Shown one piece after another: positions 1 to 64,000 of a DNA stretch of 64,000 nucleotides (its first letter is position 1; each line of letters opens with the position of its first letter). The notes beneath the pieces were generated by a model. It had not been told where the DNA came from, made no database searches, and saw only the letters and a list, made by a program, of their open reading frames with translations. Source of the DNA: Trueperaceae bacterium (GTDB taxonomy: Bacteria; Deinococcota; Deinococci; Deinococcales; Trueperaceae). The position numbers and the translations under genes are program-made. The stretch spans positions 1 to 64,000 of the forward strand of contig JAXHNB010000002.1 in assembly GCA_034520945.1 (NCBI GenBank), written 5' to 3'.

Positions 1-1085
1 CCAGAAACGCCGCGTAGGCGTCGCGGTCCAACGGCAGATCGACCGGCCGCCCTCGGTGACTGGAGAGGGCGATGGCGTTGGCCAGTTCCAGCGACATGCG
101 GCCCTCGCGGCCGTCGACGCGGCAGGGCCTGCCGTCGCGGATCGCCGCCACCAGGTCCCGGTACACCGCCGCGTGCGTGCCCGTGGCGGCCAGGCGTTCG
201 GTCGGGTGCGGCCGCAGGGCGGGTGCGCCGAACGGGTCGGGGTCGTGCGCCCGGTGCTGGGACAGCGGCGGGTCGAACGCCGTCAGGGTGAGGCGGTCGT
301 CCTCCAGCAGCAGCCGGGCGCGGTCGCCGACCAGCTCCAGGCGGCGGGTGGCGCCGGCCTCGATGGTGTTGCTGGCCACGTAGCCGGTGGCGCCGCTGCC
401 ATAGCCAAAGCAGGGCGTGGGCGGTGTCCTCGCACTCGGTGGCGTGGCGCAGCGTGCCGGTCACGCCCCAGACGCGGGACGGCATGCCGGCCAGATGACA
501 GGCCAGGTCGAGGACGTGCGGCGCTTGATTCAGGAGCACCCCGCCGCCCTCGCCGCGCCAGGTGGCGCGCCAGCGGGCGCGGCGGAAGTAGGCGGCGGTG
601 CGCACCCACGGCTCGGTGCACATCACCCGCTGGAGCGGGCCGAGGGCCCCCTCCGCGATCAGCGCCCGCGCCCGTTCGGCCAGGGGCGCGAAGCGTTGCT
701 GGAACGACACGGCCAACAGCCGGTCGTACCGCGCGGCGTCCGCGATCATGCGGTCGGCGTCGCGCGTCTGAACGGCCATCGGCTTCTCGACCAGCACGTG
801 GCTGCCGGCCGCGAAGGCGTCATGGGCGATGTCGGCGTGGCTGGGGTGGGGCGTGAGGATGGCGGTGACGTCGGGCCGCACCTCGGCCAGCAGGGCGCGG
901 TGATCGGCGTGGAACGCCGCGCCGGGAAAGCGCGCCTCGGCCTGCTCTGCGGACAGCGCGGGATCGCAGACCGCCACCAGCTCGGCGTCCTCGGTCTCGG
1001 CGAGGGCGGCGAGGTGATGACCGGCGATGTTGGCGCCCGCGCCGATCAGGGCGACCCTGAGCGGGCTCGGGGCGCGGGGGTTCAC
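1..1085 (-). CDS. Gfo/Idh/MocA family oxidoreductase; 3' end runs off the window; apparent +1 frameshift at ~408
   Basis: My translation from GTG 1085 (GTGA overlap with the upstream stop) gives RVALIGAGANIA, HVLVEKPMA and GGGVLLNQAPHVLD. Family-like sequence continues in a shifted frame after CTTTGG (..LLGYGSGATGYV..EGRMSLELANAIALS). Confidence 0.85.
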   Translation of the reverse strand, partial: MNPRAPSPLRVALIGAGANIAGHHLAALAETEDAELVAVCDPALSAEQAEARFPGAAFHADHRALLAEVRPDVTAILTPHPSHADIAHDAFAAGSHVLVEKPMAVQTRDADRMIADAARYDRLLAVSFQQRFAPLAERARALIAEGALGPLQRVMCTEPWVRTAAYFRRARWRATWRGEGGGVLLNQAPHVLDLACHLAGMPSRVWGVTGTLRHATECEDTAHALLWLWQRRHRLRGQQHHRGRRHPPPGAGRRPRPAAAGGRPPHPDGVRPAAVPAPGARPRPVRRTRPAAAPDRTPGRHGHARGGVPGPGGGDPRRQALPRRRPRGPHVAGTGQRHRPLQSPRAAGRSAVGPRRLRGVS

Positions 1086-2155
1086 CCCGTGGCCCCTTCG
1101 CCGCGGGCCTGCACCTCCAGGCTCAGTTCGGCCGCCTTGAAGGCGTGCGCTTGCGTCATGGCGGTCTCGGTGCCGTCCAGGGCGTCACGGATCAGCTCGC
1201 CGAAGAAGGGGTAGCCGATCTGGCCGGCCAGCGGGATGTGCTCGTAGCGCTCATTGGTGACCAGGTACAGGTGATCGGGCGTCGATTCGCGGGCCAGGTC
1301 CAAGTACTTGCGCAGCTCGAGGTACCCCTTCGTGCCCACCACCAGCAGCCGACCGTCGCCCCAGGTGGGCAGGGCGTCCGGCGTGAGCCAATCGACGCGG
1401 AAGTAGCCGCGCACGCCGTTCGGCGCAACCAGGACCGCCTCGCCGAAGTCCTGCAGCTCGGGGTGCTCGGGGTGCGCCAGGTTGCCGGCGTGCGCGTACG
1501 CCACCGTGGCCTCCTCGCTGCCGGCGAAGTACATGAACTGCTCGACCTGGTGGCTGCCGAGGTCGCTGAGGATGCCGCCGGCGCGGGCGCGCGAGAAGAA
1601 CCAGTCGGGCCGAGACGACGCGTTCAGGCGGTGCGGCCCCAGGCCCAGCACCTGCACCACCTCGCCGATCGCCCCTTCACGGACCAGCCGGCCCGCGTGG
1701 ACCGAAGCCTCGGAGTGCAGCCGCTCGCTGTAGTACACGAAGAAGCGCCGCCCCGTCTCGGCCACCGCCCGGCGCGCCTCCTCGAGGTGGGCGCGTTCGG
1801 TGAACGGCGCCTTGTCGGTGAAGTAGTGCTTGCCGGCCCGCAGCACGCGCACGCCCAGCGGGCCGCGGCGGTCGGGCACCGCCGCGGTCGCCACCAGGTT
1901 CACGTCGTTCGCGTTCAGCGCCTCGTCCGGGTCGGCGACCGGCACCGCGTCCGGGAAGCTCCGCGTGAACGACGCGACCTTGTCGGGGTCCGGGTCGTGC
2001 ACGTAGGCGATGTCGGCCCCGGCCTGCTCGAGGCCCTGGCACATGGCGACGATGTGGCCGTGGTCCAGGTGCATGGCGGCGACGCGGAAGGTGCCGGGCT
2101 CGACCACGCGGGGCGCGCGCCCGCTGGGGGTGTAGTGCATGCCGTCTCGTTGCAT
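1082..2155 (-). CDS. Gfo/Idh/MocA family oxidoreductase
   Basis: ATG 2155 with GGAGG RBS; KHYFTDKAP (EKP variant) and GGILSDLGSHQVE motifs. Confidence 0.88.
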   Translation of the reverse strand: MQRDGMHYTPSGRAPRVVEPGTFRVAAMHLDHGHIVAMCQGLEQAGADIAYVHDPDPDKVASFTRSFPDAVPVADPDEALNANDVNLVATAAVPDRRGPLGVRVLRAGKHYFTDKAPFTERAHLEEARRAVAETGRRFFVYYSERLHSEASVHAGRLVREGAIGEVVQVLGLGPHRLNASSRPDWFFSRARAGGILSDLGSHQVEQFMYFAGSEEATVAYAHAGNLAHPEHPELQDFGEAVLVAPNGVRGYFRVDWLTPDALPTWGDGRLLVVGTKGYLELRKYLDLARESTPDHLYLVTNERYEHIPLAGQIGYPFFGELIRDALDGTETAMTQAHAFKAAELSLEVQARGEGATG

Positions 2156-2175
2156 TCGTTCCTCCGGGCCGGGCG

Positions 2176-3591
2176 TCACGCCAGGCGGTAGGCGTCCTTG
2201 GCTGCGCCGTAGGCCAACCAGTGCGCCATGTCGGGCGCGTCGTCCTCGTCGATCAGTCCGCGTGCCGTCATCCCGGCCAGCCAGTTGGCCGAGGTGCGCC
2301 GCCACACGTCGTGCCGGGTGGGGATGCTGGGGAAGGCGCGGGTGTCGTCGTTGAAGCCGGCCAGATTGTAGATGCCGGCCGTCTCCACCACGCGGTCCAG
2401 GTAGCGGTCCATGCCGAGCACCGAATCGTAGAACCACCACGGCGCGCCCAGGCGCAGCGCCGGGTAGTGGCCCGCCAGCGGCGCCAGCTCGCGAGCGTAG
2501 GTGGACTCGTCCAGGGTGTACACGATCAATCGGAAGGCGGGATCAAAGCCGTGCTCGTTCAAAAGGGCGTGCAGCCCGCGCGTCCAGTCGACCGCGATCG
2601 GAATGTCGGCGCCCTTGTCGGGGCCGAACCGGTCGTAGACGCGCGGGTGATGGTCGCGGAAGCTGCCCGCGTGCACCTGCATCACCAGTCCGTCCTCGCG
2701 CGCCATGCCGGCCATCTCGAACAACATGTGGCCGTGGAAGCGCGCCTGGTCGTCCTCGTCGGCCCGGCCGTCCAGCGCCCGCGTGAACAGCGCCTCCGCC
2801 TCGGACGCGGGGAGGGGCGCGACGAGCGGGTCCTGCACGCCGTGATCACTGGCGGTCGCCCCACGCTCCTGGAAGTAGGCGCGGCGGGACCAGATGGCCT
2901 CGGTGAACGACGTCAGGTCGATGATCTCGCGGCCGGTGCGTTCCTGAAGCAATTCCAACGCCTCCTGCCAGGAGGGGTCGGTCAGCTTCATGAGCGCGTC
3001 CGGGCGGAAGGTGGGCCGGACCGGCAGGCCGTCGGCGCGGATGCGGGCGTGCGCGTCGAGATCGTCGGTGGCGGCGTCGGTGGTGGCAAGCATCTCGATG
3101 TCGAAACGCTCGAACAGCGCGCGCGGCCGGAAGTCGTCCTGCTGCAGCCGCGCCTGCACCTGGTCGTACAGGGCGTCGGCGTTGGCGGCGGTGGGCTTCT
3201 CGCGCACCCCGAACAGTTCGATCAGCTCGGCCTTGAGCCACAGGCCCGTCGGCGTACCGCGGAACAGGTGGAAGTTCTCGCATAAGCGCCGCCACACGGC
3301 GCGGTGATCGCGTTCGGTGGCGCTCCCGTCGCGGGTGGGGACGCCCACGTCCTGCATCGGGACGCCTTGGCTGTACAGCATGCGGAACACGTAGTGATCG
3401 GGTGTGATCAGCAGTTCGGCCGGGTCGCCGAAGCGCGCCTCGGGGTCGGCCAGCAGGTCGGGGGGGACGTGCCCGTGGGGGCACACCAGCGGCAGGCCGC
3501 GGACGTGCGCGTACAGCTCACGGGCGCGGTCGCGGACGGCCGGTTCGGGCGAGAAGCAGCGGTCTTCGTCCAGGGTCCAGGGGGTCGGCAT
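2176..3591 (-). CDS. uxaC: Uronate (glucuronate/galacturonate) isomerase
   Basis: CPHGH metal motif, PDHYVFRMLYSQG, LGAPWWFYDS, GFNDDTRAF..RHD; 471 aa. Confidence 0.95.
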   Translation of the reverse strand: MPTPWTLDEDRCFSPEPAVRDRARELYAHVRGLPLVCPHGHVPPDLLADPEARFGDPAELLITPDHYVFRMLYSQGVPMQDVGVPTRDGSATERDHRAVWRRLCENFHLFRGTPTGLWLKAELIELFGVREKPTAANADALYDQVQARLQQDDFRPRALFERFDIEMLATTDAATDDLDAHARIRADGLPVRPTFRPDALMKLTDPSWQEALELLQERTGREIIDLTSFTEAIWSRRAYFQERGATASDHGVQDPLVAPLPASEAEALFTRALDGRADEDDQARFHGHMLFEMAGMAREDGLVMQVHAGSFRDHHPRVYDRFGPDKGADIPIAVDWTRGLHALLNEHGFDPAFRLIVYTLDESTYARELAPLAGHYPALRLGAPWWFYDSVLGMDRYLDRVVETAGIYNLAGFNDDTRAFPSIPTRHDVWRRTSANWLAGMTARGLIDEDDAPDMAHWLAYGAAKDAYRLA

Positions 3592-3624
3592 GCGGGGTCC
3601 TTCCAGAGGGGCGAGCGTGTTGGG

Positions 3625-4641
3625 TCAGGAGGCCGTCGCGTCGGGATCATCGTGCGGCGTCGCGCCGGGACCGTCCGGCGGCGCCGCCAGGCTTAGGTCG
3701 CGGAGGACGCGGTTCACGATCCTCTCGGGCTCGACCTCGACGCCCACGACCAGGACACGCTCGTGCGGTCCGGGCAGTTCGAGCGCGTCGTACTGGCTCT
3801 GCAGCAGACCGGGGTCGAAGAAATGGCCCTCGCGCGCGTCCAGCCGTTCGGCGACCAGGCGCTTCGGGCCGTGCAGCAGCACCACGGCCACCTCGGACCT
3901 CTCGCCGGTGAGGGCGCGGCGGTAGCGGGCCTTGAGCGCGCTGGAGGAGAGCACCACGCCTTCGCCCGCCTCCAGGTGGGCGTCCAGCGCGGCGCGAAGC
4001 GAGTCCAGCCACGGCCGGCGGTCGTCGTCGGTCAACGCTTCGCCGCGCGCCATCTTGGCCTTGTTCTCCGGCGGGTGGTGATCGTCGGCCTCGACGTAGT
4101 GCCAACCCAACCGTGACGCCAGGGTCCGCCCGACGGTGGTCTTGCCGCTGCCGGACACGCCGGCCACCACGATGGCGCGGGGCGGGCCACCTTCGGCCAG
4201 GACTCGGGCGGGCACGTCCTCGAACCACGGCCAGTGCACGCACGAGGGCACGTCGGGGAACAACACCAGGTCGGCCGCGCCCGGCGGGCCCTTGAAGGCG
4301 ACGGTGGTGGTCTCGGCGGCGCCCAGCAGCTCGCGGGCGCGCCTCAGCGTCGCGCCGGTGACCGTGACGTCGTCGACCAGCACGATGCGCTGTCCGCGCA
4401 CGTCGGGGACGTCCCCGACCGGCTGGGGCGCGTCATGGGCGGGCACGTTGGCGTCGTCGCGAAACGCCAGGCGCAACAGGCGGAGCGGCCGCTCCAGCCG
4501 GTACGCGATCAGCGCGCCGGGCACGGTGCCGCCGCGCGCGACGGCCACCACCGCGTCCACCTCGTCGCGTGGGGGCAGGTCGGCGCTGCGGACCCGCTCG
4601 GCGATCCGATCGAACGGCAGGTCGACCGCGTCGTCGCTCAC
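3625..4641 (-). CDS. Fusion of a type I phosphoribosyltransferase domain and a gluconokinase (GntK/IdnK type)
   Basis: N-terminal VVAVARGG and IVLVDDVTVTGATL (PRPP loop). C-terminal GVSGSGKTT P-loop, EADDHHPPENKAKM..LTDDDRRPWL and HFFDPGLLQSQYDALE. One open frame. Confidence 0.88.
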   Translation of the reverse strand: MSDDAVDLPFDRIAERVRSADLPPRDEVDAVVAVARGGTVPGALIAYRLERPLRLLRLAFRDDANVPAHDAPQPVGDVPDVRGQRIVLVDDVTVTGATLRRARELLGAAETTTVAFKGPPGAADLVLFPDVPSCVHWPWFEDVPARVLAEGGPPRAIVVAGVSGSGKTTVGRTLASRLGWHYVEADDHHPPENKAKMARGEALTDDDRRPWLDSLRAALDAHLEAGEGVVLSSSALKARYRRALTGERSEVAVVLLHGPKRLVAERLDAREGHFFDPGLLQSQYDALELPGPHERVLVVGVEVEPERIVNRVLRDLSLAAPPDGPGATPHDDPDATAS

Positions 4642-4672
4642 CGGGCGCCTCCCCGCCCCATGCCGACCCGCC

Positions 4673-5938
4673 TCACGCCTGCCCCCGCACCTTGAACAGG
4701 GTTTCGCCGGCCTTGGGGACGTACAGGATGCCCTCGTCCTCGCGGTCCTGGAACGAGGTCACGTCGATGGCGTCGGGATCCATCCACCCCAGCCCCAACG
4801 CTTCGGTCTCGTCCTTGGGGATGCGGGAGGCCAGCGTCACCTGGGCGCGCGGCTTCTCGACCCCGTCCTCGAAGCGGCCGTCGCCCCGCACGTGCGTCGA
4901 GTGCGCCAACACGCCGAGCGGCACGTGCGAGAACCGGTCCCACTGCTCCAGGAAGTACGGCAGCACGTGGTACCCGATCTCGCGGATCCAGCGGCCGTGC
5001 ACGCGGCTCACCTCGCGCAGGTGCGGGGCGTGAATGATCAGTTCGCCACCCTCCGCCAGCGCCGGCTCCAGCTTGTACATGGCCTTGCCGGCCGTCCACA
5101 GCTCGTCGTACATCGGCGGCGCGACCGACAGGACCCGCTGAAACGGCGCGTCCACCCAGCGGACGTGCCGCTGGGCCGACAGCGCCACCGCCTCGGGCCA
5201 CGCTTCGCGGGGGGCGCCTACGAACGTGCCGGCCAGCTCGCCGCCGTCCACCACCAGCGCGGCCAGGGTGGCCTCCGTGGGCAGCAGTTCGAACGCGGCG
5301 TCGATCATGGCGCGCACCGGCGTGTCCGCCACGCCGATGGTGCGCCTCACGCCGCCGAGGGCGCCCAGCCAGTGCGTGACGTTGATCATGTCCGCTTCGC
5401 TGACGCCGGGGAAGAAGTACTTGGTGCCGCCGGAGAAGCCGACCACCTCGTGCGGAAACGTCGGGCCCAGGATGATCACGTGGTCGTGCTCGACCACCGC
5501 GCGGTTGATGCGCACGTCCACGTCCCCGCCCAGGGTGGGGTGCCAGCGGTCGCCGGCGATCTCCTGAATGCGCGCGCGGGGCAGCGTGCCCAGCGAGGTC
5601 AGCGCGGCGGGATCGTTCCAGGCGTGGTTCTCGAGCCGCACGTGGCGGTAGCGCCCCTGGCGTTCCTCGGCGCTCAGGCCCACCAGGTCGTTCAGGCGGT
5701 CCTCCTCGAGCGGCGGATGCGTGCCGAGCGCCACCATGAACGTCAGTTCGCGGGCGCCGTCCAGGGCGTCCACCATGGTGCGAAACAGCATCGGCAGCGG
5801 CAGCGAGCGCGTGTGATCCGGGATGAGCACCAGCACCCGCTCCCCGTCGTGCGCACCGCCGAAGGCCTGATGAAGGGCCTCCCGGACGCGGTCGTGCGGC
5901 AGGGTCGCGCCCGCGTCCGCGACCGCCCGGGCTCGCAT
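4673..5938 (-). CDS. LarA-family nickel-pincer-dependent hydroxyacid epimerase, probably D-mannonate/D-gluconate 2-epimerase (GntE-like)
   Basis: IPDHTR, ALGTH, FPHEVVGFSGGTKYFFPG, THW and WTAGKAMYK match LarA motifs. ATG 5938 overlaps the upstream TGA. Lies between the uronate reductase and gluconokinase. Confidence 0.85.
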   Translation of the reverse strand: MRARAVADAGATLPHDRVREALHQAFGGAHDGERVLVLIPDHTRSLPLPMLFRTMVDALDGARELTFMVALGTHPPLEEDRLNDLVGLSAEERQGRYRHVRLENHAWNDPAALTSLGTLPRARIQEIAGDRWHPTLGGDVDVRINRAVVEHDHVIILGPTFPHEVVGFSGGTKYFFPGVSEADMINVTHWLGALGGVRRTIGVADTPVRAMIDAAFELLPTEATLAALVVDGGELAGTFVGAPREAWPEAVALSAQRHVRWVDAPFQRVLSVAPPMYDELWTAGKAMYKLEPALAEGGELIIHAPHLREVSRVHGRWIREIGYHVLPYFLEQWDRFSHVPLGVLAHSTHVRGDGRFEDGVEKPRAQVTLASRIPKDETEALGLGWMDPDAIDVTSFQDREDEGILYVPKAGETLFKVRGQA

Positions 5939-6750
5939 CACACCCCGCCGAAGGCGTCGTAGCCGCCGTCGATCGGGATCACCACGCCGGTCACGAAGCG
6001 GCTGGCGTCGGAGGCGAGCCAGGTGATCGTGCCGGCCAGGTCGTCGGGGTCGCCGAAGCGGCCCATCGGGGTGTGGTTCAAGATGGTCTGGCCCCGGTCG
6101 GTGGGGGTGCCGTCGTCGTTCATCAGCATGGCGCGGTTCTGATCGCCGAGGAAGAACCCTGGGGCGATGGCGTTGACGCGGACCTTTTCGCCCCACGTCC
6201 GTGCGGCGTGCACGGCCAGCCACTGCGTCAGGTTGTCGACCGCCGCTTTGGCGGCGGCGTAGCCGATGACGCGGGTGAGCGGCTTGCGGGCGGCCATGGA
6301 GGAGATGTTCACGATGCTGCCGCGCTTTTCGCGGGCCATGCCTTCGCCGAACGCCTGGATGGGCAGTAGCGTCCCGGTCAGGTTGAGGTCCACCACGGCC
6401 CGGAACGCCTCGGGCGTCAGGTCGAACAGGGTCTGGTCGCCGTGCACCAGCGCGTCGGGCCGGTTGCCGCCGGCCGCGTTGACGAGCACGTGGGCGGGCC
6501 CCCAGGCCTCCTCCAGGCGGGTGCGGGCGTCGCGTAGACCGTCCGCGTCCAGCACGTCGGCGGGCAGCGCCATCGCCTCGGCGCCCGCGTCGCCGAGCTC
6601 ACGCGCCACGCGCTCGGCCACCTCTTCGCGGCGGCCCAGCACCGCGACGCGGGCGCCGGCGGCCGCCAGCGCCCGCGACATGGCGCCGCCCAGCACGCCG
6701 GTTCCGCCGGTCACGACCGCGACGCGTCCGCGAAGATCGAAGCCGCTCAC
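5938..6750 (-). CDS. uxuB: SDR-family fructuronate reductase / D-mannonate oxidoreductase
   Basis: VTGGTGVLG, NAAGGN, YAAAK and NAIAPGFF, typical of the SDR-type uronate reductase; uxaC/uxaE context; GTG start 6750. Confidence 0.8.
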   Translation of the reverse strand: MSGFDLRGRVAVVTGGTGVLGGAMSRALAAAGARVAVLGRREEVAERVARELGDAGAEAMALPADVLDADGLRDARTRLEEAWGPAHVLVNAAGGNRPDALVHGDQTLFDLTPEAFRAVVDLNLTGTLLPIQAFGEGMAREKRGSIVNISSMAARKPLTRVIGYAAAKAAVDNLTQWLAVHAARTWGEKVRVNAIAPGFFLGDQNRAMLMNDDGTPTDRGQTILNHTPMGRFGDPDDLAGTITWLASDASRFVTGVVIPIDGGYDAFGGV

Positions 6751-7262
6751 GCGGCGGCCTTCCCCTGGCCGCGCGGGGCGGCCAGCGCGCCGGCGGCGGC
6801 CAGGATCAGCAGGCCGGGCCAGGAGGCGGTGAATGCGAACGCCAACGTCGCGGCGGGTCCCTGGCCTTGCACCAGCGCGCCGGCGACCACCGCGGCGATC
6901 AAGTACGCGGGCGCAGCCACGGCGACGAGCGCGGCCGGCGCCCAGCGGCGCACTGCCAGCACCAGCGACACCACCAGCACCAGCTCGATCACCAAGGCCG
7001 GCAGCATCGGCCCGGCCGGCATGCCGGTCAGTAGGCGGTTGAGCAGCGGCGTCAGCACCGCGATCGACAGCGCCGACACGGCGTCCAGCCGCATGGCGGC
7101 CAGCGTGGCGGCCAGGAAGATGGGCAGCAGGCGCGCGCCCATCGGCGGGCCGGATTCGACGGGGATCAGGTGCACCAGCACCGGCAGGATCAGGCCGGCG
7201 GCCAGCGCCGCGCCGACGGCGGCGACGCGGTAGGTGGTGGAACGGCGGAGGGAGTGGGTCAT
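6747..7262 (-). CDS. Small integral membrane protein, ECF transporter S-component-like
   Basis: 171 aa with about 5-6 hydrophobic helices; pattern AALAAGLILP..H..G..LLP..TPLLN..LTGMP..PG resembles S-components; coupled to both neighbours. Confidence 0.65.
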   Translation of the reverse strand: MTHSLRRSTTYRVAAVGAALAAGLILPVLVHLIPVESGPPMGARLLPIFLAATLAAMRLDAVSALSIAVLTPLLNRLLTGMPAGPMLPALVIELVLVVSLVLAVRRWAPAALVAVAAPAYLIAAVVAGALVQGQGPAATLAFAFTASWPGLLILAAAGALAAPRGQGKAAA

Positions 7263-8785
7263 GACGAACCTCCTTGCGTGGCTGTGGCGGCGTGGGGCAC
7301 GAACGGCTGCAGGTGCCGCACGAAGTGGCGCTCGAGCGCCTCCTCGTGCGCTTCACGGCGGGACTCCAGCAGGGCGATCAGACGCGGCCGGAAGGCGTCG
7401 AGGGCGCTGCCGAAGGTGACGTGCAGGATTTGGCGGGCGTCATCATCGTCCAGCAGACCGGGCAGGTCGGCGTCCGCCAAGCGATCGGGGGCAGGAACGC
7501 GGCTGGGATCGGCGCCGATGAGGTAGCTGGCGCGGTCGGTCTCGAACCGCTCCTGCGCGAGGGCCAGCACGTCGCGGAACAGCTGCGGGTCGTGCTGGGC
7601 CGCGACGCGAAGCGCCTCCAGGTACGAGGTCCCCGCGGTCTTGAGGTGGACCAGCCCGCCGGTCGCCTCGGCGATCAGGGGGTAGACGGAGAACTTGTCG
7701 CTGCCGGAGTGCAGCGACAACTTGTAGGGACCGAACGCGCGCGCGATGCGGGCGTGAGCGTCCAGGGTGCGCGCCAGTTCGTCCAGGTCGCCGCGGAAGT
7801 CGACGCCCTTCTCGAACCGGCCCGTGAAACGCGGCGCCAGCGACACCACGGGCAGCTCGAGCCGCTGCAGCTCCAGCGCCAGGAAGGCGTGCTCCTCTAG
7901 CGTGGTGGGGGTGCCGGTCTCGTCGACCGACACCTCGATCTCGTAGCGGGCCCCGGTCTCACGCAACACCCGGTGCAATTCGGCGGCGTGCGCCAGGGCC
8001 GCGCCGTACTTGGCGGCCGCGCGGGCCAGCGTCTCGTCGTCCAGCCGAAGTGACAGCCCGCCGGCGTCCAGCGCCTGCCCCACGTAGCGCCGGCGCAGTT
8101 CGGCGCGGTGCGTGCCGAGCGCCTCCCACGGCAGGGCGTCCAGCTTGGCGTCCAGCTCCGCGCTGGACGCGGTCGCCGCGGCGTCGTCGACGCGGTCGCC
8201 GGGATCGAACGTGAACATGGCGAAGCCGGCGCTGGCGCAGCGCCGCACGTCCTCCTCGGTCTTCAGGTGGTCGGCGTCCCCGCCCACGCCGGCGGTCCAA
8301 CCCGCCGCGAAGGCGCCCCAGGTGGCGTCGGTGACGACCTCGCGCGGGCTGCGGCCGGTGCGCGTCATCTCGCGGATCGACTGCTGCGCGAAGATCGGCC
8401 GGATCCGCCCCTCCGGGTCGGCCTGCCGCAATGCGCGGGCGTGACCGGGTGTGGCCAGCCCCAGCCGGTCGCCGAAGCCGGCGCTGGTGGCCAGGCCCAG
8501 CGGCTGGGGCGCAAGGTCGGGGAACTGCGTTCGTAGCAGGGCGGCGTTGCCGTGCGAGAGCGGGCCGTGCCCGATCCGGAGCTCCTCGACCGCGTCCTCG
8601 ACCACGCCTTCCAGCCGCTGCCACGCGCGCGCGTCGGGCCGGGCCAGCAGCCCCAGTCGGTCCCGGTCGGGCGCCGCAGGGTCGGGCTCCAACCACGCCA
8701 CGACGTCGTCGCTGAGGCGCAGGGAGGTCGGGTGAAGGTCGGGGACGAGCGCGCGGGCGCGTTCGATCAGGTCGGGATGGCTCAC
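7259..8785 (-). CDS. uxaE: Tagaturonate/fructuronate 3-epimerase
   Basis: GFGDRLGLATPGH, AQQSIREMTRTGR, DADHLK, EVSVDET, FEKGVD, SLHSGSDKFS and HLKTAGTSYLEAL; GTG start 8785. Confidence 0.93.
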   Translation of the reverse strand: MSHPDLIERARALVPDLHPTSLRLSDDVVAWLEPDPAAPDRDRLGLLARPDARAWQRLEGVVEDAVEELRIGHGPLSHGNAALLRTQFPDLAPQPLGLATSAGFGDRLGLATPGHARALRQADPEGRIRPIFAQQSIREMTRTGRSPREVVTDATWGAFAAGWTAGVGGDADHLKTEEDVRRCASAGFAMFTFDPGDRVDDAAATASSAELDAKLDALPWEALGTHRAELRRRYVGQALDAGGLSLRLDDETLARAAAKYGAALAHAAELHRVLRETGARYEIEVSVDETGTPTTLEEHAFLALELQRLELPVVSLAPRFTGRFEKGVDFRGDLDELARTLDAHARIARAFGPYKLSLHSGSDKFSVYPLIAEATGGLVHLKTAGTSYLEALRVAAQHDPQLFRDVLALAQERFETDRASYLIGADPSRVPAPDRLADADLPGLLDDDDARQILHVTFGSALDAFRPRLIALLESRREAHEEALERHFVRHLQPFVPHAATATQGGSS

Positions 8786-9819
8786 GAAGCGGTTCCTTCC
8801 ATGGCGGGAGCGCGGGCGGTCCGGGCCGACGAGGCGCGCACCACCAGTTCGGGCTGCAGGACGATGCCGACGCTGCGCTGCCGTCCCTCCATGCGGGCCA
8901 GCAGCATCCGCATGGCATGCACGCCGAGATCGTACGTCGGCACGTGCAGGGTCGTCAGGGCAGGGGTGAACATGCGGGCGAAGGGGATGTCGTCGTACCC
9001 CACCACGGCCACGTCGTCCGGCAGGACGCGGCCGCGTTCGCTCAGGAGCTGCATGGCGCCGGCGGCGACCAGGTCGTTGAAGCACACCAATCCGTCCAGG
9101 TGGGGCGCGCGGTCGAACAGTTCTGCGGTGGCGCGGCGCCCGCCGACGACGGTTGGCGCGCCGAACACGACGCGCTGGGCCGGCATGTCGAGCTCGGCCG
9201 TGGCCAACTCGTGCGTGATGCCGCGGCGGCGCTCCTGGCCGGCGTGCGACTCGCGCGGACCGGCCAGGACCCCCAACCGCGTGCGGCCGCCGTCCAGGAG
9301 GTGCCGCACGGCCAGTTGCGCACCGTGCTCGTGGTCGACCCGCACCGAGCCGGCCACCCGCGCCGGGGCGTGGCGGTTGACGATCACGGCCGCATCGTGC
9401 CGCGCCAGAAGTGCGTGGAGGCGTCGCTCGGGCAGGCGCGGGCTGCACGCGATCACCCCGTCGATCCGGCGGTCCTCGAACGCCTGCAGCGCCGCCGCTT
9501 CGCGCTCCACGTCCTCGATGACGTTGTTCAACAACAGGGTGTAGCCGGCCTCGAAGGCGACGTCCTCCGCGCCCCGCACGATCTCGGGAAAGTAGGGGTT
9601 GGTGATGTCCGGCACCAGCAGCCCCAGGGTGCGGGAGCGGGCGGCCTTGAGGCCACGCGCGACGATGTTGGGGCGGTAGCCGAGCGACGCGACGGCTTCG
9701 CGGACGCGGCGGCGGGTGGCCTCCCCGACGCCGGGCCGGTCGTTGACCACGCGGGACACGGTCATCACCGACACGCCGGCCTCCGCCGCCACGTGGGCGA
9801 GGGTGACCTTCTCCGGCAC
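8782..9819 (-). CDS. LacI-family transcriptional regulator
   Basis: TLAHVAAEAGVSVMTVSRVVN HTH, YRPN and VVGYDD; GTG 9819 with GGAGG RBS. Confidence 0.95.
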   Translation of the reverse strand: MPEKVTLAHVAAEAGVSVMTVSRVVNDRPGVGEATRRRVREAVASLGYRPNIVARGLKAARSRTLGLLVPDITNPYFPEIVRGAEDVAFEAGYTLLLNNVIEDVEREAAALQAFEDRRIDGVIACSPRLPERRLHALLARHDAAVIVNRHAPARVAGSVRVDHEHGAQLAVRHLLDGGRTRLGVLAGPRESHAGQERRRGITHELATAELDMPAQRVVFGAPTVVGGRRATAELFDRAPHLDGLVCFNDLVAAGAMQLLSERGRVLPDDVAVVGYDDIPFARMFTPALTTLHVPTYDLGVHAMRMLLARMEGRQRSVGIVLQPELVVRASSARTARAPAMEGTAS

Positions 9820-9875
9820 CCGTTGGGCCTCCAAGCTCGGGACCTCCTGAACCGTGCCGCGCGCCTGCGCGGTGG

Positions 9876-9889
9876 GGATAACGATAACG
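9876..9889. promoter_or_regulatory. Putative LacI operator 1 (GGATAACGATAACG)
   Basis: Shares GATAACGNTAACG with the site at 10102; lies downstream of a minus-strand TAGACT -10 box (9903-9908). Confidence 0.6.
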
Positions 9890-10003
9890 GCCTCTGGCAC
9901 CGAGTCTAGCGCCGAACCGGGCGTCGCCGCAAGGCGGACGCTGGGACGCGACCCGCGCGAGCGCGAGGAGCGGCGGCGGTTGACAGGGCCGAGCGTCAGC
10001 GCG

Positions 10004-10033
10004 TTGACGCGTTCGCGACGGGCGTGCTAGGTT
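10004..10033 (+). promoter_or_regulatory. Putative sigma70-type promoter of the TRAP operon
   Basis: TTGACG-18 nt-TAGGTT. Confidence 0.5.
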
Positions 10034-10101
10034 TGATTCAACGATTCTGTCATGCGCCGCGCCGCGTCGGAAGTCGACGCGCCCATGGACGGACCGTAGC
10101 T

Positions 10102-10115
10102 TGATAACGCTAACG
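10102..10115. promoter_or_regulatory. Putative LacI operator 2 (TGATAACGCTAACG)
   Basis: CG-centred imperfect palindrome of LacI type upstream of dctP. Confidence 0.65.
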
Positions 10116-10243
10116 TCACCCAGGGCGAGCGGCCCGGCCCAGCGCGGCCGAAAGGAGGAGGCTCGAGGTCCACGCCGGCACGTTCCGCACGCGCCTCAGG
10201 CCCGTGCGTCAGCCGTACGCCCCCTTTCCTTCGAGGAGGCACC

Positions 10244-11218
10244 ATGCGAAACCTGCTACGCATCACCGCACTCACCGTTCTTACGGCCCTTCTGGCCGGC
10301 GCGGTCGCTCAGGAGATCACCCTGCGCGCCGCCGACAACCAGCCCGAGGACTACCCCACCGTGCAGGGCCTGTACCACATGGCGGAGTACATCGAGTCCG
10401 CCACCGACGGCCGCATCGTGATGGAGGTGTTCCCCAGCGGGCAGCTCGGCGACGAGCGCACCACCATCGAGCAGGTGCAGCTCGGCGTGATCGACGTCGT
10501 CCGCACCAGCACCAGCCCCGTCGGCGAGTTCTATCCGCCCATGGGCGTGTACAGCCTGCCCTACATCTTCCGTGGCGAGAGCCACATGTGGCGGGTCGTC
10601 AACGGGCCCATCGGCCGTGAGCTGCTGGACGGCCTGCGCGAGGCCGACATGGTGGGCCTGGCGTACTACGACTCGGGCAGCCGCAACTTCTACACCACCG
10701 AGACCCCGATCGAGAGCGCCAGCGACCTCGAGGGCATGCGCATCCGCACCCAACAGAGCGAGGTCGTGCTGGACATGATGGAGGCCCTCGGCGCCGAGCC
10801 GGTGCCGATGGCGTTCGAAGAGGTGTACTCCTCGCTGCAGACCGGCGTGATCGACGGGGCCGAGAACAACTTCCCCTCCTACGGCCCGTTCGGCGTCCAG
10901 CACTACGAGGTTGCGCCCTACTTCACGCTCGACGGTCACGCCCGCGTGCCCGAGGTCGTGATGATCTCGCAGAGCACCTGGGACAGCCTCAGCGCTGAAG
11001 ACCAGGCCATCGTGCGCGAGGCTGCCCTCGCCTCGGCCACCGTGCAGGCCTCCCTGTGGGACGACCTCGTCACCGAGAGCCGCGAGGCCGTGATCGAGGA
11101 AGGCAGCGAGATCTTCACCGTCGACACCAGCGAATTCCAGGAGGCGATGGATCCGCTGTACGAAGAGTACGGCGCGGAATTCGGTGAGCTGGTGGACCGC
11201 ATTTTGGCGACCGAGTGA
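10244..11218 (+). CDS. dctP: TRAP transporter solute-binding protein, probably for uronates/sugar acids
   Basis: Signal peptide, FPSGQLG, RIRTQ (carboxylate-binding Arg), EVYSSLQTGVIDGAENN; GAGGAGG RBS. Confidence 0.95.
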   Translation: MRNLLRITALTVLTALLAGAVAQEITLRAADNQPEDYPTVQGLYHMAEYIESATDGRIVMEVFPSGQLGDERTTIEQVQLGVIDVVRTSTSPVGEFYPPMGVYSLPYIFRGESHMWRVVNGPIGRELLDGLREADMVGLAYYDSGSRNFYTTETPIESASDLEGMRIRTQQSEVVLDMMEALGAEPVPMAFEEVYSSLQTGVIDGAENNFPSYGPFGVQHYEVAPYFTLDGHARVPEVVMISQSTWDSLSAEDQAIVREAALASATVQASLWDDLVTESREAVIEEGSEIFTVDTSEFQEAMDPLYEEYGAEFGELVDRILATE

Positions 11219-11241
11219 CGCTCGGGTCGGCCTGAGGCGAC

Positions 11242-13182
11242 ATGGAACAACCGGACCACCACGACGCGGAGGGGCCTCAGGCCCCTTCGCGTTCGTTTTG
11301 GGCGCGCGCCGGCACCGCCTTCGTATGGGCGTTGCGGGTGGTTACCGTCGCCCTGCTGTCGGCGCTCGTCCTGACCATCTCGTGGCAGGTCGCCACGCGC
11401 TACCTTCCCGGCCTTAGCGTCCCGCGCTGGACCGAGGAGGTCAGCCTCATCTTCATGGTGTGGCTCAGCCTGCTGGGCAGCGCCCTGGCCGTGCGCCGCG
11501 CCGAGCACCTCGCCATGGATTTGGTCGCTCGGCAGTTGCCCCCCTCGCTGCAACGCTGGCTGTACCGCCTGGTGTGGCTCGTCGTCGCAGGCTTCTCCCT
11601 CTATTTGATCTGGTACGGGACCGAACTGGCCACCCGCACCATGGGCCAGACCTTCTCGGCCACCAAACTGCCGATCGGCCTGATGTATTACGCCCTGCCC
11701 GCCGGCGGCGCGGTGATGGCGCTGTACGCGATTACCAACATCTTCCGCCGCCCCGAGGTGAACGTCGCCGAGGTGGTCGAGTCGGCTCCGCCGCAAAACC
11801 GCCTGCTCCAAGCGGGCGCCGTCGTCATCGGACTGGCGGTGATCGGCGGCGCGATCGCGATCCTGGGCGTGGACACGGTGCTGGGGCCCATCGGCGTGCT
11901 GTTGGGGACGTTCGCACTGGCGCTGGTGATGGGGATCCCCATCGCGTTCGGCCTCGGCATCGCGGCGCTGGCGGCGATTCTGGTCCTCGGTCCGCCCCCC
12001 CTGATCGTGGCGCAACGGATGGCGTCGGGGGTCAACTCGACCCCGCTGCTGGCGATCCCCTTCTTCATCCTGGCGGGCCAGTTGATGAGCGAGGGCGGCA
12101 TCGCCCAACGCCTGGTCGACTTCGCGCGGGTGATGGTCGGCCCCATCCGCGGCGGCCTGGCGATGGTGAACGTGGTGGCCTCGATGCTGTTCGGCGGGGC
12201 GTCCGGCTCCTCGGTCGGGGACGTCAGCGCCAACGGGTCCATCCTGATCCCCATGATGAAGCGCAAGGGGTACGACACCGACTTCAGCGTGGCGATCACG
12301 GTGACGTCGTCGACGCAGGGGCTGATCATCCCGCCCAGCCACAATGCCGTGATCTACAGCCTGGCGGCGGGCGGCGTCTCGATCGGGGCGCTGTTCCTGG
12401 GCGGCTACCTGCCCGGCATCCTGATCGGCCTGTCGCTGATGGCGGCGTCGTACGCGATTGCGTTGCGGCGCGACTACCCGCGCGAACCTCGCCCACCGGT
12501 CCTGGAGAGCATCAAGATCTCCCTACAGGCCATCCCGGGCTTGTCGGTCGGGTTCATCATCGTCGGTGGGATCGCCTTCGGCTTCTTCACCGCGACCGAG
12601 GCGGCCGCCATCGGGACGGTGGTGGCGTTGCTGGTCGGCGCGTTCGTGCACCGCGAGCTCTCCTTCGCCAAGCTGGGCAAGGCGTTGCTGCAGGCGGTGC
12701 GGACCATCAGCATCGTGGTGTTCCTGATCGCGACCGCCAGCGCCTTCGCCTGGCTGATGGCCTACCTGCGGATCCCCGGCACCATGGCCAGCGGACTGTT
12801 GGGCCTGACCGAGAACCGCATTCTGTTGCTGCTCAGCATCAACCTGATGCTGCTGGTGTTGGGCGCGATCATGGACATGGCGCCGCTGATCCTGATCCTC
12901 ACCCCGGTGCTGCTCCCCATCGTCACCGGCCCTATCATCGGCATGAGCGAAGTGCATTTCGGCATCGTGATGATGATGAACCTCGGCCTGGGCCTTACCA
13001 CCCCGCCGGTCGGCACCGCCCTGTTCGTCGGGTGCGCCATCGGCGGCATCCGCATCGAGGAGGCCAGCCGCGCCATGATCTGGTTGTGGCCCGCCATGCT
13101 GTTCGCCCTGTTGATGGTGACGTTCTTCCCTTGGTTCGTCGAGTTCCTGCCGGGCGTGGTGGCTCGGCTGACGGCGGGGTGA
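11242..13182 (+). CDS. dctM: TRAP transporter fused small+large permease (DctQ-DctM)
   Basis: N-terminal WTEEVS..HLAMD DctQ part, then LLAIPFFILAG, IIPPS, FTATEA and TPPVG DctM motifs; 646 aa. Confidence 0.93.
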   Translation: MEQPDHHDAEGPQAPSRSFWARAGTAFVWALRVVTVALLSALVLTISWQVATRYLPGLSVPRWTEEVSLIFMVWLSLLGSALAVRRAEHLAMDLVARQLPPSLQRWLYRLVWLVVAGFSLYLIWYGTELATRTMGQTFSATKLPIGLMYYALPAGGAVMALYAITNIFRRPEVNVAEVVESAPPQNRLLQAGAVVIGLAVIGGAIAILGVDTVLGPIGVLLGTFALALVMGIPIAFGLGIAALAAILVLGPPPLIVAQRMASGVNSTPLLAIPFFILAGQLMSEGGIAQRLVDFARVMVGPIRGGLAMVNVVASMLFGGASGSSVGDVSANGSILIPMMKRKGYDTDFSVAITVTSSTQGLIIPPSHNAVIYSLAAGGVSIGALFLGGYLPGILIGLSLMAASYAIALRRDYPREPRPPVLESIKISLQAIPGLSVGFIIVGGIAFGFFTATEAAAIGTVVALLVGAFVHRELSFAKLGKALLQAVRTISIVVFLIATASAFAWLMAYLRIPGTMASGLLGLTENRILLLLSINLMLLVLGAIMDMAPLILILTPVLLPIVTGPIIGMSEVHFGIVMMMNLGLGLTTPPVGTALFVGCAIGGIRIEEASRAMIWLWPAMLFALLMVTFFPWFVEFLPGVVARLTAG

Positions 13183-13186
13183 GGCC

Positions 13187-14215
13187 ATGAATCCGGATGT
13201 CGTCGGTCGTGCCGCCGGAGATCCGCCCGAGGTGCGCTTCAGCATCGTCGGTTGCGGCGAGGTGACCGAGGTCAAGTCGGGCCCCGCCTTCCAGCGCGTT
13301 CCGGGAAGTTCGCTTACTGCCGTGATGCGACGCGACGCCGCCAAGGCCGAGGACTACGCCCGCCGGCACGGCGTCCCGCGCTGGACCACCGAGGCGCGCG
13401 AGGTGATCTTCGCGGACGACGTCGACGCCGTCTACGTGGCGACCCCGCCGAACGCGCACGCCCCGTACGTGCACATGGCGGCGGAGGCCGGCAAGCCCGT
13501 CTACGTCGAGAAGCCCATGGGCATGACGCTCCTGGAATGCGAGACCATGAACGACGCCTGCCGCCGCGCCGGCGTGCCGCTCTTCGTGGCGTACTACCGG
13601 CGGGCGCTGCCGCGCTTCGAGCGGGTCCGCGCCTTGATCGCCGAAGGCGCGATCGGCACGCCGCGAACGGTGCGCGTCACCTTGACGCAACCGACGCCCG
13701 AGGAGGCGCGGACCGGCTGGCGCTTCGATCCCCTGGTGGCCGCCGGCGGCCTGTTCGTGGACCTGGGCAGCCACACCTTCGATCTGCTGGACCACTGGCT
13801 CGGACCGGTCACGGACGTGTCGGCGCGCGCCGTCGCTCGGCACCCCGGCGGGCGCGTGGAGGACGAGGTGAGCGCCCGGTTCTCCTTCGAGAACGGCGTG
13901 CACGGCGTGGGCGTGTGGGCGTTCGACGTGCCGGTGGTGCAGGACGAGGTGCAGATCACGGGCACGGCCGGCCGGGTGTCGGTGCCGATGTTCATGGACG
14001 GCCCAGTCGTGCACGTCGGGGCGGACGGCCAGGAACGACGCGAGGAGATCGCGCATCCCGCCCACGTCCAGGAGCCGCTCATCCGCCAGATGGTGGACGA
14101 GCTCCGTGGGGTTGGGGGACCGTGCGTCAGCACCGGGGTCAGCGCGGCGCGGACGCAAGGGGTGCTGGACGCGGTGCTGCACGAGCAGCGGCGGGGGCGG
14201 GTAAGAGGTTCCTAG
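13187..14215 (+). CDS. Gfo/Idh/MocA family oxidoreductase
   Basis: GCGEVTEVKSGPAF, YVEKPM and GGLFVDLGSHTFD. Confidence 0.92.
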   Translation: MNPDVVGRAAGDPPEVRFSIVGCGEVTEVKSGPAFQRVPGSSLTAVMRRDAAKAEDYARRHGVPRWTTEAREVIFADDVDAVYVATPPNAHAPYVHMAAEAGKPVYVEKPMGMTLLECETMNDACRRAGVPLFVAYYRRALPRFERVRALIAEGAIGTPRTVRVTLTQPTPEEARTGWRFDPLVAAGGLFVDLGSHTFDLLDHWLGPVTDVSARAVARHPGGRVEDEVSARFSFENGVHGVGVWAFDVPVVQDEVQITGTAGRVSVPMFMDGPVVHVGADGQERREEIAHPAHVQEPLIRQMVDELRGVGGPCVSTGVSAARTQGVLDAVLHEQRRGRVRGS

Positions 14216-14368
14216 TTGACGCGCAGGTCGCACGTGCGTGGTCCCGTTGCGCCCTCACGGAAGCGTCGTATTCGGCGAATCGCGTTCGGGAGGTACCCAT
14301 GTCCGCCCTAGGCCAGGAAAAGACCCAACAGGCCCTACGTCACATCCCTCGCGGATGCGTTCACCACC

Positions 14369-14623
14369 TTGATGCAGGAGCTCGCGCCGGCTCATGTCCA
14401 CCTGAACTACAGCGAACGGGACGTGCTCTGCGACGGACTTCGCTACGGGCAGTACCTGCACATCGCGCGCTTGCTGGCCGACGCCCGCAGCGTGACCGTG
14501 CTGCGCTCGCAACCCTGGCTGTGGCTTCCGCCGGGCCTCGCCATCTTCGTGACGGTGCTGTGCATCAATTTCCTCGGGGACGGCTTGCGAGACGCGATCA
14601 ACCCGCGCGCGGGCCGCGGCTAG
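14369..14623 (+). pseudogene. Remnant carrying the C-terminal ~50 aa of an OppC/DppC-type peptide ABC permease
   Basis: PWLWLPPGLAIFVTVLCINFLGDGLRDAINPR is a typical OppC C-terminus; the rest of the gene and operon is absent. Confidence 0.75.
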
Positions 14624-14831
14624 CCTGAAGTGGATCGCTTGACTTCGATGGTGGCGCCGCTCTCAGGCGGCCCGCCTCTGCAGTTCCGCCTGTTCCGGCG
14701 TGACGGACTTCGTCAGGTTCGCGACCGTGCCCGAGGCGCAGGACCGCGGTCTGGGCAGCTGGACGACGGCCGAGCGGAGGAACCGCGCTGCGCGCTCCAC
14801 GCGTCGTCCCCGCCGCGCGCTCTATGCTGGG

Positions 14832-15656
14832 ATGGTGCATCACGACCGGGTCCGCCAGCACTACGACCTCGCCAGCCCTCACTACCGGGCGTTGTGGGGC
14901 GTGCACATCCATCACGGCTACTGGGAGTTGGGCGACGAGTCGAAGGAGCTTGCGCAGGAGAAGCTGGTCGAGCTGCTGGCCCGTACGGCCGACGTGCGAT
15001 CGGGGATGCGGCTGCTGGACGTCGGGTGCGGGATCGGCGGCAGCTGCGTGCAGCTGGCGACGCGCTGGGGCGTCCGGGTCTGCGGCATCACCCTTTCGCC
15101 GGTGCAGGCGGAGATGGCGCGCGAGCTGGCCGCCGAGCAACACGCCGAGGTCGAGGTGCGCGTGATGGATGCGCAGGCGATGAGCTTCGCCAAAGAAGGG
15201 GCCCCGCCGTTCGATCGGATCTGGTCGATCGAAGCGCTGTCCCACCTGAGCGACCAGCGCGCCTTCTTTCAAAATGCCGCGGAGCTGCTGGCGCCGGGTG
15301 GTCGCGTGGCGGTGATCGATTGGTTCGAGGCGGAGGGCCTGAGCGACCAGCGGCGCGCACGCTTCGTGGATCCGATCCGAAGCGGCATGCTGACGCCGGG
15401 CATGACCACCATGGAGCGCTACGCTGGATACCTGGAGGAGGCCGGCCTGCGCGTGAGCGTGCGTGAGGACCTGAGCGCGCACGTGCGCCGCACCTGGGAC
15501 CTGACGATCGCGATGCTGGTGGACCGGAACCTGTGGGCGTTGGCGGCGGCGCACGGCCCCGAGTTCGTGGCGTTCCTGCGGGCGTTCCGCGCGATGCGGC
15601 GCGGCTACGCATCGGGCGCACTCCGTTACGGGATGCTGGTCGCCGAGCGGGGCTGA
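14832..15656 (+). CDS. Class I SAM-dependent methyltransferase (tocopherol/sterol C-methyltransferase-like)
   Basis: HYD..LWGVHIHHGYW, LLDVGCGIGG, GITLSPVQ and FDRIWSIEALSH; TATGCT just upstream (start may be GTG 14835). Confidence 0.88.
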   Translation: MVHHDRVRQHYDLASPHYRALWGVHIHHGYWELGDESKELAQEKLVELLARTADVRSGMRLLDVGCGIGGSCVQLATRWGVRVCGITLSPVQAEMARELAAEQHAEVEVRVMDAQAMSFAKEGAPPFDRIWSIEALSHLSDQRAFFQNAAELLAPGGRVAVIDWFEAEGLSDQRRARFVDPIRSGMLTPGMTTMERYAGYLEEAGLRVSVREDLSAHVRRTWDLTIAMLVDRNLWALAAAHGPEFVAFLRAFRAMRRGYASGALRYGMLVAERG

Positions 15657-15709
15657 TCGCCGAGGCCGCGCATGTGGCCACACGTCGTGAACGGGTCGAG
15701 AACCTCGGG

Positions 15710-17212
15710 TTAGCTGGGTTCGCAGGCGCTCTCCCCGTCGCGAACCACCGCCTCGACCTCGATCTCGACCTTCAGATCATCGCCGACCAGCCCGGCCAAC
15801 ACCAGCGTGTTGGCGGGGCGGACGTGCCGAAGGCGGTCGCCGTGCGTGCGGGTCACCGCTTCGACGTCCGCGGCGTGGGGCACGAAGACGCGGGTACGCA
15901 CCACGTCGTCCAGCGACGCGCCCAGGCTGCGGAGCGTGCCGGCGATCTTGTCCAGCACGAAGTGCGTCTGCGAGGCGGCGTCTTGGCCGCCGACCAGGCG
16001 CTCGCCGTGCTGGGCGGTGGTGCCGGAGACCTGCACGCGGTCACCGTCGCGCCAAGCGCGGGCGTAGCCGGCGATCCGCTCCCAGCGCGTGCCGGTATCG
16101 ACGATTCGGCGACCATCCGGTCGAACCTCGACCGGGTACGGGGCCGGGAGGCCGTCGAGGTGGTGGCTGAGGTCGCCCGACGCCGTCAGGTAGGGGGGCT
16201 TTCGGTACTCGTCGCCGCAATCGCCGGGAACCGGGGACAGGTCGGAGATCGCCGCCTCCAGTTCGGCGCGGTCTCGCTCACTCAATGCCATATCGAACAC
16301 CCGCAACGTGTCGGCCACGTGCTCGGAGGCGCCGAGCCGCGCGCCGATGATCACGCCGCCCACGCCAGGCGTGTCCAGAATCGCGCGGGTGGCGACGTTC
16401 GCGATCGAAGCGCCGTGCCGGTCGGCCACCCGCCGCGCCGCGCGTAGCACCGCCTGGTACGCGTCCCAGCCGCCGACCTGCGCGATGAAGCGGCGGTACT
16501 TGTTCAGCGACCACGGGGTCGTGTCGTCCCAGGCTGGCTCCGGGCGGTCCAGCCAGCGGTCGGTCAGCAACCCACCGGCCAGCGTGCCGTACGCCAACAC
16601 GTGCATCCCGCGCTCCGCACAGAACTGCGTCATGCCATGGGCGGCGCGCCGGTCCAGCAGCGAGAAACTGACCTGGTTCGACACCACCTCGATGCCGCTC
16701 TCCAAGGCCATCCGAAGGTGGGCGGTGTCGACGTTGGTCAGGCCGAGGTGCGCAATGCGTCCCTCGCCGCGCAGGATCATGAGGTGGTCCAGGGCGTCCA
16801 GCCAGGCGGGATCGTCGTACGCCCAGGCGTGGAACTGCAGCAGCGCAAGGCGGTCGGTTCGGAGACGCTCGCAGGCGCGGTCGACCGCGGCCCGTACCTG
16901 CTCGCCCGTCACCGGGCCCGGTTCGGGAACCCACTTGGTGAGCGCCTCGATCGGAGCGGCCTCGCCCCGCGTCGCGCGGTAGTGGCCGCAGATCAACTCG
17001 GCCGATCCGTAGTGGTCCGCCATGTCGAACGTGGTGAGGCCGGCCGCCACGTACCGCTCCATGGCCGTGGCGGCCTGTTCCGGATCGACCGTGTCGCCGT
17101 GACGCTCCATGTCGGCGATCTGCCACAAGCCGGTCAGGATCCGCGACACCTCGAGGCCGGGCGCCAGGGCGATGCGAGGGACGGACGAGGGAGCACCGGT
17201 GTCGGCAGGCAT
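15710..17212 (-). CDS. Aldo/keto reductase fused to a C-terminal RidA/YjgF-family domain
   Basis: [29 protein letters not shown]; then [39 protein letters not shown] 7 nt before ATG 17212. Confidence 0.88.
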
Positions 17213-17367
17213 GTGCGGGAGTCTACCGCGCCCCGTTTTCCTGGAGGCCGCCTGCCCCTTGCGTGGCGCGCATCGCGGGCGCAAGATGGGCTCAGGATCG
17301 GCGCTCGGCGCTGGGCGCACCGGCATGGGGGCACCGCCGGCGCACGCCGGTCCGGAAAGGACGCCCC

Positions 17368-18225
17368 ATGATCGTCAAGGCACCGTTCGGAACCACCGGC
17401 CACCAAAGCAGCCGCGCCATCTTCGGCGCCGCCGCGCTGAGCGACGTGCGGCAGGCGGACGCCGACCGCGCCCTCGAGACGGCGCTGGACCACGGCGTGA
17501 ACCACATCGATACGGCCGCGTCGTACGGTGACTCGGAACTGCGCTTGGGGCCCTGGATGGCGCGCTACCGCGCCGATCTGTTCCTGGCCACCAAGACCGG
17601 CGCCCGGGACCGTGCGGGCGCGCGGGACGACCTGCACCGCTCGTTGCACCGCCTCCGCACCGACCACGTCGACCTGCTGCAACTTCACAACCTGGTGGAC
17701 CCCGAGGAGTGGGAACGGGCGCTGGGTCCCGGTGGCGCGCTGGAGGCGGCCGTCGAGGCGCGCCAGGAGGGCCTGGTGCGGTTCATCGGCGTCACCGGCC
17801 ACGGCGTGGAGGTCGCCGCGCGGCACCGCCAGAGCCTGGAACGCTTCGCGTTCGACGCGGTGTTGCTGCCGTACAGCTACGTGATGATGCAGAACCCGCG
17901 CTACGCGGCCGACTTCGAGGCGTTGGCCGACGTGTGCGAGGCGCGCGGCGTGGCGATGCAGACCATCAAGGCGATCACGCGCCGCCCCTGGGGCCCGCGC
18001 GCGCAGGACCGCGCCACCTGGTACCAGCCGCTGGAGGAGCCGGACGCCATCCGCTCGGCGGTGCACTGGGTGCTGGGCCGCCCGGGGGTGTTCCTGAACA
18101 CCGTCGGCGACGTCAACGTGCTGCCGCGGGCGCTGGAGGCCGCCGCCAGCTTCGAGGCGCGGCCCAGCGAGGAGGAGATGCAACGCCTGGTGGCGGACAA
18201 GGAGATGGAGCCCCTCTTCACCTGA
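17368..18225 (+). CDS. Aldo/keto reductase
   Basis: [19 protein letters not shown] and FIGVTGH; AAGGA RBS. Confidence 0.92.
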
Positions 18226-18332
18226 GCGTGGGACACCGCGCCGGCCCGGGTGTACGCTGCCGCTGTCGCCATCCGAGGCGACGCGAATTCGGCCACGAGG
18301 TGCGGCAGGCCCGCGCTGGAGGGAGGACTCAG

Positions 18333-19283
18333 GTGAACATCGCCATGATCGGCAGCGGCGGCTTCGCGGCGCGCCACCTGCAGACGCTCGCCCCGCGCGA
18401 CGACGTCCAGGTCGTCGGGCACGTGGCCCGCACGCGTGACAGCAGCGAGCGGGCGGCCAGGCACTGGGGCGGTCGCGCCTACGACGACGTCGCGGCCCTC
18501 TTGCGGGCCGAACGGGTGGACGCCGCTTGGGTCACGGTTCCGCCCGACGCGCACGACGGCGTGGACGAGCTGCTGATCGAACAGGGCGTGCCGTTCCTGG
18601 TCGAGAAGCCGCTCTCCGCGGACCGCGCCACGGCGGCGCGCATCGGCCGGTCGCTCGACGCCGCCGGCCTGGTCACGGCGGTGGGATACCAGTGGCGCGC
18701 GATGGACACGCTTCCAGAGGTGCGGCGTGCCCTCGGCGAGCACCCGGTGCGGATGGTGCGCGGCGCCTGGCACGGGGACCTGCCGGCCCCCGCGTGGTGG
18801 CGGGCGCAGGCGCGCAGCGGCGGGCAGATGGTGGAGCAGGCCACGCACCTGTTCGACCTGGCCCGGCACCTGCTGGGCGAGGCGCGCGTCACGCACGCCG
18901 CGGAGGGCGACCCGCGCGCGCGGCAGGGCGCACCGGAGGTGGACGTCGCCGGCGTGTCCAGCGCGTCGCTACGTTTCGAAGCGGGGCCGCTGGGCGTGTT
19001 CACCGCCGTCAACGTGCTGCCGGCCGCCTCCGAGGTGCAGCTGCAGTTGCTCTGCGACGGGCTGGAGGTCACCATCACGCGGGAAGGGGCGGTACTGGAC
19101 GACGGGCGTGAGCGCCGCGAACTGCGGCGCATGGCGGACCCGGTCGCGACACAGAACGACGCGTTCCTACGAGCGGTGCGCGCGGGTGACCCGTCGGGCC
19201 CCCTCAGCACCTACCCGGATGCGCTCCGGACGCACCATCTAACGTTCGACGTACTGGACGCGTTCCGCAACGAACGACCCTGA
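18333..19283 (+). CDS. Gfo/Idh/MocA family oxidoreductase
   Basis: IGSGGFA, LVEKPL and GGQMVEQATHLFD; GGAGGA RBS before GTG 18333. Confidence 0.9.
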   Translation: MNIAMIGSGGFAARHLQTLAPRDDVQVVGHVARTRDSSERAARHWGGRAYDDVAALLRAERVDAAWVTVPPDAHDGVDELLIEQGVPFLVEKPLSADRATAARIGRSLDAAGLVTAVGYQWRAMDTLPEVRRALGEHPVRMVRGAWHGDLPAPAWWRAQARSGGQMVEQATHLFDLARHLLGEARVTHAAEGDPRARQGAPEVDVAGVSSASLRFEAGPLGVFTAVNVLPAASEVQLQLLCDGLEVTITREGAVLDDGRERRELRRMADPVATQNDAFLRAVRAGDPSGPLSTYPDALRTHHLTFDVLDAFRNERP

Positions 19284-19321
19284 CCGGCTGATCGTACGCG
19301 CCGGGGGCCGTGTCTAAACCC

Positions 19322-19349
19322 TTGACAAGAATGTTGTAGAGATACAACA
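19322..19349 (+). promoter_or_regulatory. -35 box (TTGACA) followed by the inverted repeat TGTTGTA-N4-TACAACA, probable XRE operator
   Basis: TTGACA at 19322-19327; perfect 7-bp IR at 19332-19349 in an AT-rich patch upstream of the XRE gene. Confidence 0.7.
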
Positions 19350-19430
19350 ATGCACAGTATCCCTGCGTAGGGCAGGGCCGTGGGCTCGTGACCGCGAGCG
19401 CGCCGTCCGGCCAAGGGAAGGAGGAGACCG

Positions 19431-19703
19431 GTGGCCCCCGACAAGCGACGTCTCTACAACCGGATCGCCGTGTTGCGGGTCGAGCGCGGCCTGGGACGAA
19501 AAAAGCTGGCCGACGCGGTCGGTGTGAACGTCCAGACGGTCGGCTACCTGGAGCGCGGCGAGTACAACCCCAGCCTCGACCTGGCCTTCCGCCTCGCCGA
19601 GTTCTTCGAGCTGCCCGTCGAAGCGGTCTTTTCGACACGTCCCTTCCGCCCGCTGCACGAGACCCTGGCGGGCCCGAACATCGACCCTGGAGGTGCACGA
19701 TGA
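19431..19703 (+). CDS. XRE/Cro-C1 HTH transcriptional regulator
   Basis: NRIAVLRVERGL..LADAVGVNVQTVGYLERGEYNPSLDLAFRLA; AGGAGG RBS. Confidence 0.93.
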   Translation: MAPDKRRLYNRIAVLRVERGLGRKKLADAVGVNVQTVGYLERGEYNPSLDLAFRLAEFFELPVEAVFSTRPFRPLHETLAGPNIDPGGAR

Positions 19704-20176
19704 CGCACGCGAATCGACGCTTCGAAGGACCCATCGGCCGTGCGCAAAGGCGCGTGCTGGTCGTGGTGGCGCTGGTGGCGATCACCATCGCGCTCGTGCT
19801 GACCCAGTTCGACGGGCTCCTTGTCAACATGGGATTCTGGGTCGCGCTCATCGTGTGGACCGGGGTCTACGTGCGCGTGGACCGGGCGCTTCACGGCATC
19901 CCGAAGCGGGATACCGACCGTCTGGACGAACGCGAGCTGGCGCTCCGGAACGACGCGTACCACGGTGCCTACCGCGTGATCACCGCGCTCGGCGTGCTGC
20001 TGCTGGTCACCGCGGTGGGGATGACGCTTCTCGCCCGGGGGAACGGGCTCGCGGTGGATGCGCTGTTGCGTGTCGCGCTCCTGATGCTGGGTGGCTACGT
20101 CGCCGTGGTGCTGAGCCTGCCGTGTATGTGGCTGGCGTGGATCCTGCCCGATCCCGTGGACGAAGAAGGGGCGTGA
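19700..20176 (+). CDS. Membrane protein (about 4 TM, DERE motif; DUF2178-like) coupled to the XRE gene
   Basis: ATGA overlap; LDERELALRNDAYHGAY between hydrophobic helices. Confidence 0.75.
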   Translation: MTHANRRFEGPIGRAQRRVLVVVALVAITIALVLTQFDGLLVNMGFWVALIVWTGVYVRVDRALHGIPKRDTDRLDERELALRNDAYHGAYRVITALGVLLLVTAVGMTLLARGNGLAVDALLRVALLMLGGYVAVVLSLPCMWLAWILPDPVDEEGA

Positions 20177-20207
20177 TGGGTGACGCTCTGCAGGACTTCG
20201 CCCACGT

Positions 20208-21923
20208 TCAGAGCGTGACGTCTTCGCTGAGCAACCCCGTCGCGCCGCTGGGGCGCACGGGGTTGCGCGCCTCGATCTGAGCCTCGCCGTTTCCGTCGAC
20301 GCAGCGCACGGTGAAGGTGTGCGATCCCTCCTCGAACGGCCAGTCGAAGCGCCACACCACCCAGGTGGTGCCGGACAGCGGGCGGCGCAGCCGGGCCTCC
20401 TGCCACGGGCCGTCGTCCACCTGGACCTCGACGCGGGAGATGCCGCGGGCGCCGGCGTGGGCGATGCCCCCGACGGGGATGCGCGCGGGGCCTTCCCCGT
20501 CGGTGATCCGCGACTCGGTGGCGACGGTATCGATGACGGAGGTCGCATGCATGCGCGCTTCGGCGTCCCAGCCGCGGTCGACCCAGTAGCCTTCCTGCCA
20601 CCCGTCGATGGCTTCGATGCGTTCGATCCACTTGGGCTGCTTCATGCCGTAGAGGTCGGGAATGTAGACGCGCAGGGGGAAGCCGTTGCGCTGCGGGAGT
20701 GGCAGCCCGTCCCAAGCGTAGCTCAGCATCACGCGCTCGTCGGCGAGGATGTCCTCGATGGCGAGGATCTCGTAGAAGCCGTCGACGGAGGAGATGCGGA
20801 GGTGGGTGGCTTCATTGCGCAGGCCCAGGTCGGGCAGCAGCCGCTGCATCGACACGCCGGTCCAGCGCTGGGTTCCGATCAGGTCGCCGCCCAGACGGTT
20901 GGAGATGCACGCCAGCGTGACGAACTGGTGCATGGGCGGGTACGCCCGCAGGTCTTCCAGGCCGAAGGTGCGGGCCTCCTCGACCAGCCCGTCCACGCGC
21001 AGCCGCCACTCATTGCCGTCCACACGGGGCGGCGTCATGTTGATGTCGATGCGGTAGTGCTCCGCCAGCGGCGTGAACTCGCGCCGGGTGCCGGGCGCGG
21101 GCGCGACCTCCGCACCCTCGTTGGGCAGCGGGTTCTGCTGCGACCACGGAACCTCGGCCGACCCGCCGCCGGACGCCCCGTTGCCGGACGCCCCGCCGCC
21201 GGAGGCGTCCGTGCCGCGGGGACCGGGCATCTCGTCGCGCAGGTAGGTGCCCAGCCCCGCCCCGGCCACGGTCACCAGCGCCGTCGCGCCTCCCAAACGG
21301 ATCAGGAACCGCCGGCGGTCCAGTCGGGCGAGGGTGCCCTCGTTCACACCCGGGGCACCGGTCGGACCCTCACCGGCCTTCTCTCCCTGCGGGTCGCTGG
21401 CCTGGGGCGCTCGCGCTGGGGTGGCAGCAAGCCGTGCGTGCGCCCAGCCCAAGGCGGCCCCCCATCCCGCGAACGCCACGAGCAGCCACGCCAGGCTGGG
21501 CAGCGGCGCGCCTTGGACGGTGGCGTTCACCTGCAGGCCGACCAGGAACGCCAGGGCCCCGACGAGCGCGCCGGTCGCCGTGGCAGAGCGCAGCGAGGGT
21601 CCCCTCCGGCGTGACGACACCGCGAACGTCGCACCGCCGATCACGACGCCAGCAAGCAGGAAGATCACCAAAGCCAGGATCTGCTCCGCGGTCTTGGCCA
21701 CCTCGGCGACGGCACCGAGGTTCAGCAGCGTGATGGTGTCCACGATGGTGTCGATGCCGAAGGTGACGACCGGGCCGGGCAGGACGCGTGCCAACCAATC
21801 GAAAAGGTCGAAGGGCACGAACGGCGCGCCGGCCAGCCCGCCCGCGGCGAAGAGCACTGCGGCCAAGGCCGCCGTGAGGAGCGCCCCGACCCACGCTCCG
21901 CTCAGGAACCCGGGCCGTCTCAT
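20208..21923 (-). CDS. Polytopic sulfite-oxidase-family (MsrP/YedY-like) molybdoenzyme
   Basis: TLACISN (Mo-ligand Cys), GFPLR..YGMKQPKW, C-terminal dimerisation domain; N-terminal TMs followed by internal DRRRFL. Confidence 0.88.
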   Translation of the reverse strand: MRRPGFLSGAWVGALLTAALAAVLFAAGGLAGAPFVPFDLFDWLARVLPGPVVTFGIDTIVDTITLLNLGAVAEVAKTAEQILALVIFLLAGVVIGGATFAVSSRRRGPSLRSATATGALVGALAFLVGLQVNATVQGAPLPSLAWLLVAFAGWGAALGWAHARLAATPARAPQASDPQGEKAGEGPTGAPGVNEGTLARLDRRRFLIRLGGATALVTVAGAGLGTYLRDEMPGPRGTDASGGGASGNGASGGGSAEVPWSQQNPLPNEGAEVAPAPGTRREFTPLAEHYRIDINMTPPRVDGNEWRLRVDGLVEEARTFGLEDLRAYPPMHQFVTLACISNRLGGDLIGTQRWTGVSMQRLLPDLGLRNEATHLRISSVDGFYEILAIEDILADERVMLSYAWDGLPLPQRNGFPLRVYIPDLYGMKQPKWIERIEAIDGWQEGYWVDRGWDAEARMHATSVIDTVATESRITDGEGPARIPVGGIAHAGARGISRVEVQVDDGPWQEARLRRPLSGTTWVVWRFDWPFEEGSHTFTVRCVDGNGEAQIEARNPVRPSGATGLLSEDVTL

Positions 21924-22056
21924 GATGCGGCCGCCGCGCGGTGCGAACCGTGGATCCAGGCACGACTCCAGGCCATCGTGACCACCCTTCCGCGAAGGAC
22001 CCGATCGCTCTCTTCGCAGCTTCCTTCACGTTAGCAGCTTGGGTCGGGCGCGCGCG

Positions 22057-23016
22057 TCACGCGCCCCGGTCCGGGCGCAGGGCGGCCGCGGCGCGGCCCA
22101 GGGCGCGGAAGCGCGCCCCTGCGATCTCGACCCCGAACACCTCGGCGATGACGGCGCTCCAGCCGTGCAGGAAGTACACCCAGCCGTCCTCGACCCCGAG
22201 GCCGCGTGCGTCTTGCTGCCGCCGGGCCTGCTGCAGGAAGTCGAGTTCGCCCCGGTAGTTCAGCTCCCAGGCCAGCCCGCCCTGGGGGAAGGGGGCCGCG
22301 TCGCGGATCGGCGAGCCGGGCAGGTCCTTGCCCATGCCGGTGGCGTTGATGACCATCGAGCCGGGCGGCAGCGCTTGGACCATGGCGTCGTTGCGGGCCG
22401 GGTCGTCGCTCAGCACGCGGTCGAAGGTAATGTCGGTGTCCAGCGCCTCGTGGACCGAGCGCAGGTGTTCGAGGCGCCTTTGGTCCACCTCCACGAACGT
22501 CATGCGGCGTGGGCGGTCGTCCGGGTCGGGGAAGTCGGCGGCCGCCACGCTGAGCGCCACCGCCGCGCCGCCCCCGCCGAAGCACAGCACCTCCGCGTCG
22601 CCCGCGAAGTGCTCGGCGGGCACGAAGGCGCGCCAGGCCGACGCCGAGGTGATTGGGTCCTTGGCGAAGCCGAGGAGTCGCCCATCGCGCGCGGCCAGGC
22701 ACGACACCTCGCCGCAGGTGCGGGCGTAGGGGTCCAAGTCGTCGACGAGGTCGCCGGCGGCCTGCAGCACGGCGATCTTGTGGCTCGTGACCAGGGCGCC
22801 CCGCGCGAGGTCGTCCTCGCGGAGGTGCCGGACGATGGCGCGGTACGCCTCGGGGGGTGCGTCCAGGGCGGCGTCGTAGCCGCGGATGACGGCGTCCAGG
22901 TTCAACTCCTCGGCCCAGCGCGGGAACACGCGCATGATGGAGGAGCCGGCGGTGCGCACGCCCACGAAGTACAGCGTCGGGCGGTCGCAGGGTGGGGGCG
23001 GGGGGTAGGGGGCCAT
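22057..23016 (-). CDS. Shikimate-dehydrogenase-like protein of unknown substrate
   Basis: GALVTSHK, FGGGGAA, INATGMG, WELNY and DGW; divergent from canonical AroE. Confidence 0.75.
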   Translation of the reverse strand: MAPYPPPPPCDRPTLYFVGVRTAGSSIMRVFPRWAEELNLDAVIRGYDAALDAPPEAYRAIVRHLREDDLARGALVTSHKIAVLQAAGDLVDDLDPYARTCGEVSCLAARDGRLLGFAKDPITSASAWRAFVPAEHFAGDAEVLCFGGGGAAVALSVAAADFPDPDDRPRRMTFVEVDQRRLEHLRSVHEALDTDITFDRVLSDDPARNDAMVQALPPGSMVINATGMGKDLPGSPIRDAAPFPQGGLAWELNYRGELDFLQQARRQQDARGLGVEDGWVYFLHGWSAVIAEVFGVEIAGARFRALGRAAAALRPDRGA

Positions 23017-23025
23017 GTGCCGCTC

Positions 23026-23742
23026 CTATGCGCCTGTGCGCGGGACGCCTGTGCAGGCCCGGACAATGGCGCCGGCCAGCACCTCGGCCGGGTCCAACAG
23101 CGGGACGGGTCCGGCGTTCGGGGCGACCATGGCCAACTCGGTGCAACCCAGCAGCACCCGCGGTGCGCCGCGTCGCGCCAGGCCGTCCACGAGGGAGCGC
23201 AGTTCCGCACGGAGTTCCTCTTCGTCCGCGCCGATCTTGACCCCTGCGATCACGGCGTCCAGCCGGGCCTGGGCCTCCTCGTCGGCGTCGAGGACCGCGA
23301 CGCCGCGCGCCTCGAAGCGGTCGTGGTACAGCCGTGCGCGGCGGGTGCCGCGGGTGGCCAGGATCCCGGTCGCCTGGGGCGCGCTCGGCCCTGCCAGGGC
23401 GGCGTCGACCGCCAGGTCGATCATGTGCAGGAAGGGCACGTTGGTCGCGGCGGTGATCTCGTCCGCCCAGGCGTGCGCGGTGTTGCACGGCATAACCAGC
23501 ACCTCCGCGCCCGCCTCGACGAGAGACCGCGTCATCCGTGCCAGCTCCGGGCCCGGGCTGGGGCCGGTGCCGTCCAAGGCCGGCACGCGGGCCGGGACGT
23601 GCGGGTTCAGGTCGACCAACATGTGGACGTGATCGGCCTCGCGTTGGGCGGGGGTGCGCGCGATCACGCGACGCATCAGGTCCAGCGTCGCTTGCGGCCC
23701 CATGCCGCCCAGGATGCCCAACGTGCGGCGCTGTGGGTCCAT
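23026..23742 (-). CDS. Aspartate/glutamate racemase family protein
   Basis: LGILGGMGPQAT, MPCNTAH and LGCTEL (both catalytic Cys). Confidence 0.92.
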   Translation of the reverse strand: MDPQRRTLGILGGMGPQATLDLMRRVIARTPAQREADHVHMLVDLNPHVPARVPALDGTGPSPGPELARMTRSLVEAGAEVLVMPCNTAHAWADEITAATNVPFLHMIDLAVDAALAGPSAPQATGILATRGTRRARLYHDRFEARGVAVLDADEEAQARLDAVIAGVKIGADEEELRAELRSLVDGLARRGAPRVLLGCTELAMVAPNAGPVPLLDPAEVLAGAIVRACTGVPRTGA

Positions 23743-23798
23743 GACGCCGGCCTCCTTCGTAGCCCCCCGCCTGCAGCGTACCCCCGTGGCCGCAGGAC

Positions 23799-24914
23799 TC
23801 AACCCGAGGAGATCTCTTCGAGCGGCACGGCGCGCCGTTCCTCCAACGACCGGTAGCACGCCTCGACCAGCGCCATGGTGGCCAGGTTGTCCCGGCCGTT
23901 CACCTCCGCGACCGGTTCGCCGTCGTGCACCGCGCGCATCAGCGCCGCCATGGGGCCGGCGAAGGCGTCGGGGAACCAGGCGTAGGGCCAGCGCGGCCGG
24001 TACCAGCCGCCTCCATGCACGCTGCTCACGTCGATGGTGGAGGGGACCCGCTGCGGGAAGGCCGGCCAGCCGACCGTTCCCTGCGCCATGCCGTCGGTGC
24101 CCTCCACCCGCCAGCGAATGTGGTCATTGCGCGCAGCGCCTTCGCCGGGGCCCGCCCATACGTCGTCCCAGCCGGCGGCACGCAGGCCGCCGGCGTACTC
24201 CAGCACGTACAGCGCGATGCCGTCGCGGTGCGGAAACGTCGTGCGCGGGTCGCTGCGGGCGCTCGCGAACACGCGTTCCGGCTGCCCGAACAGGAACCGG
24301 AACGCGTCCAGGTGGTGAATGCTCATGTTCAGCAGCGTCAGGCGGTCCTCGCCCCGCAGGTAGTCCTGCCAGTGGGGCACGGCGCGCATCTCGATCGTGG
24401 CCAGCACCGGCGTGCCCAGGACGCCGCGTTCCAGCAGCTTCGCGAGGGCCCGGATGCCGTGGTCGAACCGCATGTTCTGGTTGACCGCCAAAGGGATCCC
24501 GGCCTGCTCGCAGGTGCGCACGACCTCGGCGGCCTCCTCGAGGGTCGGCGCCAGCGGCTTCTGCGCCAGGATGCCGCGGACGTGGGGATGCCGGACGGCC
24601 TCGCGCACCACCTCCGCCTGTACGCGCGGCGGCACGGCGATGTCGACGATCTCGATGCTCGGGTCGGCCAGCAGCTCGGGGTAGGTGTCGTACGTCTTGG
24701 GCACGCCGCGCGCAACGGCGACGTCGCGGGCGTGCCGGGGCGTGCGCGACGCCAGGGCGGCCACGTTCAGGCCTGCCTCCCGGTAGGCGACCAACTGGAC
24801 GTCTCGCATGATGAAGCCGGCGCCGACGCAGCCGATCGCATAGTCGGTCTTGGCTGGCCAGGCCGGCAGCACGTCGTGCGGCAGGTCCAGCGTGGGGTCG
24901 GGCACAAGGGGCAC
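23799..24914 (-). CDS. Gfo/Idh/MocA family oxidoreductase (start approximate)
   Basis: IGCVGAGFI, LAQKPL, VNQNMR and NMSIHHLD. Confidence 0.88.
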   Translation of the reverse strand: MPLVPDPTLDLPHDVLPAWPAKTDYAIGCVGAGFIMRDVQLVAYREAGLNVAALASRTPRHARDVAVARGVPKTYDTYPELLADPSIEIVDIAVPPRVQAEVVREAVRHPHVRGILAQKPLAPTLEEAAEVVRTCEQAGIPLAVNQNMRFDHGIRALAKLLERGVLGTPVLATIEMRAVPHWQDYLRGEDRLTLLNMSIHHLDAFRFLFGQPERVFASARSDPRTTFPHRDGIALYVLEYAGGLRAAGWDDVWAGPGEGAARNDHIRWRVEGTDGMAQGTVGWPAFPQRVPSTIDVSSVHGGGWYRPRWPYAWFPDAFAGPMAALMRAVHDGEPVAEVNGRDNLATMALVEACYRSLEERRAVPLEEISSG

Positions 24915-24924
24915 GGGTCCCGCG

Positions 24925-25689
24925 TCAGGCAGCCGACGCGCCGGTGATGATGTGTTCGACCGCTTCGATGGTCGTCTGGTTGGGGTCGACGTCGTTGGCG
25001 ACGACCTTGCCGTTGCGGAGCACCACGATGCGGTCGACGACCTGGAACACGTGGTGGATGTTGTGCGCGATGAACACCAGGGAGTGGCCCGAGTCGCGTG
25101 CGCCGCGCATGAAGCGCAGTACGCCCTGCGTTTCGTCGACGCCGAGGTTGTTGGTCGGTTCGTCCAGGACGACCAGGTCACTGTCGAAGTACAACGCCCG
25201 GGCGATCGACACCGCCTGGCGTTCGCCCCCGGACAGGAAGCTTACAGGCGTGGTGGCGGGCAGGTCCTTGACGATGCCGATGCGGTTCAGAAGTTCGCCC
25301 GCGATGCGGTTCATGGCCTGCTTGTCCATGCGGTTCATGAAGCGCGGGCCCTTGAGCGGCTCGCGGCCGAGGAACAGGTTGCGCGCGATGGAGAGGCCGG
25401 GCACGATCGCGGAGTCCTGGTGGATCGTCTCGATCCCGTGCGCGATGGCGTCGGTGGTGTTGCGGATCTGGACCTTCTGGCCGCGTACGTAGATCTGGCC
25501 GCTCGTGGCCGTGGTCACGCCGGAGAGGATCTTGATCAGGGTCGACTTGCCGGCGCCGTTGTCGCCGAGAAGGCCGACGATCTCATTGGGGTACACGTTG
25601 AAGTCGACGCCGGCCAGCGCCGTTACGGGTCCGTACGACTTGTGGACGTCGCGCATGGAAATCAGGGGTTCGGCGGTGGTCGTCGTCAT
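24925..25689 (-). CDS. Sugar ABC transporter ATP-binding protein (single NBD)
   Basis: GDNGAGKST, LSGGERQ and LDEPT. Confidence 0.95.
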   Translation of the reverse strand: MTTTTAEPLISMRDVHKSYGPVTALAGVDFNVYPNEIVGLLGDNGAGKSTLIKILSGVTTATSGQIYVRGQKVQIRNTTDAIAHGIETIHQDSAIVPGLSIARNLFLGREPLKGPRFMNRMDKQAMNRIAGELLNRIGIVKDLPATTPVSFLSGGERQAVSIARALYFDSDLVVLDEPTNNLGVDETQGVLRFMRGARDSGHSLVFIAHNIHHVFQVVDRIVVLRNGKVVANDVDPNQTTIEAVEHIITGASAA

Positions 25690-26687
25690 CTTTCCCTCGC
25701 CGGGTTGGCCCGTTCCAGGTAGGACTGTAGCGCCATCATGATCAGGATCGTCAGGCCAACGAAGATGTTGTACGCCAGGCCGGGCACGCCGATCAGGACG
25801 ATGCCGTTGCGCATGATCCGGAGCATGAACACGCCGAGCAGGGTGCCGATGATAGTGCCGCGGCCGCCCAGCAACGCAGTGCCGCCGATCACGACCATGG
25901 CGATCACCTCGAGCTCGTAGCCGGTGCCGCTGTTGGGGTTGGCGGCCGCCACGCGGATCGAGCTGGTGATGCCGGCGTACGCCGCCATGAAGGCGGTCAG
26001 TACGAACAACCAGGTCTTGGTCGCGGTGACGCGCACGCCGCGGGCGCGCGCCGCGTTGGGGTTGCCGCCGGTCGCCTGGATCCAGTTGCCGTACTTGGAC
26101 TGCGTCAGGACGTAGCCCAGCACCAGCGTGAAGCCCAGGAACCACAGCAGCGAGGCGTAGACGCGAAAGTCGCCGATGTAGAAGGTGCCCACGATCACGT
26201 CCATGATGGGGCTGTCGGCGCGCCAGGTGCGTTGCGGGAAGCCGCTGGTGGTATACAGCGCCAAACCACGGATGGTCATCAGCATGCCCAGTGTCACCAG
26301 GAACGACGGGATCCGTAGCCGGGTGACCAGCGTGCCGTTCACCAGCCCGATCGCCACGGCGACGACGAGAGCGACGACAAAGCCGATCTCGAGCGGGACC
26401 CCACCTTCGTTGTACAGGGTCCACATCACGATCGGCGCGAACCCGAACACCGATCCGACCGACAGGTCGAACTCCCCGGCGGTGATCAGCATGGTCATCC
26501 CGAGGGCGATCATGCCCATCTCCGGGGCGAACGCCAGGATATTGCTGATGTTGCCGATGGAGAAGAAGTTGGAGGAGAGCGCCGAGAAAGCCACCAACTC
26601 GACGATGACGAGAATGAGAGGCAGCGACTCCGGCGTATTGTTGAGCCAGCGGACCAACGGAGGAGTGCGACGCATGGTGACGCTCAC
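25686..26687 (-). CDS. Sugar ABC transporter permease (RbsC type)
   Basis: GEFDLSVGS, IPSFLVTLG, GGNPNAA and YELEVIAMVVIGGT. Confidence 0.95.
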   Translation of the reverse strand: MSVTMRRTPPLVRWLNNTPESLPLILVIVELVAFSALSSNFFSIGNISNILAFAPEMGMIALGMTMLITAGEFDLSVGSVFGFAPIVMWTLYNEGGVPLEIGFVVALVVAVAIGLVNGTLVTRLRIPSFLVTLGMLMTIRGLALYTTSGFPQRTWRADSPIMDVIVGTFYIGDFRVYASLLWFLGFTLVLGYVLTQSKYGNWIQATGGNPNAARARGVRVTATKTWLFVLTAFMAAYAGITSSIRVAAANPNSGTGYELEVIAMVVIGGTALLGGRGTIIGTLLGVFMLRIMRNGIVLIGVPGLAYNIFVGLTILIMMALQSYLERANPARER

Positions 26688-26793
26688 TCTACCCTGCGAC
26701 GCGCGGAAACGAGGCTGGCGCGGGGCCAGCCTCGTCGGTGAGAACCGCCATGTTGCGGCGGCCGGGCGTCATGGTGATGGCAGCGCTGCCGCC

Positions 26794-27723
26794 TCACTGC
26801 ATGATGTCGAGGTAGATCTGCGCCGTGTCCTCTTCGTACAGGGTGCCGACGATGACGTCGAAGCCGGGCGGGACGCCGCTGTCCGCCATCTGGGCGATGG
26901 ACAGCGCCATGTAGCTGGTCGCCTGCGGGTCCTGCCACATGGCCGCATCGACGTAGCCGTCGAGGACCTCCTGGGCGGTATCGGCGGAGTTGCCCCAGCC
27001 GACCACGGGGATCTCGCCGGGCTGCACGCCGACCTGGTCGAACACACGGGCGATGCTGCCGGTCACCAGGTCGCCGAGGCCGATGATGGCGTCGATTTGG
27101 TCGCGGTTGGCCAGCAGGTAGTCCGACATGCGGGTGATGATCTGCGCTTGGTCCAGCGTCGCTTCGGTCACCTCGTACTCGACGCCCATGGGGTCGAACA
27201 CGCTGGCGATACCTTCGGTCGCGAGCACCTGGTAGGTGGCGCCTGGCACTTCGACCGGCATCCACACGAAGGAGCCCTCCTCGACGTGGCCGTTGTCGAC
27301 GAGGTACTGCGCCCAGCGGCGGCCGATATCGACGGTGTCGCCACCGACGTAGGCGTCACGCCCGCTGTCGGCGTCCTCGGTGTTCATGATGATCACCGGG
27401 ATGTCGTCTTCGTGCGCCTCGGCGATGACCTCGTCCAGCGTGCCGGGGTCCGGCGTGCTGGTCACGATGCCGGCGGCGCCTGAGGCGATCGCGGCGCGGA
27501 AGGCCTCCTGGTGCGAGGGCACGTCCCCGCTGTGGAACGAGGTGTTCACCGTCTTGCCGGTGTCGTCCGACCAGAGTTCGGCGCCCTCCAGGAAGTAGGT
27601 CCACACCGGGTCGGCCGGGTCGCCGTGGGAGATCCAGTAGAACGTTTCGTCCTGCGCGAAGGCGGGCATGAGGAGCCCCACGGTCAGAATCGCCGCGAGG
27701 ATGGTGAGGATGCGGTTGCGCAT
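26794..27723 (-). CDS. Sugar ABC transporter substrate-binding protein (RbsB-like fold)
   Basis: Signal peptide MRNRILTIL..AFAQ; SHGDPADPVW and IPVIIMN; operon context. Confidence 0.9.
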   Translation of the reverse strand: MRNRILTILAAILTVGLLMPAFAQDETFYWISHGDPADPVWTYFLEGAELWSDDTGKTVNTSFHSGDVPSHQEAFRAAIASGAAGIVTSTPDPGTLDEVIAEAHEDDIPVIIMNTEDADSGRDAYVGGDTVDIGRRWAQYLVDNGHVEEGSFVWMPVEVPGATYQVLATEGIASVFDPMGVEYEVTEATLDQAQIITRMSDYLLANRDQIDAIIGLGDLVTGSIARVFDQVGVQPGEIPVVGWGNSADTAQEVLDGYVDAAMWQDPQATSYMALSIAQMADSGVPPGFDVIVGTLYEEDTAQIYLDIMQ

Positions 27724-27845
27724 TCGAAGCCCTTTCATCCAGCTACCGGTGCGGGCGGGGACGCGTTGCGAAGCTGGAAGAGACAACGCGGCTCCGTCGA
27801 TCGAACACGTTGTGGAACGCAAAAGAATCGTAGCGTACCTACTCC

Positions 27846-27874
27846 AGCGTAGGGCCGGATTCACGGCCTGTCAA
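27846..27874 (-). promoter_or_regulatory. Sigma70-type promoter of the 22-27.7 kb operon
   Basis: TTGACA-17 nt-TACGCT on the minus strand. Confidence 0.7.
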
Positions 27875-27938
27875 GCGCATCGCACAGCGCGCGAGGTTCG
27901 TGGCACGCGCCACGAAACGGACACCACGCACCGAGGGC

Positions 27939-27968
27939 GGGGGCGCTCCCTCAGGGGGCGCTCCCTCA
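27939..27968. repeat. 15-bp tandem duplication (GGGGGCGCTCCCTCA x2)
   Basis: Exact copies at 27939-27953 and 27954-27968, including the ROK stop codon. Confidence 0.8.
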
Positions 27969-28967
27969 GGCCGCGTGGCGCACCACGTCCAACGCGTGCA
28001 GCGCCGCTCCCAGGGCGCCGGCCTCCGTGCCCAGGCGCGCCGGCATCACCTCGGGCGGCATGCCACCCACCGTCGACGCGTAGGCGGTCAGCGTCCGGCG
28101 CAGCGGCGCCAACAGCGTGTCTCCCATGCCCGCCATTCCGCCGCCGACCACGATCCGGTCCACGCCCAGCAAGGTCGTCACGTCGGCCAGCCCGACACCC
28201 AGCACCTCCGCCACCCGGTCGATCGCGTCGCGGCAGTGCGCGTCCCCCACCTCCGCCGCCTCTGCGATCCGCGCCGGCGTCACGCCGTCGAAGCGGTCTC
28301 CGGCCAGCTCCCGCAGGCGTGGCGTGCGGCCCTGCGCGAACGGCCGCATGACCGACGCCACCAGGGCGGGCGCCGAGGCGTAGGTCTCGACGCAGCCGTG
28401 GCTGCCGCAGCCGCACAGCGGGCCGTGCGGGTCGTAGGTGTGGTGACCGAACTCGCCGGCGTTGCCGTTGGCACCGAGGTATAGCGTCCCGTTCAGCACG
28501 ATGCCGCCCCCGACGCCGGTGCCGAGGGTGACGCCGAACGCGGACCGCGCGCCCACGGCCGCGCCGACGCGCGCCTCTGCCAGCGCGAAGGCGCGCGCGT
28601 CGTTGACGACCACGGTCCGGTGGCCGGTCGCCCGTTGCACCTCGTCGGCCAGGTCGAGGCCGCGCCAGCCCGGCGCGAAGTTCGGCAGCACGTCGATCCG
28701 CCCGTCCGGCGTCATGGCGGCGGGGATGGCGATGCCCACCGCCGCGACGTCGCCCGCCGCCGTGGCCTGGGCGCGGATCTCCTCGGCGACGTCGCCAAGC
28801 ACGGCCTCGCGGGAGCGGTCGGCCCCGGTGGGGCGGGTACCGAAGCCCTGCAGGGCCGTGCCGCCACGAGCGAGGCGCCCGACCTTGGTGGTGGTGCCAC
28901 CGAGGTCGACCCCGACGATCCAGGACACGTCTTCGTCGGTCCACGTCGCGGCGTGTGCATGGTTCAT
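27966..28967 (-). CDS. ROK family sugar kinase
   Basis: GVDLGGT, NDA, LGTGVGGG, GEFGH and CGCGSHGC; no HTH; TATAGT 6 nt before ATG (leaderless). Confidence 0.92.
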   Translation of the reverse strand: MNHAHAATWTDEDVSWIVGVDLGGTTTKVGRLARGGTALQGFGTRPTGADRSREAVLGDVAEEIRAQATAAGDVAAVGIAIPAAMTPDGRIDVLPNFAPGWRGLDLADEVQRATGHRTVVVNDARAFALAEARVGAAVGARSAFGVTLGTGVGGGIVLNGTLYLGANGNAGEFGHHTYDPHGPLCGCGSHGCVETYASAPALVASVMRPFAQGRTPRLRELAGDRFDGVTPARIAEAAEVGDAHCRDAIDRVAEVLGVGLADVTTLLGVDRIVVGGGMAGMGDTLLAPLRRTLTAYASTVGGMPPEVMPARLGTEAGALGAALHALDVVRHAA

Positions 28968-29166
28968 GGGGTGACTATACGGGTGCCGGCCACGGTTCCC
29001 AGGGCCTGGGACCGGACGAACCCTTCGAAGGGCGGCGATTCGGTCCCGTGTCCGGTGCCAAGAGGGTGGGGCGGTGACGTAGAGTGGTCGGACTGCTCGG
29101 TGGAGACGGGGTGCACGCGCCGCGCCTCCCTCCGACCCGCCCGATTCACGCCGACGAGGAGGCCCC

Positions 29167-29967
29167 ATGGCGCACCCCGTATCGCCCGACACGCCCGACG
29201 TTGCCCAGCGCTACCTGCAGGAGGCGGAGAACGTTCTGCATCGCGTGCGGGACACGCAACTCCCGGCGATCCGCGAAGCCGCCGCCCTCTGCGCCGACAC
29301 GATCGCGCAGCGCGGGCTGGTGCACCTGTTCGGCTCGGGCCACTCCCGCATGGCGGTGGAGGAGGTGTTCCCCCGTTACGGCAGTTTCCCCGGCTTCCAT
29401 CCCATCGTCGAGCTGTCGCTCACCAACCACACGCAGGTGGTGGGCGCCAACGGGCAGCGTCAGGCGATGGCGATCGAGCGGATGGAGGGGCTGGGCGAAC
29501 CGATCCTGAACAACTTCGTGTTCCGCGACTACGACGTGATGATGGTGTTCTCCACCTCCGGCAACAAGGGCGTGCCGGTCGACGTGGCGTTGGGCGCCAA
29601 GGCGCGCGGCCTCACGGTCATCGCGGTGGTCGCGGCCACGTACGTGGCGGAGTTGTCCTCGGAGCACAGTTCGGGACGCAAGCTGACCGACATCGCCGAC
29701 CTGGTGATCGACAATTGCGCGCCCCCAGGCGACAGCATGGTGAGCGTGCCGGGCGTCGACGCGCGGGTGGGGCCCGGCTCCACCATCGGCAACACCGCCG
29801 TCGTGAACACCCTCAAGGTGCTGGTGGCGGAGGACCTGGCCGCGCGCGGCCAGCCGCCGCTGGTGCTGGCTTCTGCGTACGAGATCGGGGCGGAGGCCGC
29901 CCGCGCACGGTTCGAAGCCGCCTACGACGACTACCGGGACCGCATGAAGGTCGTGTATGGCGGGTGA
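29167..29967 (+). CDS. SIS-domain protein (sugar-phosphate isomerase-like)
   Basis: HLFGSGHS, FSTSG and ADLVIDN; GAGGAGG RBS. Confidence 0.88.
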   Translation: MAHPVSPDTPDVAQRYLQEAENVLHRVRDTQLPAIREAAALCADTIAQRGLVHLFGSGHSRMAVEEVFPRYGSFPGFHPIVELSLTNHTQVVGANGQRQAMAIERMEGLGEPILNNFVFRDYDVMMVFSTSGNKGVPVDVALGAKARGLTVIAVVAATYVAELSSEHSSGRKLTDIADLVIDNCAPPGDSMVSVPGVDARVGPGSTIGNTAVVNTLKVLVAEDLAARGQPPLVLASAYEIGAEAARARFEAAYDDYRDRMKVVYGG

Positions 29968-30736
29968 GGCGGGCCAAGGGTTTACAGGCGCGCGCGTGCT
30001 GGTGACCGGCGCCTCCGGCATCGGCGCGGCCGCCGCGGCGCGGTTCCACGCCGCCGGCGCGCACGTGTTCGTGGCCGACGCGGACGCGAAACGGGTGGCG
30101 TCGCTACGGGCGGACCTGGACGGCGTGCACGGGGCGGCCGGGGACCTGGCCGACGAGGACACGGCACGCGCGGTGGTGGACCAGGCGCTCGACGCCTTGG
30201 GCGGCTTGGACGTGCTGGTGAACGTGGCGGGCATGTCGGGCCGGCGCTACGGCGACGGGCCGGCGCACGAGGCGACCGCCGAGGGGTGGGAGGTGGTGAT
30301 GCGCAACAACGCCCGCTCCACCTTTCTGATGTGCCGGTTCGCGCTGGCGCCGATGCGGGCGCAGCAGCGCGGCGTGATCACGAACACCGGCTCGGTGCTG
30401 GCGTACGCGCCAGGCGCGGCGCACTTCGCGACGCACGCCTACGCCGCCTCGAAGGGCGCCATTCACGCCCTGACGCGCAGCATGGCGGCCACGTACGCCC
30501 CCGAGGGCATCCGCGTCAACGCGGTCGCGCCGGGCCTGATCGCGACGCCGATGAGCCAGCGGGCGCAGAGTGATCCCGCCATTCTCGACTACCTGCGCGG
30601 GCGGCAACCGGTGACGGGTGCGCCGGGCGAGGCCGGCGACGTCGCCGACGCGATTCTCTACCTCGCCTCCGATCAGGCGCGCTTCGTCACCGGTACGATT
30701 CTGGAAGTGGCGGGCGGATGGAGCGTGGCGGGATGA
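29957..30736 (+). CDS. SDR family oxidoreductase
   Basis: VTGASGIG, NVAG, YAASK and VNAVAPG. Confidence 0.93.
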   Translation: MAGEAGQGFTGARVLVTGASGIGAAAAARFHAAGAHVFVADADAKRVASLRADLDGVHGAAGDLADEDTARAVVDQALDALGGLDVLVNVAGMSGRRYGDGPAHEATAEGWEVVMRNNARSTFLMCRFALAPMRAQQRGVITNTGSVLAYAPGAAHFATHAYAASKGAIHALTRSMAATYAPEGIRVNAVAPGLIATPMSQRAQSDPAILDYLRGRQPVTGAPGEAGDVADAILYLASDQARFVTGTILEVAGGWSVAG

Positions 30737-32037
30737 GCCAGACGGATCGGATCGAGCTTCGCTGGGACGTGCCGGTGGCGCACGACTGCGACGTGCTGGT
30801 GATCGGCGGCGGCTCGGCGGGCTGCAGCGCCGCGGTCGCGGCGGCGGAGCAGGGCGCGCGCGTGACGCTGGTCGAGCGGCAGGGCTTCCTCGGCGGCACC
30901 GGCGCCATGGTGCTGGACACCTTCTACGGCTTCTACACGCCCGGCACGGTCGAACGCAAGGTCGTCGGTGGCGTTCCCGACCGCGTGATCGAAGGGCTGG
31001 ACCGGCGCGGCATGGTGCTGAAGCGCCCCAACACCTACGGTGCCGGCGCCGGCCTCACCTACGACCCCGACACGCTGAAGCTGGTGTGGGACGAACTGGT
31101 GTGGGGCGCAGGGGTGCAGGTTCTCCACCACGTCACGTTCACAGACGCGCTGCGCGACGGCCACCGCGTCACCGGCGCGGTCCTGGCCACCAAGCAGGGC
31201 CTGCGCGCCATCCGCGCGCGGGCGGTGGTGGACGCCTCGGGCGACGCGGACGTGGCCGCCCGCGCCGGCGCGCCGTTCGACGATGCCGGCGCGGCGGGCA
31301 CCGCCCAGGCGCTGACCACCACCTTCCGCATGATCGACGTGGACGTCGAGCGGGCGCGGGCGTTTCCGAAGAAGGAGCTGTGGGCCCGCATGCACGAGGC
31401 CGCCGAACGCGGCGACTACGACCTGCCGCGGCGCGAGGGCAGTTCGCACGTGACGCCGTTCCCGAACGTGATGCACACCAACATGACGCGCGTGGCCGGC
31501 GTGGACGCCACCGATCCCGAACAGCTCTCCCACGCCGAACGGGAGGGGCGGCGACAGGCGTTCGAGTACGCCCGCTTCCTGCGCGAGCAGGTGCCCGGGT
31601 ACGAGAAGGCCCACCTGAGCGGCCTGTCGGTGCAGATCGGCGTGCGCGAGAGCCGCCGCATCCAGGGCGAGTACTGGCTCACCCGCGACGACGTCCTGGC
31701 CGCCGCCCGCTTCCCTGACGCCGTGGCGCGCTGCGGCGCCCCCATCGAGGAGCACCATGCCGGCGGCGACACGCGCTGGGAGTACCTGGCCGACGGCGAG
31801 ACCTACGACATTCCGTATCGCTGCCTGCTGCCCCGCGAGGTGGAGGGCCTGGTCGTGGCGGGGCGTTGCCTCTCCGCCTCGCACGACGCGCACGCCTCGG
31901 TGCGCTCCATGGGGCAGTGCCAGGCGATGGGCCAGGCGGCCGGCGTGGCGGCGGCGTTGGCGGCGGACGGCGACCTTCGGGGCGTGGACACCGAGGACCT
32001 GCGCGCGCGGCTGCAGGCGTTGGGAGCATTGTTGTGA
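30733..32037 (+). CDS. FAD-dependent oxidoreductase (FAD_oxidored family)
   Basis: VIGGGSAG, DASGDAD, GVRESRRI, YDIPYRCL and GQAAG. Confidence 0.9.
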   Translation: MSQTDRIELRWDVPVAHDCDVLVIGGGSAGCSAAVAAAEQGARVTLVERQGFLGGTGAMVLDTFYGFYTPGTVERKVVGGVPDRVIEGLDRRGMVLKRPNTYGAGAGLTYDPDTLKLVWDELVWGAGVQVLHHVTFTDALRDGHRVTGAVLATKQGLRAIRARAVVDASGDADVAARAGAPFDDAGAAGTAQALTTTFRMIDVDVERARAFPKKELWARMHEAAERGDYDLPRREGSSHVTPFPNVMHTNMTRVAGVDATDPEQLSHAEREGRRQAFEYARFLREQVPGYEKAHLSGLSVQIGVRESRRIQGEYWLTRDDVLAAARFPDAVARCGAPIEEHHAGGDTRWEYLADGETYDIPYRCLLPREVEGLVVAGRCLSASHDAHASVRSMGQCQAMGQAAGVAAALAADGDLRGVDTEDLRARLQALGALL

Positions 32038-33023
32038 TCGTACGAACCGTGTTGGGCGACGTTTCGCCGGAAACACTTGGCCTCACCCTGGGGCACGAGC
32101 ACCTGGTCGCGCGGCCGCCGAGTGACGTGGAGGACGACGACCTGCGGCTGGACGACGAGGCGGCGGCGGTCCGGGAGGCCACGGCGTTCCATGAGGCCGG
32201 CGGCGGGGCGATCGTCGAGATGACCACCGTCGACTACGGACGTGACGCGGCCGCGCTGGCCGAGGTGTCGCGGCGCAGCGGCGTGCACGTGATCATGGCG
32301 ACCGGGTTCAACAAGGGCCGCTTCGCCGACCCCATCGTGGCGCGGCACAATGATGAGGCGCTGGCCGCCTGGATGACGCACGAGGTGCGCGTCGGCGCGC
32401 TGCCGTACGTGCCGCCCGAGCGGGTCGCGCTGAACGTGCCCCGCACGAAGCGGCCCGTTGCGGCCGAACCGGAGGCACCCAGGGCGGGCCTGATCAAGGC
32501 GTCCACCGGCGCGGGGGGCCCTGGAGAGCAAGAGAGGCGCGTGCTGGAGGCCGCCGTCACCGCCCATCACGCCACCGGCGCACCGATCGGCACGCACACC
32601 GAACGCGCCGATTGGGGCCTGGAGCAGGCGCAGTACTTCGTGGCCAGCGGGGTGCCGCCCGACCAGGTGTTGATCGGCCACCTCGACTTCCGGCCGGAAC
32701 TGCCCTACTTGCTGGAGGTCGCCTCCACCGGCGTGTACCTGGGCTTCGATCAGTTCTCGAAGCACAAGTACCTGGCGGACGAGGCCCGGGTCCGGCTGGT
32801 GACGGGGCTTGCCTCGGAGGGGTACCTGCATCACATGATCGTGAGCGGCGACCTGGCGCGACGGTCGTACTGGCCCGCTTATGGCGACGACGCCGCCCCG
32901 GGCCTGTCGCACGTTCCGCGGACGGTGGCGGGCATGCTCCGCGCGGAAGGGTGGCGCGAGGCGGACGTGGAGGTGCTGCTTCGGGAGAATCCGCAGCGCT
33001 GGCTGCAGTTCACGCCGAACTAG
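32034..33023 (+). CDS. Phosphotriesterase-family amidohydrolase/lactonase
   Basis: RTVLG, HEH, LIKAS (bridging Lys), THT, GHLD and SGD metal ligands. Confidence 0.9.
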   Translation: MIVRTVLGDVSPETLGLTLGHEHLVARPPSDVEDDDLRLDDEAAAVREATAFHEAGGGAIVEMTTVDYGRDAAALAEVSRRSGVHVIMATGFNKGRFADPIVARHNDEALAAWMTHEVRVGALPYVPPERVALNVPRTKRPVAAEPEAPRAGLIKASTGAGGPGEQERRVLEAAVTAHHATGAPIGTHTERADWGLEQAQYFVASGVPPDQVLIGHLDFRPELPYLLEVASTGVYLGFDQFSKHKYLADEARVRLVTGLASEGYLHHMIVSGDLARRSYWPAYGDDAAPGLSHVPRTVAGMLRAEGWREADVEVLLRENPQRWLQFTPN

Positions 33024-34360
33024 GGGTGGGGCCCATGCTGGCCCCTGTCCGTCTGTCCGCGCGCACCCGGGTGAGTTCGCCCCTCAGCATCCGGTCCCAC
33101 GTCTGCAGTCCGTGCCGCCGCACCGCGGCCTGCGCGCGCAGCGCGTGATGCTCGGCGCGGAGCCGGTCGCCCGCGTGGCGGTACAGCGCTTCGGCGGCGC
33201 GACGCGCGGCGACCTCGTCGACCACCACGGCGTGCTCCCGCGCGTCGTGAAGCGCTTCGTGAGCCAGGGCGAGGCACGCCTCGGTCGTGCCGCCGCTGCG
33301 GTGAAGCGCGCAGGCCGCGAGCGCCCGGTGCGGCGTGCTGCCGAAGGGCAGGCCCGCCGCGCGCAACCAGTCGTTCGATCGATCGGCGGCGCGCCCGAAG
33401 TGCTGCGCCGCCTCCTCGGCGTCGTGATGCAGGTACACCGCCAGGTAGCCGAGGGCCCCCTCGCGGACGCTGTCGATCCAGCCGATGTCGGCGCGCCGGG
33501 AACCGGGGCCGGACGCGAACGCTGCCAGCTCGCCGGCGGCGCGGTCGGCGGCGTGGCAGGCCATGATCTGGGCGCGTACGGAGGCCAGCATCGTTTCGGC
33601 GTCCCGCCGTGTGACCGGCGAGGCGGCCTCGTCGGCCGCGTCGGCGTGTTGCCAGCAGGTCGCGTGCCCTACTGGCGTGGCGCTCCGCCTCCGCCAGGTC
33701 GCCGGTGAACAGGCCGGGCATGGTGCAGACGTCGCCGAAGTACAGCGCCAGCTCGATCCGGTTCAGGTAGCTGCCGCCGGCACGGACCAGCAGTTCCTGC
33801 ACGCTGCGCGCGCGTACCCCGAAGGTCCCGGCGTGATGCCAGACGTGCAGCATGGCGCGCACCAGTTCCGGCAGCGCGGGGACGTCGCGATGGTCGAAGC
33901 CCACCTCGGCGATGCGGGCGATCAGCAACGTCGCGCGTTCGGCCAGATCGATGCGCTCACGGGGCCGCAGGCCGGGCGCGAACGCCAACACCAACGGACC
34001 GGAGTAGATGTGCCAGTCGGTGCCCCGGCCCATGTGCCGGGCGAGCTCGGCGGCCAGGTTCTCGGCGATGCGGTCGATCCGGTCCAGGCGGTGGGCCAGC
34101 TCGTGGTGCACGCGCAACCGTTCGGCGTGGCGGGGCGCGAGCCGTTCCACTTCGGCGACGAGGCGTGCGCCGATCCGGTCCGAGACGTGCTGCTGACGTC
34201 CGCGACGCCAGTTGCGGGCGCTGGATACGGAGACGCCGAAGCGTGCCGCGACGGCGCGGTCGGCCGCCCGCGCCCCATGGCCGGGCTCCAGATCACCGAT
34301 CTCCTGCAGAACGCGGACCAGGACGGTGTAGCTGCGTTGCGCCAGCGTGACGTCGTCCAC
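33010..34360 (-). CDS. Hypothetical protein with N-terminal HTH-like segment and helical body; apparent frameshift at ~33652
   Basis: ADRAVAARFGVSVSSARNWRRG; TAGGCT 5 nt before GTG 34360; removing one G at CTGG-CAA joins ORFs 33020..34399 and 33010..33591. Confidence 0.6.
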
Positions 34361-34528
34361 GCCGCAGCCTAGCAGACTTGCCCCACCCGATTGCCCCACC
34401 TAGGCGTGGTGCTAGCGTCGAAGCGTAGGCACCAGAGTCGGGGGTTCTCGCCGGTCCGCCCGGGCCGGTCCGCGGAGCGGTAGGTCGCTGCGCGACGGGA
34501 ACACCCATGGACGTACGGGAGGTCACGC

Positions 34529-35794
34529 ATGGAACGCATCCGCCGTCTCGCCCTCGCCCTCGCCGCCCTCGCCTTCGCCGCTGCTGGGCTGGCCCAGACC
34601 GAGGTCACCGTCTGGTTCCACAGCGGCAAAGGACCCGAACGCGAGGCCCTCGCCGCCCAGGTCCAGGCGTTCAACGCCCAGCAGGACCAGTACCGGGTGG
34701 TGGCCGACCAGTTGCCGGAAGGCACCTACAACGATCAGGTCCAGGCAGCCGCGCTGTCGAACGACCTGCCCTGCCTGCTGGACTTCGACGGCCCCTTCAT
34801 CTACAACTACGCGTGGAGCGGCTTCCTGCAACCCATCGACCGCTACGTGAGCGACGACCTTCGTGCCGACGTGCTGCCCAGCATTCTGGACCAGGGCACC
34901 TACGCGGGCGACCTGTACAGCCTGGGCACCTTCGATAGCGGTCTGGGCATCTACGCCAACCGGCGCTACCTGGAAGCCGCCGGCGTGCGCATCCCCACCG
35001 GCGTCGAGGACGCATGGACGCTGGAGGAGTTCGAGGACGCGCTCGCGAAACTCACCGCCTTGGACGAGGTGGAGTACGCGCTGGACCTCAAGTTCAACTA
35101 CGGCCAGGGCGAATGGTTCACCTACGGCTTTGCGCCCATCCTCTGGAGCGCGGGGGCCGGCCTGGTGGACCGGGACGGGTACCAGAACGCGGACCCGTTG
35201 CGTAGCGACGAAGCGGTCACCGCCATGGAGCACTTCCAGAGCTGGTTCGAGAACGGCTGGACCACCAACGCGCCCGCCGGCGACGTCGACTTCCACGAAC
35301 GCCAGGTCGCCGCCATGTCCTGGGTCGGGCACTGGCAGTACAACTCCCACGTCGAAGCCCTCGGCGACGACCTGGTGCTGGTACCGCTTCCCGACTTCGG
35401 GACCGGCTCCAAGACCGGGCTCGGCTCCTGGAACTGGGGCATCACCACCAGCTGCAGCGAACCCGACGGCGCATGGGCGTTCCTCGAGTTCCTGATGCAG
35501 CCCCAGGAGATCCTCCGCATGACCGACGCCAACGGCGCGGTCCCCGCGCGCTTCTCCGCCATCGAGATGTCGGAGCTGTACGGCGGGGACGGCCCGCTGT
35601 CCCTGTTCGTCGACCAGCTCGAGTCGTCGGCGGTCGCACGCCCGCAGACGCCGGCCTACCCGGTGATCACCGACGCGTTCGCCGAGGCGGTCGCCAACAT
35701 CGCGAGCGGCGCCGACGTCGAGGCGGAGCTGAACCGGGCCGCCGACCGCATCGAACAGGACATCGAGGACAACCGGGGCTACCCCACCGACTGA
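34529..35794 (+). CDS. Oligosaccharide ABC transporter substrate-binding protein (CUT1)
   Basis: Signal peptide, LPCLLDFDGP and GSWNWGI; GGAGG RBS; followed by two permeases. Confidence 0.93.
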   Translation: MERIRRLALALAALAFAAAGLAQTEVTVWFHSGKGPEREALAAQVQAFNAQQDQYRVVADQLPEGTYNDQVQAAALSNDLPCLLDFDGPFIYNYAWSGFLQPIDRYVSDDLRADVLPSILDQGTYAGDLYSLGTFDSGLGIYANRRYLEAAGVRIPTGVEDAWTLEEFEDALAKLTALDEVEYALDLKFNYGQGEWFTYGFAPILWSAGAGLVDRDGYQNADPLRSDEAVTAMEHFQSWFENGWTTNAPAGDVDFHERQVAAMSWVGHWQYNSHVEALGDDLVLVPLPDFGTGSKTGLGSWNWGITTSCSEPDGAWAFLEFLMQPQEILRMTDANGAVPARFSAIEMSELYGGDGPLSLFVDQLESSAVARPQTPAYPVITDAFAEAVANIASGADVEAELNRAADRIEQDIEDNRGYPTD

Positions 35795-35809
35795 CCCGAG
35801 CGCCGGACG

Positions 35810-35843
35810 GCGACGGGCCCGCCACCACGGACGGGTCCGTCGC
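35810..35843 (+). terminator. GC-rich hairpin after the SBP gene (mRNA stabiliser or partial terminator)
   Basis: GCGACGGGCCCG..CGGGTCCGTCGC stem; no U-tract. Confidence 0.4.
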
Positions 35844-35885
35844 TCCCGCAGCATGTCCGCGTACCGCGTCCGTGAGGAGGCCTTC

Positions 35886-36830
35886 GTGAGCTCGACGTCG
35901 CCCTCGCCCCCACGGCCTCTCGGCCGGCGGCGCACGCTCCGCCAAAGCGAAGCGCGCGCCGCATGGGCCGTGTCGCTGCCCGCCCTGCTGCTGCTGACGG
36001 TGTTCCTGATCGTGCCGTTCGTGCTGGCGTTCGTGCTGGCGTTTACCGACCAGCGCCTCATTCCAAACCCCCGGCTGCCGACGGAGTTCGTGGGGTTGCG
36101 CAACTTCCGGCGCATCCTCGAGGACCCCACCTTTCAGCGTGCGCTGCTGAACAACTTCGCGTTCGCCGCGTTCGTCGTGCCGCTCCAATCCGCCCTGGCG
36201 TTGGGCATGGCGATGCTGGTCAACCGCCGCATCCGCGGCTCGCTGGTCTTCCGCACCATCTATTTCTCGCCGGTCGTCACCACCATGGTGGTGGTCTCGG
36301 CCATATGGTTCCTGCTGTACAACCCCGACGAAGGGTTCATCAACGCGTTCCTCAGCGCGATCAGCTTCGGGACCATCCCCGCCATCGAATGGCTCCAGGA
36401 CACCCGGACCGCGCTGCTCGCGATCGGCATTCTCTCCGTCTGGCAGGGCGTCGGCTTCCAGATGGTGATCTTCCTGGCCGGGCTGCAGGAGATCCCCGTC
36501 CAGCTCTACGAAGCGGCACGCATCGACGGCGCCAATCGCGTGCAGACGTTCTGGAACATCACCCTTCCCAGCCTGCGAAACACCACCATCTTCGTGATCA
36601 TCTCCACCACCATCCTGGCGTTCCGCCTCTACGACCAGGTCAAGATCATGACGCAGGGAGGTCCGCAGAACGCGACCCAGACGGTCGTCTATCAGATCGA
36701 GCGGGTCGGGTTCTCGCAGTTGCGGGTCGGCTACGCGTCGGCGCTGACGGTGGTGTTCTTCCTCATCGTGCTGGCCGTGGCGATGCTGCAACGGCGCTTC
36801 CTGCGCGAGGAGAGGACGGTGCGCGAATGA
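35886..36830 (+). CDS. Carbohydrate ABC permease (MalF type)
   Basis: FVGLRNF and LYEAARIDGA; GAGGAGG before GTG 35886. Confidence 0.94.
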   Translation: MSSTSPSPPRPLGRRRTLRQSEARAAWAVSLPALLLLTVFLIVPFVLAFVLAFTDQRLIPNPRLPTEFVGLRNFRRILEDPTFQRALLNNFAFAAFVVPLQSALALGMAMLVNRRIRGSLVFRTIYFSPVVTTMVVVSAIWFLLYNPDEGFINAFLSAISFGTIPAIEWLQDTRTALLAIGILSVWQGVGFQMVIFLAGLQEIPVQLYEAARIDGANRVQTFWNITLPSLRNTTIFVIISTTILAFRLYDQVKIMTQGGPQNATQTVVYQIERVGFSQLRVGYASALTVVFFLIVLAVAMLQRRFLREERTVRE

Positions 36831-37666
36831 CGCGGGAGAACCTGGCGCGCAACCTGCTCGACTACCTGTTCATGACGGTGTTGGCCGCCTTCTTCCTGTT
36901 CCCCGTCGTCATCATGCTGGTCGCGAGTTTCAAACCGGACGACGGCATGATCATGCGGCATATGAGTTCACCGCTGGCGTTCGTCCCGACCGAGGTCTCG
37001 CTGCAGAACTACCGCGACGTGTTCGACAACGTCGCCTTCCTCACGGCGATGCGCAACTCGGTGCTGATCGTCGGGTCGATCGTGGGCGTCGGCCTGTTCG
37101 TCAACAGCCTGATCGCCTACGGCCTGGCGCGCTTCCGCTTTCGGGGGCGCAACCTCCTGGTCGGCCTCGTCATCGCGCTGATCATCATTCCGTTCGAGTC
37201 GATTGCCGTGCCGCTGCTGCTGCTCGTCAACCGCTTCGGCTGGTTGAACACCCTCTACGTCCAGGCGATTCCGTTCATCGCCGACGCGTTCTCGATCTTC
37301 CTGTTCTATCAGTTCTTCATCCAACTGCCCGCCGACCTGGAAGAGGCCGCCATCGTCGACGGCGCCAGCCGCCTGCGGATCTACTGGTCGATCCTGCTGC
37401 CGCTCTCGCGCCCGATCATCGCGACGGTCACCATCCTGCTGTTCCTGCGCCACTGGGGACAGCTGCTGTGGCCGGTCATGGTGGCCCGCAGCGAGGAGGT
37501 ACGCCCCCTGACGGTCGCCATGCAGCAGTTCTTCGGGCAGCAGCCACGGGAGTGGGGCCAGATCATGGCGTTCGCAGCCATGATCACCATCCCCGTGCTG
37601 ATCGTGTACCTTTTGTTCAACCGCTGGTTCGTGCAGAGCATCGCCTCGAGCGGCGTCAAGGGATGA
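36827..37666 (+). CDS. Carbohydrate ABC permease (MalG type)
   Basis: AYGLARFRF and LEEAAIVDGA; ATGA overlap. Confidence 0.94.
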   Translation: MTRENLARNLLDYLFMTVLAAFFLFPVVIMLVASFKPDDGMIMRHMSSPLAFVPTEVSLQNYRDVFDNVAFLTAMRNSVLIVGSIVGVGLFVNSLIAYGLARFRFRGRNLLVGLVIALIIIPFESIAVPLLLLVNRFGWLNTLYVQAIPFIADAFSIFLFYQFFIQLPADLEEAAIVDGASRLRIYWSILLPLSRPIIATVTILLFLRHWGQLLWPVMVARSEEVRPLTVAMQQFFGQQPREWGQIMAFAAMITIPVLIVYLLFNRWFVQSIASSGVKG

Positions 37667-37706
37667 GTTCCACGATCCCGAACGCCCGGCCCGACGGTCG
37701 CCGGCC

Positions 37707-39155
37707 GTGACGGCGCCGGTGGGCCTTCACTTCGATCCCGAGCACGGCCTGTTCGGCGACCCGAAGCCCATCGCCTGGAACGGCCGCTACCACGTGTTCT
37801 TCCAGAACGCGCCGCGCCCCGACCAGTTCGACGCCATGCGCTGGGCGCACGTGGTCAGCGACGACCTGTTGCGCTGGAGGCGACTTCCCGACGCGTTGAC
37901 GCCGGACGCGGAGGGCCCCGATCGTTGCGGCTGCTGGACCGGCAGCGTCGTGCGTCACGAAGGGGTGTTCCACGCCTTCTACACCGGCGTGGCCGGACCT
38001 GACGGGCACGGGCAGAGCGTGTGCCGGGCCGAGAGCGACGACCTGATCCACTGGCGCAAGGACCCCGGAAATCCCCTCGTGGTCCCGGCGGCGCCGTTCG
38101 CGACCGGACCCGACGCGGCCTGGCGTGACCCGCAGGTGCGGCCGTTGCCGGAGGGCGGCTTCGAGATGGTCCTGACGGCCGACACGGCCGAGGGCCCGCG
38201 AAGCCTGCGCGGGTGCGTGGCGCGCCTCACCTCGTCCGACCTGCGGCGCTGGGCCGTCGATGGGTTGCTGTACCACCCCGGGGACGTGCACCGGTGCGAG
38301 TGTCCCGACGTCGTCCCGATGGTCAGCGGCTACGCATTGCTGTATTCCTCCTACGGGGTGGCGCTGCGCACCTCCGACACCCCGCGCGGCCCGTGGCGCA
38401 AGCCCCCCAACGCCCTCCTGGACGACTTCCGGTACTACGCCGCCAAGACCACCTCGGTCGACGGCCGCCGGCTGATGTTCGGCTTCCTGTTCGATCGACG
38501 GTCCCAGGACGGCGCGCCCGGCGACGGCAGCCCCTGGACCTGGGGCGGCGTGATGGCGTTCCCCCGCGAGCTGACGCTGGACGGGGTCGGCGCCCCCGCC
38601 CTGCGGCCGGTGGCCGAACTGCGGGCGTTGCGGCAGGACCCCGTGGCGCTCGGGTTCGACGCGAACGTGGCCGTGACGGGTGCGTGGTCGTGCGGAGACG
38701 ACGGCGTCGCGGGCGAGGCGCGTCCGGGCCGCGAAGAGCTCGCCGTCGCCCGGATGGGCCGCCAGCCCCAGCAGGCCGAGATCGAGCTGCGGATCCGCTG
38801 GGCACCCGATGGCACGGCGGGGCTGCTACTGCAGGCCGACGCCGCGCTCGGGCAGGGCTATTTGGTCGAACTGGACCGGGCGCGCCGCGACGTGGGCCTG
38901 CGGCGCCTGTTCCCCCACGCCAACCCGGCCAGCGTCGTGCTGCAGCGCATGGAGCTGCCGCCGGACCTGGACGACGAGATCGGCCTGCGAGCGTTTCTGG
39001 ACCGAACGGTATTGGAGCTGTTCATCGACGACCGCGTCGCGTTCAGCGCCCGCCTGTACCAGCGTCCCAGCGAGGCGTGGTGGGGGTTGGCCACGCGGGG
39101 GAGGCTGTGGACCTCCCTGCCGGAGGTGTGGCGCTTGGGCATGGCCCCGCGGTGA
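37707..39155 (+). CDS. Glycoside hydrolase family 32 (beta-fructofuranosidase-like)
   Basis: FGDPKP (NDPNG variant), WAH..SDDL, WTGS, WRDP, CECPD and YAAKT; C-terminal LELF beta-sandwich. Confidence 0.88.
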   Translation: MTAPVGLHFDPEHGLFGDPKPIAWNGRYHVFFQNAPRPDQFDAMRWAHVVSDDLLRWRRLPDALTPDAEGPDRCGCWTGSVVRHEGVFHAFYTGVAGPDGHGQSVCRAESDDLIHWRKDPGNPLVVPAAPFATGPDAAWRDPQVRPLPEGGFEMVLTADTAEGPRSLRGCVARLTSSDLRRWAVDGLLYHPGDVHRCECPDVVPMVSGYALLYSSYGVALRTSDTPRGPWRKPPNALLDDFRYYAAKTTSVDGRRLMFGFLFDRRSQDGAPGDGSPWTWGGVMAFPRELTLDGVGAPALRPVAELRALRQDPVALGFDANVAVTGAWSCGDDGVAGEARPGREELAVARMGRQPQQAEIELRIRWAPDGTAGLLLQADAALGQGYLVELDRARRDVGLRRLFPHANPASVVLQRMELPPDLDDEIGLRAFLDRTVLELFIDDRVAFSARLYQRPSEAWWGLATRGRLWTSLPEVWRLGMAPR

Positions 39156-39168
39156 CCGGCGCGGCCGC

Positions 39169-40125
39169 CTACCCCCATCCAGCGGCGCACGCGTCGGCGT
39201 CCACGCCCAGCGCCACCAGCGACAGGTAGGCCGCCCCCAGCTCGGGTGTCGTCCATGGCGTCACCGGTTCGGCGCCCCGGTCGCGAAGCGCCGCCTCGAA
39301 CGACCGCCGCACCTCCGCGTTGCCGCGCAACACGCCTCCGGAGCCGGCGACCCGCGCGGTCCCCGCCCGGGCGCCGGCGACCAGCGCCTGCTCGGCCAAC
39401 TGCCGCCCCGCCTCGGCGAGCAGGGCCGCGGCGCCCGCGTCGCCTTCCCCAGCCAAGCGGCCGACCTCTTCGGCGAACCGGGCGTGGTGACCGAGGGGCA
39501 ACGCCGGGTCGTACAGGACGTTCACGAGCCGGCGCGTCCGTTCGGACGGCGGCGCGCCCATGGCCACCCCCGCGTACGCCGCCAGCGTCCGCAGCATGGA
39601 GGTTTCCTCCGCCCGGTCCATGTCGTGCAGGGCGGAGGCGATGGCCCGTCGCGCGATCCAGTAGGCGCTGCCCTCGTCGCCGAAGCGGGGCCCCCAGCCG
39701 CCCACGCGGACCCGCTCGCCGGAGGGGCCGAAGGCCAGGCACTGGCTGCCGGTACCCGCCACCACGCACACGCCGGGCGCGCGCCCGAAGGCGGCGGCGT
39801 GGGCAATGCGCGCGTCGCTGTCGACCAGGACGTTGTCGGCTCCGATCAGCTCACGCCAACGCGTGCGTTCGTCCGCCTCTCCCGCCATGATCAGCCCCGC
39901 GATTCCGAGCGTGACGTGCCGGACCCGTCCGCGCGCTTGGTCCCGCACGGCGTGGACGGCAGCGAGGACGGCGTCGCGGCTGGCGCGCTCGCTTGTGGTA
40001 CGCGGGTTGCCGGCCTGCCGCTCGGCGCGGCCTAGGATGCGGCCGGCCAGCGACACCGCCACCGCCCGCGTGTACGTGCCGCCCACGTCGATGCCGAGGA
40101 CCAGCTCCTCGCCCGCGTCGCTCAC
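39169..40125 (-). CDS. BadF/BadG/BcrA/BcrD-family kinase, N-acetylglucosamine kinase-like
   Basis: GIDVGGT, SDA, AGTGS and GGWG..GDEGSAYWI. Confidence 0.88.
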   Translation of the reverse strand: MSDAGEELVLGIDVGGTYTRAVAVSLAGRILGRAERQAGNPRTTSERASRDAVLAAVHAVRDQARGRVRHVTLGIAGLIMAGEADERTRWRELIGADNVLVDSDARIAHAAAFGRAPGVCVVAGTGSQCLAFGPSGERVRVGGWGPRFGDEGSAYWIARRAIASALHDMDRAEETSMLRTLAAYAGVAMGAPPSERTRRLVNVLYDPALPLGHHARFAEEVGRLAGEGDAGAAALLAEAGRQLAEQALVAGARAGTARVAGSGGVLRGNAEVRRSFEAALRDRGAEPVTPWTTPELGAAYLSLVALGVDADACAAGWG

Positions 40126-40856
40126 AACGTGCGGACCCGGCCGCGCCAGTACGCCAGCCGTTCGGGCGACAGCGGCTCCGCCCCCTCGGTGTTGGCGCTG
40201 GCGAAGACGTCCGGCGCGGCGCCGCGTTCCAGCAGCCGCTCGGTGGCACGCGCGATCGCCGCGTTCAAAGCGAAGACGCAGGCGATCGTGCTGAGCGGTC
40301 CCACCCGCAGGCCCTCGGTCCCCACCGGCACCGCGGCGTCGCCGTAGGGGACGCCCGTGTCGACGACGAGGTCGGCGACGTCGGGCAGCTTCGCTCCGCT
40401 CGGATCGCGAGACGACACCTGCGTGACGTGCGCCAGGCTGGTGAGGGCCACCACCGTCGCGCCGCGGGCCCGGCCGCTGCGGGCCGCTTCGACGGGATAG
40501 GCGTTGCGGCCCGAGTTCGAGGCCACGACCAGCAGGTCCCGCGCGCCGATGCCGGCGTCCGCCACGACCGCGTGGGCGATGCCGGGCAGGCGTTCCAGCG
40601 CGCTGCTCCGTACCGCCCCCTCGTGCAGCATCAGCCCGGGGACCAGCAGCGGGTGCACCGCAGCCAGACCGCCGGCGCGGTAGAACGCCTCCTCGGCGAC
40701 CATGTGCCCGTGCCCGCTGCCGGTCACGTAGATCAGGCCGCCTTCCGCCACGGTGTCGGCCAGTAGCGCCGCGAAGCGTTCCAGTACCTCGCGCCGCTGG
40801 TCGAGCCCATCCAGCAGCTCCTGCACGGCGCGGTGGTAGGCGTCCAGGGCGCTCAT
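40122..40856 (-). CDS. SIS-domain protein
   Basis: TGSGHGH..EEAFYRAGGL and SNSGRN. Confidence 0.88.
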   Translation of the reverse strand: MSALDAYHRAVQELLDGLDQRREVLERFAALLADTVAEGGLIYVTGSGHGHMVAEEAFYRAGGLAAVHPLLVPGLMLHEGAVRSSALERLPGIAHAVVADAGIGARDLLVVASNSGRNAYPVEAARSGRARGATVVALTSLAHVTQVSSRDPSGAKLPDVADLVVDTGVPYGDAAVPVGTEGLRVGPLSTIACVFALNAAIARATERLLERGAAPDVFASANTEGAEPLSPERLAYWRGRVRTL

Positions 40857-41470
40857 ACTCGGCCCCCTTCCGGCGCCTCCGGCGGGAGGAGCCCCATGAT
40901 GCACGCGTCCTCCTCGTCTTCCAGGTCGCGAAAGCCGAGGTGCCGATAGAAGCCGATGGCGCGGTGGTTGCGGCGCGCCACCCCGAGGTGGACGCCCCGG
41001 CTGCCCGCGTCGAACAGCGAGGCCAGCACCGCCTCCATCATCCGCCGGCCGAAGCCGCGCCCTTGGGCCGGGGGCAGCAGGTCCAGGTGGAGGTGGGAGG
41101 GGTAGCCTTCCAGGCGCGCAGGCGGGGTACGCGGCGGGTCGTGAAGCGACGCCACCAGCGCCGCGTCGGCGGCCGGACGTTGCGCGCGGCGGGGGTACAT
41201 GGCCCGCAGCGGCGGCCACCAGCGCGCTTCGCAGCGCGCCTCGAACGTGGCGGTGTCCAGCGCGCCGAGGGCGTAGCCGAGGACCTCGTCGCCTTCGCGC
41301 AGTACGAAGGCGTGCCGCGGTTCCAGGGCGAGGTACGGCCCGACGTAGAGGTGGCCCAGCAGGTTGGGATCGGCGAACGTGCCGGTCGCATCCTCGCCGG
41401 CGTCGCCCGTGGCGAGGCAGACGCTGTAGGCGCCGGCGAAGTCGGCCGGCCGGTAGGGATGGACCTTCAC
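40853..41470 (-). CDS. GNAT acetyltransferase resembling the OGA C-terminal acetyltransferase-like domain
   Basis: VCLATGDAG, YVGPY, YPSHLHLDLLP and QGRGFG (acetyl-CoA loop); GTGA overlap with GH84. Confidence 0.88.
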   Translation of the reverse strand: MKVHPYRPADFAGAYSVCLATGDAGEDATGTFADPNLLGHLYVGPYLALEPRHAFVLREGDEVLGYALGALDTATFEARCEARWWPPLRAMYPRRAQRPAADAALVASLHDPPRTPPARLEGYPSHLHLDLLPPAQGRGFGRRMMEAVLASLFDAGSRGVHLGVARRNHRAIGFYRHLGFRDLEDEEDACIMGLLPPEAPEGGRV

Positions 41471-42789
41471 CGGGGCACGCACCCGTCGCGGCCAAGGGGC
41501 AGGAGGCCTTGAAGCTCGTCCAGAACACCAGTGCGGTAGGTGTTGGCGAGCCCGTGCGGGCGGCAGAGCCGTCCCGTGCCCGTCTGCGCCAGCCGGGCGC
41601 CCACCTCGGCCTCCTCCTTCAGGTCCCAGGCGTAGGGGTAGAGGGCGTAGGCCAGCTCGCGACGGGTCAGTTCGGTCACGCCGACGTACGCCGCCCGTAG
41701 CTGCTCGGCGGCGCGTGCGAGGGTGGCGGCGACCTCCGGGGGTGCGGTGCGTGGATCCGCCGCCAGCACCCGTAGGGCGTCCAGGTGCGCGCGGGCGCGG
41801 GGACCGTGCGCGAAGGGCAGGTGGAGGTAGTCGACGAGCACCTCCAGGAGCTCGCGGTCCAGGTGCCCGTCGTGGGTCGCGAAGCGCGGCCACCAGGCGT
41901 CGATGGCGGCGCGGAAGCTGGACTCGGCCGCGTCCGGCGTGTCCGCATGGCCCCGCAGCCACGCGGCCGTGGTGTGCAGTGGCACGAAGTTGGCTTCGGC
42001 CTCGACGTTGGGGTTGCTGATCACCCCGCGCAGCTGGGCGCGTAGCTCGGGGGGGCGGCCGCGGTAGGGACCCAGGTACAGCCTGCGCCCGTCGTAGTCG
42101 TTGGCGTGGAGGTTGTCCCAGAGGACCGGTTTTCGGCCCAGGGTGCGGCCCATCCGGGCGGCGGCCTCGGGCGGCACCCGCTCGCTGACGATCTCGGGGC
42201 CCGTCCAATAGACGTCGATGCCGGGATGCAGGTCCTCGCCGAGCGTTCGCAAGTAGGGGCTCTCCTCCGGGGAGGGGTCGGCCATTCGGTCGCAGTACTC
42301 GGTCGGGCACAGCAGCAGCGGGACACCGCCCCTGTCCTGGAGGTGGGCGTGAAGCTCGTTGGCGACGTCCGCCTGGGCGTGGGCGGGGGAAGGGAACGCC
42401 CGGGCATCGGCCGGGGACAGGGCCGGGTCGATGTCGTCGAACAGCAGGGTGACCCCCTCGGCGCCGAAATCCAGGACCTGGTCCACCTTCGCCCGCAGCG
42501 CCCGGCGGTCGTCGGGATCGGCGTAGCGCAGGTCCAAACCGGGCGCGATGGCGTAGTGCAGCGCGACGCCGTGCGTGCGGGCTTCGCGCGCCAACGCCCC
42601 TAGCTCGCGCGCCTCCTCCTGGTCGTAGGAGAGGCGCCAGGCAGCCCGGACCTTCACGTCGTCCTTGGGCCCGTAGACGTAGGTTGTCATGTCCCAAGCG
42701 GCCAGGTCGCCCAGTAGTTCGCGGCGTTGCGCGGGTCGCCACGGCCGGCCGTAGAAGCCTTCGATGACGCCGCGGTAGGGAAGGGGCAC
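41467..42789 (-). CDS. GH84 beta-N-acetylglucosaminidase (O-GlcNAcase-like)
   Basis: GVIEGFYGRPW, YGPKDD, LLFDDI (catalytic DD), CPTEY, WTG and WDNLHANDYD; no signal peptide. Confidence 0.93.
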   Translation of the reverse strand: MPLPYRGVIEGFYGRPWRPAQRRELLGDLAAWDMTTYVYGPKDDVKVRAAWRLSYDQEEARELGALAREARTHGVALHYAIAPGLDLRYADPDDRRALRAKVDQVLDFGAEGVTLLFDDIDPALSPADARAFPSPAHAQADVANELHAHLQDRGGVPLLLCPTEYCDRMADPSPEESPYLRTLGEDLHPGIDVYWTGPEIVSERVPPEAAARMGRTLGRKPVLWDNLHANDYDGRRLYLGPYRGRPPELRAQLRGVISNPNVEAEANFVPLHTTAAWLRGHADTPDAAESSFRAAIDAWWPRFATHDGHLDRELLEVLVDYLHLPFAHGPRARAHLDALRVLAADPRTAPPEVAATLARAAEQLRAAYVGVTELTRRELAYALYPYAWDLKEEAEVGARLAQTGTGRLCRPHGLANTYRTGVLDELQGLLPLGRDGCVPR

Positions 42790-42799
42790 GAAAACCTCC

Positions 42800-43636
42800 T
42801 CAGTCCAGCGAGCCCACCGTGAGGCCCGCGATGATCTGGCGTTGGAAGATGAAGTACACGACGAGGATGGGCACCGTCGCGATGCTGAGGGCCGAGAAGA
42901 CCAGCTTGTAGTCCACGCTGTAGTGGCCGTAGAAGGCCAACAGGCCGGCCGGCAGCGTACGGGTCGCCTCGTCCCGGACGAACAGCAGCGCGAAGAGCAG
43001 TTCGTTCCAGAGGTTGACGGCGTTGAGGATCGCCATCGTCACCAAGGCGGGCCGCACCAGGGCAGCATCAGCGTGCCAGAAGGTGGCGGCCAGTCCGGCG
43101 CCGTCGATGCGGGCGGCGTCCTCCAGTTCGCCGGGCAGTGTCCGGTAGAACGAGCGCAGCAGGTAGATCGTCAGCGCCATCGGCCAGCTGGCGTAGGGGA
43201 GGATCAGCGCCAGGTGCGTGTCCAGAAGGCCCATGTCCCGGAGCTGCACGAACAGCGGGATCACCACCGTTTGCGGCGGCAGGAGCAGTCCGATCAGGAA
43301 CAGGTAGAACAGGGCGTCGCGGCCCGGGAACCGCAGGCGGGCGAACGCGTACGCCGCCATGCTGGCCAGGGCCACCAACACGGCGACCGCGACGCCGGTG
43401 ACGAAGAGGCTGTTGAGGTACAACCGCCCGAGGTCGCCCACGGTCCACGCCTCGACCCAGTTGGACCACTGAGGCGCCTCGGGCAGGCCGAAGGGGTGAG
43501 CGAAGATCTCCTGGTTGTCCTTGAGCGAGGAGTACAGCATCCACGCCAGCGGGAACGCCATCCCGGCCACCACCGTGAGCACGACCCACAGGTGCAAGAT
43601 CGCGGCGGGGGTGCTGCGTCGTTCAGTACTCGACAC
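42800..43636 (-). CDS. Carbohydrate ABC permease (MalG type)
   Basis: AAYAFARL and LEDAARIDGA; probable compensating indels near 43060-43075. Confidence 0.93.
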   Translation of the reverse strand: MSSTERRSTPAAILHLWVVLTVVAGMAFPLAWMLYSSLKDNQEIFAHPFGLPEAPQWSNWVEAWTVGDLGRLYLNSLFVTGVAVAVLVALASMAAYAFARLRFPGRDALFYLFLIGLLLPPQTVVIPLFVQLRDMGLLDTHLALILPYASWPMALTIYLLRSFYRTLPGELEDAARIDGAGLAATFWHADAALVRPALVTMAILNAVNLWNELLFALLFVRDEATRTLPAGLLAFYGHYSVDYKLVFSALSIATVPILVVYFIFQRQIIAGLTVGSLD

Positions 43637-44552
43637 GGGACCTCCCCTGGGTGAGACGCAGGTACGCGATGCTCAAAAGCCCGACGACAACCGTCATGAT
43701 CACGGTCAGGGCGACGCCGTAGCCGAAGCGTCCGCGGTCGAACGCCTGCTTGACGATCCAGGTCGTGGGGATCTCGGTGGCGTTGAACGGGCCGCCGCCC
43801 GTCATGGCGAAAAACAGATCGAACGCCGCGAAGCCCCCCGTCACGCACAGCAGCACGGTGACGATCGTGGTTTCCCGCAGTAGGGGGAGCGTGACGCGGA
43901 AGAACTGCTGCAGCGGTCCCGCGCCGTCCAGGCGGGCGGCTTCGTAGAGGGTGGGCGGGATCCGCCGCAGCGCGGCCAAGTAGATGATCATGTAGAAGCC
44001 CGCGTACTTCCAGCCGCTCACCAGCGTCACGGCGGCCAGCGCCGTCTTCGGGTCGGACAGCCAGGCCCGCGTGAGGGTCCCCAGGCCGACGGCCTCGAGG
44101 GCGCCGTTGAGCAGGCCGAAGCGTAGGTCGTACACGAACGCCCACAGTAGGCCGGCCGCCACCATGGACAGAACCATGGGGGAGAAGAACAGCACCCGCA
44201 GGAGGCCGAACCCGCGACGCTCGGCGTTCAGCAGGACCGCCATGACGAGCCCGAAGGCGACCTCGACCACCAGCGTGCCCAGGATGTAGAGGCCGACGTT
44301 CAGATAGGAGCGTAGGTAGATACCGTCGTTCAGTGCGCGCAGGTAGTTGCGCCAGCCGACCCACTCCGCCGGGCTGATGCCGTCCCAACGGGTGAAGCCG
44401 TAGTACAGACTGGCGCCGAGCGGCAGCAGCACGAAACCACCGAAGAGCAGCAGCGCCGGCAGCACGAAGAGGTACGCCTGCCAGCCGTCGTTGCGGCCGG
44501 AGGGCGCGGCCACGGCCGCGCCCCGGTCCGTCCTGGAACGTGCTTCAGTCAC
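43623..44552 (-). CDS. Carbohydrate ABC permease (MalF type)
   Basis: WVGWRNY, LYEAARLDGA and GGGPFNAT. Confidence 0.93.
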   Translation of the reverse strand: MTEARSRTDRGAAVAAPSGRNDGWQAYLFVLPALLLFGGFVLLPLGASLYYGFTRWDGISPAEWVGWRNYLRALNDGIYLRSYLNVGLYILGTLVVEVAFGLVMAVLLNAERRGFGLLRVLFFSPMVLSMVAAGLLWAFVYDLRFGLLNGALEAVGLGTLTRAWLSDPKTALAAVTLVSGWKYAGFYMIIYLAALRRIPPTLYEAARLDGAGPLQQFFRVTLPLLRETTIVTVLLCVTGGFAAFDLFFAMTGGGPFNATEIPTTWIVKQAFDRGRFGYGVALTVIMTVVVGLLSIAYLRLTQGRSRVEY

Positions 44553-45827
44553 GTTCCTGTCGCAGGGGCTCCAGCTGCTGATCGATCCACGCCAGCGCTG
44601 CCTCCGCGTCGCGCGCGCCGCTCGCGGCCATGGCCGCGCCCTCGTAGAAGACGTCGGCTACCTCCACGGGGTAGCCAGTGTCGGGCGGCGGGACCAGCGC
44701 CGTGGCCGACTCGAAGATCTCGGCCAGCTCCTGCGTATGAGGGTCGAGGTCGGCGACGTCCATCGCGCCCTCGATGGGGCTGAATTGGCCAGCCTCCGCC
44801 CACAGGCGTTGGTTTTCGAGCGAAGCGGCGTAGAAACGAAGGAAGGCCACCGCCTCGTCGAAGTGCTCCGTGTCCGCGCTGACCTCGAAGCCGGTCGCCA
44901 GCCCGATGACGCTGCCCGAGGCGCCGCGCCCGCCGGGGATCTCGGGCGTGTTGAACACGGAGTAGGCGAAGTCGTCGGGCGCGTTGTCGTTCGCGATCGC
45001 CACCAGCCAGGAGCCGATCGGGTGCATCGCCGCCGCGCCTTGGAAGAAGGCGTTCATCGCCGCGTCCGGCGCCGAGGCTGGTCATGTCCGCGTTGAACGC
45101 CCCTGCTTCGGCGAGCTCTTCGAAGAGCGTGAACGCCTCCACGAACGCCTCCTGCTGGAAGGGTTCCTCCAGGCGCAGGGCCGCGTCCAGCAAATCCATG
45201 CCGACGACCCGCTCGGTGACGTGGCCTGCCCAGTTCCCCAGCGGCCACAACTCCACATTGCCGATCACGAACGGCGTGACGCCCGCATCGGCCAGGACCG
45301 TCACGATCTCGACCAGGTCGTCCCAGGTCTCTGGGGGCTCGAGCCCGTGCTGGTCGAAGATCTCGGTGTTGTACCAGATGGCGGTGGTCACGTCGAGCGA
45401 GTTGGGCAGCATGTAGATGCGTCCGTCGACGGTGGTGCCGGCCCGCTCGCTCCAGGAGGCGTCGACGAACCAGTCGGCGAAGCCCGCCCGCCTCGGTGGC
45501 CTCGGTCAGGTCGGCGGCGAAACCCTGGCGGGCGTCGCGCGTGACGAGTTCCCCACCCCACTGGAAGAAGATGTCCGGCGGATCGTCGCTCTGCAACATG
45601 GTGATCAACCCGGCGTCCTCGTAGAGGTCGTCGTCCTGGACCACCTGGTCGATGGTGATGTCGGGATGCAACGCCTCGAAGGCGTCGACGATCCGGTCGA
45701 AGGTGGCGCGGTGGGCGCCGCCGGTCATGGCGTGCGCGATGGTGAGCTCGGTCTGGGCGGCGGCCCAGGGCAGCAGGAGCAGCATTGCCAGGCAGGTGGC
45801 GACGAGGGACGTTCGCAGCTTGGTCAT
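44545..45827 (-). CDS. Carbohydrate ABC substrate-binding protein, split by two apparent frameshifts (~45485, ~45070)
   Basis: Three consecutive ORF pieces (signal peptide+PPDIF; IWYNTEIF..PETWDDL; FFQGAAAM) form one SBP. Confidence 0.82.
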
Positions 45828-45886
45828 GGGGATCCTCCAGGGGCGCGGGTCGCGCCGGTCGGGACGGGGATGGGGCGGCGGGAACG

Positions 45887-47122
45887 TCAACGGCGCATGG
45901 GTGCCTCCTCTCCAGGACGGGCGCGGGGCAGACGCCTCCGCACCAGGCTGCCGTCGCGAAGAATGTCGTCGAGAACGCCGACGGCCGCACCACGTGCGCC
46001 CGCGTTGGCGGGCAGGGCGGCGTAGGTGACGTGGAGCCTCTTGCCAAGGGGCCGCAACAGCCGCATCCGCAGCGTCTCCGACAGAAGGTTGGGGAGCGTG
46101 TCGCCCGTCGCCCGCACGTCGCCGCCCAGCACGATGGTGGTGGCCCCCGTTACGCTGATCGCGCTGGTGAGCGCGCGGGCTAGGTGTTCATTGAGTTCGT
46201 GAACGACTAGGGTCGCGACCTTGTCGCCCCGGCGGGCGGCCTCGGTGAAGCGTGAGAACGTCGCGCCCGGTCGCAGCTCGCTGTCGACGCCCTGCGCCAA
46301 GTACGCCTCCGCGTGGGCGATCAGCGCTTCGTGGGTGGCGAGGGTCTCCAGGCAGCCCACGTTGCCGCAGCGGCAGCGCTCTCCGTCGGGTCGCACCGAG
46401 ACGTGCCCGATTTCGCCGCAGATGCCGGTGCGGCTCCGGATCAAGTTCCCGTCCGCGAAGATGCCGCTTCCGACGCCGTCGCGTCCCAGGAAGAGGTAGA
46501 GCATGTCCGGCGCGTTGCGACCGGCGCCGAAGCGGTGCTCGGCGTCGGCGAAGGCACGGGACACGTCGTCGACCCGGACCGGAACGTCGAGCCGTTCCTC
46601 CAGGATGCGACGCGCAGGCACCGAGCCGCCACCGTGCTCCTTGGGCTGCCAGTGGCCGTCGCTGGTGACGACGTGGTGCAAGGCGGCGCCTACGCCGGCC
46701 GGTTCGGGCAGGCGATGCTTCGCCACGAACGCCTTCACCCGGCGGACGAGCCGGTCGAGCAGCGCCCGGTCGATCGGGCCGCCCTCGCGCCGCACGTCCT
46801 CGGCGATGGCCTCGCCGTGCGCGTCGCAGGCGACCAGGCGGGTTTGCCCGCCCCCGGCCTCGACGCCGATCGTCACGGCAGCGTCGGCGCGCAGCCGAAG
46901 GTGCTGGGTGGGCCGTCCGGGCCGCTCCGGGGGTTCGTCGTGAAGGCCGTCGAGGACGCCCGCGTCGATTAGCTCTCGGGTGATGCGGGAGACGCGGCTC
47001 GGGCTCATGCCGGTGCATTCGGCCAACGCGGCCCGGGTGTCGGCCGCACCCTCATGGACGAGGGAAGCCAGTCGGACGGCATGCGCCGTGCGCGCCGAGG
47101 GCGTGGCCACGCGGTGCGTCAT
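45887..47122 (-). CDS. ROK family transcriptional regulator (NagC/XylR-like)
   Basis: N-terminal HTH (TRAALAECTGMSPSRVSRITREL), GRP and GEIGH..CRCGNVGCLE. Confidence 0.92.
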   Translation of the reverse strand: MTHRVATPSARTAHAVRLASLVHEGAADTRAALAECTGMSPSRVSRITRELIDAGVLDGLHDEPPERPGRPTQHLRLRADAAVTIGVEAGGGQTRLVACDAHGEAIAEDVRREGGPIDRALLDRLVRRVKAFVAKHRLPEPAGVGAALHHVVTSDGHWQPKEHGGGSVPARRILEERLDVPVRVDDVSRAFADAEHRFGAGRNAPDMLYLFLGRDGVGSGIFADGNLIRSRTGICGEIGHVSVRPDGERCRCGNVGCLETLATHEALIAHAEAYLAQGVDSELRPGATFSRFTEAARRGDKVATLVVHELNEHLARALTSAISVTGATTIVLGGDVRATGDTLPNLLSETLRMRLLRPLGKRLHVTYAALPANAGARGAAVGVLDDILRDGSLVRRRLPRARPGEEAPMRR

Positions 47123-47159
47123 AATTGCGAGGATGCAACTTTCTACGCCCGGGCGTCAA
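47123..47159 (-). promoter_or_regulatory. Putative leaderless promoter of the ROK regulator with an overlapping imperfect IR
   Basis: TTGACG-18 nt-CATCCT-7 nt-ATG; AATTGC-N6-GCAACT overlaps the -10 box. Confidence 0.45.
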
Positions 47160-47403
47160 GGATTCTCTGTGAGTCGTTCGAAAAATGGAAAGCCATGCGA
47201 GGCCCGCGTGGACGGGTTGGTTCACGGACGGCTACCACAGCGACGGGCACCGCCCCCGCACCTCCGCGCAGCTCGCTCCCGGCTGAGCCCCCGCCCATGT
47301 ACCATGGACCTCGGCCGCATCAATGAGCGTGCCCACGCCCCGTGCCGATCCGCCCCGAAACCCGGGTGCACACGGCACCAGCCCGATCCCCGGAGGAGGA
47401 CCC

Positions 47404-48321
47404 ATGCCCTACATGCTTCGCCGTTCCCTGTTCGCCGTCCTGCTGCTCGCGTTCGTTCCGCTGGCGCTGGCCCAGCAGGCCCGCGTCGCCGTGATGACGC
47501 CCTATCTGGCCTCGGCCACCACGCGGATCATGGTCGAGGAGCTCGAGGCGGCGCTTCAAGAGATGGACTACGCCGTGAACGTGATCGATACCGCCGGCGA
47601 CGTCGGCGCGTTGGACGGACGCATTCAGGACGTGGTGACGCAGGACGTCGACGCGATCGTGCTGTCCGTCAACCCCGAACTGGTGCCCGCCGCGGTCGAG
47701 AACGCCAACGACGCCGGCATCCCGGTGTTCGGGATGGACGCCGGGTCCACGCAGGGGCTGGTGCAGGACGTGACATCCAACAACTACGCCATGGCGGCGC
47801 AGACCGCGACCTACCTGGTGGACGCGATTCAGGGCGAGGGCCGCGTGCTGATGCTGGTGCACCCGCCCTACGCGCCGGTGCAGAAGCGCGGCGTGGTGGC
47901 GCGCGCCATCTTCGACAACACGCCCGACGTCGAGGTGATGGACGAGGTGTTCGTCGACGTGCCCGGCCCGCTGGAGAACGCCCGCAACGCCGTCGAGGCG
48001 GTGCTGACCGCCAACCCCGAGCCGGGCGCCATCGCGGGCATCTGGGCGGCCTGGGACGAGCCCGCCCTGGGGGCGCTGCAGGCGATCGAGTCGCAGGGCC
48101 GCGCGAATGAGGGCATCGTCATCGTCGGGCTCGACGCGATCGATCCCGCACGCGCGGCGATCGCGGAGGGTGGCCCGTTCGAAGCGACGGTGGCGCAGGA
48201 CTTCGAAGCGATCGCGAACACCGTGGCGGAGCGCGTCGACGCCTACCTGAACGGCGAGGAGCCGAGCCAACGGACGATCTACATCCCGGCGTCGCTGCTG
48301 ACGCAGGACGAGCTTCGCTGA
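47404..48321 (+). CDS. Monosaccharide ABC substrate-binding protein (RbsB-like)
   Basis: GGAGGAGG RBS, signal peptide, AGIPVFGMD and WAAWDEPALGA. Confidence 0.92.
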   Translation: MPYMLRRSLFAVLLLAFVPLALAQQARVAVMTPYLASATTRIMVEELEAALQEMDYAVNVIDTAGDVGALDGRIQDVVTQDVDAIVLSVNPELVPAAVENANDAGIPVFGMDAGSTQGLVQDVTSNNYAMAAQTATYLVDAIQGEGRVLMLVHPPYAPVQKRGVVARAIFDNTPDVEVMDEVFVDVPGPLENARNAVEAVLTANPEPGAIAGIWAAWDEPALGALQAIESQGRANEGIVIVGLDAIDPARAAIAEGGPFEATVAQDFEAIANTVAERVDAYLNGEEPSQRTIYIPASLLTQDELR

Positions 48322-48374
48322 GCGCGTGAACAGCCGACCGGGACGCCCCGCCCGCCGGGGGCGGGGCCGCCCCC

Positions 48375-49901
48375 TTGCTGGCGGTGCGGGGCGCCTCGAA
48401 GCGTTTCGACGGCGAAGTCGCGTTGGAGGACGCCTCGCTGGAGGTGCGCGCCGGCGAGGTGCACGCGCTGATGGGCGAGAACGGGGCCGGCAAGTCCACC
48501 CTGATCAAGCTTCTGGCCGGCGTCGAGACGCCCGACGCGATGCAGCTCGAGGTCCTCGGTCGGCCCGAGCACGTGGGCGGTCCCGGCGACGCCGGCCGCT
48601 TGGGCCTGCGCTTCATCCACCAGGAGTTGAACGTGGTGCCGGCGTTGTCGGTGGCCGAGAACATCTTCCTCGGGCACGACTATCCGCGGCGCATGACGGG
48701 TCTGGTGGATTGGCGCGCGCTGCGGGCTCGGGCCCGCGACACGTTGGCGGGGCTTGGCGTCCGCCACATCGATCCCGCCGTGCCGATGAGCCGCCTCGGC
48801 ACCGGCGACGCCATGCTGGTGTCGATCGCGCGGGCGTTCGTGGAGCCGGCCGGCGCGGGCGAGCGCGGCCTGGTCTACGTCATGGACGAGCCGACCGCGG
48901 CGCTGTCGCGCCACGAGACGCAGCTGCTGTTCGAGGTGGTGCGAGGCCTGCGCAGCCGCGGGGCGGGGGTGCTGTACGTCTCGCACCGCATGGAGGAGAT
49001 CTTCGAGATCGCCGACCGCATCACCGTCCTGCGCGACGGGCGGGTGGTGCGCACCGTCGCGAGCGAGGACGCCACGCGCGAGGGGCTGATCCACGCCATG
49101 ACCGGGCGGGCCCTGGACGGCAGCTACGGCGGCGCCTCGCAAGGCGGGCCCCAAGACGATGCCCGCGCCGGCGCGCCGGCCCTGGAGGCGCGCGAGCTGC
49201 GCACGGCCGACCTGCACGGGGTGTCGCTGAAGGTGTGGCCCGGCGAGGTGGTGGGCGTGACCGGCCTGGCCGGGTCGGGCCGCACCGAGCTGCTGCGGGC
49301 GTTGCTGGGCGCCGACCCGCTCCGTGAGGGCCAGGTCCTGTTGGCGGGCCAGGAGGTGCACCTCGAGCATCCTGCCGAGGCGTGGGCGGCCGGGCTGGCG
49401 TACGTGCCCGAGGAGCGCCGCAGCCAGGCGCTGGCGATGGGGGCCGACGTGCGGCGCAACCTGTTGCTGCCGCACCTGGCCCGAGTGTCCACCTTCGGTG
49501 TCGCCGACCGCCGCCGCGAACGGCGGGAGGCGGATGCCTGGGGTCGCGAGGTGGGCCTGCGCGCCCGTGGTCCGCACCAGGCGGTGCACGAGCTCTCCGG
49601 CGGAAACCAGCAGAAGGTGGTGCTGGCACGGGCGTTGGCGGCGCGGCCGCGGGTGCTGTTGTTGGACGAGCCGACCCGCGGCGTCGACGTCGGTGCGAAG
49701 GCCGACATCTACCGGCTGGTCCGCCAGGCGGCGGCGGACGGCGCGGCGGTGCTGCTGGCGTCGTCCGACCTGGACGAGGTGCTCGGCGTGTGCGAGCGTG
49801 TCCTGGTGCTGCACGAGGGGCGCATCACGCACGAACGGCCGGTCGCGACGCTGGACCGCGGTGCGCTGCTGGAGTTGTGCTACGGCGGGGCGGCCGCATG
49901 A
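48375..49901 (+). CDS. Monosaccharide ABC ATP-binding protein (RbsA-like, two NBDs); true start may be GTG 48326 with a 1-nt indel
   Basis: GENGAGKST, MDEPT, LSGGNQQK and LDEPTRGVDVGAK. Confidence 0.93.
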   Translation: MLAVRGASKRFDGEVALEDASLEVRAGEVHALMGENGAGKSTLIKLLAGVETPDAMQLEVLGRPEHVGGPGDAGRLGLRFIHQELNVVPALSVAENIFLGHDYPRRMTGLVDWRALRARARDTLAGLGVRHIDPAVPMSRLGTGDAMLVSIARAFVEPAGAGERGLVYVMDEPTAALSRHETQLLFEVVRGLRSRGAGVLYVSHRMEEIFEIADRITVLRDGRVVRTVASEDATREGLIHAMTGRALDGSYGGASQGGPQDDARAGAPALEARELRTADLHGVSLKVWPGEVVGVTGLAGSGRTELLRALLGADPLREGQVLLAGQEVHLEHPAEAWAAGLAYVPEERRSQALAMGADVRRNLLLPHLARVSTFGVADRRRERREADAWGREVGLRARGPHQAVHELSGGNQQKVVLARALAARPRVLLLDEPTRGVDVGAKADIYRLVRQAAADGAAVLLASSDLDEVLGVCERVLVLHEGRITHERPVATLDRGALLELCYGGAAA

Positions 49902-50905
49902 GCACCGAGTCGTCCGCCCCGGCGGTGCGTGGCGGCCCGTCGCGACGCCTGCGCGCGCTCCGTCGCTACGGCACGCTGGTGGGTCTGTTAGCCATCATCG
50001 GGGTGTTCTGGACCCTGCGGCCGGACACCTTCATGACGATCGGCAACTGGCTCAACATCACCCAGCAGGTGTCGATCCTGGCGGTGGTGGCGTTCACCAG
50101 CACGGTGGTGATGGTGACCGGCGCCTTCGACCTGTCGGTCGGCACGCTGGCCAGCCTGAGCGGCATGATCGCGGCGGGCCTGATGCAGGCGGGCTACCCC
50201 ATCCCGGTCGCGATCGCCTTGGCCCTGGCTGCGGCCGCCGCCGCGGGCGTGCTGAACGGTCTGCTGGTGGCGTACCTGCGCATCGTGCCGTTCGTGGCGA
50301 CGCTGGGGACGCTCACCATGTTCGGCGGGTTCGCGCTGCTGGTGTCGGGCGGAAGCACCATCTACGGCCGCGCCATCCCCAGCGCGTTCGGGTCGTTCGG
50401 GCGGGGCGGCATCCCCTTGGGGACGTTCGACGGCCGCGCGGTGCTGCTCCCCAACCTCACGCTGGTGGCGGCGGGGGTGCTGCTGGCCACCTGGGTGCTG
50501 CTGGAGCACACCACCTACGGCCGCCGCCTGTACGCCACCGGCGGCAACGTGGTCGCGGCGCGGCTGGCTGGGCTGCGCGTCCGGCGCCTGGTGCTCGGGG
50601 CGTTCATGGTGAACGGGATCGGCGCCGGCATCGGCGGGCTGATGCTCACCAGCCGCCTGGCCTCCGCCAACCCCACGCAGGGCGACGGGCTGATGCTGAA
50701 CGCCATCGCCGCGGTGTTCCTGGGGGTCACGCTCAGCGAGGAGGGCGAACCGCGCGTGCTCGGCACCTTGGTGGGGGTGCTGATCCTGGGCGTGCTGGCC
50801 AACGGGCTGACCCAGCTCCAGATCGATACCTACGTCCAACAGGTGCTGACCGGCGCCATCGTGGTGGCCGCGGTCGCGTTCGGCAGCGTTTCGAAGCGCG
50901 GATGA
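49898..50905 (+). CDS. Monosaccharide ABC permease (RbsC-like)
   Basis: FDLSVG, PFVATLG and GGNVVAARLAG. Confidence 0.94.
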   Translation: MSTESSAPAVRGGPSRRLRALRRYGTLVGLLAIIGVFWTLRPDTFMTIGNWLNITQQVSILAVVAFTSTVVMVTGAFDLSVGTLASLSGMIAAGLMQAGYPIPVAIALALAAAAAAGVLNGLLVAYLRIVPFVATLGTLTMFGGFALLVSGGSTIYGRAIPSAFGSFGRGGIPLGTFDGRAVLLPNLTLVAAGVLLATWVLLEHTTYGRRLYATGGNVVAARLAGLRVRRLVLGAFMVNGIGAGIGGLMLTSRLASANPTQGDGLMLNAIAAVFLGVTLSEEGEPRVLGTLVGVLILGVLANGLTQLQIDTYVQQVLTGAIVVAAVAFGSVSKRG

Positions 50906-50915
50906 GGGGAGGACC

Positions 50916-52436
50916 ATGACCGACGCAGGCGAGCAGGATGCGCTGGTGCTCGACGTCGGCACCAGCGCCGTGAAGGCGGCGGTGCTGACGCCGGACGGCA
51001 CGGTCCGCGCCCAGGCGGCGGCGGAGATCGCCACGCGCACCGCCGAGGGCGGCGTGATGGAGCAGGACGCCAGCGCCTGGTGGGAGGCGACCCGCAGCGC
51101 GGTGGCGGGCCTGTCCGGCGCGGTGGACCTGGGTGGCGTGGGGCGCGTGGCGCTCACCGGCCAGATGCAGGATCTGACCCTGGCCGACGCGGACGGCCGG
51201 CCGCTCCGCCCCACCATCCTGTACGGCGACACCCGGGCGGTGCGCGAGGCCGCCGAGGTGAACGCGGCGGTCGGGGCGGCGCGCCTGCGCGACCTGAGCG
51301 GCAACGAACCGGACGCGGGCGGGCTGCTGGCCAAGCTGGCCTGGCTGCGCCGCCACGAACCCGGGACGTGGGCGAACACCGAGCGGATCTTCCTCGGCGC
51401 CAGCGACGCGGTCGCGTTCCGCCTGACCGGGCGCGCCGCCTGCGACACCACCACCGCCTCCACCACCAGCCTGATGGCGCTGGAGGCCCGCGCGCCCCTC
51501 CCGAACGAGGTGTTCGAGGCGCTGGGCATGGCCGGCGTGCCGGCGCGGTTGCCCCGCCTGGTCGCGGGCGGCACCGCGGTCGGGCCGCTCACCCCCGCGG
51601 CCGCAGACGCCCTGGGCGTGCCGGCCGGCATCGCGGTGCACGTGGGGCCCGGCGACGCCGGCGCGACCACCGTAGGCGCCGGCAGCGGCGAGCCGGGGCC
51701 CGCCTCGGGGTACGTGGGGACCAGTGGCTGGGTGGCGTTCAGCGCAGCAGCGCGCGGCGACCCGGACGCAGGCGTGTTCACCCTCGCCCATCCTGCGCCG
51801 GGCCGGACCATTCAGGTGGCGCCGCTGTTGACGGCCGGCGGCAACCTGGCCTGGGCGAGGGCCGCGCTGGGCGCGGGCGCAGATTACGAGGCGTTGATCG
51901 ACGAGGCGCTGGACCGACCGCCCGGCCGCACCTTGTACCTGCCGTACCTGCAGGGCGAGCGCGCGCCGTTTCGGGATCCCGACGCGCGTGGCGCGTTCAT
52001 CGGGCTCGAGCTCGGCACCACGCACCTGGACATGGTCAGGGCGGTGCTGGAAGGCGTGGCGTTCGCCTACCGGCACGCGTTGCGGGCGTTGCGGCCCGGC
52101 TCGGACGAGGCGCTGGAGGGGCTGGTCCTGTCGGGGGGTGGCACGCGTTCGGCGGCGTGGTGTCAGCTGTTCGCCACCGTTCTGGGGGCGCCGGTGCGGG
52201 TGATGGACGAGCCGGGCGCGGTGGGGGTGCGCGGGGCGCTTCGCTGCGCGCAGGTCGCGGCCGGCGACGCGCCGGACTACCGCGTCCGCCTGCGGGTCCG
52301 CACCTTCGAGCCCGACCCGGCCGCACGCGCCCACTACGACGCGCTGTTCGAGCAGTTCCTGCAGGCGTACGTGGGGCTCCGGCCGACGTTCCAAGGGCTG
52401 GCCCAGGTGCCGACCGCCTCGGGGGGCACGCCGTAG
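50916..52436 (+). CDS. FGGY-family carbohydrate kinase (xylulokinase-like)
   Basis: DVGTSAVK, TGQMQD, GTSGW, PYLQGERAP and RAVLEGV. Confidence 0.9.
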   Translation: MTDAGEQDALVLDVGTSAVKAAVLTPDGTVRAQAAAEIATRTAEGGVMEQDASAWWEATRSAVAGLSGAVDLGGVGRVALTGQMQDLTLADADGRPLRPTILYGDTRAVREAAEVNAAVGAARLRDLSGNEPDAGGLLAKLAWLRRHEPGTWANTERIFLGASDAVAFRLTGRAACDTTTASTTSLMALEARAPLPNEVFEALGMAGVPARLPRLVAGGTAVGPLTPAAADALGVPAGIAVHVGPGDAGATTVGAGSGEPGPASGYVGTSGWVAFSAAARGDPDAGVFTLAHPAPGRTIQVAPLLTAGGNLAWARAALGAGADYEALIDEALDRPPGRTLYLPYLQGERAPFRDPDARGAFIGLELGTTHLDMVRAVLEGVAFAYRHALRALRPGSDEALEGLVLSGGGTRSAAWCQLFATVLGAPVRVMDEPGAVGVRGALRCAQVAAGDAPDYRVRLRVRTFEPDPAARAHYDALFEQFLQAYVGLRPTFQGLAQVPTASGGTP

Positions 52437-52527
52437 GGAGGGGGCGAGCTGTCGCGCTCCGGCCGGCTGCGCCGGTGCGCAGGGGAATTGTGCCGGGGCG
52501 CACGCCCGGCTTGCGAGACGTGACCTA

Positions 52528-52541
52528 ACCTACCGGTAGGT
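52528..52541. promoter_or_regulatory. Perfect 14-bp palindrome ACCTACCGGTAGGT, probable TetR operator
   Basis: Abuts the TetR ATG and overlaps the TAACCT -10-like box (52526-52531). Confidence 0.75.
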
Positions 52542-53096
52542 ATGGGTGTTCGGGAGCAGATCCTCACGGCCGCGGAACGGGCCTTCGCGGCACGCGGCTA
52601 CGCGGGCACGCAGGTCGGCGAGATCGCGGGGGAGCTGGGGCTCACCAAGGCCGCCATCTACCACTACTTCGAGTCCAAGCGGGCGCTGCTCACCACGCTC
52701 CTCGACGAGAGCCTTGCCGCCGCGCAGCACGCGCTGACCATGGAGGCACCGCTGGCCTCCCGGCTGCACGCCTACGCCGACGTGTACCGAGACCAACTCG
52801 AACCGCTGACCGCGGTGGCGACGGCGCAATCGACGCGTCGCGGCGGCGACCTGGAGGCGGGCCGCATCGCCGGTCGCTACATGCAGCGCAGCGTCGCGCT
52901 GCTGGAGGAGGCGCTGCGCGAGCACGTGGGCAACGAGCGCGCCGGGCTGCTGGCGCCCCTGTTCAGCACCATCGTGCACGGTGCGCACATGATGGCGCAG
53001 CACCATCCCGGCGTGCAGCGGGAGGCGCTCGTCGACGAGGGCGTGCGGGTGTTCGTGCGGGGCATCGGCGGACCCTGGGAGGCGGAGGCGCGATGA
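52542..53096 (+). CDS. TetR/AcrR family regulator
   Basis: REQILTAAERAFAARGY..IAGELGLTKAAIYHYFESK. Confidence 0.94.
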   Translation: MGVREQILTAAERAFAARGYAGTQVGEIAGELGLTKAAIYHYFESKRALLTTLLDESLAAAQHALTMEAPLASRLHAYADVYRDQLEPLTAVATAQSTRRGGDLEAGRIAGRYMQRSVALLEEALREHVGNERAGLLAPLFSTIVHGAHMMAQHHPGVQREALVDEGVRVFVRGIGGPWEAEAR

Positions 53097-54013
53097 ACGT
53101 CGCGATGGCGACACCGGCGCCGCACGAGTCGCTGGTGCGGTGCGCCGAGCTGGCGCGGGCGCACTCCACCACCTTCGCGTGGGGCGCGCGGGCGTTCCCG
53201 GCCGACGAACGCCGTGCCGTCCTGGCGATCTACGCCGCCTGCCGGGCCGGCGACGACGCCGTCGACGAGGCGCCCGCCGGCGCCGATCCCGCCGCGCGTT
53301 TGGCGGCGTGGTGGGCGGGGATCGAGCGCGCCTACGCCGGTACGCCCACCGCCGGCGACGCGCGCGAGGAGGCGCTCGCCTGGGTGCTGTCGCGCTACCA
53401 GGTTCCGTTCGACGCCTTCTCCGAGCTGCACCTGGGGCTCCAGTCCGACCTGGCGCGCAGCCGTGTGGAGACGTTGGACGAATTGATGCTGTACTGCCGC
53501 CGGGTCGGCGGCGTGGTGGGGTGGATGATCACGCCGATCGCGGTCGAACACGCCACGCCCGAAATGCAGCGCGACGCCCTCGCGCTCGGCGAGGCGATGC
53601 AGCTCACCAACATCCTGCGTGACGTGGGCGAGGACCTGCGCCTGGGCCGCCTCTACCTTCCGGCCCAGGCGCTGCATCGCTACGGCGTCCGCGAGGACGA
53701 TCTGCAGGCGGGCCGCGTCACCGACGCCTACGTCGGGCTTCTGCGACACCTCGCCCGCCGCGCCGATCGCCTGTACCGCCAGGCCTGGCGCAGCATTCCT
53801 CGCCTCGAGGGGCGCGCCGCGTTGGCGGTCGGGCTCGCCGCCGACCAGTACCGCGGCATCCTCGGGACGTTGCGGCGCAACGGGTACGACAACCTGACCC
53901 GCCGTGCCAGCCTGACGCACGCGCAGCGCCTCGCCCTCGTCCCCCTCGCCGCAGCGCGCGTGATGGACGGACGCAGGCGGGCCGCGCGCCTCGGCCGAGG
54001 GGGGCGGCCGTGA
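53093..54013 (+). CDS. crtB: Phytoene synthase
   Basis: HSTTF, YAACRAGDDAVD, YCRRVGGVVG and MQLTNILRDVGED..GRLYLP. Confidence 0.93.
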   Translation: MNVAMATPAPHESLVRCAELARAHSTTFAWGARAFPADERRAVLAIYAACRAGDDAVDEAPAGADPAARLAAWWAGIERAYAGTPTAGDAREEALAWVLSRYQVPFDAFSELHLGLQSDLARSRVETLDELMLYCRRVGGVVGWMITPIAVEHATPEMQRDALALGEAMQLTNILRDVGEDLRLGRLYLPAQALHRYGVREDDLQAGRVTDAYVGLLRHLARRADRLYRQAWRSIPRLEGRAALAVGLAADQYRGILGTLRRNGYDNLTRRASLTHAQRLALVPLAAARVMDGRRRAARLGRGGRP

Positions 54014-54104
54014 CGCGCCCCGCCCGCTCGGCCGTGGTCACCGGGTCAGGGTTGGGGCGCGACGCCGGCGCGGCCGGTCCGCTCGGCGCGGTGGAGGTGG
54101 CCGG

Positions 54105-54854
54105 ATGACCTACCTTCAGTTCCACCTCGTCTTCCTGCTGCCGCCGATCGTGGCGCTGTTCCTGCTTACGCGCCGGCGCCTCCGCGGCACGGCGCTCGGC
54201 GCGAGCCGGGTCGTGACCGCGTTCGCCGCGATCGTGGTGCTGGCGCTGGCCTACACCACACCCTGGGACAACGCCCTGGTGGCCCGCGGTGTGTGGGGGT
54301 ACCCAGACGGGCGCGTGCTGTTTACGCTCGGGTACGTGCCGATCGAGGAGTACGCCTTCTTCGTGCTGCAACCGATCCTTACGGGGCTTGCGCTGCTGGT
54401 GCTGGCCGGGCCCGGGCCGTTGGCGCCGCGGGCGCGGCCAGCGCCGTGCGCCGCGCTGTGGCGGGTCCTCGGCGCGAGCGGCTTCCTCGCGCTGGGCGGT
54501 GTGGGCGCCGCGCTGCTCACGACACAGGCCGGGACCTACCTGGGCATGATCCTCGCCTGGGCGGGGCCCGTGGGGGCGTTGCAGTGGGCCGTCGGGGGGC
54601 ACGAGCTCGCGGCGCGCGGGCGGTCGTGGCTGCCCGCGGTGGCGGTGTCGACGCTCTACCTGTGGGCGGCCGACCGCGCCGCCCTGGCGCTGGGGATCTG
54701 GTGGATCTCGCCGGAGCTGACCACGGGGGTCCACCTGCTGGGCCTGCCCGTCGAGGAGGCGACGTTCTTCCTGGTCACCAACCTGATGGTGGTGCAGGGC
54801 TTGGTGCTGTTCCTGGCGATGGTGCCGCGGAGGGAGTGGCGATGGGCGTACTAG
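54105..54854 (+). CDS. Membrane lycopene cyclase (fused CrtYc/Yd type)
   Basis: MTYLQFHLVF, YTTPWDN and two PxEE motifs (PIEEY, PVEEA). Confidence 0.88.
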   Translation: MTYLQFHLVFLLPPIVALFLLTRRRLRGTALGASRVVTAFAAIVVLALAYTTPWDNALVARGVWGYPDGRVLFTLGYVPIEEYAFFVLQPILTGLALLVLAGPGPLAPRARPAPCAALWRVLGASGFLALGGVGAALLTTQAGTYLGMILAWAGPVGALQWAVGGHELAARGRSWLPAVAVSTLYLWAADRAALALGIWWISPELTTGVHLLGLPVEEATFFLVTNLMVVQGLVLFLAMVPRREWRWAY

Positions 54855-55480
54855 GGGCGTTCCTCCGCACCGGTTTCGACGTGATGGTACGGCGGCGCCT
54901 GCGTGGGGTGTGGTTGCGCGGCGAGCTTCCCGGCGGCGGGTTCGTGTGGGCCGCCAACCACCACGGCTGGTGGGACGCCTTCGTCGCCGTCGTCATGCTG
55001 TGGCGCCGCGGCCGACGGGTGTGCGTCCTGGTCGACCCCGAGAGCCTGGCCCAGCACGGCTACCTGCGGCACGCCGGGGCGCTGGGCACGCACGAACTTC
55101 GCGCCGCCCTGGCCCGGTTGCGCGCGGGGGAGGTGGTGGTGATCTTCCCCGAGGGCGAGCTGCGTGCGGCGGGACCGGTCGGTCCGCTGGCGGGCGGCGC
55201 CGCCTGGTTGGCGCGGCGGGCGCCCGCCCCGCTGGTGGCGGTGGCGACCCGTGTCACGCTGCGCGGGCACCAGGCGCCGGAGGCCTACCTGTCGCTGCGG
55301 CCCTGCCGGCCCGACGCCCTCGAGGCGGCCCTGCGCGAGGAAGTGGCGGAACTCGACGCCGAACTGCAGGCGTCCGACCCGCGCGCGCCGCTGCCGGGCT
55401 TCGCGCGCGTGTTGGCCGGGCGCCGGAGCGCCGAGGAGCGCCTGCCGCGCCGCGGGACCGCGCGGGAGACCTCCCGGTGA
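54842..55480 (+). CDS. PlsC-like acyltransferase, probable carotenoid-glycoside acyltransferase
   Basis: ANHHGWWD (NHxxxxD) and IFPEG; carotenoid operon context. Confidence 0.82.
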   Translation: MGVLGAFLRTGFDVMVRRRLRGVWLRGELPGGGFVWAANHHGWWDAFVAVVMLWRRGRRVCVLVDPESLAQHGYLRHAGALGTHELRAALARLRAGEVVVIFPEGELRAAGPVGPLAGGAAWLARRAPAPLVAVATRVTLRGHQAPEAYLSLRPCRPDALEAALREEVAELDAELQASDPRAPLPGFARVLAGRRSAEERLPRRGTARETSR

Positions 55481-56556
55481 GCGTCCTGCTGCCGTGGGCC
55501 GTGCTGGCCGTATGGGCGTTGCGCATCTGTGTGCTGAGCGTCAACCTGCGGGCGTTCCCCGTCCTGGCGCCCGCGGGCGGGGACGCCACGCTCGGACGCG
55601 TCTCTTTGCTCGTCCCCGCCCGCGACGAGGAGGCCACGCTGCGCGAGACGCTGCGCGGGCTGTTGGCGCAACCCGCCGACGAGATTCTGGTCCTGAACGA
55701 TCATTCGCGCGACGGCACCGGCGCGCTCCTGGCGGCGGCGGCGCGGGACCACCCCACTCTTCGCGTTCTGGAGGGCGCGCCGCTCCCCGAGGGGTGGATC
55801 GGCAAGAACTGGGCGTGCCATCAGTTGGCCGAAGCCGCGCAGGGGGACGTCCTGGTGTTCGCGGACGCCGACGTGCGGTGGCAGGAGGGGGCGCTGCCCG
55901 CCCTCGTGGCGGAGATGGCACGCCAGGGCGCGGACGCGTTCTCCGTGTTCCCGCGTCAACGGATGGGCAGCCTGGGGGAGCGCGCGGTCCTGCCGCTGAT
56001 CGACGAGACCTTGCTGTCGTTCCTTCCGTTCGCCTTGCTGGAGCGTGACGTGCCGTCCGCCGCGGCGGCGCACGGGGCGGTCTTCGCGTTCCGGCGCGAT
56101 GCCTACCGGCGTACCGGCGGTCACGCGGCGCTTCGGGGCGAGATCCTCGAGGACGTGCGGATGGCGCAGCGTGTGCGGCGCGTCGGCGCGCGGTTGGGCC
56201 TGGCGCTGGGCGGCCCCATGCTGGGCATCCGCATGTATCACGGCTACGCCCAGCTCGTGCGCGGGATGGGCAAGAGCCTCCGCGCCATCCACGGCGACGC
56301 GCGCCTGCTGGTGGTGCTGGGGGCGGTCGCGAACCTGGCGATGTACACGGCGCCGTTCGTGCTGGCGCCGCTCGACCTGCGCTGGCTGCCGGCGGCGGCC
56401 CTGGCACTGCTGTCGCGGGCGCTGGTCGACGCCAAGACGGGCCGCGGATCGCTGGCCGAGCTCGCGCTGGTGCCGTTCGCGCCGTTGCTGGCGCTGCCCG
56501 CCTACGCCCTGGGCCTGCGCCGCCAGCGCCACTGGAAAGGACGGGTCTACGCGTGA
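55477..56556 (+). CDS. GT2 glycosyltransferase, probable carotenoid glycosyltransferase
   Basis: VPARDEE, DHSRDGT, GWIGKNWAC, FADAD, EDV and WKGR C-terminus. Confidence 0.88.
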   Translation: MSVLLPWAVLAVWALRICVLSVNLRAFPVLAPAGGDATLGRVSLLVPARDEEATLRETLRGLLAQPADEILVLNDHSRDGTGALLAAAARDHPTLRVLEGAPLPEGWIGKNWACHQLAEAAQGDVLVFADADVRWQEGALPALVAEMARQGADAFSVFPRQRMGSLGERAVLPLIDETLLSFLPFALLERDVPSAAAAHGAVFAFRRDAYRRTGGHAALRGEILEDVRMAQRVRRVGARLGLALGGPMLGIRMYHGYAQLVRGMGKSLRAIHGDARLLVVLGAVANLAMYTAPFVLAPLDLRWLPAAALALLSRALVDAKTGRGSLAELALVPFAPLLALPAYALGLRRQRHWKGRVYA

Positions 56557-57695
56557 CGGCGGCCCCCCGTTCGTCGCTGCCCTCGCCCCAGGGCGCTCCC
56601 GTCGCCGGGCATCTGGGCCGCTGGGGGAAAGAACCCCTGACGCTGCTCGAAGAAGGGGCGGCACTGGGCGAGGCATTCGAGCTTCGCCTGTGGCGGCGCG
56701 CCGTGGTCGGGTACTCCACCGCCTGGAACCGGACCGTGCTGGGCGACCTGGACACCTTCCGAAGCCGCGGCAGCCTCAGCGGCATGACGCCGTACCTGAA
56801 CGGGGGCGTCGTCATGACCGACCCGCCGGCGCACGCCGAGCGCAGGGCCCAACTGAACCCGCACTTTCACGCGACGGCGCTGGCGCCGCTGCGCGAGCGG
56901 CTGGCGCGTACGGTCGATCGCGAGCTGCCGCGCGGTTCGTTCGACACCGTCGCGTGGTCGCTTCGGGTGGTGCCGGCGCTGCTCAACGAGGCGTTCTTCG
57001 GAGGTTCGTTCCCGCCGGCGCTGCTGGCGCACTTCCTGGCGCCGCTGCACCGGCCGTTGCCCGGGCCGCTGCTACCGCGGCCGGTGCGCTTCGCCCGCGT
57101 GCGGCGCCAGATCGCGCGCCGCATGGGGCACGCCCCGGAGGGCGCGCTCGTGAACGAGCTGGCGCACCTACCGGGCGCGGCGGAGGAGGTGCGGGTGTCG
57201 CTGGCCGCCGGGTTCGACACCACCTCGCACACCCTCTCCTGGGCGTTGTGGTTCCTCGCGTCGCATCCGGACGCCCGCAACCAGGAAGCCCTGCCACGGT
57301 TGATCAAGGAGACGCAGCGCCTGTACCCGGCCGGCTGGCTGGGCAGCCGCGTCACGTCGCGCCCGTTCACGTTCGAGGGCCGCACCTTTCCGCGGGGCCT
57401 GCTGGTGTTCTACAGCCCCTACCTCACCCACCGCCATCCGGACCTGTGGCGCAATCCGGCGAGCTTCGAGCCGGACCGGTTCGCGTCGCGCCCCCCGGCC
57501 TGGGGGTACATCCCCTTCGCGGCGGGGCCGCGCGCCTGCCTGGGCATGCACCTGGCGCGGATGATGCTCGAGGTGGCGCTGGAGCCGTTCCTGGCCGGAA
57601 CGCTGGAGGCCGTGGACGGCGACCCGCGGCCCCGCACCGGCCTGACCCTCGCCCCGCGCGGGCCGTTGCAGGTGCGCTGGGACCCCCGCGCCTGA
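56553..57695 (+). CDS. Cytochrome P450, probable carotenoid hydroxylase
   Basis: AGFDTT, ETQR (ExxR), PDRF and PFAAGPRACLG heme motif; coupled to the GT2 gene. Confidence 0.9.
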   Translation: MTAAPRSSLPSPQGAPVAGHLGRWGKEPLTLLEEGAALGEAFELRLWRRAVVGYSTAWNRTVLGDLDTFRSRGSLSGMTPYLNGGVVMTDPPAHAERRAQLNPHFHATALAPLRERLARTVDRELPRGSFDTVAWSLRVVPALLNEAFFGGSFPPALLAHFLAPLHRPLPGPLLPRPVRFARVRRQIARRMGHAPEGALVNELAHLPGAAEEVRVSLAAGFDTTSHTLSWALWFLASHPDARNQEALPRLIKETQRLYPAGWLGSRVTSRPFTFEGRTFPRGLLVFYSPYLTHRHPDLWRNPASFEPDRFASRPPAWGYIPFAAGPRACLGMHLARMMLEVALEPFLAGTLEAVDGDPRPRTGLTLAPRGPLQVRWDPRA

Positions 57696-57737
57696 CGGCC
57701 TACCCTGCACGGACGTCGGGCGCGCGGCAGGGTGCGC

Positions 57738-58346
57738 CTACTCGCCGCGGCCCCGCACCGGCGTCCACCAACGAAAGCTGCGCGCCACGTCGTCGAACGG
57801 GTCCCAGTCGAAGCTTTCCCAGCGCATGATGCGGACCACCCCGTCGTCGCTCGGCACCAGGTAGCTGGACTCGCGGTAGGGCGTCCCGTCGCCCGCGTGG
57901 TAGGTGACCGTGACCCGCACGCCCTCCGTGCCGGGGCCCAGCGCCACCTGCTCGGTGTCGGCGTCCGGACCGTACTGCTCCTTCAGCTGCGCCTCCACGC
58001 TGGTGTCGCGCAAGAAGACGAGGCTCATGTCGGGGACCGTGGGTTCGCCCAGGTGCGTGGTGTGCACGTAGTAGCTGGCGCCGGACGCCGCCACGCGGTG
58101 CGTGCTCGGCACGTCCAGGGCGAAGCCCCGCGCGGTGTCGACGAAGGTGTGCCACTCCATGGGCGCTTCGTGCGGGGGCGGCATGGTCTGCGGACCCGGC
58201 ACCATGGGCGTGTCGTCGCCTCGGTCCTGCGCCCACGCCGCGCTCAGCAGCAGCGCAAGCGCCGCCGCGCTCGCCAACGCGCGCCACCGCTGCCCGCGAC
58301 TCCCGCCATGGAAACGAGGGAGCCGGGGCCGAAGGGACCGTGCCAT
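57738..58346 (-). CDS. Hypothetical exported protein
   Basis: TAGACT 6 nt before ATG; signal-like ALASAAALALLLSAAWAQ; acidic mature part. Confidence 0.65.
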   Translation of the reverse strand: MARSLRPRLPRFHGGSRGQRWRALASAAALALLLSAAWAQDRGDDTPMVPGPQTMPPPHEAPMEWHTFVDTARGFALDVPSTHRVAASGASYYVHTTHLGEPTVPDMSLVFLRDTSVEAQLKEQYGPDADTEQVALGPGTEGVRVTVTYHAGDGTPYRESSYLVPSDDGVVRIMRWESFDWDPFDDVARSFRWWTPVRGRGE

Positions 58347-58355
58347 GGGGCGAGT

Positions 58356-61300
58356 CTAGCCGACCCGGAACGCGGCGGCGAGCGCCGCCGCCAGCGCGTG
58401 CGCCTCGTCCCAACGGTGCTCGTCGTGCCCGAGCTGCTGGACCAGGACCTGGTACACGCGCCGCGTCCGGGCGTGCGCGTCCAAGGGGGGCGCGGGTCCA
58501 CGAACCCTTCTTGCTGGAGGAAGCTGGCCAGTTCCTCGCGCTTGTCGCTGCGGAAGCCGGAGACGCGGCCTTCCTCCAGCGCGTCCAGGAGGTCGGCGGC
58601 GTCGCCGTTCAGTTCCTGGGCCAACGCATCGACGCGGTCCAGGAAGGTCTCGCTCACGGCGCCCGACCTCTCGAGAGCGGCGCGGTCGACGGGGCGGCCG
58701 CGTCCTTCGCGCCACGCCTGCAGCCACGCCCGAGCGGCCGCCACGCGCGCGGTGAGCAGGGGGGTGGTGTCGCCTGGCAGCAGGTGCTCGGCGGCGGGGG
58801 ACGCCAGGAGACCTTCGAGCTGGCCGGCGCGCTCGACCCCCAGGCAGAGCAGGCGCCAGGTCAGGGCCAGGTCGTCGCGCAGGAGGTGGAACACGTGCAC
58901 GGCGCCCGCGTCCTGCCACGGGTCGGCCGCGGGCACGGCGATCCGGGTGGCGTACGCCTCGGGCGTGTCACCTCCGGGGTGGGGTGGCCGTTCGCGCGGG
59001 GGCAGCGCGAGCGTGCCGGGGTCAATGATGGCGTGTTGGTCGGCCCGAAGCCGGCCGAGGTCGATCACGTGCGGCGTTTCGTCCGGTGAGGCGTCCTCGT
59101 CGCTCCCGCCGGCACTGCGCCAGAACGCCGCGTCGTCGGCGCGGGCGGTGAGGTAGAACACCTGCCTGCCCTGCTGGCGCGCCACCTGCCGTAGCGCGTC
59201 CGCGACGGCGTGAAACCGTTCGGGGTCGGCGGTGGTGAGGGCCTCGTCCAGGAACAACGGAAGCGGTTCGCGCCCCCGTTCGGCCTCGGTGGCGAAGGAG
59301 ATGCGGACGGCCAGCAGGAGCTGGGCGAGCGTACCGGTGGACAGTTCGCTCGGGGCGCGCCAGCGGCCGGTGGCGGTCTCGTAGGCACGGAAGGCGGGCC
59401 CCTCATCGCCTGGTTGGAACGCCAGCCGGTAGCGGTGGTGCGTGAACCGCGCGAAGGCGTCGGCCGCGCGTCGCAGCGTCGCGGGGCGGTGCTCGCTGCG
59501 GTGGGCCGCCTCGACCTGGTCCAACAGGAACGCGCCGGCGGTGGCCCAGGTCGCCTCTTCGAGCCGGTCGCGCAAGCGGTCCTCGGCTGCCTGCCGTGCG
59601 GCGTTCGCGGCTTCCAACCGGCGGGCGGTGGCGGCGTGGTCGACCTCCGCTTCGATGGCGGCGATCTCCTTGGTGAGCGCATCGGCGCGGTGTTGCGCCT
59701 GTTCGCTCTCGGTGTGAAGGGCGCCCAGCGTGCCGCCGGTTGCCGTCCGCGCTGCCTCCAGGATCTCGGGATGCTCGTTCAGGCGACGTTCCGCCGCCTC
59801 CGCCCCTGCGCGCACGCGCGCCCGTTCGTCCACCCGTTCGCGGTACGCGTCCAGCAGGTCCATGCGGGCGCGAAGCTCGTGCTCCAATGCGCGCGCGTCG
59901 GCGTCGGCCAACGCCTGCTCGGCGTCGCTGTCGCCCAGCAGGCCGGCGTGCTCGAACACGCTTCGGCGCTGCGCACGGGCCTCCTCCAGGCGGGCGCGGG
60001 CGGCGTCGATGCGATCAAAGGCACGCGCCGCCTCGGCCGCGGCGGCGTCGCGGGCCCGCACCCGCTCCGCCAGCGCCTCCAGCGCGCGTTCCAGCATGAC
60101 GCTGTCCGGGCTCATCGCCTCGGGGGCCGCTCGGTAGCGCGCTAGGAATCCCAGCACGTCCTGCCGGCCTCGGGCGAGGGCCGTCTCCAGGCGCACCCGT
60201 TCGGCGCCGGCCGCGGCCGCGGCCCGATGGGTTCGGTCCCGTTCGTCCACCAGCCGCAACCAGCGTTGCAGCGAGCCGTCGAGGTGGCGCGGGTCGAAGC
60301 CCAGCGTTTCGGCCCGTGCCTGCAGGCGTTTCGCTTCGGCGTCCAGACGTTCACGGGTGCGGGCACGCTGCCGTTCCAGGGTGGCGCGCCGTTCGTCGTC
60401 CAGCGCCCGCGTTCGTGCTTCGGCGATCTCCCGTTCGAGCCGGTCGAGCTGCTGGTGCACGGCGTCCGCGGTCCAGTCGGCCGGCGCGGGAAGTCCCGTG
60501 TCCCGGTACGCCTCCCGGGTGCGGGCGCGACGCCGTGCGTGCGGCCGCGCGGGCGACAGCGCCGCCAAGCCCACGGCGGCGGCCAACGCCGTCAGGGCGT
60601 AGGCGGGGTGGACCGCGGTGGCGGCCCACGCCGCCACGGCGACGGCGGCGATCACCGTGACCAGGCCGATCCGGCGCCGCAGGGGCCAGGACGGCTGGTG
60701 CGCGCGCAGCCACGCTGCCAGGTGCCGCCGGCCCTCGTCCAGCACGACGGGGTCGGGCGCCTCCGCGGCCGGTGCCGGCAGGGCGTCCAGGGCGGCTTCG
60801 AGCGCGGCGCGTTCGGCGTCCAGCGCGCGCTTGGCCTCGAGCTCCGTCTCGGCGGCGCGGACCGTGTCGGGACCCAGCCGCGCGGCGGCCTCGGGCGCTG
60901 GCGCGCCGAGGTCCTCGCGGGCGGCCCGCAGGCGGATGCGCTGCGCCGCCTCCTCCCGGGCCTGCGCGGCGTACGTCCCCTCCTGCGTGCGCAGGTGGGC
61001 CACCGCGGCGCGCCACGGTTCCAAGTCGGCATCGGACGGCTGGTGCGGGTCCAGGCCGGTGTGGTGCGTCCGCCGCTGCGCCTCGGCCTGGTCCCGTTCG
61101 GCCGCGGCGAGCGCGCGCGTCGCCTGGTCGTGCGCGTTGTGCGCCGTGTCCAGTTGCCGCAGCAGGTCGCCGTGCAGCAGCTCCATGCCGGGCGGAAACG
61201 CCTCCAACGCCACCTCGAGCTCCCGCATGCGGGCCTCGGCGGCGTGAAGCTCCCGGGCGGCCTGATAGGCGGGCGCCCGGGCGGCCTCGCGCCGGCACGC

Positions 61301-61870
61301 CTGCAGGCGGCTTCGCAGGTCGGCCAGGCGTGCCTGGTCCGCGGCCAGGGCTTCGTGCGCGCGCTGGGCGGCGCGCACCTCGTCCTCGGCGTGCGCCAGG
61401 GCCTGCCGTTCGGCCTGCCCGTGCCGCGCCTTGAGGGTGAATCCCGCCGCCTCGCGCGCCGCGTTCAGGTCGTAGCCCCCGCTGGCTTCGCGGGCCAACG
61501 CCTCGGCGATCCGCGCGTCGGTGTCGCCGAGGGCGGTGAGATCCTCGATGCGGAGGGTGTAGCACGGCAGCAGGTGCGGTTCGGGAAGCGGGGGGGCCGC
61601 GATCCGTACGCCTGCCCGGTGCCACGCCACCTCGTCGCCGATGCGGTGCGCCTGCAGCGTGCCCTCGTCGTCCTCGAAGTCGGCTTCGACGGTGACGCCG
61701 CGTGCGCGGTAGGCGCTCGGGTCCAGCAACGCCACGACCGCGCGAACCACGCTGCTCTTGCCCGAGGCGTTGGGGCCGACCAGCACGTTGATGCCGCCGC
61801 TCAGGCCGTCCAGCTGAAACGGCGTCTCGATCCCGGGCAGACGGTCGATGCGGAGGCGGGCGAGCTTCAC
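58356..61870 (-). CDS. YhaN-like Rad50/SbcC-type coiled-coil ATPase; apparent 1-nt deletion in the G6 run at 58485-58490
   Basis: GPNASGKSS Walker A, long coiled coil, two central hydrophobic helices, LSTGT signature and LFLDE Walker B; the corrected frame ends at 58356. Confidence 0.85.
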
Positions 61871-63156
61871 GAAGCGAGGTCCTCACGCTGGGCCAACAGC
61901 ACGTCCAGCGCGCGCAGGGCGGCCGCATCCAGCAGTTCGGCGATTCGTTCGTCGTCCAACGGCTCGGTGCCGACGTCGCGAAGGTAGCGACTCTCCCGCA
62001 CGCTCCGGAGGTGGGGTCGCGCCTCCTGGATCAGGTCCTGGCGGGCCGGATCGTCCTGGCCCTCGCGGAGCAGCAGCAGGCGTGCCGCCACCAGGCCGAC
62101 GGGGTCGCTGGCGTGCGCCAGCGCGTGCAGGTCGACCTCGGGCAGGGCGTCCAGATGCCAGGCGTGCACGAAGTAGGCGACATCGCCGCGGTGCTGCACG
62201 CTGCGCCTGGGGTCGTCCGCCTCGAGGAGGCGCCGGATCTCCCGCCGGTAGCGGGTGCGGCCGCCCAGACGCAGGCGGCACCCCACGGCGCGTGGGCGGT
62301 GCGTCCCGCTCGCCACCCGCCGGTCCAACGCGTCCAGCGCGGCGGCGATGCGGACGTGTACCTGCTCGGGCGCCGCCAACTCGCTGACGTCGATGGGCAC
62401 CTCCTCCCACCGGAGGGGCGCCAGCGGTAGGTGCGTCACGGACAGTGTGCCGTCCTGGGTCACCTCGAGGAGCCAGGGGCCGTGCGGGCCGGGCTCGCCC
62501 GGGTCGGTGCCGACCAGCGAGCCGAGGTACCCCATCGGGCGCGGCCCGGGCGCGAGGTCGGGGGCGTGGAGGTGCCCCAGCAGCCAGGCGTCCACGGGGG
62601 CGGCGCGCAGGTCGGCGCTGCGGACCGGGGCGTAGGGGCTGCCGCTCGCGTCCCGGTCGGCGTGCAGCAGGCCGATCACGGGGAGCGCGTCCTCGCGCGG
62701 GGGCAGCCCGTCCGCGAGCGGGTCGCCGGGTGCGGTGTCGTGCGGGAACGACCAGCCCAGGATGTGGGCCTGCACCCCGTCTGCGCCGGTGAGCGTCTCG
62801 GCCTGCCAGCGGCCGTCGCGGCCGAGCAATGTCACGCCGGACACCGCCTCCGCCAGTCGGGGCAGGACGCGCACGTCGTGGTTGCCGGACACCGCCAGCA
62901 CCCGGATTCCGGCGTCGGCCAGCTCCTCGGCGCCACTGCGCAGGTCGGCGTACGCTTCGAAGAAGTCGCTGTCGTCGTCGACCACGTCGCCGGCCAAGAG
63001 CACGGCGTCCACCGACAGCTGGCGCGCCTCCGCCACCGTGCGGCGCCAGGCGGCGGCGGGCCCCAGCTCCGCCGCGCGCACGCTGGGCGCGAGCCCCTCT
63101 GGCAGCCGCGAGGGTTGACGGCCGAGGTGAAGGTCCGCGCAGCACAGCAGCTTCAT
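61867..63156 (-). CDS. YhaO-like Mre11/SbcD metallophosphoesterase nuclease
   Basis: ADLHLG, AGDVVD, GNHD and LGHLH; GTGA-coupled to the ATPase. Confidence 0.9.
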   Translation of the reverse strand: MKLLCCADLHLGRQPSRLPEGLAPSVRAAELGPAAAWRRTVAEARQLSVDAVLLAGDVVDDDSDFFEAYADLRSGAEELADAGIRVLAVSGNHDVRVLPRLAEAVSGVTLLGRDGRWQAETLTGADGVQAHILGWSFPHDTAPGDPLADGLPPREDALPVIGLLHADRDASGSPYAPVRSADLRAAPVDAWLLGHLHAPDLAPGPRPMGYLGSLVGTDPGEPGPHGPWLLEVTQDGTLSVTHLPLAPLRWEEVPIDVSELAAPEQVHVRIAAALDALDRRVASGTHRPRAVGCRLRLGGRTRYRREIRRLLEADDPRRSVQHRGDVAYFVHAWHLDALPEVDLHALAHASDPVGLVAARLLLLREGQDDPARQDLIQEARPHLRSVRESRYLRDVGTEPLDDERIAELLDAAALRALDVLLAQREDLAS

Positions 63157-63253
63157 GTGCGTTCCATCGTCGCACGCGCGCGCCAGGCGCGGGCCAGGAG
63201 CCGGGTGTGCGGCCCACGGAGCGTGGGCCGCGGCCGAAGGACGCCGGGCAGCC

Positions 63254-64000
63254 TCAGGCGCCGATGCCGACCAGGGGATCGCCCTGGTTGATCGCCAGGC
63301 TGCTCACCCCGAACAGGACGCGCCCGTCGATGGGGCTGACGGCCTCCTGCAGCGGTTCGCCCAGCAGGGAGCGCAGCGTGCCCACCGCCTGGCCGGCTCG
63401 GAGGCGCTGGCCGGCGGTGACGGTCGGATACCACAGGCCGTCGTGCTCGGCGCGCAGCCACGCGAACTCCCGTAGCACCGTCGCGTCCGGCGCCTCCCCT
63501 TCGCCGTCGCGCATGCCGAGGTGCGCCATGACGCGCGTCACGCCGTCCGCCAGGCGGCCCACCTCCGCCTCGGGGCGCAGTCCCTGGCCGCTGGCCTCCG
63601 GCAGGATCGCCGGGATGCTCCGCGCCGCGGCGGCGGTGATGGTCGACCCGAACCCCTCGGACGCGATCAGGGTGGGGATGCCGAACGCGCGGGCGAGCGC
63701 CTCTGCGGCACCGTCGCCGGCCGCGAAGAGCGTGAACGGGTCCAGGGGCTCGATCAGGTCGCCGCCGTGCAGGTCCACGTACGCGTCGGCGGCGGCGATG
63801 AACTCGGTCGTGAACCAGTGCGCCAGCCGCTGCGAGAACGTCCCGCTCGCGTCGCCCGGGAACTGGCGGTTGAGGTTCTTGCCGTCCACGGGGTTCACGT
63901 AGATGGTTCGGGCGAAGAACGACGGCGGGCACAGGATCGGCACCACCACCAGCGTGCCGCGGAGCGTGGCGGGATCTACGTCCATCGCCCGGTAGGCCGC
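63254..64000 (-). CDS. Succinylglutamate desuccinylase/aspartoacylase (AstE/AspA) family protein; 5' end outside the window
   Basis: DGKNLNRQFPG, VDLHGG and C-terminal SPIDG barrel-sandwich domain. Confidence 0.85.
   Translation of the reverse strand, partial: AAYRAMDVDPATLRGTLVVVPILCPPSFFARTIYVNPVDGKNLNRQFPGDASGTFSQRLAHWFTTEFIAAADAYVDLHGGDLIEPLDPFTLFAAGDGAAEALARAFGIPTLIASEGFGSTITAAAARSIPAILPEASGQGLRPEAEVGRLADGVTRVMAHLGMRDGEGEAPDATVLREFAWLRAEHDGLWYPTVTAGQRLRAGQAVGTLRSLLGEPLQEAVSPIDGRVLFGVSSLAINQGDPLVGIGA

Follow-up and report, generated by a model that had tools for sequence, protein, structure and literature searches.

A candidate cofactor-supply module for nickel-pincer enzymes in a Trueperaceae hexuronate operon

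Introduction

Why should an operon for hexuronate breakdown carry, alongside a gene of the LarA family, a gene for a small membrane protein (here MEM) and a phosphoribosyltransferase (PRT) domain? The locus lies in a 64,000-nucleotide stretch of DNA from a Trueperaceae bacterium (GCA_034520945.1 JAXHNB010000002.1:1-64000; hereafter the window), and its preliminary description suggested that both extra genes may supply the cofactor of the LarA-type enzyme, the nickel-pincer nucleotide (NPN). The support that we report for this suggestion comes wholly from comparative genomics, namely co-localisation with nickel-pincer enzymes and alternation with larB, larC, and larE (larBCE).

The hexuronate operon

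On the minus strand, the gene order is LacI, UxaE, the 171-aa MEM, an SDR mannonate oxidoreductase, a GntE-type LarA homologue, a PRT-gluconokinase fusion, and UxaC. The features of the region are:

8782..9804, minus strand: LacI-family regulator of the hexuronate operon (Pfam LacI and Peripla_BP_1/3)
7259..8701 (start approximate), minus strand: UxaE, tagaturonate/fructuronate epimerase (PF16257, E 3e-134)
6747..7262, minus strand: MEM, 171-aa membrane protein, S-component fold (predicted), putative precursor importer
5938..6726, minus strand: SDR-type D-mannonate oxidoreductase (fructuronate reductase; NF006132, 365.6 bits; cut-off 281)
4673..5941, minus strand: GntE-type LarA homologue, predicted D-mannonate/D-gluconate 2-epimerase (Lar_N; 4NAR match)
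4219..4641, minus strand: N-terminal type I PRT domain of the fusion protein (PF00156, 52 bits; gathering cut-off 26.3)
3625..4173, minus strand: C-terminal GntK/IdnK-type gluconokinase domain of the fusion protein (TIGR01313, 147.2 bits; cut-off 113.75)
2176..3591, minus strand: UxaC, glucuronate isomerase (PF02614, E 2.1e-72)
10244..13182, plus strand: TRAP transporter for a sugar acid, DctP at 10244-11218 and fused DctQM at 11242-13182 (PF03480, PF04290, PF06808)
17263..18222, plus strand: NphT orthologue, nickel-pincer-dependent aldo-keto reductase (9YEB, E 2.5e-76)

The LarA gene, the S-component-like gene, and the PRT domain do lie in one operon, all on the minus strand, and the tight packing noted earlier is borne out by two stop/start overlaps (UxaE and MEM at 7259-7262, SDR and LarA at 5938-5941), with the remaining intergenic gaps of the operon being 20-33 nt. 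In related loci, the LacI-family regulator is kept upstream of UxaE, and the TRAP transporter, which is divergent from the operon, adjoins it there too.

The carbon pathway is ordinary: hexuronate would be converted by UxaC and UxaE to fructuronate, by the SDR to mannonate, by the GntE-type LarA to gluconate, and by GntK to 6-phosphogluconate. The hexuronate route of T. maritima (UxaE, GntE2, PDB 4NAR), as set out in PMC7583248, likewise leads to gluconate and its phosphorylation by way of UxaC, UxaE, a reductase of the SDR type, and a GntE-type LarA. The Trueperaceae operon differs in having MEM inserted into it and in its sugar kinase, which is of the GntK/IdnK type and fused to the PRT, whereas the T. 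maritima operon group has a kinase of another family (Table S1). In addition, T. maritima has LarB, LarC, and LarE, which served as our search controls, whereas none was found in the Trueperaceae genome.

Cofactor users in a genome lacking larBCE

The best solved relative of the LarA homologue (PF09861 Lar_N, 78.9 bits) is T. maritima GntE2 (4NAR, E 7.9e-59), and the motifs DHTR, GTH, PHE, GGTK, THW, and WTAGK are all retained between the two; the roles of these residues (cofactor-binding Arg, Lys, and His; catalytic Asp, His, His, and Lys) are taken from PMC7583248. Against the hexonate epimerase model NF052594, the protein scored 161.1 bits, below the cut-off of 500, yet this was its top-scoring LarA model. 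Judged by sequence, it belongs to a diverged branch, and as a GntE-type LarA homologue it is expected to need the nickel-pincer nucleotide. A second LarA-like gene is encoded in the genome. The NphT orthologue is a predicted second cofactor user in the window: its GVTGHG (cofactor His) and QTIKAI (Lys) sequences align with the motifs of 9YEB, the NphT in which His144 and Lys200 bind the cofactor (PMC13524815).

The preliminary description had noted that larB, larC, and larE are missing from the window, and profile searches extend this to the whole 3.47-Mb genome, which is 97.4% complete, so that a gene within the missing ~3% is possible. LarB (NF033503) gave no match, LarC was not found with either of two models (TIGR00299, PF01969), and LarE (TIGR00268) gave only 22-28-bit matches against a cut-off of 150. 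The genome thus appears to be one of orphan users, with a GntE-type LarA, the second LarA-like gene, and NphT but no larB, larC, or larE.

MEM is predicted to have an S-component fold

The MEM of the window matched no Pfam and no NCBIfam model. Its AF2 model (pLDDT 80.5) contains eight helical segments, and in a wide VIA-align search the top 15 among 48,161 chains were all ECF S-components (Z 8.6-11.8; 145-162 residues aligned, rmsd 3.6-5.0); because these Z-scores are below the ~13 advised by the tool for helical bundles, the S-component argument depends on the uniformity of the top matches. Foldseek alone gave weak matches to the model (best E 0.095), and the MEM profile retrieved only RibU from the PDB, at E 0.92. 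The family comprises 491 clusters at E<=1e-3; among 139 relatives, six match PF12822 weakly (best E 6e-6) and one matches TIGR04518. Family members share an invariant His31 and Gly42, with Pro27, Asn75, Gly80, and Pro82 nearly invariant. The model places MEM in the ECF S-component fold, its sequence apparently belongs to no named family, and the earlier impression of an S-component-like protein holds at the level of the fold.

EcfT/CbiQ (PF02361) was detected in 10 of 128 Trueperaceae genomes; the genome studied here has one such gene, away from the operon (C6:228893-229501). Among the 29 genomes with MEM, it was found in just two (G000, G227) and not in the other 27, in agreement with the description of the S-component as solitary, and MEM would consequently have to act alone, as a solitary carrier. 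BtuM and BioY are S-components that work alone. MEM resembles them in its size (~170 aa), in its predicted fold (BtuM, 8ovv, Z 10.3; BioY, 4dve, Z 11.4), and in being encoded without an ECF module, but it differs from the known solitary S-components in apparently lying outside the named S-component families and in its constant PRT partner, which they are not known to have.

The PRT domain is not a standard base phosphoribosyltransferase

Positions 3625-4641 encode one 338-aa protein, with the PRT in residues ~1-140 and the GntK/IdnK gluconokinase in residues 157-310; the type I PRTase domain previously seen directly downstream of LarA thus makes up the N-terminal half of a fusion with GntK. 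The subfamily is marked by the motifs NYRD..N.P, LLVDDVSVSG.TL, and CV.WPW, and the PRPP loop VDDV(S/T)V(S/T)G.T, which includes the acidic pair and S/T-G-x-T, is kept in all 11 aligned members. Among solved structures, E. coli XGPRT is the closest (E about 1e-6); its DDLVDTG aligns with DDVTVTG in the PRT, and the catalytic general-base Asp of 6-oxopurine PRTs, two residues past the acidic pair, is not kept. None of the NCBIfam equivalogs fits (the best, NF006613, gave 37.1 bits, its cut-off being 138), and Hpt, Xpt, Apt, PyrE, PyrR, Upp, and Prs are encoded elsewhere in the genome, all above cut-offs. With scores below the equivalog cut-offs, the Asp replaced, and the true genes elsewhere, assignment as a 6-oxopurine (Gpt/Hpt/Xpt), adenine, orotate, or uracil PRT was rejected; an ordinary purine PRTase, a possibility raised in the preliminary description, therefore seems not to be what this domain is. 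To our knowledge, the known pyridine PRTs are type II, a caveat also raised there. An NCBI protein of Shivajiella indica (483 aa) consists of a PRT of this type fused to an NphT-like AKR in which the His and Lys are retained.

Co-occurrence across the Deinococcota

The survey covered 128 Trueperaceae genomes and 198 genomes of four other Deinococcota families; because related genomes do not count as independent, the numbers make the evidence look stronger than it is, and genes could hide in bases missing from some genomes. Within the Trueperaceae, LarA was found in 96 genomes, NphT in 60, one or the other in 107, and larBCE in seven. PRT is present in 51 genomes, 49 of which have LarA or NphT, and MEM in 29, of which 28 have PRT; the two are adjacent in 15 MEM genomes and in the same operon in another 11 (26 together). 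By coordinates, PRT lies <=2.1 kb from a GntE-type LarA in 20 of the 51 genomes, it is beside MEM in 15, and it directly follows NphT in three, all of a single genus and one of them also among the 20; in total, PRT is near LarA, MEM, or NphT in 37 of 51.

In the four other families, the genomes with LarA and those with strong PRT matches are the same 11 of 198, and the two genes are always adjacent, the order being LarA-PRT-GntK in all 10 loci fetched and, judged by coordinates, in the remaining genome; none of the 10 LarA-PRT genomes tested gave a match to LarC. On metagenome contigs encoding MEM relatives of 31-46% identity, PRT comes directly after MEM in 6 of 25 loci. One metagenome MEM-PRT locus lies downstream of a TonB-dependent receptor and beside a canonical LarA, and another is preceded by a GntE gene remnant cut by an insertion element. 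In many loci MEM and PRT form translationally coupled pairs.

Across genomes, PRT and MEM are linked with one another and with three NPN enzyme types; the co-occurrence check proposed at the outset found both genes co-localised with GntE-type LarA, the second LarA type (LarA2), and NphT. Together with the fold of MEM, the lack of larBCE, and the non-standard PRT, this is the outcome that the preliminary description had anticipated. An alternative put forward at the same time, that they activate or modify UxaE, finds no support, as both recur without UxaE.

Alternation with larBCE

The LarA2 operon contains larC-larB-larE in G237, and MEM-PRT without larBCE in G246, G298, G231, and G308. Similarly, NphT is followed by larE-larB-larC in G293, G247, G185, and G174, and by PRT in G058, G207, and G149; no LarA was found in G058 or G207. 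Within one genus, the larBCE-less G086 has UxaE-MEM-SDR-LarA-PRT-GntK, whereas in the larBCE-positive G293 MEM is absent, GntK is intact, and an in-frame TAG breaks the PRT, in which WPW has also become WPR. None of the seven larBCE-bearing Trueperaceae genomes has MEM. PRT, with or without MEM, occupies the larBCE position in related LarA2 and NphT operons. The two genes hold the same genomic niche as the LarB/LarE/LarC pathway, beside LarA2 and NphT and apparently serving GntE, but have no sequence relation to LarB, LarE, or LarC. The adjacency of larE-larB-larC to NphT in four Trueperaceae genomes is as reported for the NphT family (PDB 9YEB, PMC13524815); in contrast to that report, larBCE is absent from the genome studied here and from 53 other NphT-bearing Trueperaceae genomes, and PRT takes its place in three of the larBCE-less NphT genomes.

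A proposed function and its alternatives

We give roughly an even chance to the reading that MEM and PRT together provide uptake and phosphoribosylation of a precursor of the nickel-pincer cofactor. They would form a supply module for NPN enzymes where the LarB/LarE/LarC route is absent: MEM, as a solitary S-component-type carrier, would admit a scarce pyridine-type precursor or a cofactor breakdown product, the small type I PRT would use PRPP to convert the imported base into a mononucleotide and so retain it, and this mononucleotide would then be inserted into GntE, NphT, and the second LarA type. In this scheme we infer transport by MEM, catalysis by PRT, the identity of the substrate, and the supply of sulfur and nickel. 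The arrangement resembles base salvage pairs (niacin uptake with nicotinate PRT; xanthine permease with Xpt), in which a carrier gene is coupled to a PRPP-dependent base-trapping enzyme, but this PRT is a minimal type I protein of 135-150 aa outside the named equivalogs, and the partners of the pair are nickel-pincer enzymes rather than NAD or purine metabolism.

Several observations count against such a module. Both PRT and MEM are absent from 52 of the 100 larBCE-less Trueperaceae genomes with LarA or NphT, and enzymes in those genomes must obtain the cofactor, or work, in another way; single-contig genomes such as G190, G218, and G147 are among them and keep the same UxaE-SDR-LarA-UxaC operon with neither gene. 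G275 has larBCE plus an apparently intact PRT, and PRT lacks an adjoining NPN enzyme in that genome, in G202, in G268, and in eight genomes of one genus (g11). No candidate for sulfur or nickel insertion, and no carboxylation enzyme, recurs in the operons examined; as one PRT is incapable of carboxylation, two sulfur insertions, and nickel insertion, either a far more advanced precursor or further enzymes would be needed. In many lineages PRT is fused to GntK or adjoins it, which a role tied to the pathway would explain too.

MEM might instead import nickel or a nickel chelate, like NikM or CbiM, while PRT builds the pyridinium nucleotide from an internal base, making the route de novo rather than salvage. 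The fold matches of MEM include NikM (4m5c, Z 10.2) and CbiM (5x3x, Z 8.7), and MEM has the invariant His and, in its closer relatives, a conserved Glu; 23 of the 51 PRT-bearing genomes are without MEM; and a more distant branch of the MEM family is found at loci of the order NikR - TonB receptor - methyltransferase - MEM, accompanied by DUF4198 (L054, L056, L052). However, those nickel-linked loci belong to a different branch and lack PRT, the translational coupling of MEM to PRT fits a shared substrate better, and the failure of sulfur- or nickel-insertion candidates to recur weighs here as well; we regard this route as unlikely, though it heads the rival explanations. Ranking just behind it is a general salvage of purine, niacin, or another heterocycle, with the LarA and NphT neighbours as operon hitch-hikers. 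This would accord with xanthine-guanine PRTs being the nearest solved relatives, with MEM-PRT pairs that stand alone amid unrelated genes (L086, L087, L088), and with PRT in three LarA-less genomes, but in two of those three PRT directly follows an NphT orthologue, Hpt, Xpt, Apt, and Upp are encoded already, LarA and PRT coincide exactly outside the Trueperaceae, and chance is a poor explanation for alternation with larBCE across three operon types.

The two remaining explanations concern PRT itself. As a regulatory or sensor module in the manner of PyrR or PurR, it could bind PRPP or a nucleotide and tune flux through GntK and GntE into the pentose-phosphate pathway; its fusion or adjacency to gluconokinase, both in the Trueperaceae and in all 10 fetched loci of other families, G268 with PRT-GntK-6PGD and LarA elsewhere, and weak matches to PyrR models agree with this. 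A stand-alone PRT beside MEM, the LarA2 operon, or NphT, without GntK, does not, the tight pairing with a transporter-like protein is unfitting for a kinase regulator, and the PRPP-loop residues are fully conserved, making this idea improbable, slightly more so than general salvage. PRT folds bind nucleoside monophosphates as products, and the least probable of these explanations is that a non-catalytic PRT-like protein binds the finished or nearly finished cofactor, a ribonucleoside 5'-monophosphate, as a carrier or insertase for apo-enzymes. Association with three structurally unrelated cofactor users would suit such a protein, as would the non-conserved residue preceding GG of the PPi loop, but conservation of the acidic pair and of the S/T-G-x-T loop is complete or almost complete, as expected of a catalyst.

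The recurrence of MEM and PRT beside nickel-pincer enzymes, in bacteria without larBCE, makes the pair a good, testable candidate for an undescribed route to the nickel-pincer cofactor.

Operon structure and carbon pathway

The 171-aa membrane protein MEM and the type I phosphoribosyltransferase domain PRT (4219–4641, minus strand) belong to one compact operon, in a window of 72–75% G+C.

Genes of the operon: coordinates, strand and assignment
8782–9804, minus strand, LacI regulator (Pfam LacI and Peripla_BP)
7259–8701, minus strand, UxaE (PF16257, E 3e-134)
6747–7262, minus strand, MEM (no Pfam or NCBIfam match)
5938–6726, minus strand, SDR D-mannonate oxidoreductase (NF006132, 365.6 bits; cut-off 281)
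4673–5941, minus strand, LarA homologue (Lar_N)
3625–4641, minus strand, PRT-GntK fusion, 338 aa (PF00156, 52 bits, residues ~1–140; TIGR01313, 147.2 bits, cut-off 113.75, residues 157–310)
2176–3591, minus strand, UxaC (PF02614)

Stop and start codons overlap at the UxaE/MEM and SDR/LarA junctions, and the remaining intergenic gaps are 20–33 nt; two GFO/IDH/MocA oxidoreductases follow UxaC, and a TRAP transporter (10244–13182) is divergent from the operon. The MEM/LarA/PRT operon of the preliminary description is borne out by these coordinates and domain matches, with one addition: PRT is fused to a gluconokinase and makes up the N-terminal half of the protein.

The LarA homologue has PDB 4NAR as its nearest solved structure (E 7.9e-59). 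This is T. maritima GntE2, by experiment a cofactor-dependent D-gluconate/D-mannonate 2-epimerase whose cofactor-binding and catalytic residues are defined in the available text of PMC7583248; every such residue is identical in the window LarA (DHTR, GTH, PHE, GGTK, THW, WTAGK). UxaC, UxaE, SDR, GntE and GntK are thus predicted to take hexuronates to 6-phosphogluconate by an ordinary pathway, and this chemistry has no step for MEM or PRT. A role for MEM as a hexuronate carrier was rejected, as a TRAP system already lies beside the operon and MEM-PRT pairs are also seen beyond uronate operons; that recurrence also led us to reject the earlier suggestion that MEM or PRT modifies UxaE.

Cofactor users in a genome without larBCE

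In its own genome (completeness 97.4%), neither LarC (two models) nor LarB gave a match, and the LarE matches reach just 22–28 bits; the absence of larB, larC and larE (larBCE, the nickel-pincer cofactor genes), previously noted for the window, therefore holds genome-wide. The same genome encodes three predicted users of the cofactor. One is the GntE-type LarA; another, on contig 8, is a second LarA-like gene, which contains an in-frame TAG; and the third is an orthologue of NphT, the nickel-pincer-dependent aldo-keto reductase (AKR), at 17263–18222 (plus strand). The last matches 9YEB at E 2.5e-76 and retains the cofactor His and Lys; according to the available text of PMC13524815, 9YEB is a cofactor-dependent aldo-keto reductase that binds the cofactor via His144 and Lys200.

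Some further features of this genome were seen. The divergent neighbour of the NphT orthologue (15713–17326, minus strand) is a 538-aa ORF with a full-length AKR domain and an L-PSP/RidA domain. A second MEM copy (MEM2) lies with an operon of the second LarA type, LarA2, in locus L043 (G000:C8:36000-54000, ~6848–15508 in the locus), where the genes are SBP, permease, ATPase, LarA2, HIBDH-like, epimerase, LacI and MEM2; this locus appears decayed, as LarA2 is split between frames and contains an in-frame TAG, LacI and SBP are fragmented, and no PRT follows MEM2. The LarB model found nothing at E<=0.001 in this genome yet had matches in 14/14 control genomes, which we assume arise via PurE; purE may be absent from the assembly or highly diverged.

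MEM has the predicted fold of an ECF S-component

A word-based search returned 33 close relatives of MEM, none of them named, and a profile run against 1.84 billion representatives extended the family to 491 clusters at E<=1e-3, almost all of 160–190 aa. Looking up the clusters of 10 distant relatives yielded neither names nor taxa. PF12822 is touched by six of 139 MEM relatives, and the profile built from these 139 matched only RibU among PDB sequences (E 0.92). Foldseek of the AF2 model (pLDDT 80.5) against the PDB alone gave nothing at E<=0.001, and the assignment of MEM as an S-component is thus made because of a VIA-align wide search, in which the top 15 of 48,161 chains were ECF S-components throughout (Z 8.6–11.8); RibU, BioY, PanT, FolT, BtuM, NikM, ThiT and CbiM are represented among the fold matches. 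The S-component-like character first proposed for this gene is in this way upheld at the level of the predicted fold. EcfT/CbiQ is present in 10/128 Trueperaceae genomes and in just two of the 29 that carry MEM, so MEM must function without an ECF module. The predicted complex of MEM with the PRT domain scored 0.00, which counts neither for nor against binding, and a 328-aa MEM relative (P0189), examined in case it fused PRT to MEM, proved not to do so.

Distant branches of the family occupy other settings. One lies 3' of a class I methyltransferase (L054, 4402–8997; L056, 2–2087; L052, 2–1358); NikR and a TonB-dependent receptor precede the methyltransferase-MEM pair in L054, and DUF4198 is on the opposite strand in L054 and L056, such that the setting of the three loci is nickel-uptake-like, without PRT. 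Another branch closes a conserved DUF6599-DUF362-polyferredoxin-AKR operon (L058, 698–6280; L059; L063/L064; L065; L066, 5085–10489), one AKR of which carries a Tat signal. The single AKR compared, that of L066, has NphT as its best solved match (E 1.1e-13) and retains the His and Lys.

PRT clade and putative fusions

PRT attained none of the named equivalogs (best 37 bits; cut-off 138). Eleven members from diverse loci have the motifs NYRD..N.P, LLVDDVSVSG.TL and CV.WPW in common. PRT also occurs as a stand-alone protein, of 146 aa in L050. A search for longer relatives found P0283, a 483-aa NCBI protein of Shivajiella indica, in which PRT is followed by a stretch resembling, as read from the sequence, a twin-arginine signal, and then by an AKR with NphT as its best solved match (E 8.2e-22) and with His and Lys retained. 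Annotation may have merged two genes here; whether fusion or merger, P0283 is an extra PRT-NphT-type adjacency from a different phylum. P0281, in which the ~205 N-terminal residues of a GntE-type LarA run into the final two thirds of PRT, was rejected as a functional LarA-PRT fusion; a deletion or a chimeric assembly is the preferred reading.

Distribution and gene order

Counts among 128 surveyed Trueperaceae genomes, which are related, so that the counts are not independent
LarA: 96/128
NphT orthologue: 60/128
LarA or NphT (users): 107/128
LarC, LarB and LarE over cut-off, in the same genomes and clustered: 7/128
PRT clade: 51/128, 49 of these users
MEM: 29/128, 28 with PRT

These figures provide the cross-genome co-occurrence that the preliminary description had looked to, with the two non-user PRT genomes being 81–86% complete. 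MEM is found in none of the seven larBCE genomes, and 100 of the 107 users are without larBCE. Given the relatedness of the genomes, the Fisher values for this cross-tabulation were given no weight.

Gene order was taken from coordinates and from tblastn on fetched loci. In 20 genomes PRT lies 3' of a GntE-type LarA, directly in 19 and at a distance of 2.1 kb in the other; it adjoins MEM in 15, and lies directly 3' of NphT in three, all of one genus. LarA is missing altogether from two of these three, whose AKR retains His and Lys and matches NphT at E 1.5e-71. LarA, MEM or NphT neighbours thereby cover 37/51 PRT genomes, the other 14 having no such neighbour or a contig edge. Across the 29 MEM genomes, PRT is adjacent in 15, in the same operon in 11, 31 kb off in one, on another contig in one and absent from one.

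Among 198 genomes of four other Deinococcota families, LarA occurs in 11 and strong PRT matches occur in the identical 11; weak ones (E about 1e-11) were seen in three LarA-less genomes outside Trueperaceae. The order LarA-PRT-GntK is found in 10/10 fetched non-Trueperaceae loci; in the eleventh, coordinates place LarA and PRT next to one another. No LarC turned up in the ten such genomes searched (G096 was left out), and no MEM in the 198. Further afield, the Atlas indicates clusters in Verrucomicrobiota and Bacteroidota. Metagenome contigs with distant MEM relatives have PRT directly after MEM in 6/25 loci, at G+C of 44 to 67%; contexts differ in the remaining loci, some of which are described above. 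The order in L049, one of these loci, is TonB receptor, MEM, PRT, with a canonical LarA convergent; that in L046 is GntE remnant, MEM, PRT-GntK, with GntE interrupted by an inserted ORF. This 432-aa non-LarA ORF (8677–9975) has replaced GntE except for its last ~36 codons, directly upstream of MEM-PRT-GntK, and is probably, at a guess, an insertion-element transposase.

Alternation with larBCE

MEM and PRT tend to occur where larBCE is absent, in positions that larBCE holds elsewhere. The LarA2 operon runs LarA2, 3-hydroxyisobutyrate-dehydrogenase-like, ABC permease, ATPase, epimerase, LacI and NMT1-type binding protein. The G237 version has larC-larB-larE between epimerase and LacI and a terminal isochorismatase-family gene; that of G246 has no lar genes and ends in MEM-PRT, and in G298, G231 and G308, PRT-MEM-SBP-LacI is divergent from LarA2. 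The isochorismatase/nicotinamidase-family gene of G237 (L073, G237:C17, 17334–18143) occupies the position of MEM-PRT in G246. After NphT, larE-larB-larC is found in G293, G247, G185 and G174, and PRT in G058, G207 and G149.

The uronate operon of the larBCE-less G086 reads UxaE-MEM-SDR-LarA-PRT-GntK-UxaC. G293, of the same genus and larBCE-positive, has no MEM, and its PRT (L083, G293:C13, 7466–7924) contains an in-frame TAG and a change of the invariant WPW to WPR; the downstream GntK is intact, in another frame. G275 is a counter-example, having both larBCE and an apparently intact PRT.

Interpretation and rival explanations

The nickel-pincer cofactor is the one feature that GntE, LarA2 and NphT have in common. 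PRT goes with each of these enzymes and MEM goes with PRT; cofactor supply is the most economical explanation. Co-occurrence, adjacency and alternation with larBCE lend comparative support to this interpretation, which had been put forward for the present operon. MEM, as a solitary carrier, would let in a scarce heterocycle, either cofactor-derived or a cofactor precursor, which PRT would then fix as the mononucleotide; sulfur and nickel would be accounted for solely if the imported compound were already complete. By analogy, this would be a known kind of system, transporter-plus-PRT salvage, applied here to another cofactor.

What counts against the model is that PRT and MEM are both missing from 52 of the 100 larBCE-less users, among them single-contig genomes with a plain UxaE-SDR-LarA-UxaC operon, and nothing found in the surveyed genomes accounts for the cofactor source of these 52. 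A rival reading has MEM importing nickel and the cofactor made by an unrecognised de novo route. Base salvage unrelated to the nickel-pincer cofactor is another; in its favour are the closest solved relatives of PRT, the E. coli xanthine-guanine PRTs (E about 1e-6), and against it are the Hpt, Xpt, Apt, PyrE, PyrR, Upp and Prs already encoded in the genome, all above cut-offs. The operon's PRT is an additional, unnamed one. PRT might also be a PRPP-sensing regulator of GntK, to which it is fused here, or a non-catalytic carrier of the cofactor. When 14 loci surrounding MEM-PRT pairs and operons (147,632 bases) were scanned with Rfam, no family attained its gathering score, and hence there was no riboswitch clue.

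Taking all this together, we put the chance that MEM and PRT form a general cofactor-supply module at about even, and that of the specific base-salvage chemistry lower. A wider scheme, which we think less likely than not, is that microbial communities share the nickel-pincer cofactor, or just the pyridine core with its nickel, as a "vitamin" for which most Trueperaceae and some members of the other sampled Deinococcota families are auxotrophs; a new solitary S-component (behind a TonB receptor in some diderms) and a dedicated type I PRT would then supply LarA, NphT and perhaps DUF362-type enzymes independently of LarBCE.

Relation to published work and significance

LarB, LarE and LarC are the sole cofactor route described in the available text of PMC11770544, PMC11796402 and PMC13524815, where genome surveys stress pathway carriers without LarA and the reverse case is not met. 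Cofactor uptake or salvage is not mentioned in the portions available of these three papers or of PMC7583248 with its supplementary files, and the words "salvage" and "uptake" have zero occurrences in the searched text of the four. In Table S1 of PMC7583248, as available, LarA groups 18–22 have neither a PRT nor an S-component listed with them, and archaeal group 12 is the only one with an orotate PRT. A literature search, with most subscription journals outside its reach, found no publication on a cofactor-acquisition route of this kind.

LarA or NphT without larBCE predominates in the whole family (100/107 user genomes), and two unnamed gene families follow these enzymes and swap places with larBCE. 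Were the proposal not true, the orphan LarA and NphT enzymes would still raise the question of cofactor supply. If it is true, enzymologists would have a simpler way of loading LarA and NphT enzymes, one more cofactor would join the traded micronutrients, and galacturonate catabolism in larBCE-less organisms would be explained.

Follow-up and report, generated by a model that had tools for sequence, protein, structure and literature searches.

What does the acetyltransferase half of O-GlcNAcase (OGA) do when it occurs as a separate protein in bacteria? The 64,000-nucleotide stretch of a Trueperaceae contig analyzed here (the window) raises this question. It encodes a GH84 glycosidase and a GNAT acetyltransferase, which are homologous to the two halves of human and other metazoan O-GlcNAcase (GH84, stalk and pHAT). 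Unlike in the metazoan enzyme, the two halves are encoded by separate genes in a sugar-catabolism context, and a search of the genome revealed no OGT. The operon context suggests a role in using imported amino sugars as nutrients, not in protein signalling, and finding relatives of both halves of human OGA in a sugar operon provides a testable lead to the function of the acetyltransferase half.

Pfam analysis recovered the arrangement described in the original prediction, with the GH84-GNAT pair inside an importer, SIS and kinase operon under a ROK regulator. Eight minus-strand genes are packed within positions 39169-47122, separated only by overlaps or short gaps (Table 1). Their products are a ROK regulator, the solute-binding protein (SBP) and two permeases of an ABC importer, GH84, GNAT, a SIS protein and a sugar kinase of the BadF type. 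The predicted GTGA overlap is present, joining the GH84 stop to the GNAT start, and an ATGA overlap likewise joins the GNAT stop to the SIS start. The regulator has a weak N-terminal MarR-type HTH in Pfam (MarR_2, residues 22-58), and its top NCBIfam model is NagC, with a score of 153 bits that lies well below the cut-off of 650. ROK and GntR/UTRA are the families of the classical GlcNAc regulators NagC, DasR and NagR. The occurrence of ROK and GntR/UTRA regulators alongside this gene set was therefore counted in favor of an amino-sugar catabolic function.

Table 1. Genes of the operon, with positions in the window
Feature	Position	Strand	Evidence
ROK-family transcriptional regulator, operon gene 1	45887..47122	-	PF00480 143.4 bits
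CUT1-type ABC SBP	44545..45827 (outer span of SBP_bac_1 pieces 45890-44545)	-	Pfam pieces
ABC permease 1	43623..44552	-	PF00528 (BPD_transp_1) 58.1 bits
ABC permease 2	42800..43636	-	PF00528 (BPD_transp_1) 40.5 bits
GH84 beta-N-acetylglucosaminidase, predicted cytoplasmic, OgOGA/human OGA type	41467..42789	-	PF07555 256.9 bits
GNAT acetyltransferase, OgpAT/SsAT/OGA-pHAT family	40853..41470	-	phmmer, Foldseek, conserved residues
SIS_2 protein, NagS/UPF0309 family (PRK02947)	40122..40856	-	PF13580 137.5 bits
BadF/BcrAD-family sugar kinase (family of eukaryotic NAGK, bacterial MurK)	39169..40125	-	PF01869 100.4 bits

The SBP gene is spread over three reading frames because of two single-base insertions, near 45482 and 45068, relative to an intact paralogue on contig C8 of the same genome. 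Each piece, taken in frame, shares 73-79% identity with this 448-aa paralogue by tblastn, and a nucleotide alignment of the two genes shows two +1 insertions. The extra base at 45068 is absent from the public-run contigs X1 and X4 (X4 being from a second study), and that at 45482 is absent from X1; these bases were covered at low depth, by one contig per public run. Both frameshifts are assembly errors. Contig C8 carries a second full copy of the gene set, with permeases 87% (permease 1) and 80% (permease 2) identical to those of the window. It could derive from a contaminating relative (estimated contamination of the genome, 5.13%). Among solved structures, the C8 SBP is closest to the xylo-oligosaccharide binders 8XBA, 3VXB, 4G68 and 3ZKK and the chitin-oligosaccharide binder 7EHO, and the SBP scored 65 bits on the NgcE model (cut-off 400).

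GH84 is a 440-aa protein, in which the PF07555 match (cut-off 25 bits) spans residues 6-297. By phmmer, its similarity to human OGA (E about 1e-94) is on par with that to Oceanicola granulosus OgOGA (2XSA, E 2.7e-95). D118/D119 align with the catalytic pair D115/D116 of OgOGA, corresponding to the Asp-Asp (DD) motif described for GH84 (PMC4683255, in excerpt). Residue 6 of GH84 aligns with residue 3 of OgOGA, and the N-terminus is therefore too short to include a signal peptide. The alignment reaches residue 396 and accounts for a catalytic barrel and a helical bundle, with no domains beyond these, in keeping with the predicted lack of a signal peptide and extra domains. GH84 is thus a predicted beta-GlcNAc glycosidase of the OGA type. 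The nucleophile in the GH84 mechanism is the substrate's 2-acetamido group (PMC4683255, in excerpt).

The original prediction also related the GNAT to OGA's C-terminal domain and proposed a Foldseek comparison. In phmmer searches, GNAT matched OgpAT (3ZJ0, E 3.7e-44), SsAT (4BMH, 1.1e-36) and the C-terminus of human OGA (6.3e-20), and the next GNAT in the ranking followed at 4e-4. With the predicted model (pLDDT 91.5), Foldseek ranked 3ZJ0, 4BMH and 6R45 first (TM 0.88, 0.88 and 0.83), and the matches thereafter dropped to a TM of about 0.54. 6R45 is the HAT-like (pHAT) domain of Trichoplax OGA. The GNAT clearly belongs to the OgpAT/SsAT/OGA-pHAT family. OgpAT-type proteins contain a long alpha1-alpha2 loop and extra beta3-beta4 helices, forming a tunnel (PMC3814719 section 3.2). 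These family-specific insertions are found in the predicted model, which has a long loop at 21-36, and three helices (73-91, 100-110, 118-122) lying between the strands at 62-70 and 125-131.

The P-loop, noted as intact from the start, comprises Q136-G-R-G-F-G141, fits the motif [Q/R]-x-x-G-x-[G/A] and corresponds to OgpAT Q143-G148. Its G139 and G141 are invariant across 21 GH84-linked GNAT homologues. Also kept are H126/H128, D130, N168, Y175 and H177, equivalent to OgpAT H133/H135, D137, N175, Y182 and H184; for the acetyl-CoA and candidate catalytic residues of OgpAT, see PMC3814719 (section 3.2) and PMC3919268 (section 4.3). The acetyl-CoA P-loop is kept in bacterial members of the family and lost in metazoan pHAT (PMC3814719, PMC3919268 and PMC12494797, in excerpt), and the window GNAT, unlike pHAT, retains both this loop and the His pair. 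With the loop and the candidate catalytic residues in place, we propose that it is a competent acetyl-CoA-dependent N-acetyltransferase.

Members of the OgpAT/SsAT/OGA-pHAT family have no known acceptor (PMC3814719, PMC3919268). Streptomyces sviceus SsAT, of the same subfamily as the window GNAT, has a tunnel-like acceptor site that suggests a small molecule, and its genomic context is not given (He et al., PMC3919268). The pocket residues are identical in GH84-linked and stand-alone copies, which suggests that the acceptor may be some widespread metabolite with no connection to GH84. In a GNAT tree, most stand-alone actinobacterial copies separate from a mostly GH84-linked group containing the window GNAT, at a split support of 82/95 that is not strong.

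The SIS protein scored 258.3 bits on NF002805 (cut-off 135), and matched PDB 3CVJ (E 2.2e-45) and NagS (SCO4393, 9EOL; 1.3e-38), the GlcNAc-6P dehydratase of Streptomycetaceae (PMC12680351) from the same UPF0309/PRK02947 family. NagS residues H53, R64, S91 and E94 are kept as H49, R60, S85 and E88, and S119, S121, D179 and N228 as S113, S115, D173 and N222, while S54 is replaced by G50. All residues shown to be essential (H53, R64, E94, D179) or important (S91, N228) in NagS (PMC12680351 section 13) are thus retained. NagS orthologues are at least 58.7% identical to one another and occur only in Streptomycetaceae, next to and divergent from dmdR1 (PMC12680351 section 7), whereas the window protein matches 9EOL with 136 bits over 215 residues and lies in another gene context. 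Judged from its sequence and neighbors, it is a NagS-like family member and not a NagS orthologue. Distant NagS homologues assayed by Li et al. were inactive on GlcNAc-6P (PMC12680351 section 10). The kinase (PF01869 cut-off, 31.5 bits) scored 77 bits on NagK_SO3507 (cut-off 370), and its matches include Sulfolobus tokodaii hexokinase (2E2N, 7e-29), a MurNAc/GlcNAc kinase (8ZO3, 4.8e-15) and human NAGK (2CH5, 6e-14).

The original prediction cited a similar adjacent pair in O. granulosus, and that pair is indeed already published (OgOGA and OgpAT; 2XSA, 3ZJ0; Rao et al. 2013, PMC3814719). Like the window pair, it consists of a cytoplasmic GH84 and, directly after it, a GNAT from this subfamily, whose P-loop and acetyl-CoA contacts are kept in the window GNAT. 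In that report only the two genes were shown and their function was called unknown; the window pair, in contrast, is embedded in an operon of eight genes, alongside those for a ROK regulator, the ABC importer, a NagS-like SIS protein and a BadF kinase. New here is that the importer, GH84, GNAT, NagS-like SIS and BadF kinase recur together in both relatives and metagenomes, arranged in either of two orders. Partial versions of the first order were found in the relatives G028 (SBP-perm-perm-GH84-GNAT-SIS), G002 (GH84-GNAT-SIS), G024 (ROK-GH84-GNAT-SIS-BadF) and G004 (GNAT-SIS-BadF, where the contig ends). In the second, GNAT lies divergently to a unit made up of a GntR/UTRA regulator, BadF, SIS, GH84, SBP and two permeases.

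Among 61 relatives, the GNAT family is present in 29 and GH84 in 10. All 10 GH84-positive genomes contain GNAT (the genes being adjacent in 6), as do 19 of the 51 GH84-negative genomes. Metagenome loci with GNAT (80 total) contained GH84 in 19 cases, SIS in 18, both in 12 and ABC genes in 8. In the 16 of these loci with 3 kb or more of flank on each side, GH84 was found in 7, GH84 with SIS in 5, GH84 with SIS and ABC genes in 3, EIIC in 2 and GNAT alone in 7. Stand-alone GNAT homologues made up 17 of the first 20 loci taken from relatives, 5 of 27 genome-contig loci despite full flanks, and 52 of the 80 metagenome loci, 37 of these 52 being too short to judge. The greater abundance of GNAT, and the same pocket where GH84 is missing, count against a GH84-specific acceptor. 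The functional coupling of GH84, GNAT and amino-sugar uptake and processing genes, as originally predicted, is strongly supported by this comparative genomics.

Genome content bears on what the operon might process. The genome (G000, completeness 97.36%) contained no detectable GH3, GH18 or GH20 enzyme and no chitinase; nor was a GT41 OGT (PF13844) found, in a search whose control was positive in 2 of 14 genomes. There is thus no other route of beta-GlcNAc cleavage and no O-GlcNAc writer among the families searched. Absence of nagA from the window had been an argument for N-acetylation by the GNAT. No NagA-type amidohydrolase was found among the scanned ORFs of the window, but the argument is weakened because the genome does carry, outside the window, a nagA (C1:206769-207758; 227 bits, cut-off 225.65) and a gene of PF01182 (NagB/Pgl), which already make ordinary GlcNAc catabolism possible without re-acetylation. 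The observation behind the original prediction was confirmed, the kinship with OGA and the gene coupling are supported, and its interpretation as a whole is partly supported.

We consider it somewhat probable that the locus is an operon under ROK control for the catabolism of small beta-linked amino-sugar oligosaccharides, most likely chitobiose-type or partly de-N-acetylated chito-oligosaccharides. The glycoside would enter the cytoplasm via the ABC importer; the chances that it is a chito-type oligosaccharide appear evenly balanced. The signal-less GH84 would then remove terminal beta-GlcNAc by its substrate-assisted mechanism, which requires the 2-acetamido group, the BadF-type kinase would form the sugar 6-phosphate, and the NagS-like SIS enzyme would process the resulting N-acetylhexosamine 6-phosphate. 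GNAT would most likely add the N-acetyl group to glucosamine, either as the free sugar or as a unit at the non-reducing end, and so let the three acetyl-dependent enzymes act. Such N-acetylation is plausible, and we suggest tentatively that the acceptor is GlcN or a GlcN-glycoside. Counted against this catabolic reading are the xylo-oligosaccharide binders alongside chito-oligosaccharide binders among the solved relatives of the SBP, the low NgcE score of the SBP, the absence of a detectable chitinase from the genome, the many stand-alone GNAT homologues, the inactivity of distant NagS homologues on GlcNAc-6P, the ordinary GlcNAc route offered by nagA and the nagB-like gene, and the chance that C8 is a contaminant. 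A parallel is provided by Streptomyces csnR-K, which comprises a ROK regulator, SBP, two permeases, a cytoplasmic hydrolase and a kinase, and is used for imported amino-sugar oligomers, chitosan oligosaccharides (PMC5635096 and bioRxiv 10.1101/2023.09.20.558697, in excerpt). It has the GH4 enzyme CsnH (PMC5635096, in excerpt) and the ROK-family kinase CsnK, whereas the window has a BadF-type kinase and a GH84 hydrolase, which needs the N-acetyl group and is accompanied by an acetyltransferase.

A role in reversible intracellular protein O-GlcNAc modification, as proposed for Thermobaculum terrenum, is very improbable. The GH84 is equally close to human OGA and OgOGA, OgOGA-type enzymes retain a peptide-binding groove (PMC3814719, in excerpt) and T. 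terrenum has both OGT and OGA (PMC4683255, in excerpt), but the genome lacks a detectable OGT, and the GH84 gene lies within an importer and sugar-kinase operon, with relatives adjoining importers in several phyla. Salvage of peptidoglycan-type disaccharides such as GlcNAc-MurNAc is improbable, though less so. Here GH84 would replace a missing NagZ (no GH3 was found), the kinase would be MurK-like, the NagS/MurQ-related SIS would act on a 3-O-substituted N-acetylhexosamine 6-phosphate, and GNAT would re-acetylate de-N-acetylated units. A glucosamine/glucosaminide N-acetyltransferase is known in such a setting: Clostridium acetobutylicum GlmA is reportedly a GNAT that N-acetylates glucosamine and glucosaminides, encoded in a MurK-MurQ salvage operon. 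A transporter with a BadF-family kinase and a SIS enzyme is the MurK-MurQ pattern, as in Tannerella forsythia murTKQ (PMC10465942, in excerpt); the kinase matches 8ZO3, and NagS is reported to be related to MurQ (PMC12680351 section 7). Unlike those operons, the window has a GH84, a GNAT of another subfamily and a SIS protein that retains the NagS residue set, its C8 copy scoring just 19 bits on the MurQ model. Moreover, a separate locus on contig C10 carries a gene resembling murQ (261.5 bits, short of the cut-off of 302) with NamZ, an ABC importer, a GntR/UTRA regulator, a lactate permease and a D-2-hydroxyacid dehydrogenase.

It is unlikely, but less so than either of these, that GNAT acts on a non-sugar small amine, or is an acetyl-CoA-sensing partner that tunes the pathway, its linkage to GH84 being regulatory. 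GNATs of this family greatly outnumber GH84 and mostly stand alone, with pocket residues shared between linked and stand-alone copies, and the SsAT pocket fits a serotonin-sized ligand, the density in it never having been identified (PMC3919268 section 4.4). A sensor would have precedents in the allosteric regulation of hOGA by its pHAT domains (PMC12494797, in excerpt) and in fungal Ngs1, which combines a GlcNAc-binding glycosidase-like domain with a GlcNAc-activated GNAT (PMC5063960, in excerpt). Against this, none of the 10 GH84-positive genomes among the 61 lacks GNAT, translational coupling sets GNAT between two sugar enzymes, it remains with the gene set despite reshuffled order, and every residue expected for catalysis is retained.

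The GH84-GNAT pair also occurs with a different type of transporter. In Verrucomicrobia, an orphan EIIC permease of the cellobiose/chitobiose type comes after it in place of the ABC gene set; this context and the GH84/GNAT co-occurrence are new here, while the adjacent pair itself was known (Rao 2013). A PTS EIIC of the lactose/cellobiose family was present in 9 of 18 annotated GH84-GNAT loci, with no EIIB or EIIA nearby in these 9, and was directly downstream in 8. The four EIICs scanned scored 300-313 bits on TIGR00410 (cut-off 236).

At 39169-47122, in surroundings of 70-76% G+C, a minus-strand run of eight genes arranged head to tail encodes a ROK regulator, an ABC importer with its substrate-binding protein (SBP), a GH84 hydrolase, a GNAT, a SIS protein and a sugar kinase. 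GTGA is common to the GH84 stop and the GNAT start, ATGA to the GNAT stop and the SIS start, and the ORF coordinates of the SIS and kinase genes show a four-base overlap. The original prediction, which placed a GH84 gene overlapping a GNAT gene between an ABC importer and SIS and kinase genes under a ROK regulator, is borne out by the gene calls and the GTGA overlap. A sucrose/fructan-type cluster (SBP, two permeases and a GH32 hydrolase) is convergent with the operon, its GH32 gene facing the kinase end.

Features of the operon and of other loci in the same genome (coordinates without a contig prefix refer to the window)
Feature	Coordinates	Strand	Basis
ROK-family regulator, weak N-terminal HTH	47122..45887	-	ORF and domain search
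SBP_bac_1 binding protein	45827 (ATG, GGAGGA in front)..44545	-	
ABC permease 1	44552..43623	-	
ABC permease 2	43636..42800	-	
GH84	42789..41467	-	
GNAT	41470..40853	-	
SIS_2 protein	40856..40122	-	
BadF/BcrAD-type sugar kinase	40125..39169	-	
Sucrose/fructan-type cluster	34529-39155		
Second ROK regulator	27966-29192	-	
Second NagS-family SIS_2 protein	29167-29967		
SDR	29957-30736		
FAD-dependent oxidoreductase	30718-32037		
Peripla_BP_4/BPD_transp_2 sugar importer	25686-27864		
Paralogous operon	C8:139312-147235		
Third GNAT copy	C2:123674-124267		
Apparent peptidoglycan-sugar locus (L103)	C10:79689-91963		

The SBP gene in the window is spread over three frames; compared with its C8 paralogue, which encodes an intact 448-aa protein, it carries two single-base insertions. 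Within the region 44400-46000, the base at 45068 is missing from the contigs of two public sequencing runs belonging to different studies (X1 and X4), and the base at 45482 is missing from the X1 contig, at a low depth of ~3-5 and with one contig per run. Because the sites missing in the runs match the frame changes exactly, we take the two insertions to be assembly errors and the importer to be intact. Similar indel errors may occur elsewhere in the genes of this assembly. The best public run containing the window stretch carries a salt pan metagenome label; as this run could be the source sample itself, no conclusion on habitat was drawn.

The GH84 protein (440 aa) aligns with OgOGA from residue 6, paired with OgOGA residue 3, and across the helical bundle (E 2.7e-95), with no signal peptide or extra modules apparent in the alignment. 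Its D118/D119 fall on the catalytic Asp pair, and its match to human O-GlcNAcase (OGA) has an E-value of about 1e-94. The GNAT matches its solved relatives OgpAT (3ZJ0, 3.7e-44) and SsAT (4BMH, 1.1e-36), the C-terminus of human OGA (6.3e-20) and the Trichoplax OGA domain (4.9e-12), the next-best match outside this group being 4e-4. A model of the GNAT built from 21 homologues (pLDDT 91.5) gave TM values of 0.88, 0.88 and 0.83 against 3ZJ0, 4BMH and the Trichoplax domain (6R45), followed by matches at ~0.54; this fold comparison, called for in the original prediction, upholds the suggested kinship with the OGA C-terminal domain. The GNAT retains the P-loop Q136GRGFG141, H126/H128, D130, N168, Y175 and H177, all invariant or nearly so across 21 GH84-linked homologues, and the counterparts of these residues in OgpAT and SsAT serve acetyl-CoA binding or are candidates for catalysis (PMC3814719 section 3.2; PMC3919268 section 4.3). 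In contrast to the pseudo-acetyltransferase of metazoan OGA, the window GNAT thus looks, as judged from its residues, like an active acetyltransferase. Complex prediction for GH84 and GNAT, with a 21-row alignment for each, scored 0.00 in both runs, a value that counts neither for nor against a complex.

The homology of the pair to OGA is firm and, for the gene pair, already in print: Rao et al. 2013 described OgOGA and OgpAT as adjacent genes, an arrangement resembling that of the domains in human OGA, and called the role of this bacterial pair unknown (PMC3814719). The structure of SsAT was solved by He et al., who proposed a small-molecule acceptor (PMC3919268). Since the structures of 2013, neither the acetyltransferase-like half of OGA nor its bacterial relatives OgpAT and SsAT are known to have been assigned an acceptor.

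The genome of the window, G000 (3.47 Mb, 10 contigs, 97% complete, 5% contamination), carries a full paralogous operon on C8, with ROK, intact SBP, two permeases, GH84, GNAT, SIS and BadF kinase, whose proteins are 50-87% identical to those of the window. Since C8 is lower in G+C (0.686) and the assembly is 5% contaminated, C8 may come from a related strain. The third GNAT copy, on C2, is stand-alone (72% identity), and was rejected as a functional clue, its neighbours being an MFS transporter and unrelated genes. Of 61 relatives, 29 carry the GNAT and 10 carry GH84; the GNAT accompanies GH84 in every one of these 10 genomes and lies next to it in 6. Gene orders in individual relatives include SBP-perm-perm-GH84-GNAT-SIS (G028), GH84-GNAT-SIS (G002), GNAT-SIS-BadF (G004) and ROK-GH84-GNAT-SIS-BadF (G024). 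The GNAT was alone in 17 of the first 20 loci from relatives. Inverted-repeat scans ahead of the ROK genes of the window operon, the C8 copy and G024 did not reveal a shared ROK operator: the first and third gave nothing, and the C8 copy gave a single weak 11-nt pair.

Beyond these relatives, GH84 lies immediately upstream of GNAT in 16 of 27 good genome_contigs loci, the linked ones being mainly from Verrucomicrobiota, with others from Planctomycetota and one Bifidobacteriaceae MAG; 5 of the 27 contain a truly solo GNAT, and 6 have a flank too short to judge. A PTS EIIC, with no EIIB or EIIA in view, was present in 9 of 18 annotated linked loci (directly downstream in 8), and the four EIICs scanned (NCBIfam) belong to the lactose/cellobiose family. 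A set of 80 metagenome GNAT loci contained GH84 in 19, a NagS-like SIS in 18, both in 12, ABC genes in 8 and EIIC in 3, while the GNAT was alone in 52, of which 37 have <3 kb on both sides. Several metagenome loci (including L136, L141 and L154) share a second gene order, in which the GNAT is divergent from a GntR/UTRA regulator, BadF, SIS, GH84, SBP and two permeases. One 720-aa metagenome protein (P0005) is a GH84-GNAT fusion. That the gene set survives reshuffling and the exchange of one kind of transporter or regulator for another is good evidence that its members share a single pathway beginning with uptake.

We found no description in the literature of a GH84-GNAT pair inside an importer/SIS/kinase operon, and as far as our searches show, neither this operon context nor its recurrence is in print. 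Together they make the acceptor question testable. Membership of the pair in a recurring, reshuffled yet conserved amino-sugar uptake and processing set reduces the candidate GNAT acceptors to a short, directly assayable list. The context and its recurrence also place NagS-like SIS proteins beyond Streptomycetaceae in a natural setting. SCO4393 (NagS), a relative of the window SIS, dehydrates GlcNAc-6P in a reaction resting on four essential residues, and distant NagS homologues are inactive on GlcNAc-6P (Li et al. 2025, PMC12680351).

The firm part of the resulting scheme comprises the gene identities, the conservation of catalytic residues and the recurring link to importers. The imported compound would be a beta-linked amino-sugar di- or oligosaccharide; solved relatives of the SBP, with the C8 paralogue as query, bind beta-1,4 xylo- and chito-oligosaccharides, and the alternative transporter, EIIC, is of the cellobiose/chitobiose type. 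GH84 would free GlcNAc for phosphorylation by the kinase, and the NagS-like enzyme would then act on the N-acetylhexosamine 6-phosphate. The GH84 mechanism is described as requiring the acetamido group (PMC4683255), and N-acetylated sugar phosphates are the substrates of NagS (PMC12680351). Because both enzymes need the N-acetyl group, and the family of the window kinase includes GlcNAc and MurNAc kinases, the GNAT would most simply acetylate glucosamine units; we tentatively propose it as a candidate supplier of their acetyl group. Such a combination of GNAT and GH84 would mirror, with opposite sign, the deacetylase-plus-GH4 logic of the E. coli chb operon, and likewise the GH4 hydrolase of csnR-K. 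A csnR-K with GNAT and SIS genes was considered and rejected, csnR-K being a six-gene cluster with GH4. GlmA of C. acetobutylicum reportedly has a role matching the proposed glucosamine acetylation.

The full proposal is a widespread, undescribed route for amino-sugar oligosaccharides (importer, GH84, OGA-type GNAT, NagS-like SIS and NAGK-like kinase), with the GNAT as a glucosamine/glucosaminide N-acetyltransferase, a NagS-type exit and an origin of metazoan OGA from the pair; we consider it unlikely. If true, the GNAT would render de-N-acetylated units cleavable by GH84, and N-acetylhexosamine 6-phosphate would be handled by a NagS-type dehydratase, not by NagA/NagB. The two-domain metazoan O-GlcNAcase would stem from fusion of this scavenging pair and would retain, in its pseudo-acetyltransferase, the leftover of a sugar N-acetyltransferase.

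The GNAT family is mostly stand-alone and its pocket residues are the same with or without GH84, which counts against the glucosamine reading: a general metabolite may serve as acceptor. A non-sugar or regulatory role of the GNAT is another reading, which we consider improbable. Salvage of cell-wall disaccharides by the operon has a still lower probability. The C10 locus combines a MurQ-like SIS with a GntR/UTRA regulator, a CUT1 ABC importer, NamZ (exo-beta-N-acetylmuramidase), a lactate permease and a D-2-hydroxyacid dehydrogenase; it appears to serve peptidoglycan sugars and to be the dedicated MurNAc route. GH3, GH20 and GH18 were not found in G000, which leaves its two GH84s as the sole beta-N-acetylglucosaminidases detected; a chitinase was not found either, which counts against the chito-oligosaccharide reading. 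Genes for nagA (above its cut-off) and PF01182 are present elsewhere in G000. Protein O-GlcNAc cycling is highly improbable, because no GT41 O-GlcNAc transferase was found in this 97% complete genome, and the place of the pair in an amino-sugar uptake and processing set likewise counts against such cycling in these bacteria.

The second ROK regulator in the window is divergent from the second SIS_2 gene (37% identity to the operon SIS) and from the SDR and FAD-dependent oxidoreductase genes; this cluster (27966-32037) adjoins the Peripla_BP_4/BPD_transp_2 importer. At L141, a GFO/IDH/MocA oxidoreductase follows the GNAT. Two Verrucomicrobia loci, L008 and L019, carry a DegT/DnrJ/EryC1-type sugar aminotransferase after the GH84-GNAT pair, and L008 likewise contains a type I phosphodiesterase and an EIIC. 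A 380-aa metagenome protein (P0004) combines an ABC-permease domain with an OGA-type GNAT, and may be a gene-calling artefact.
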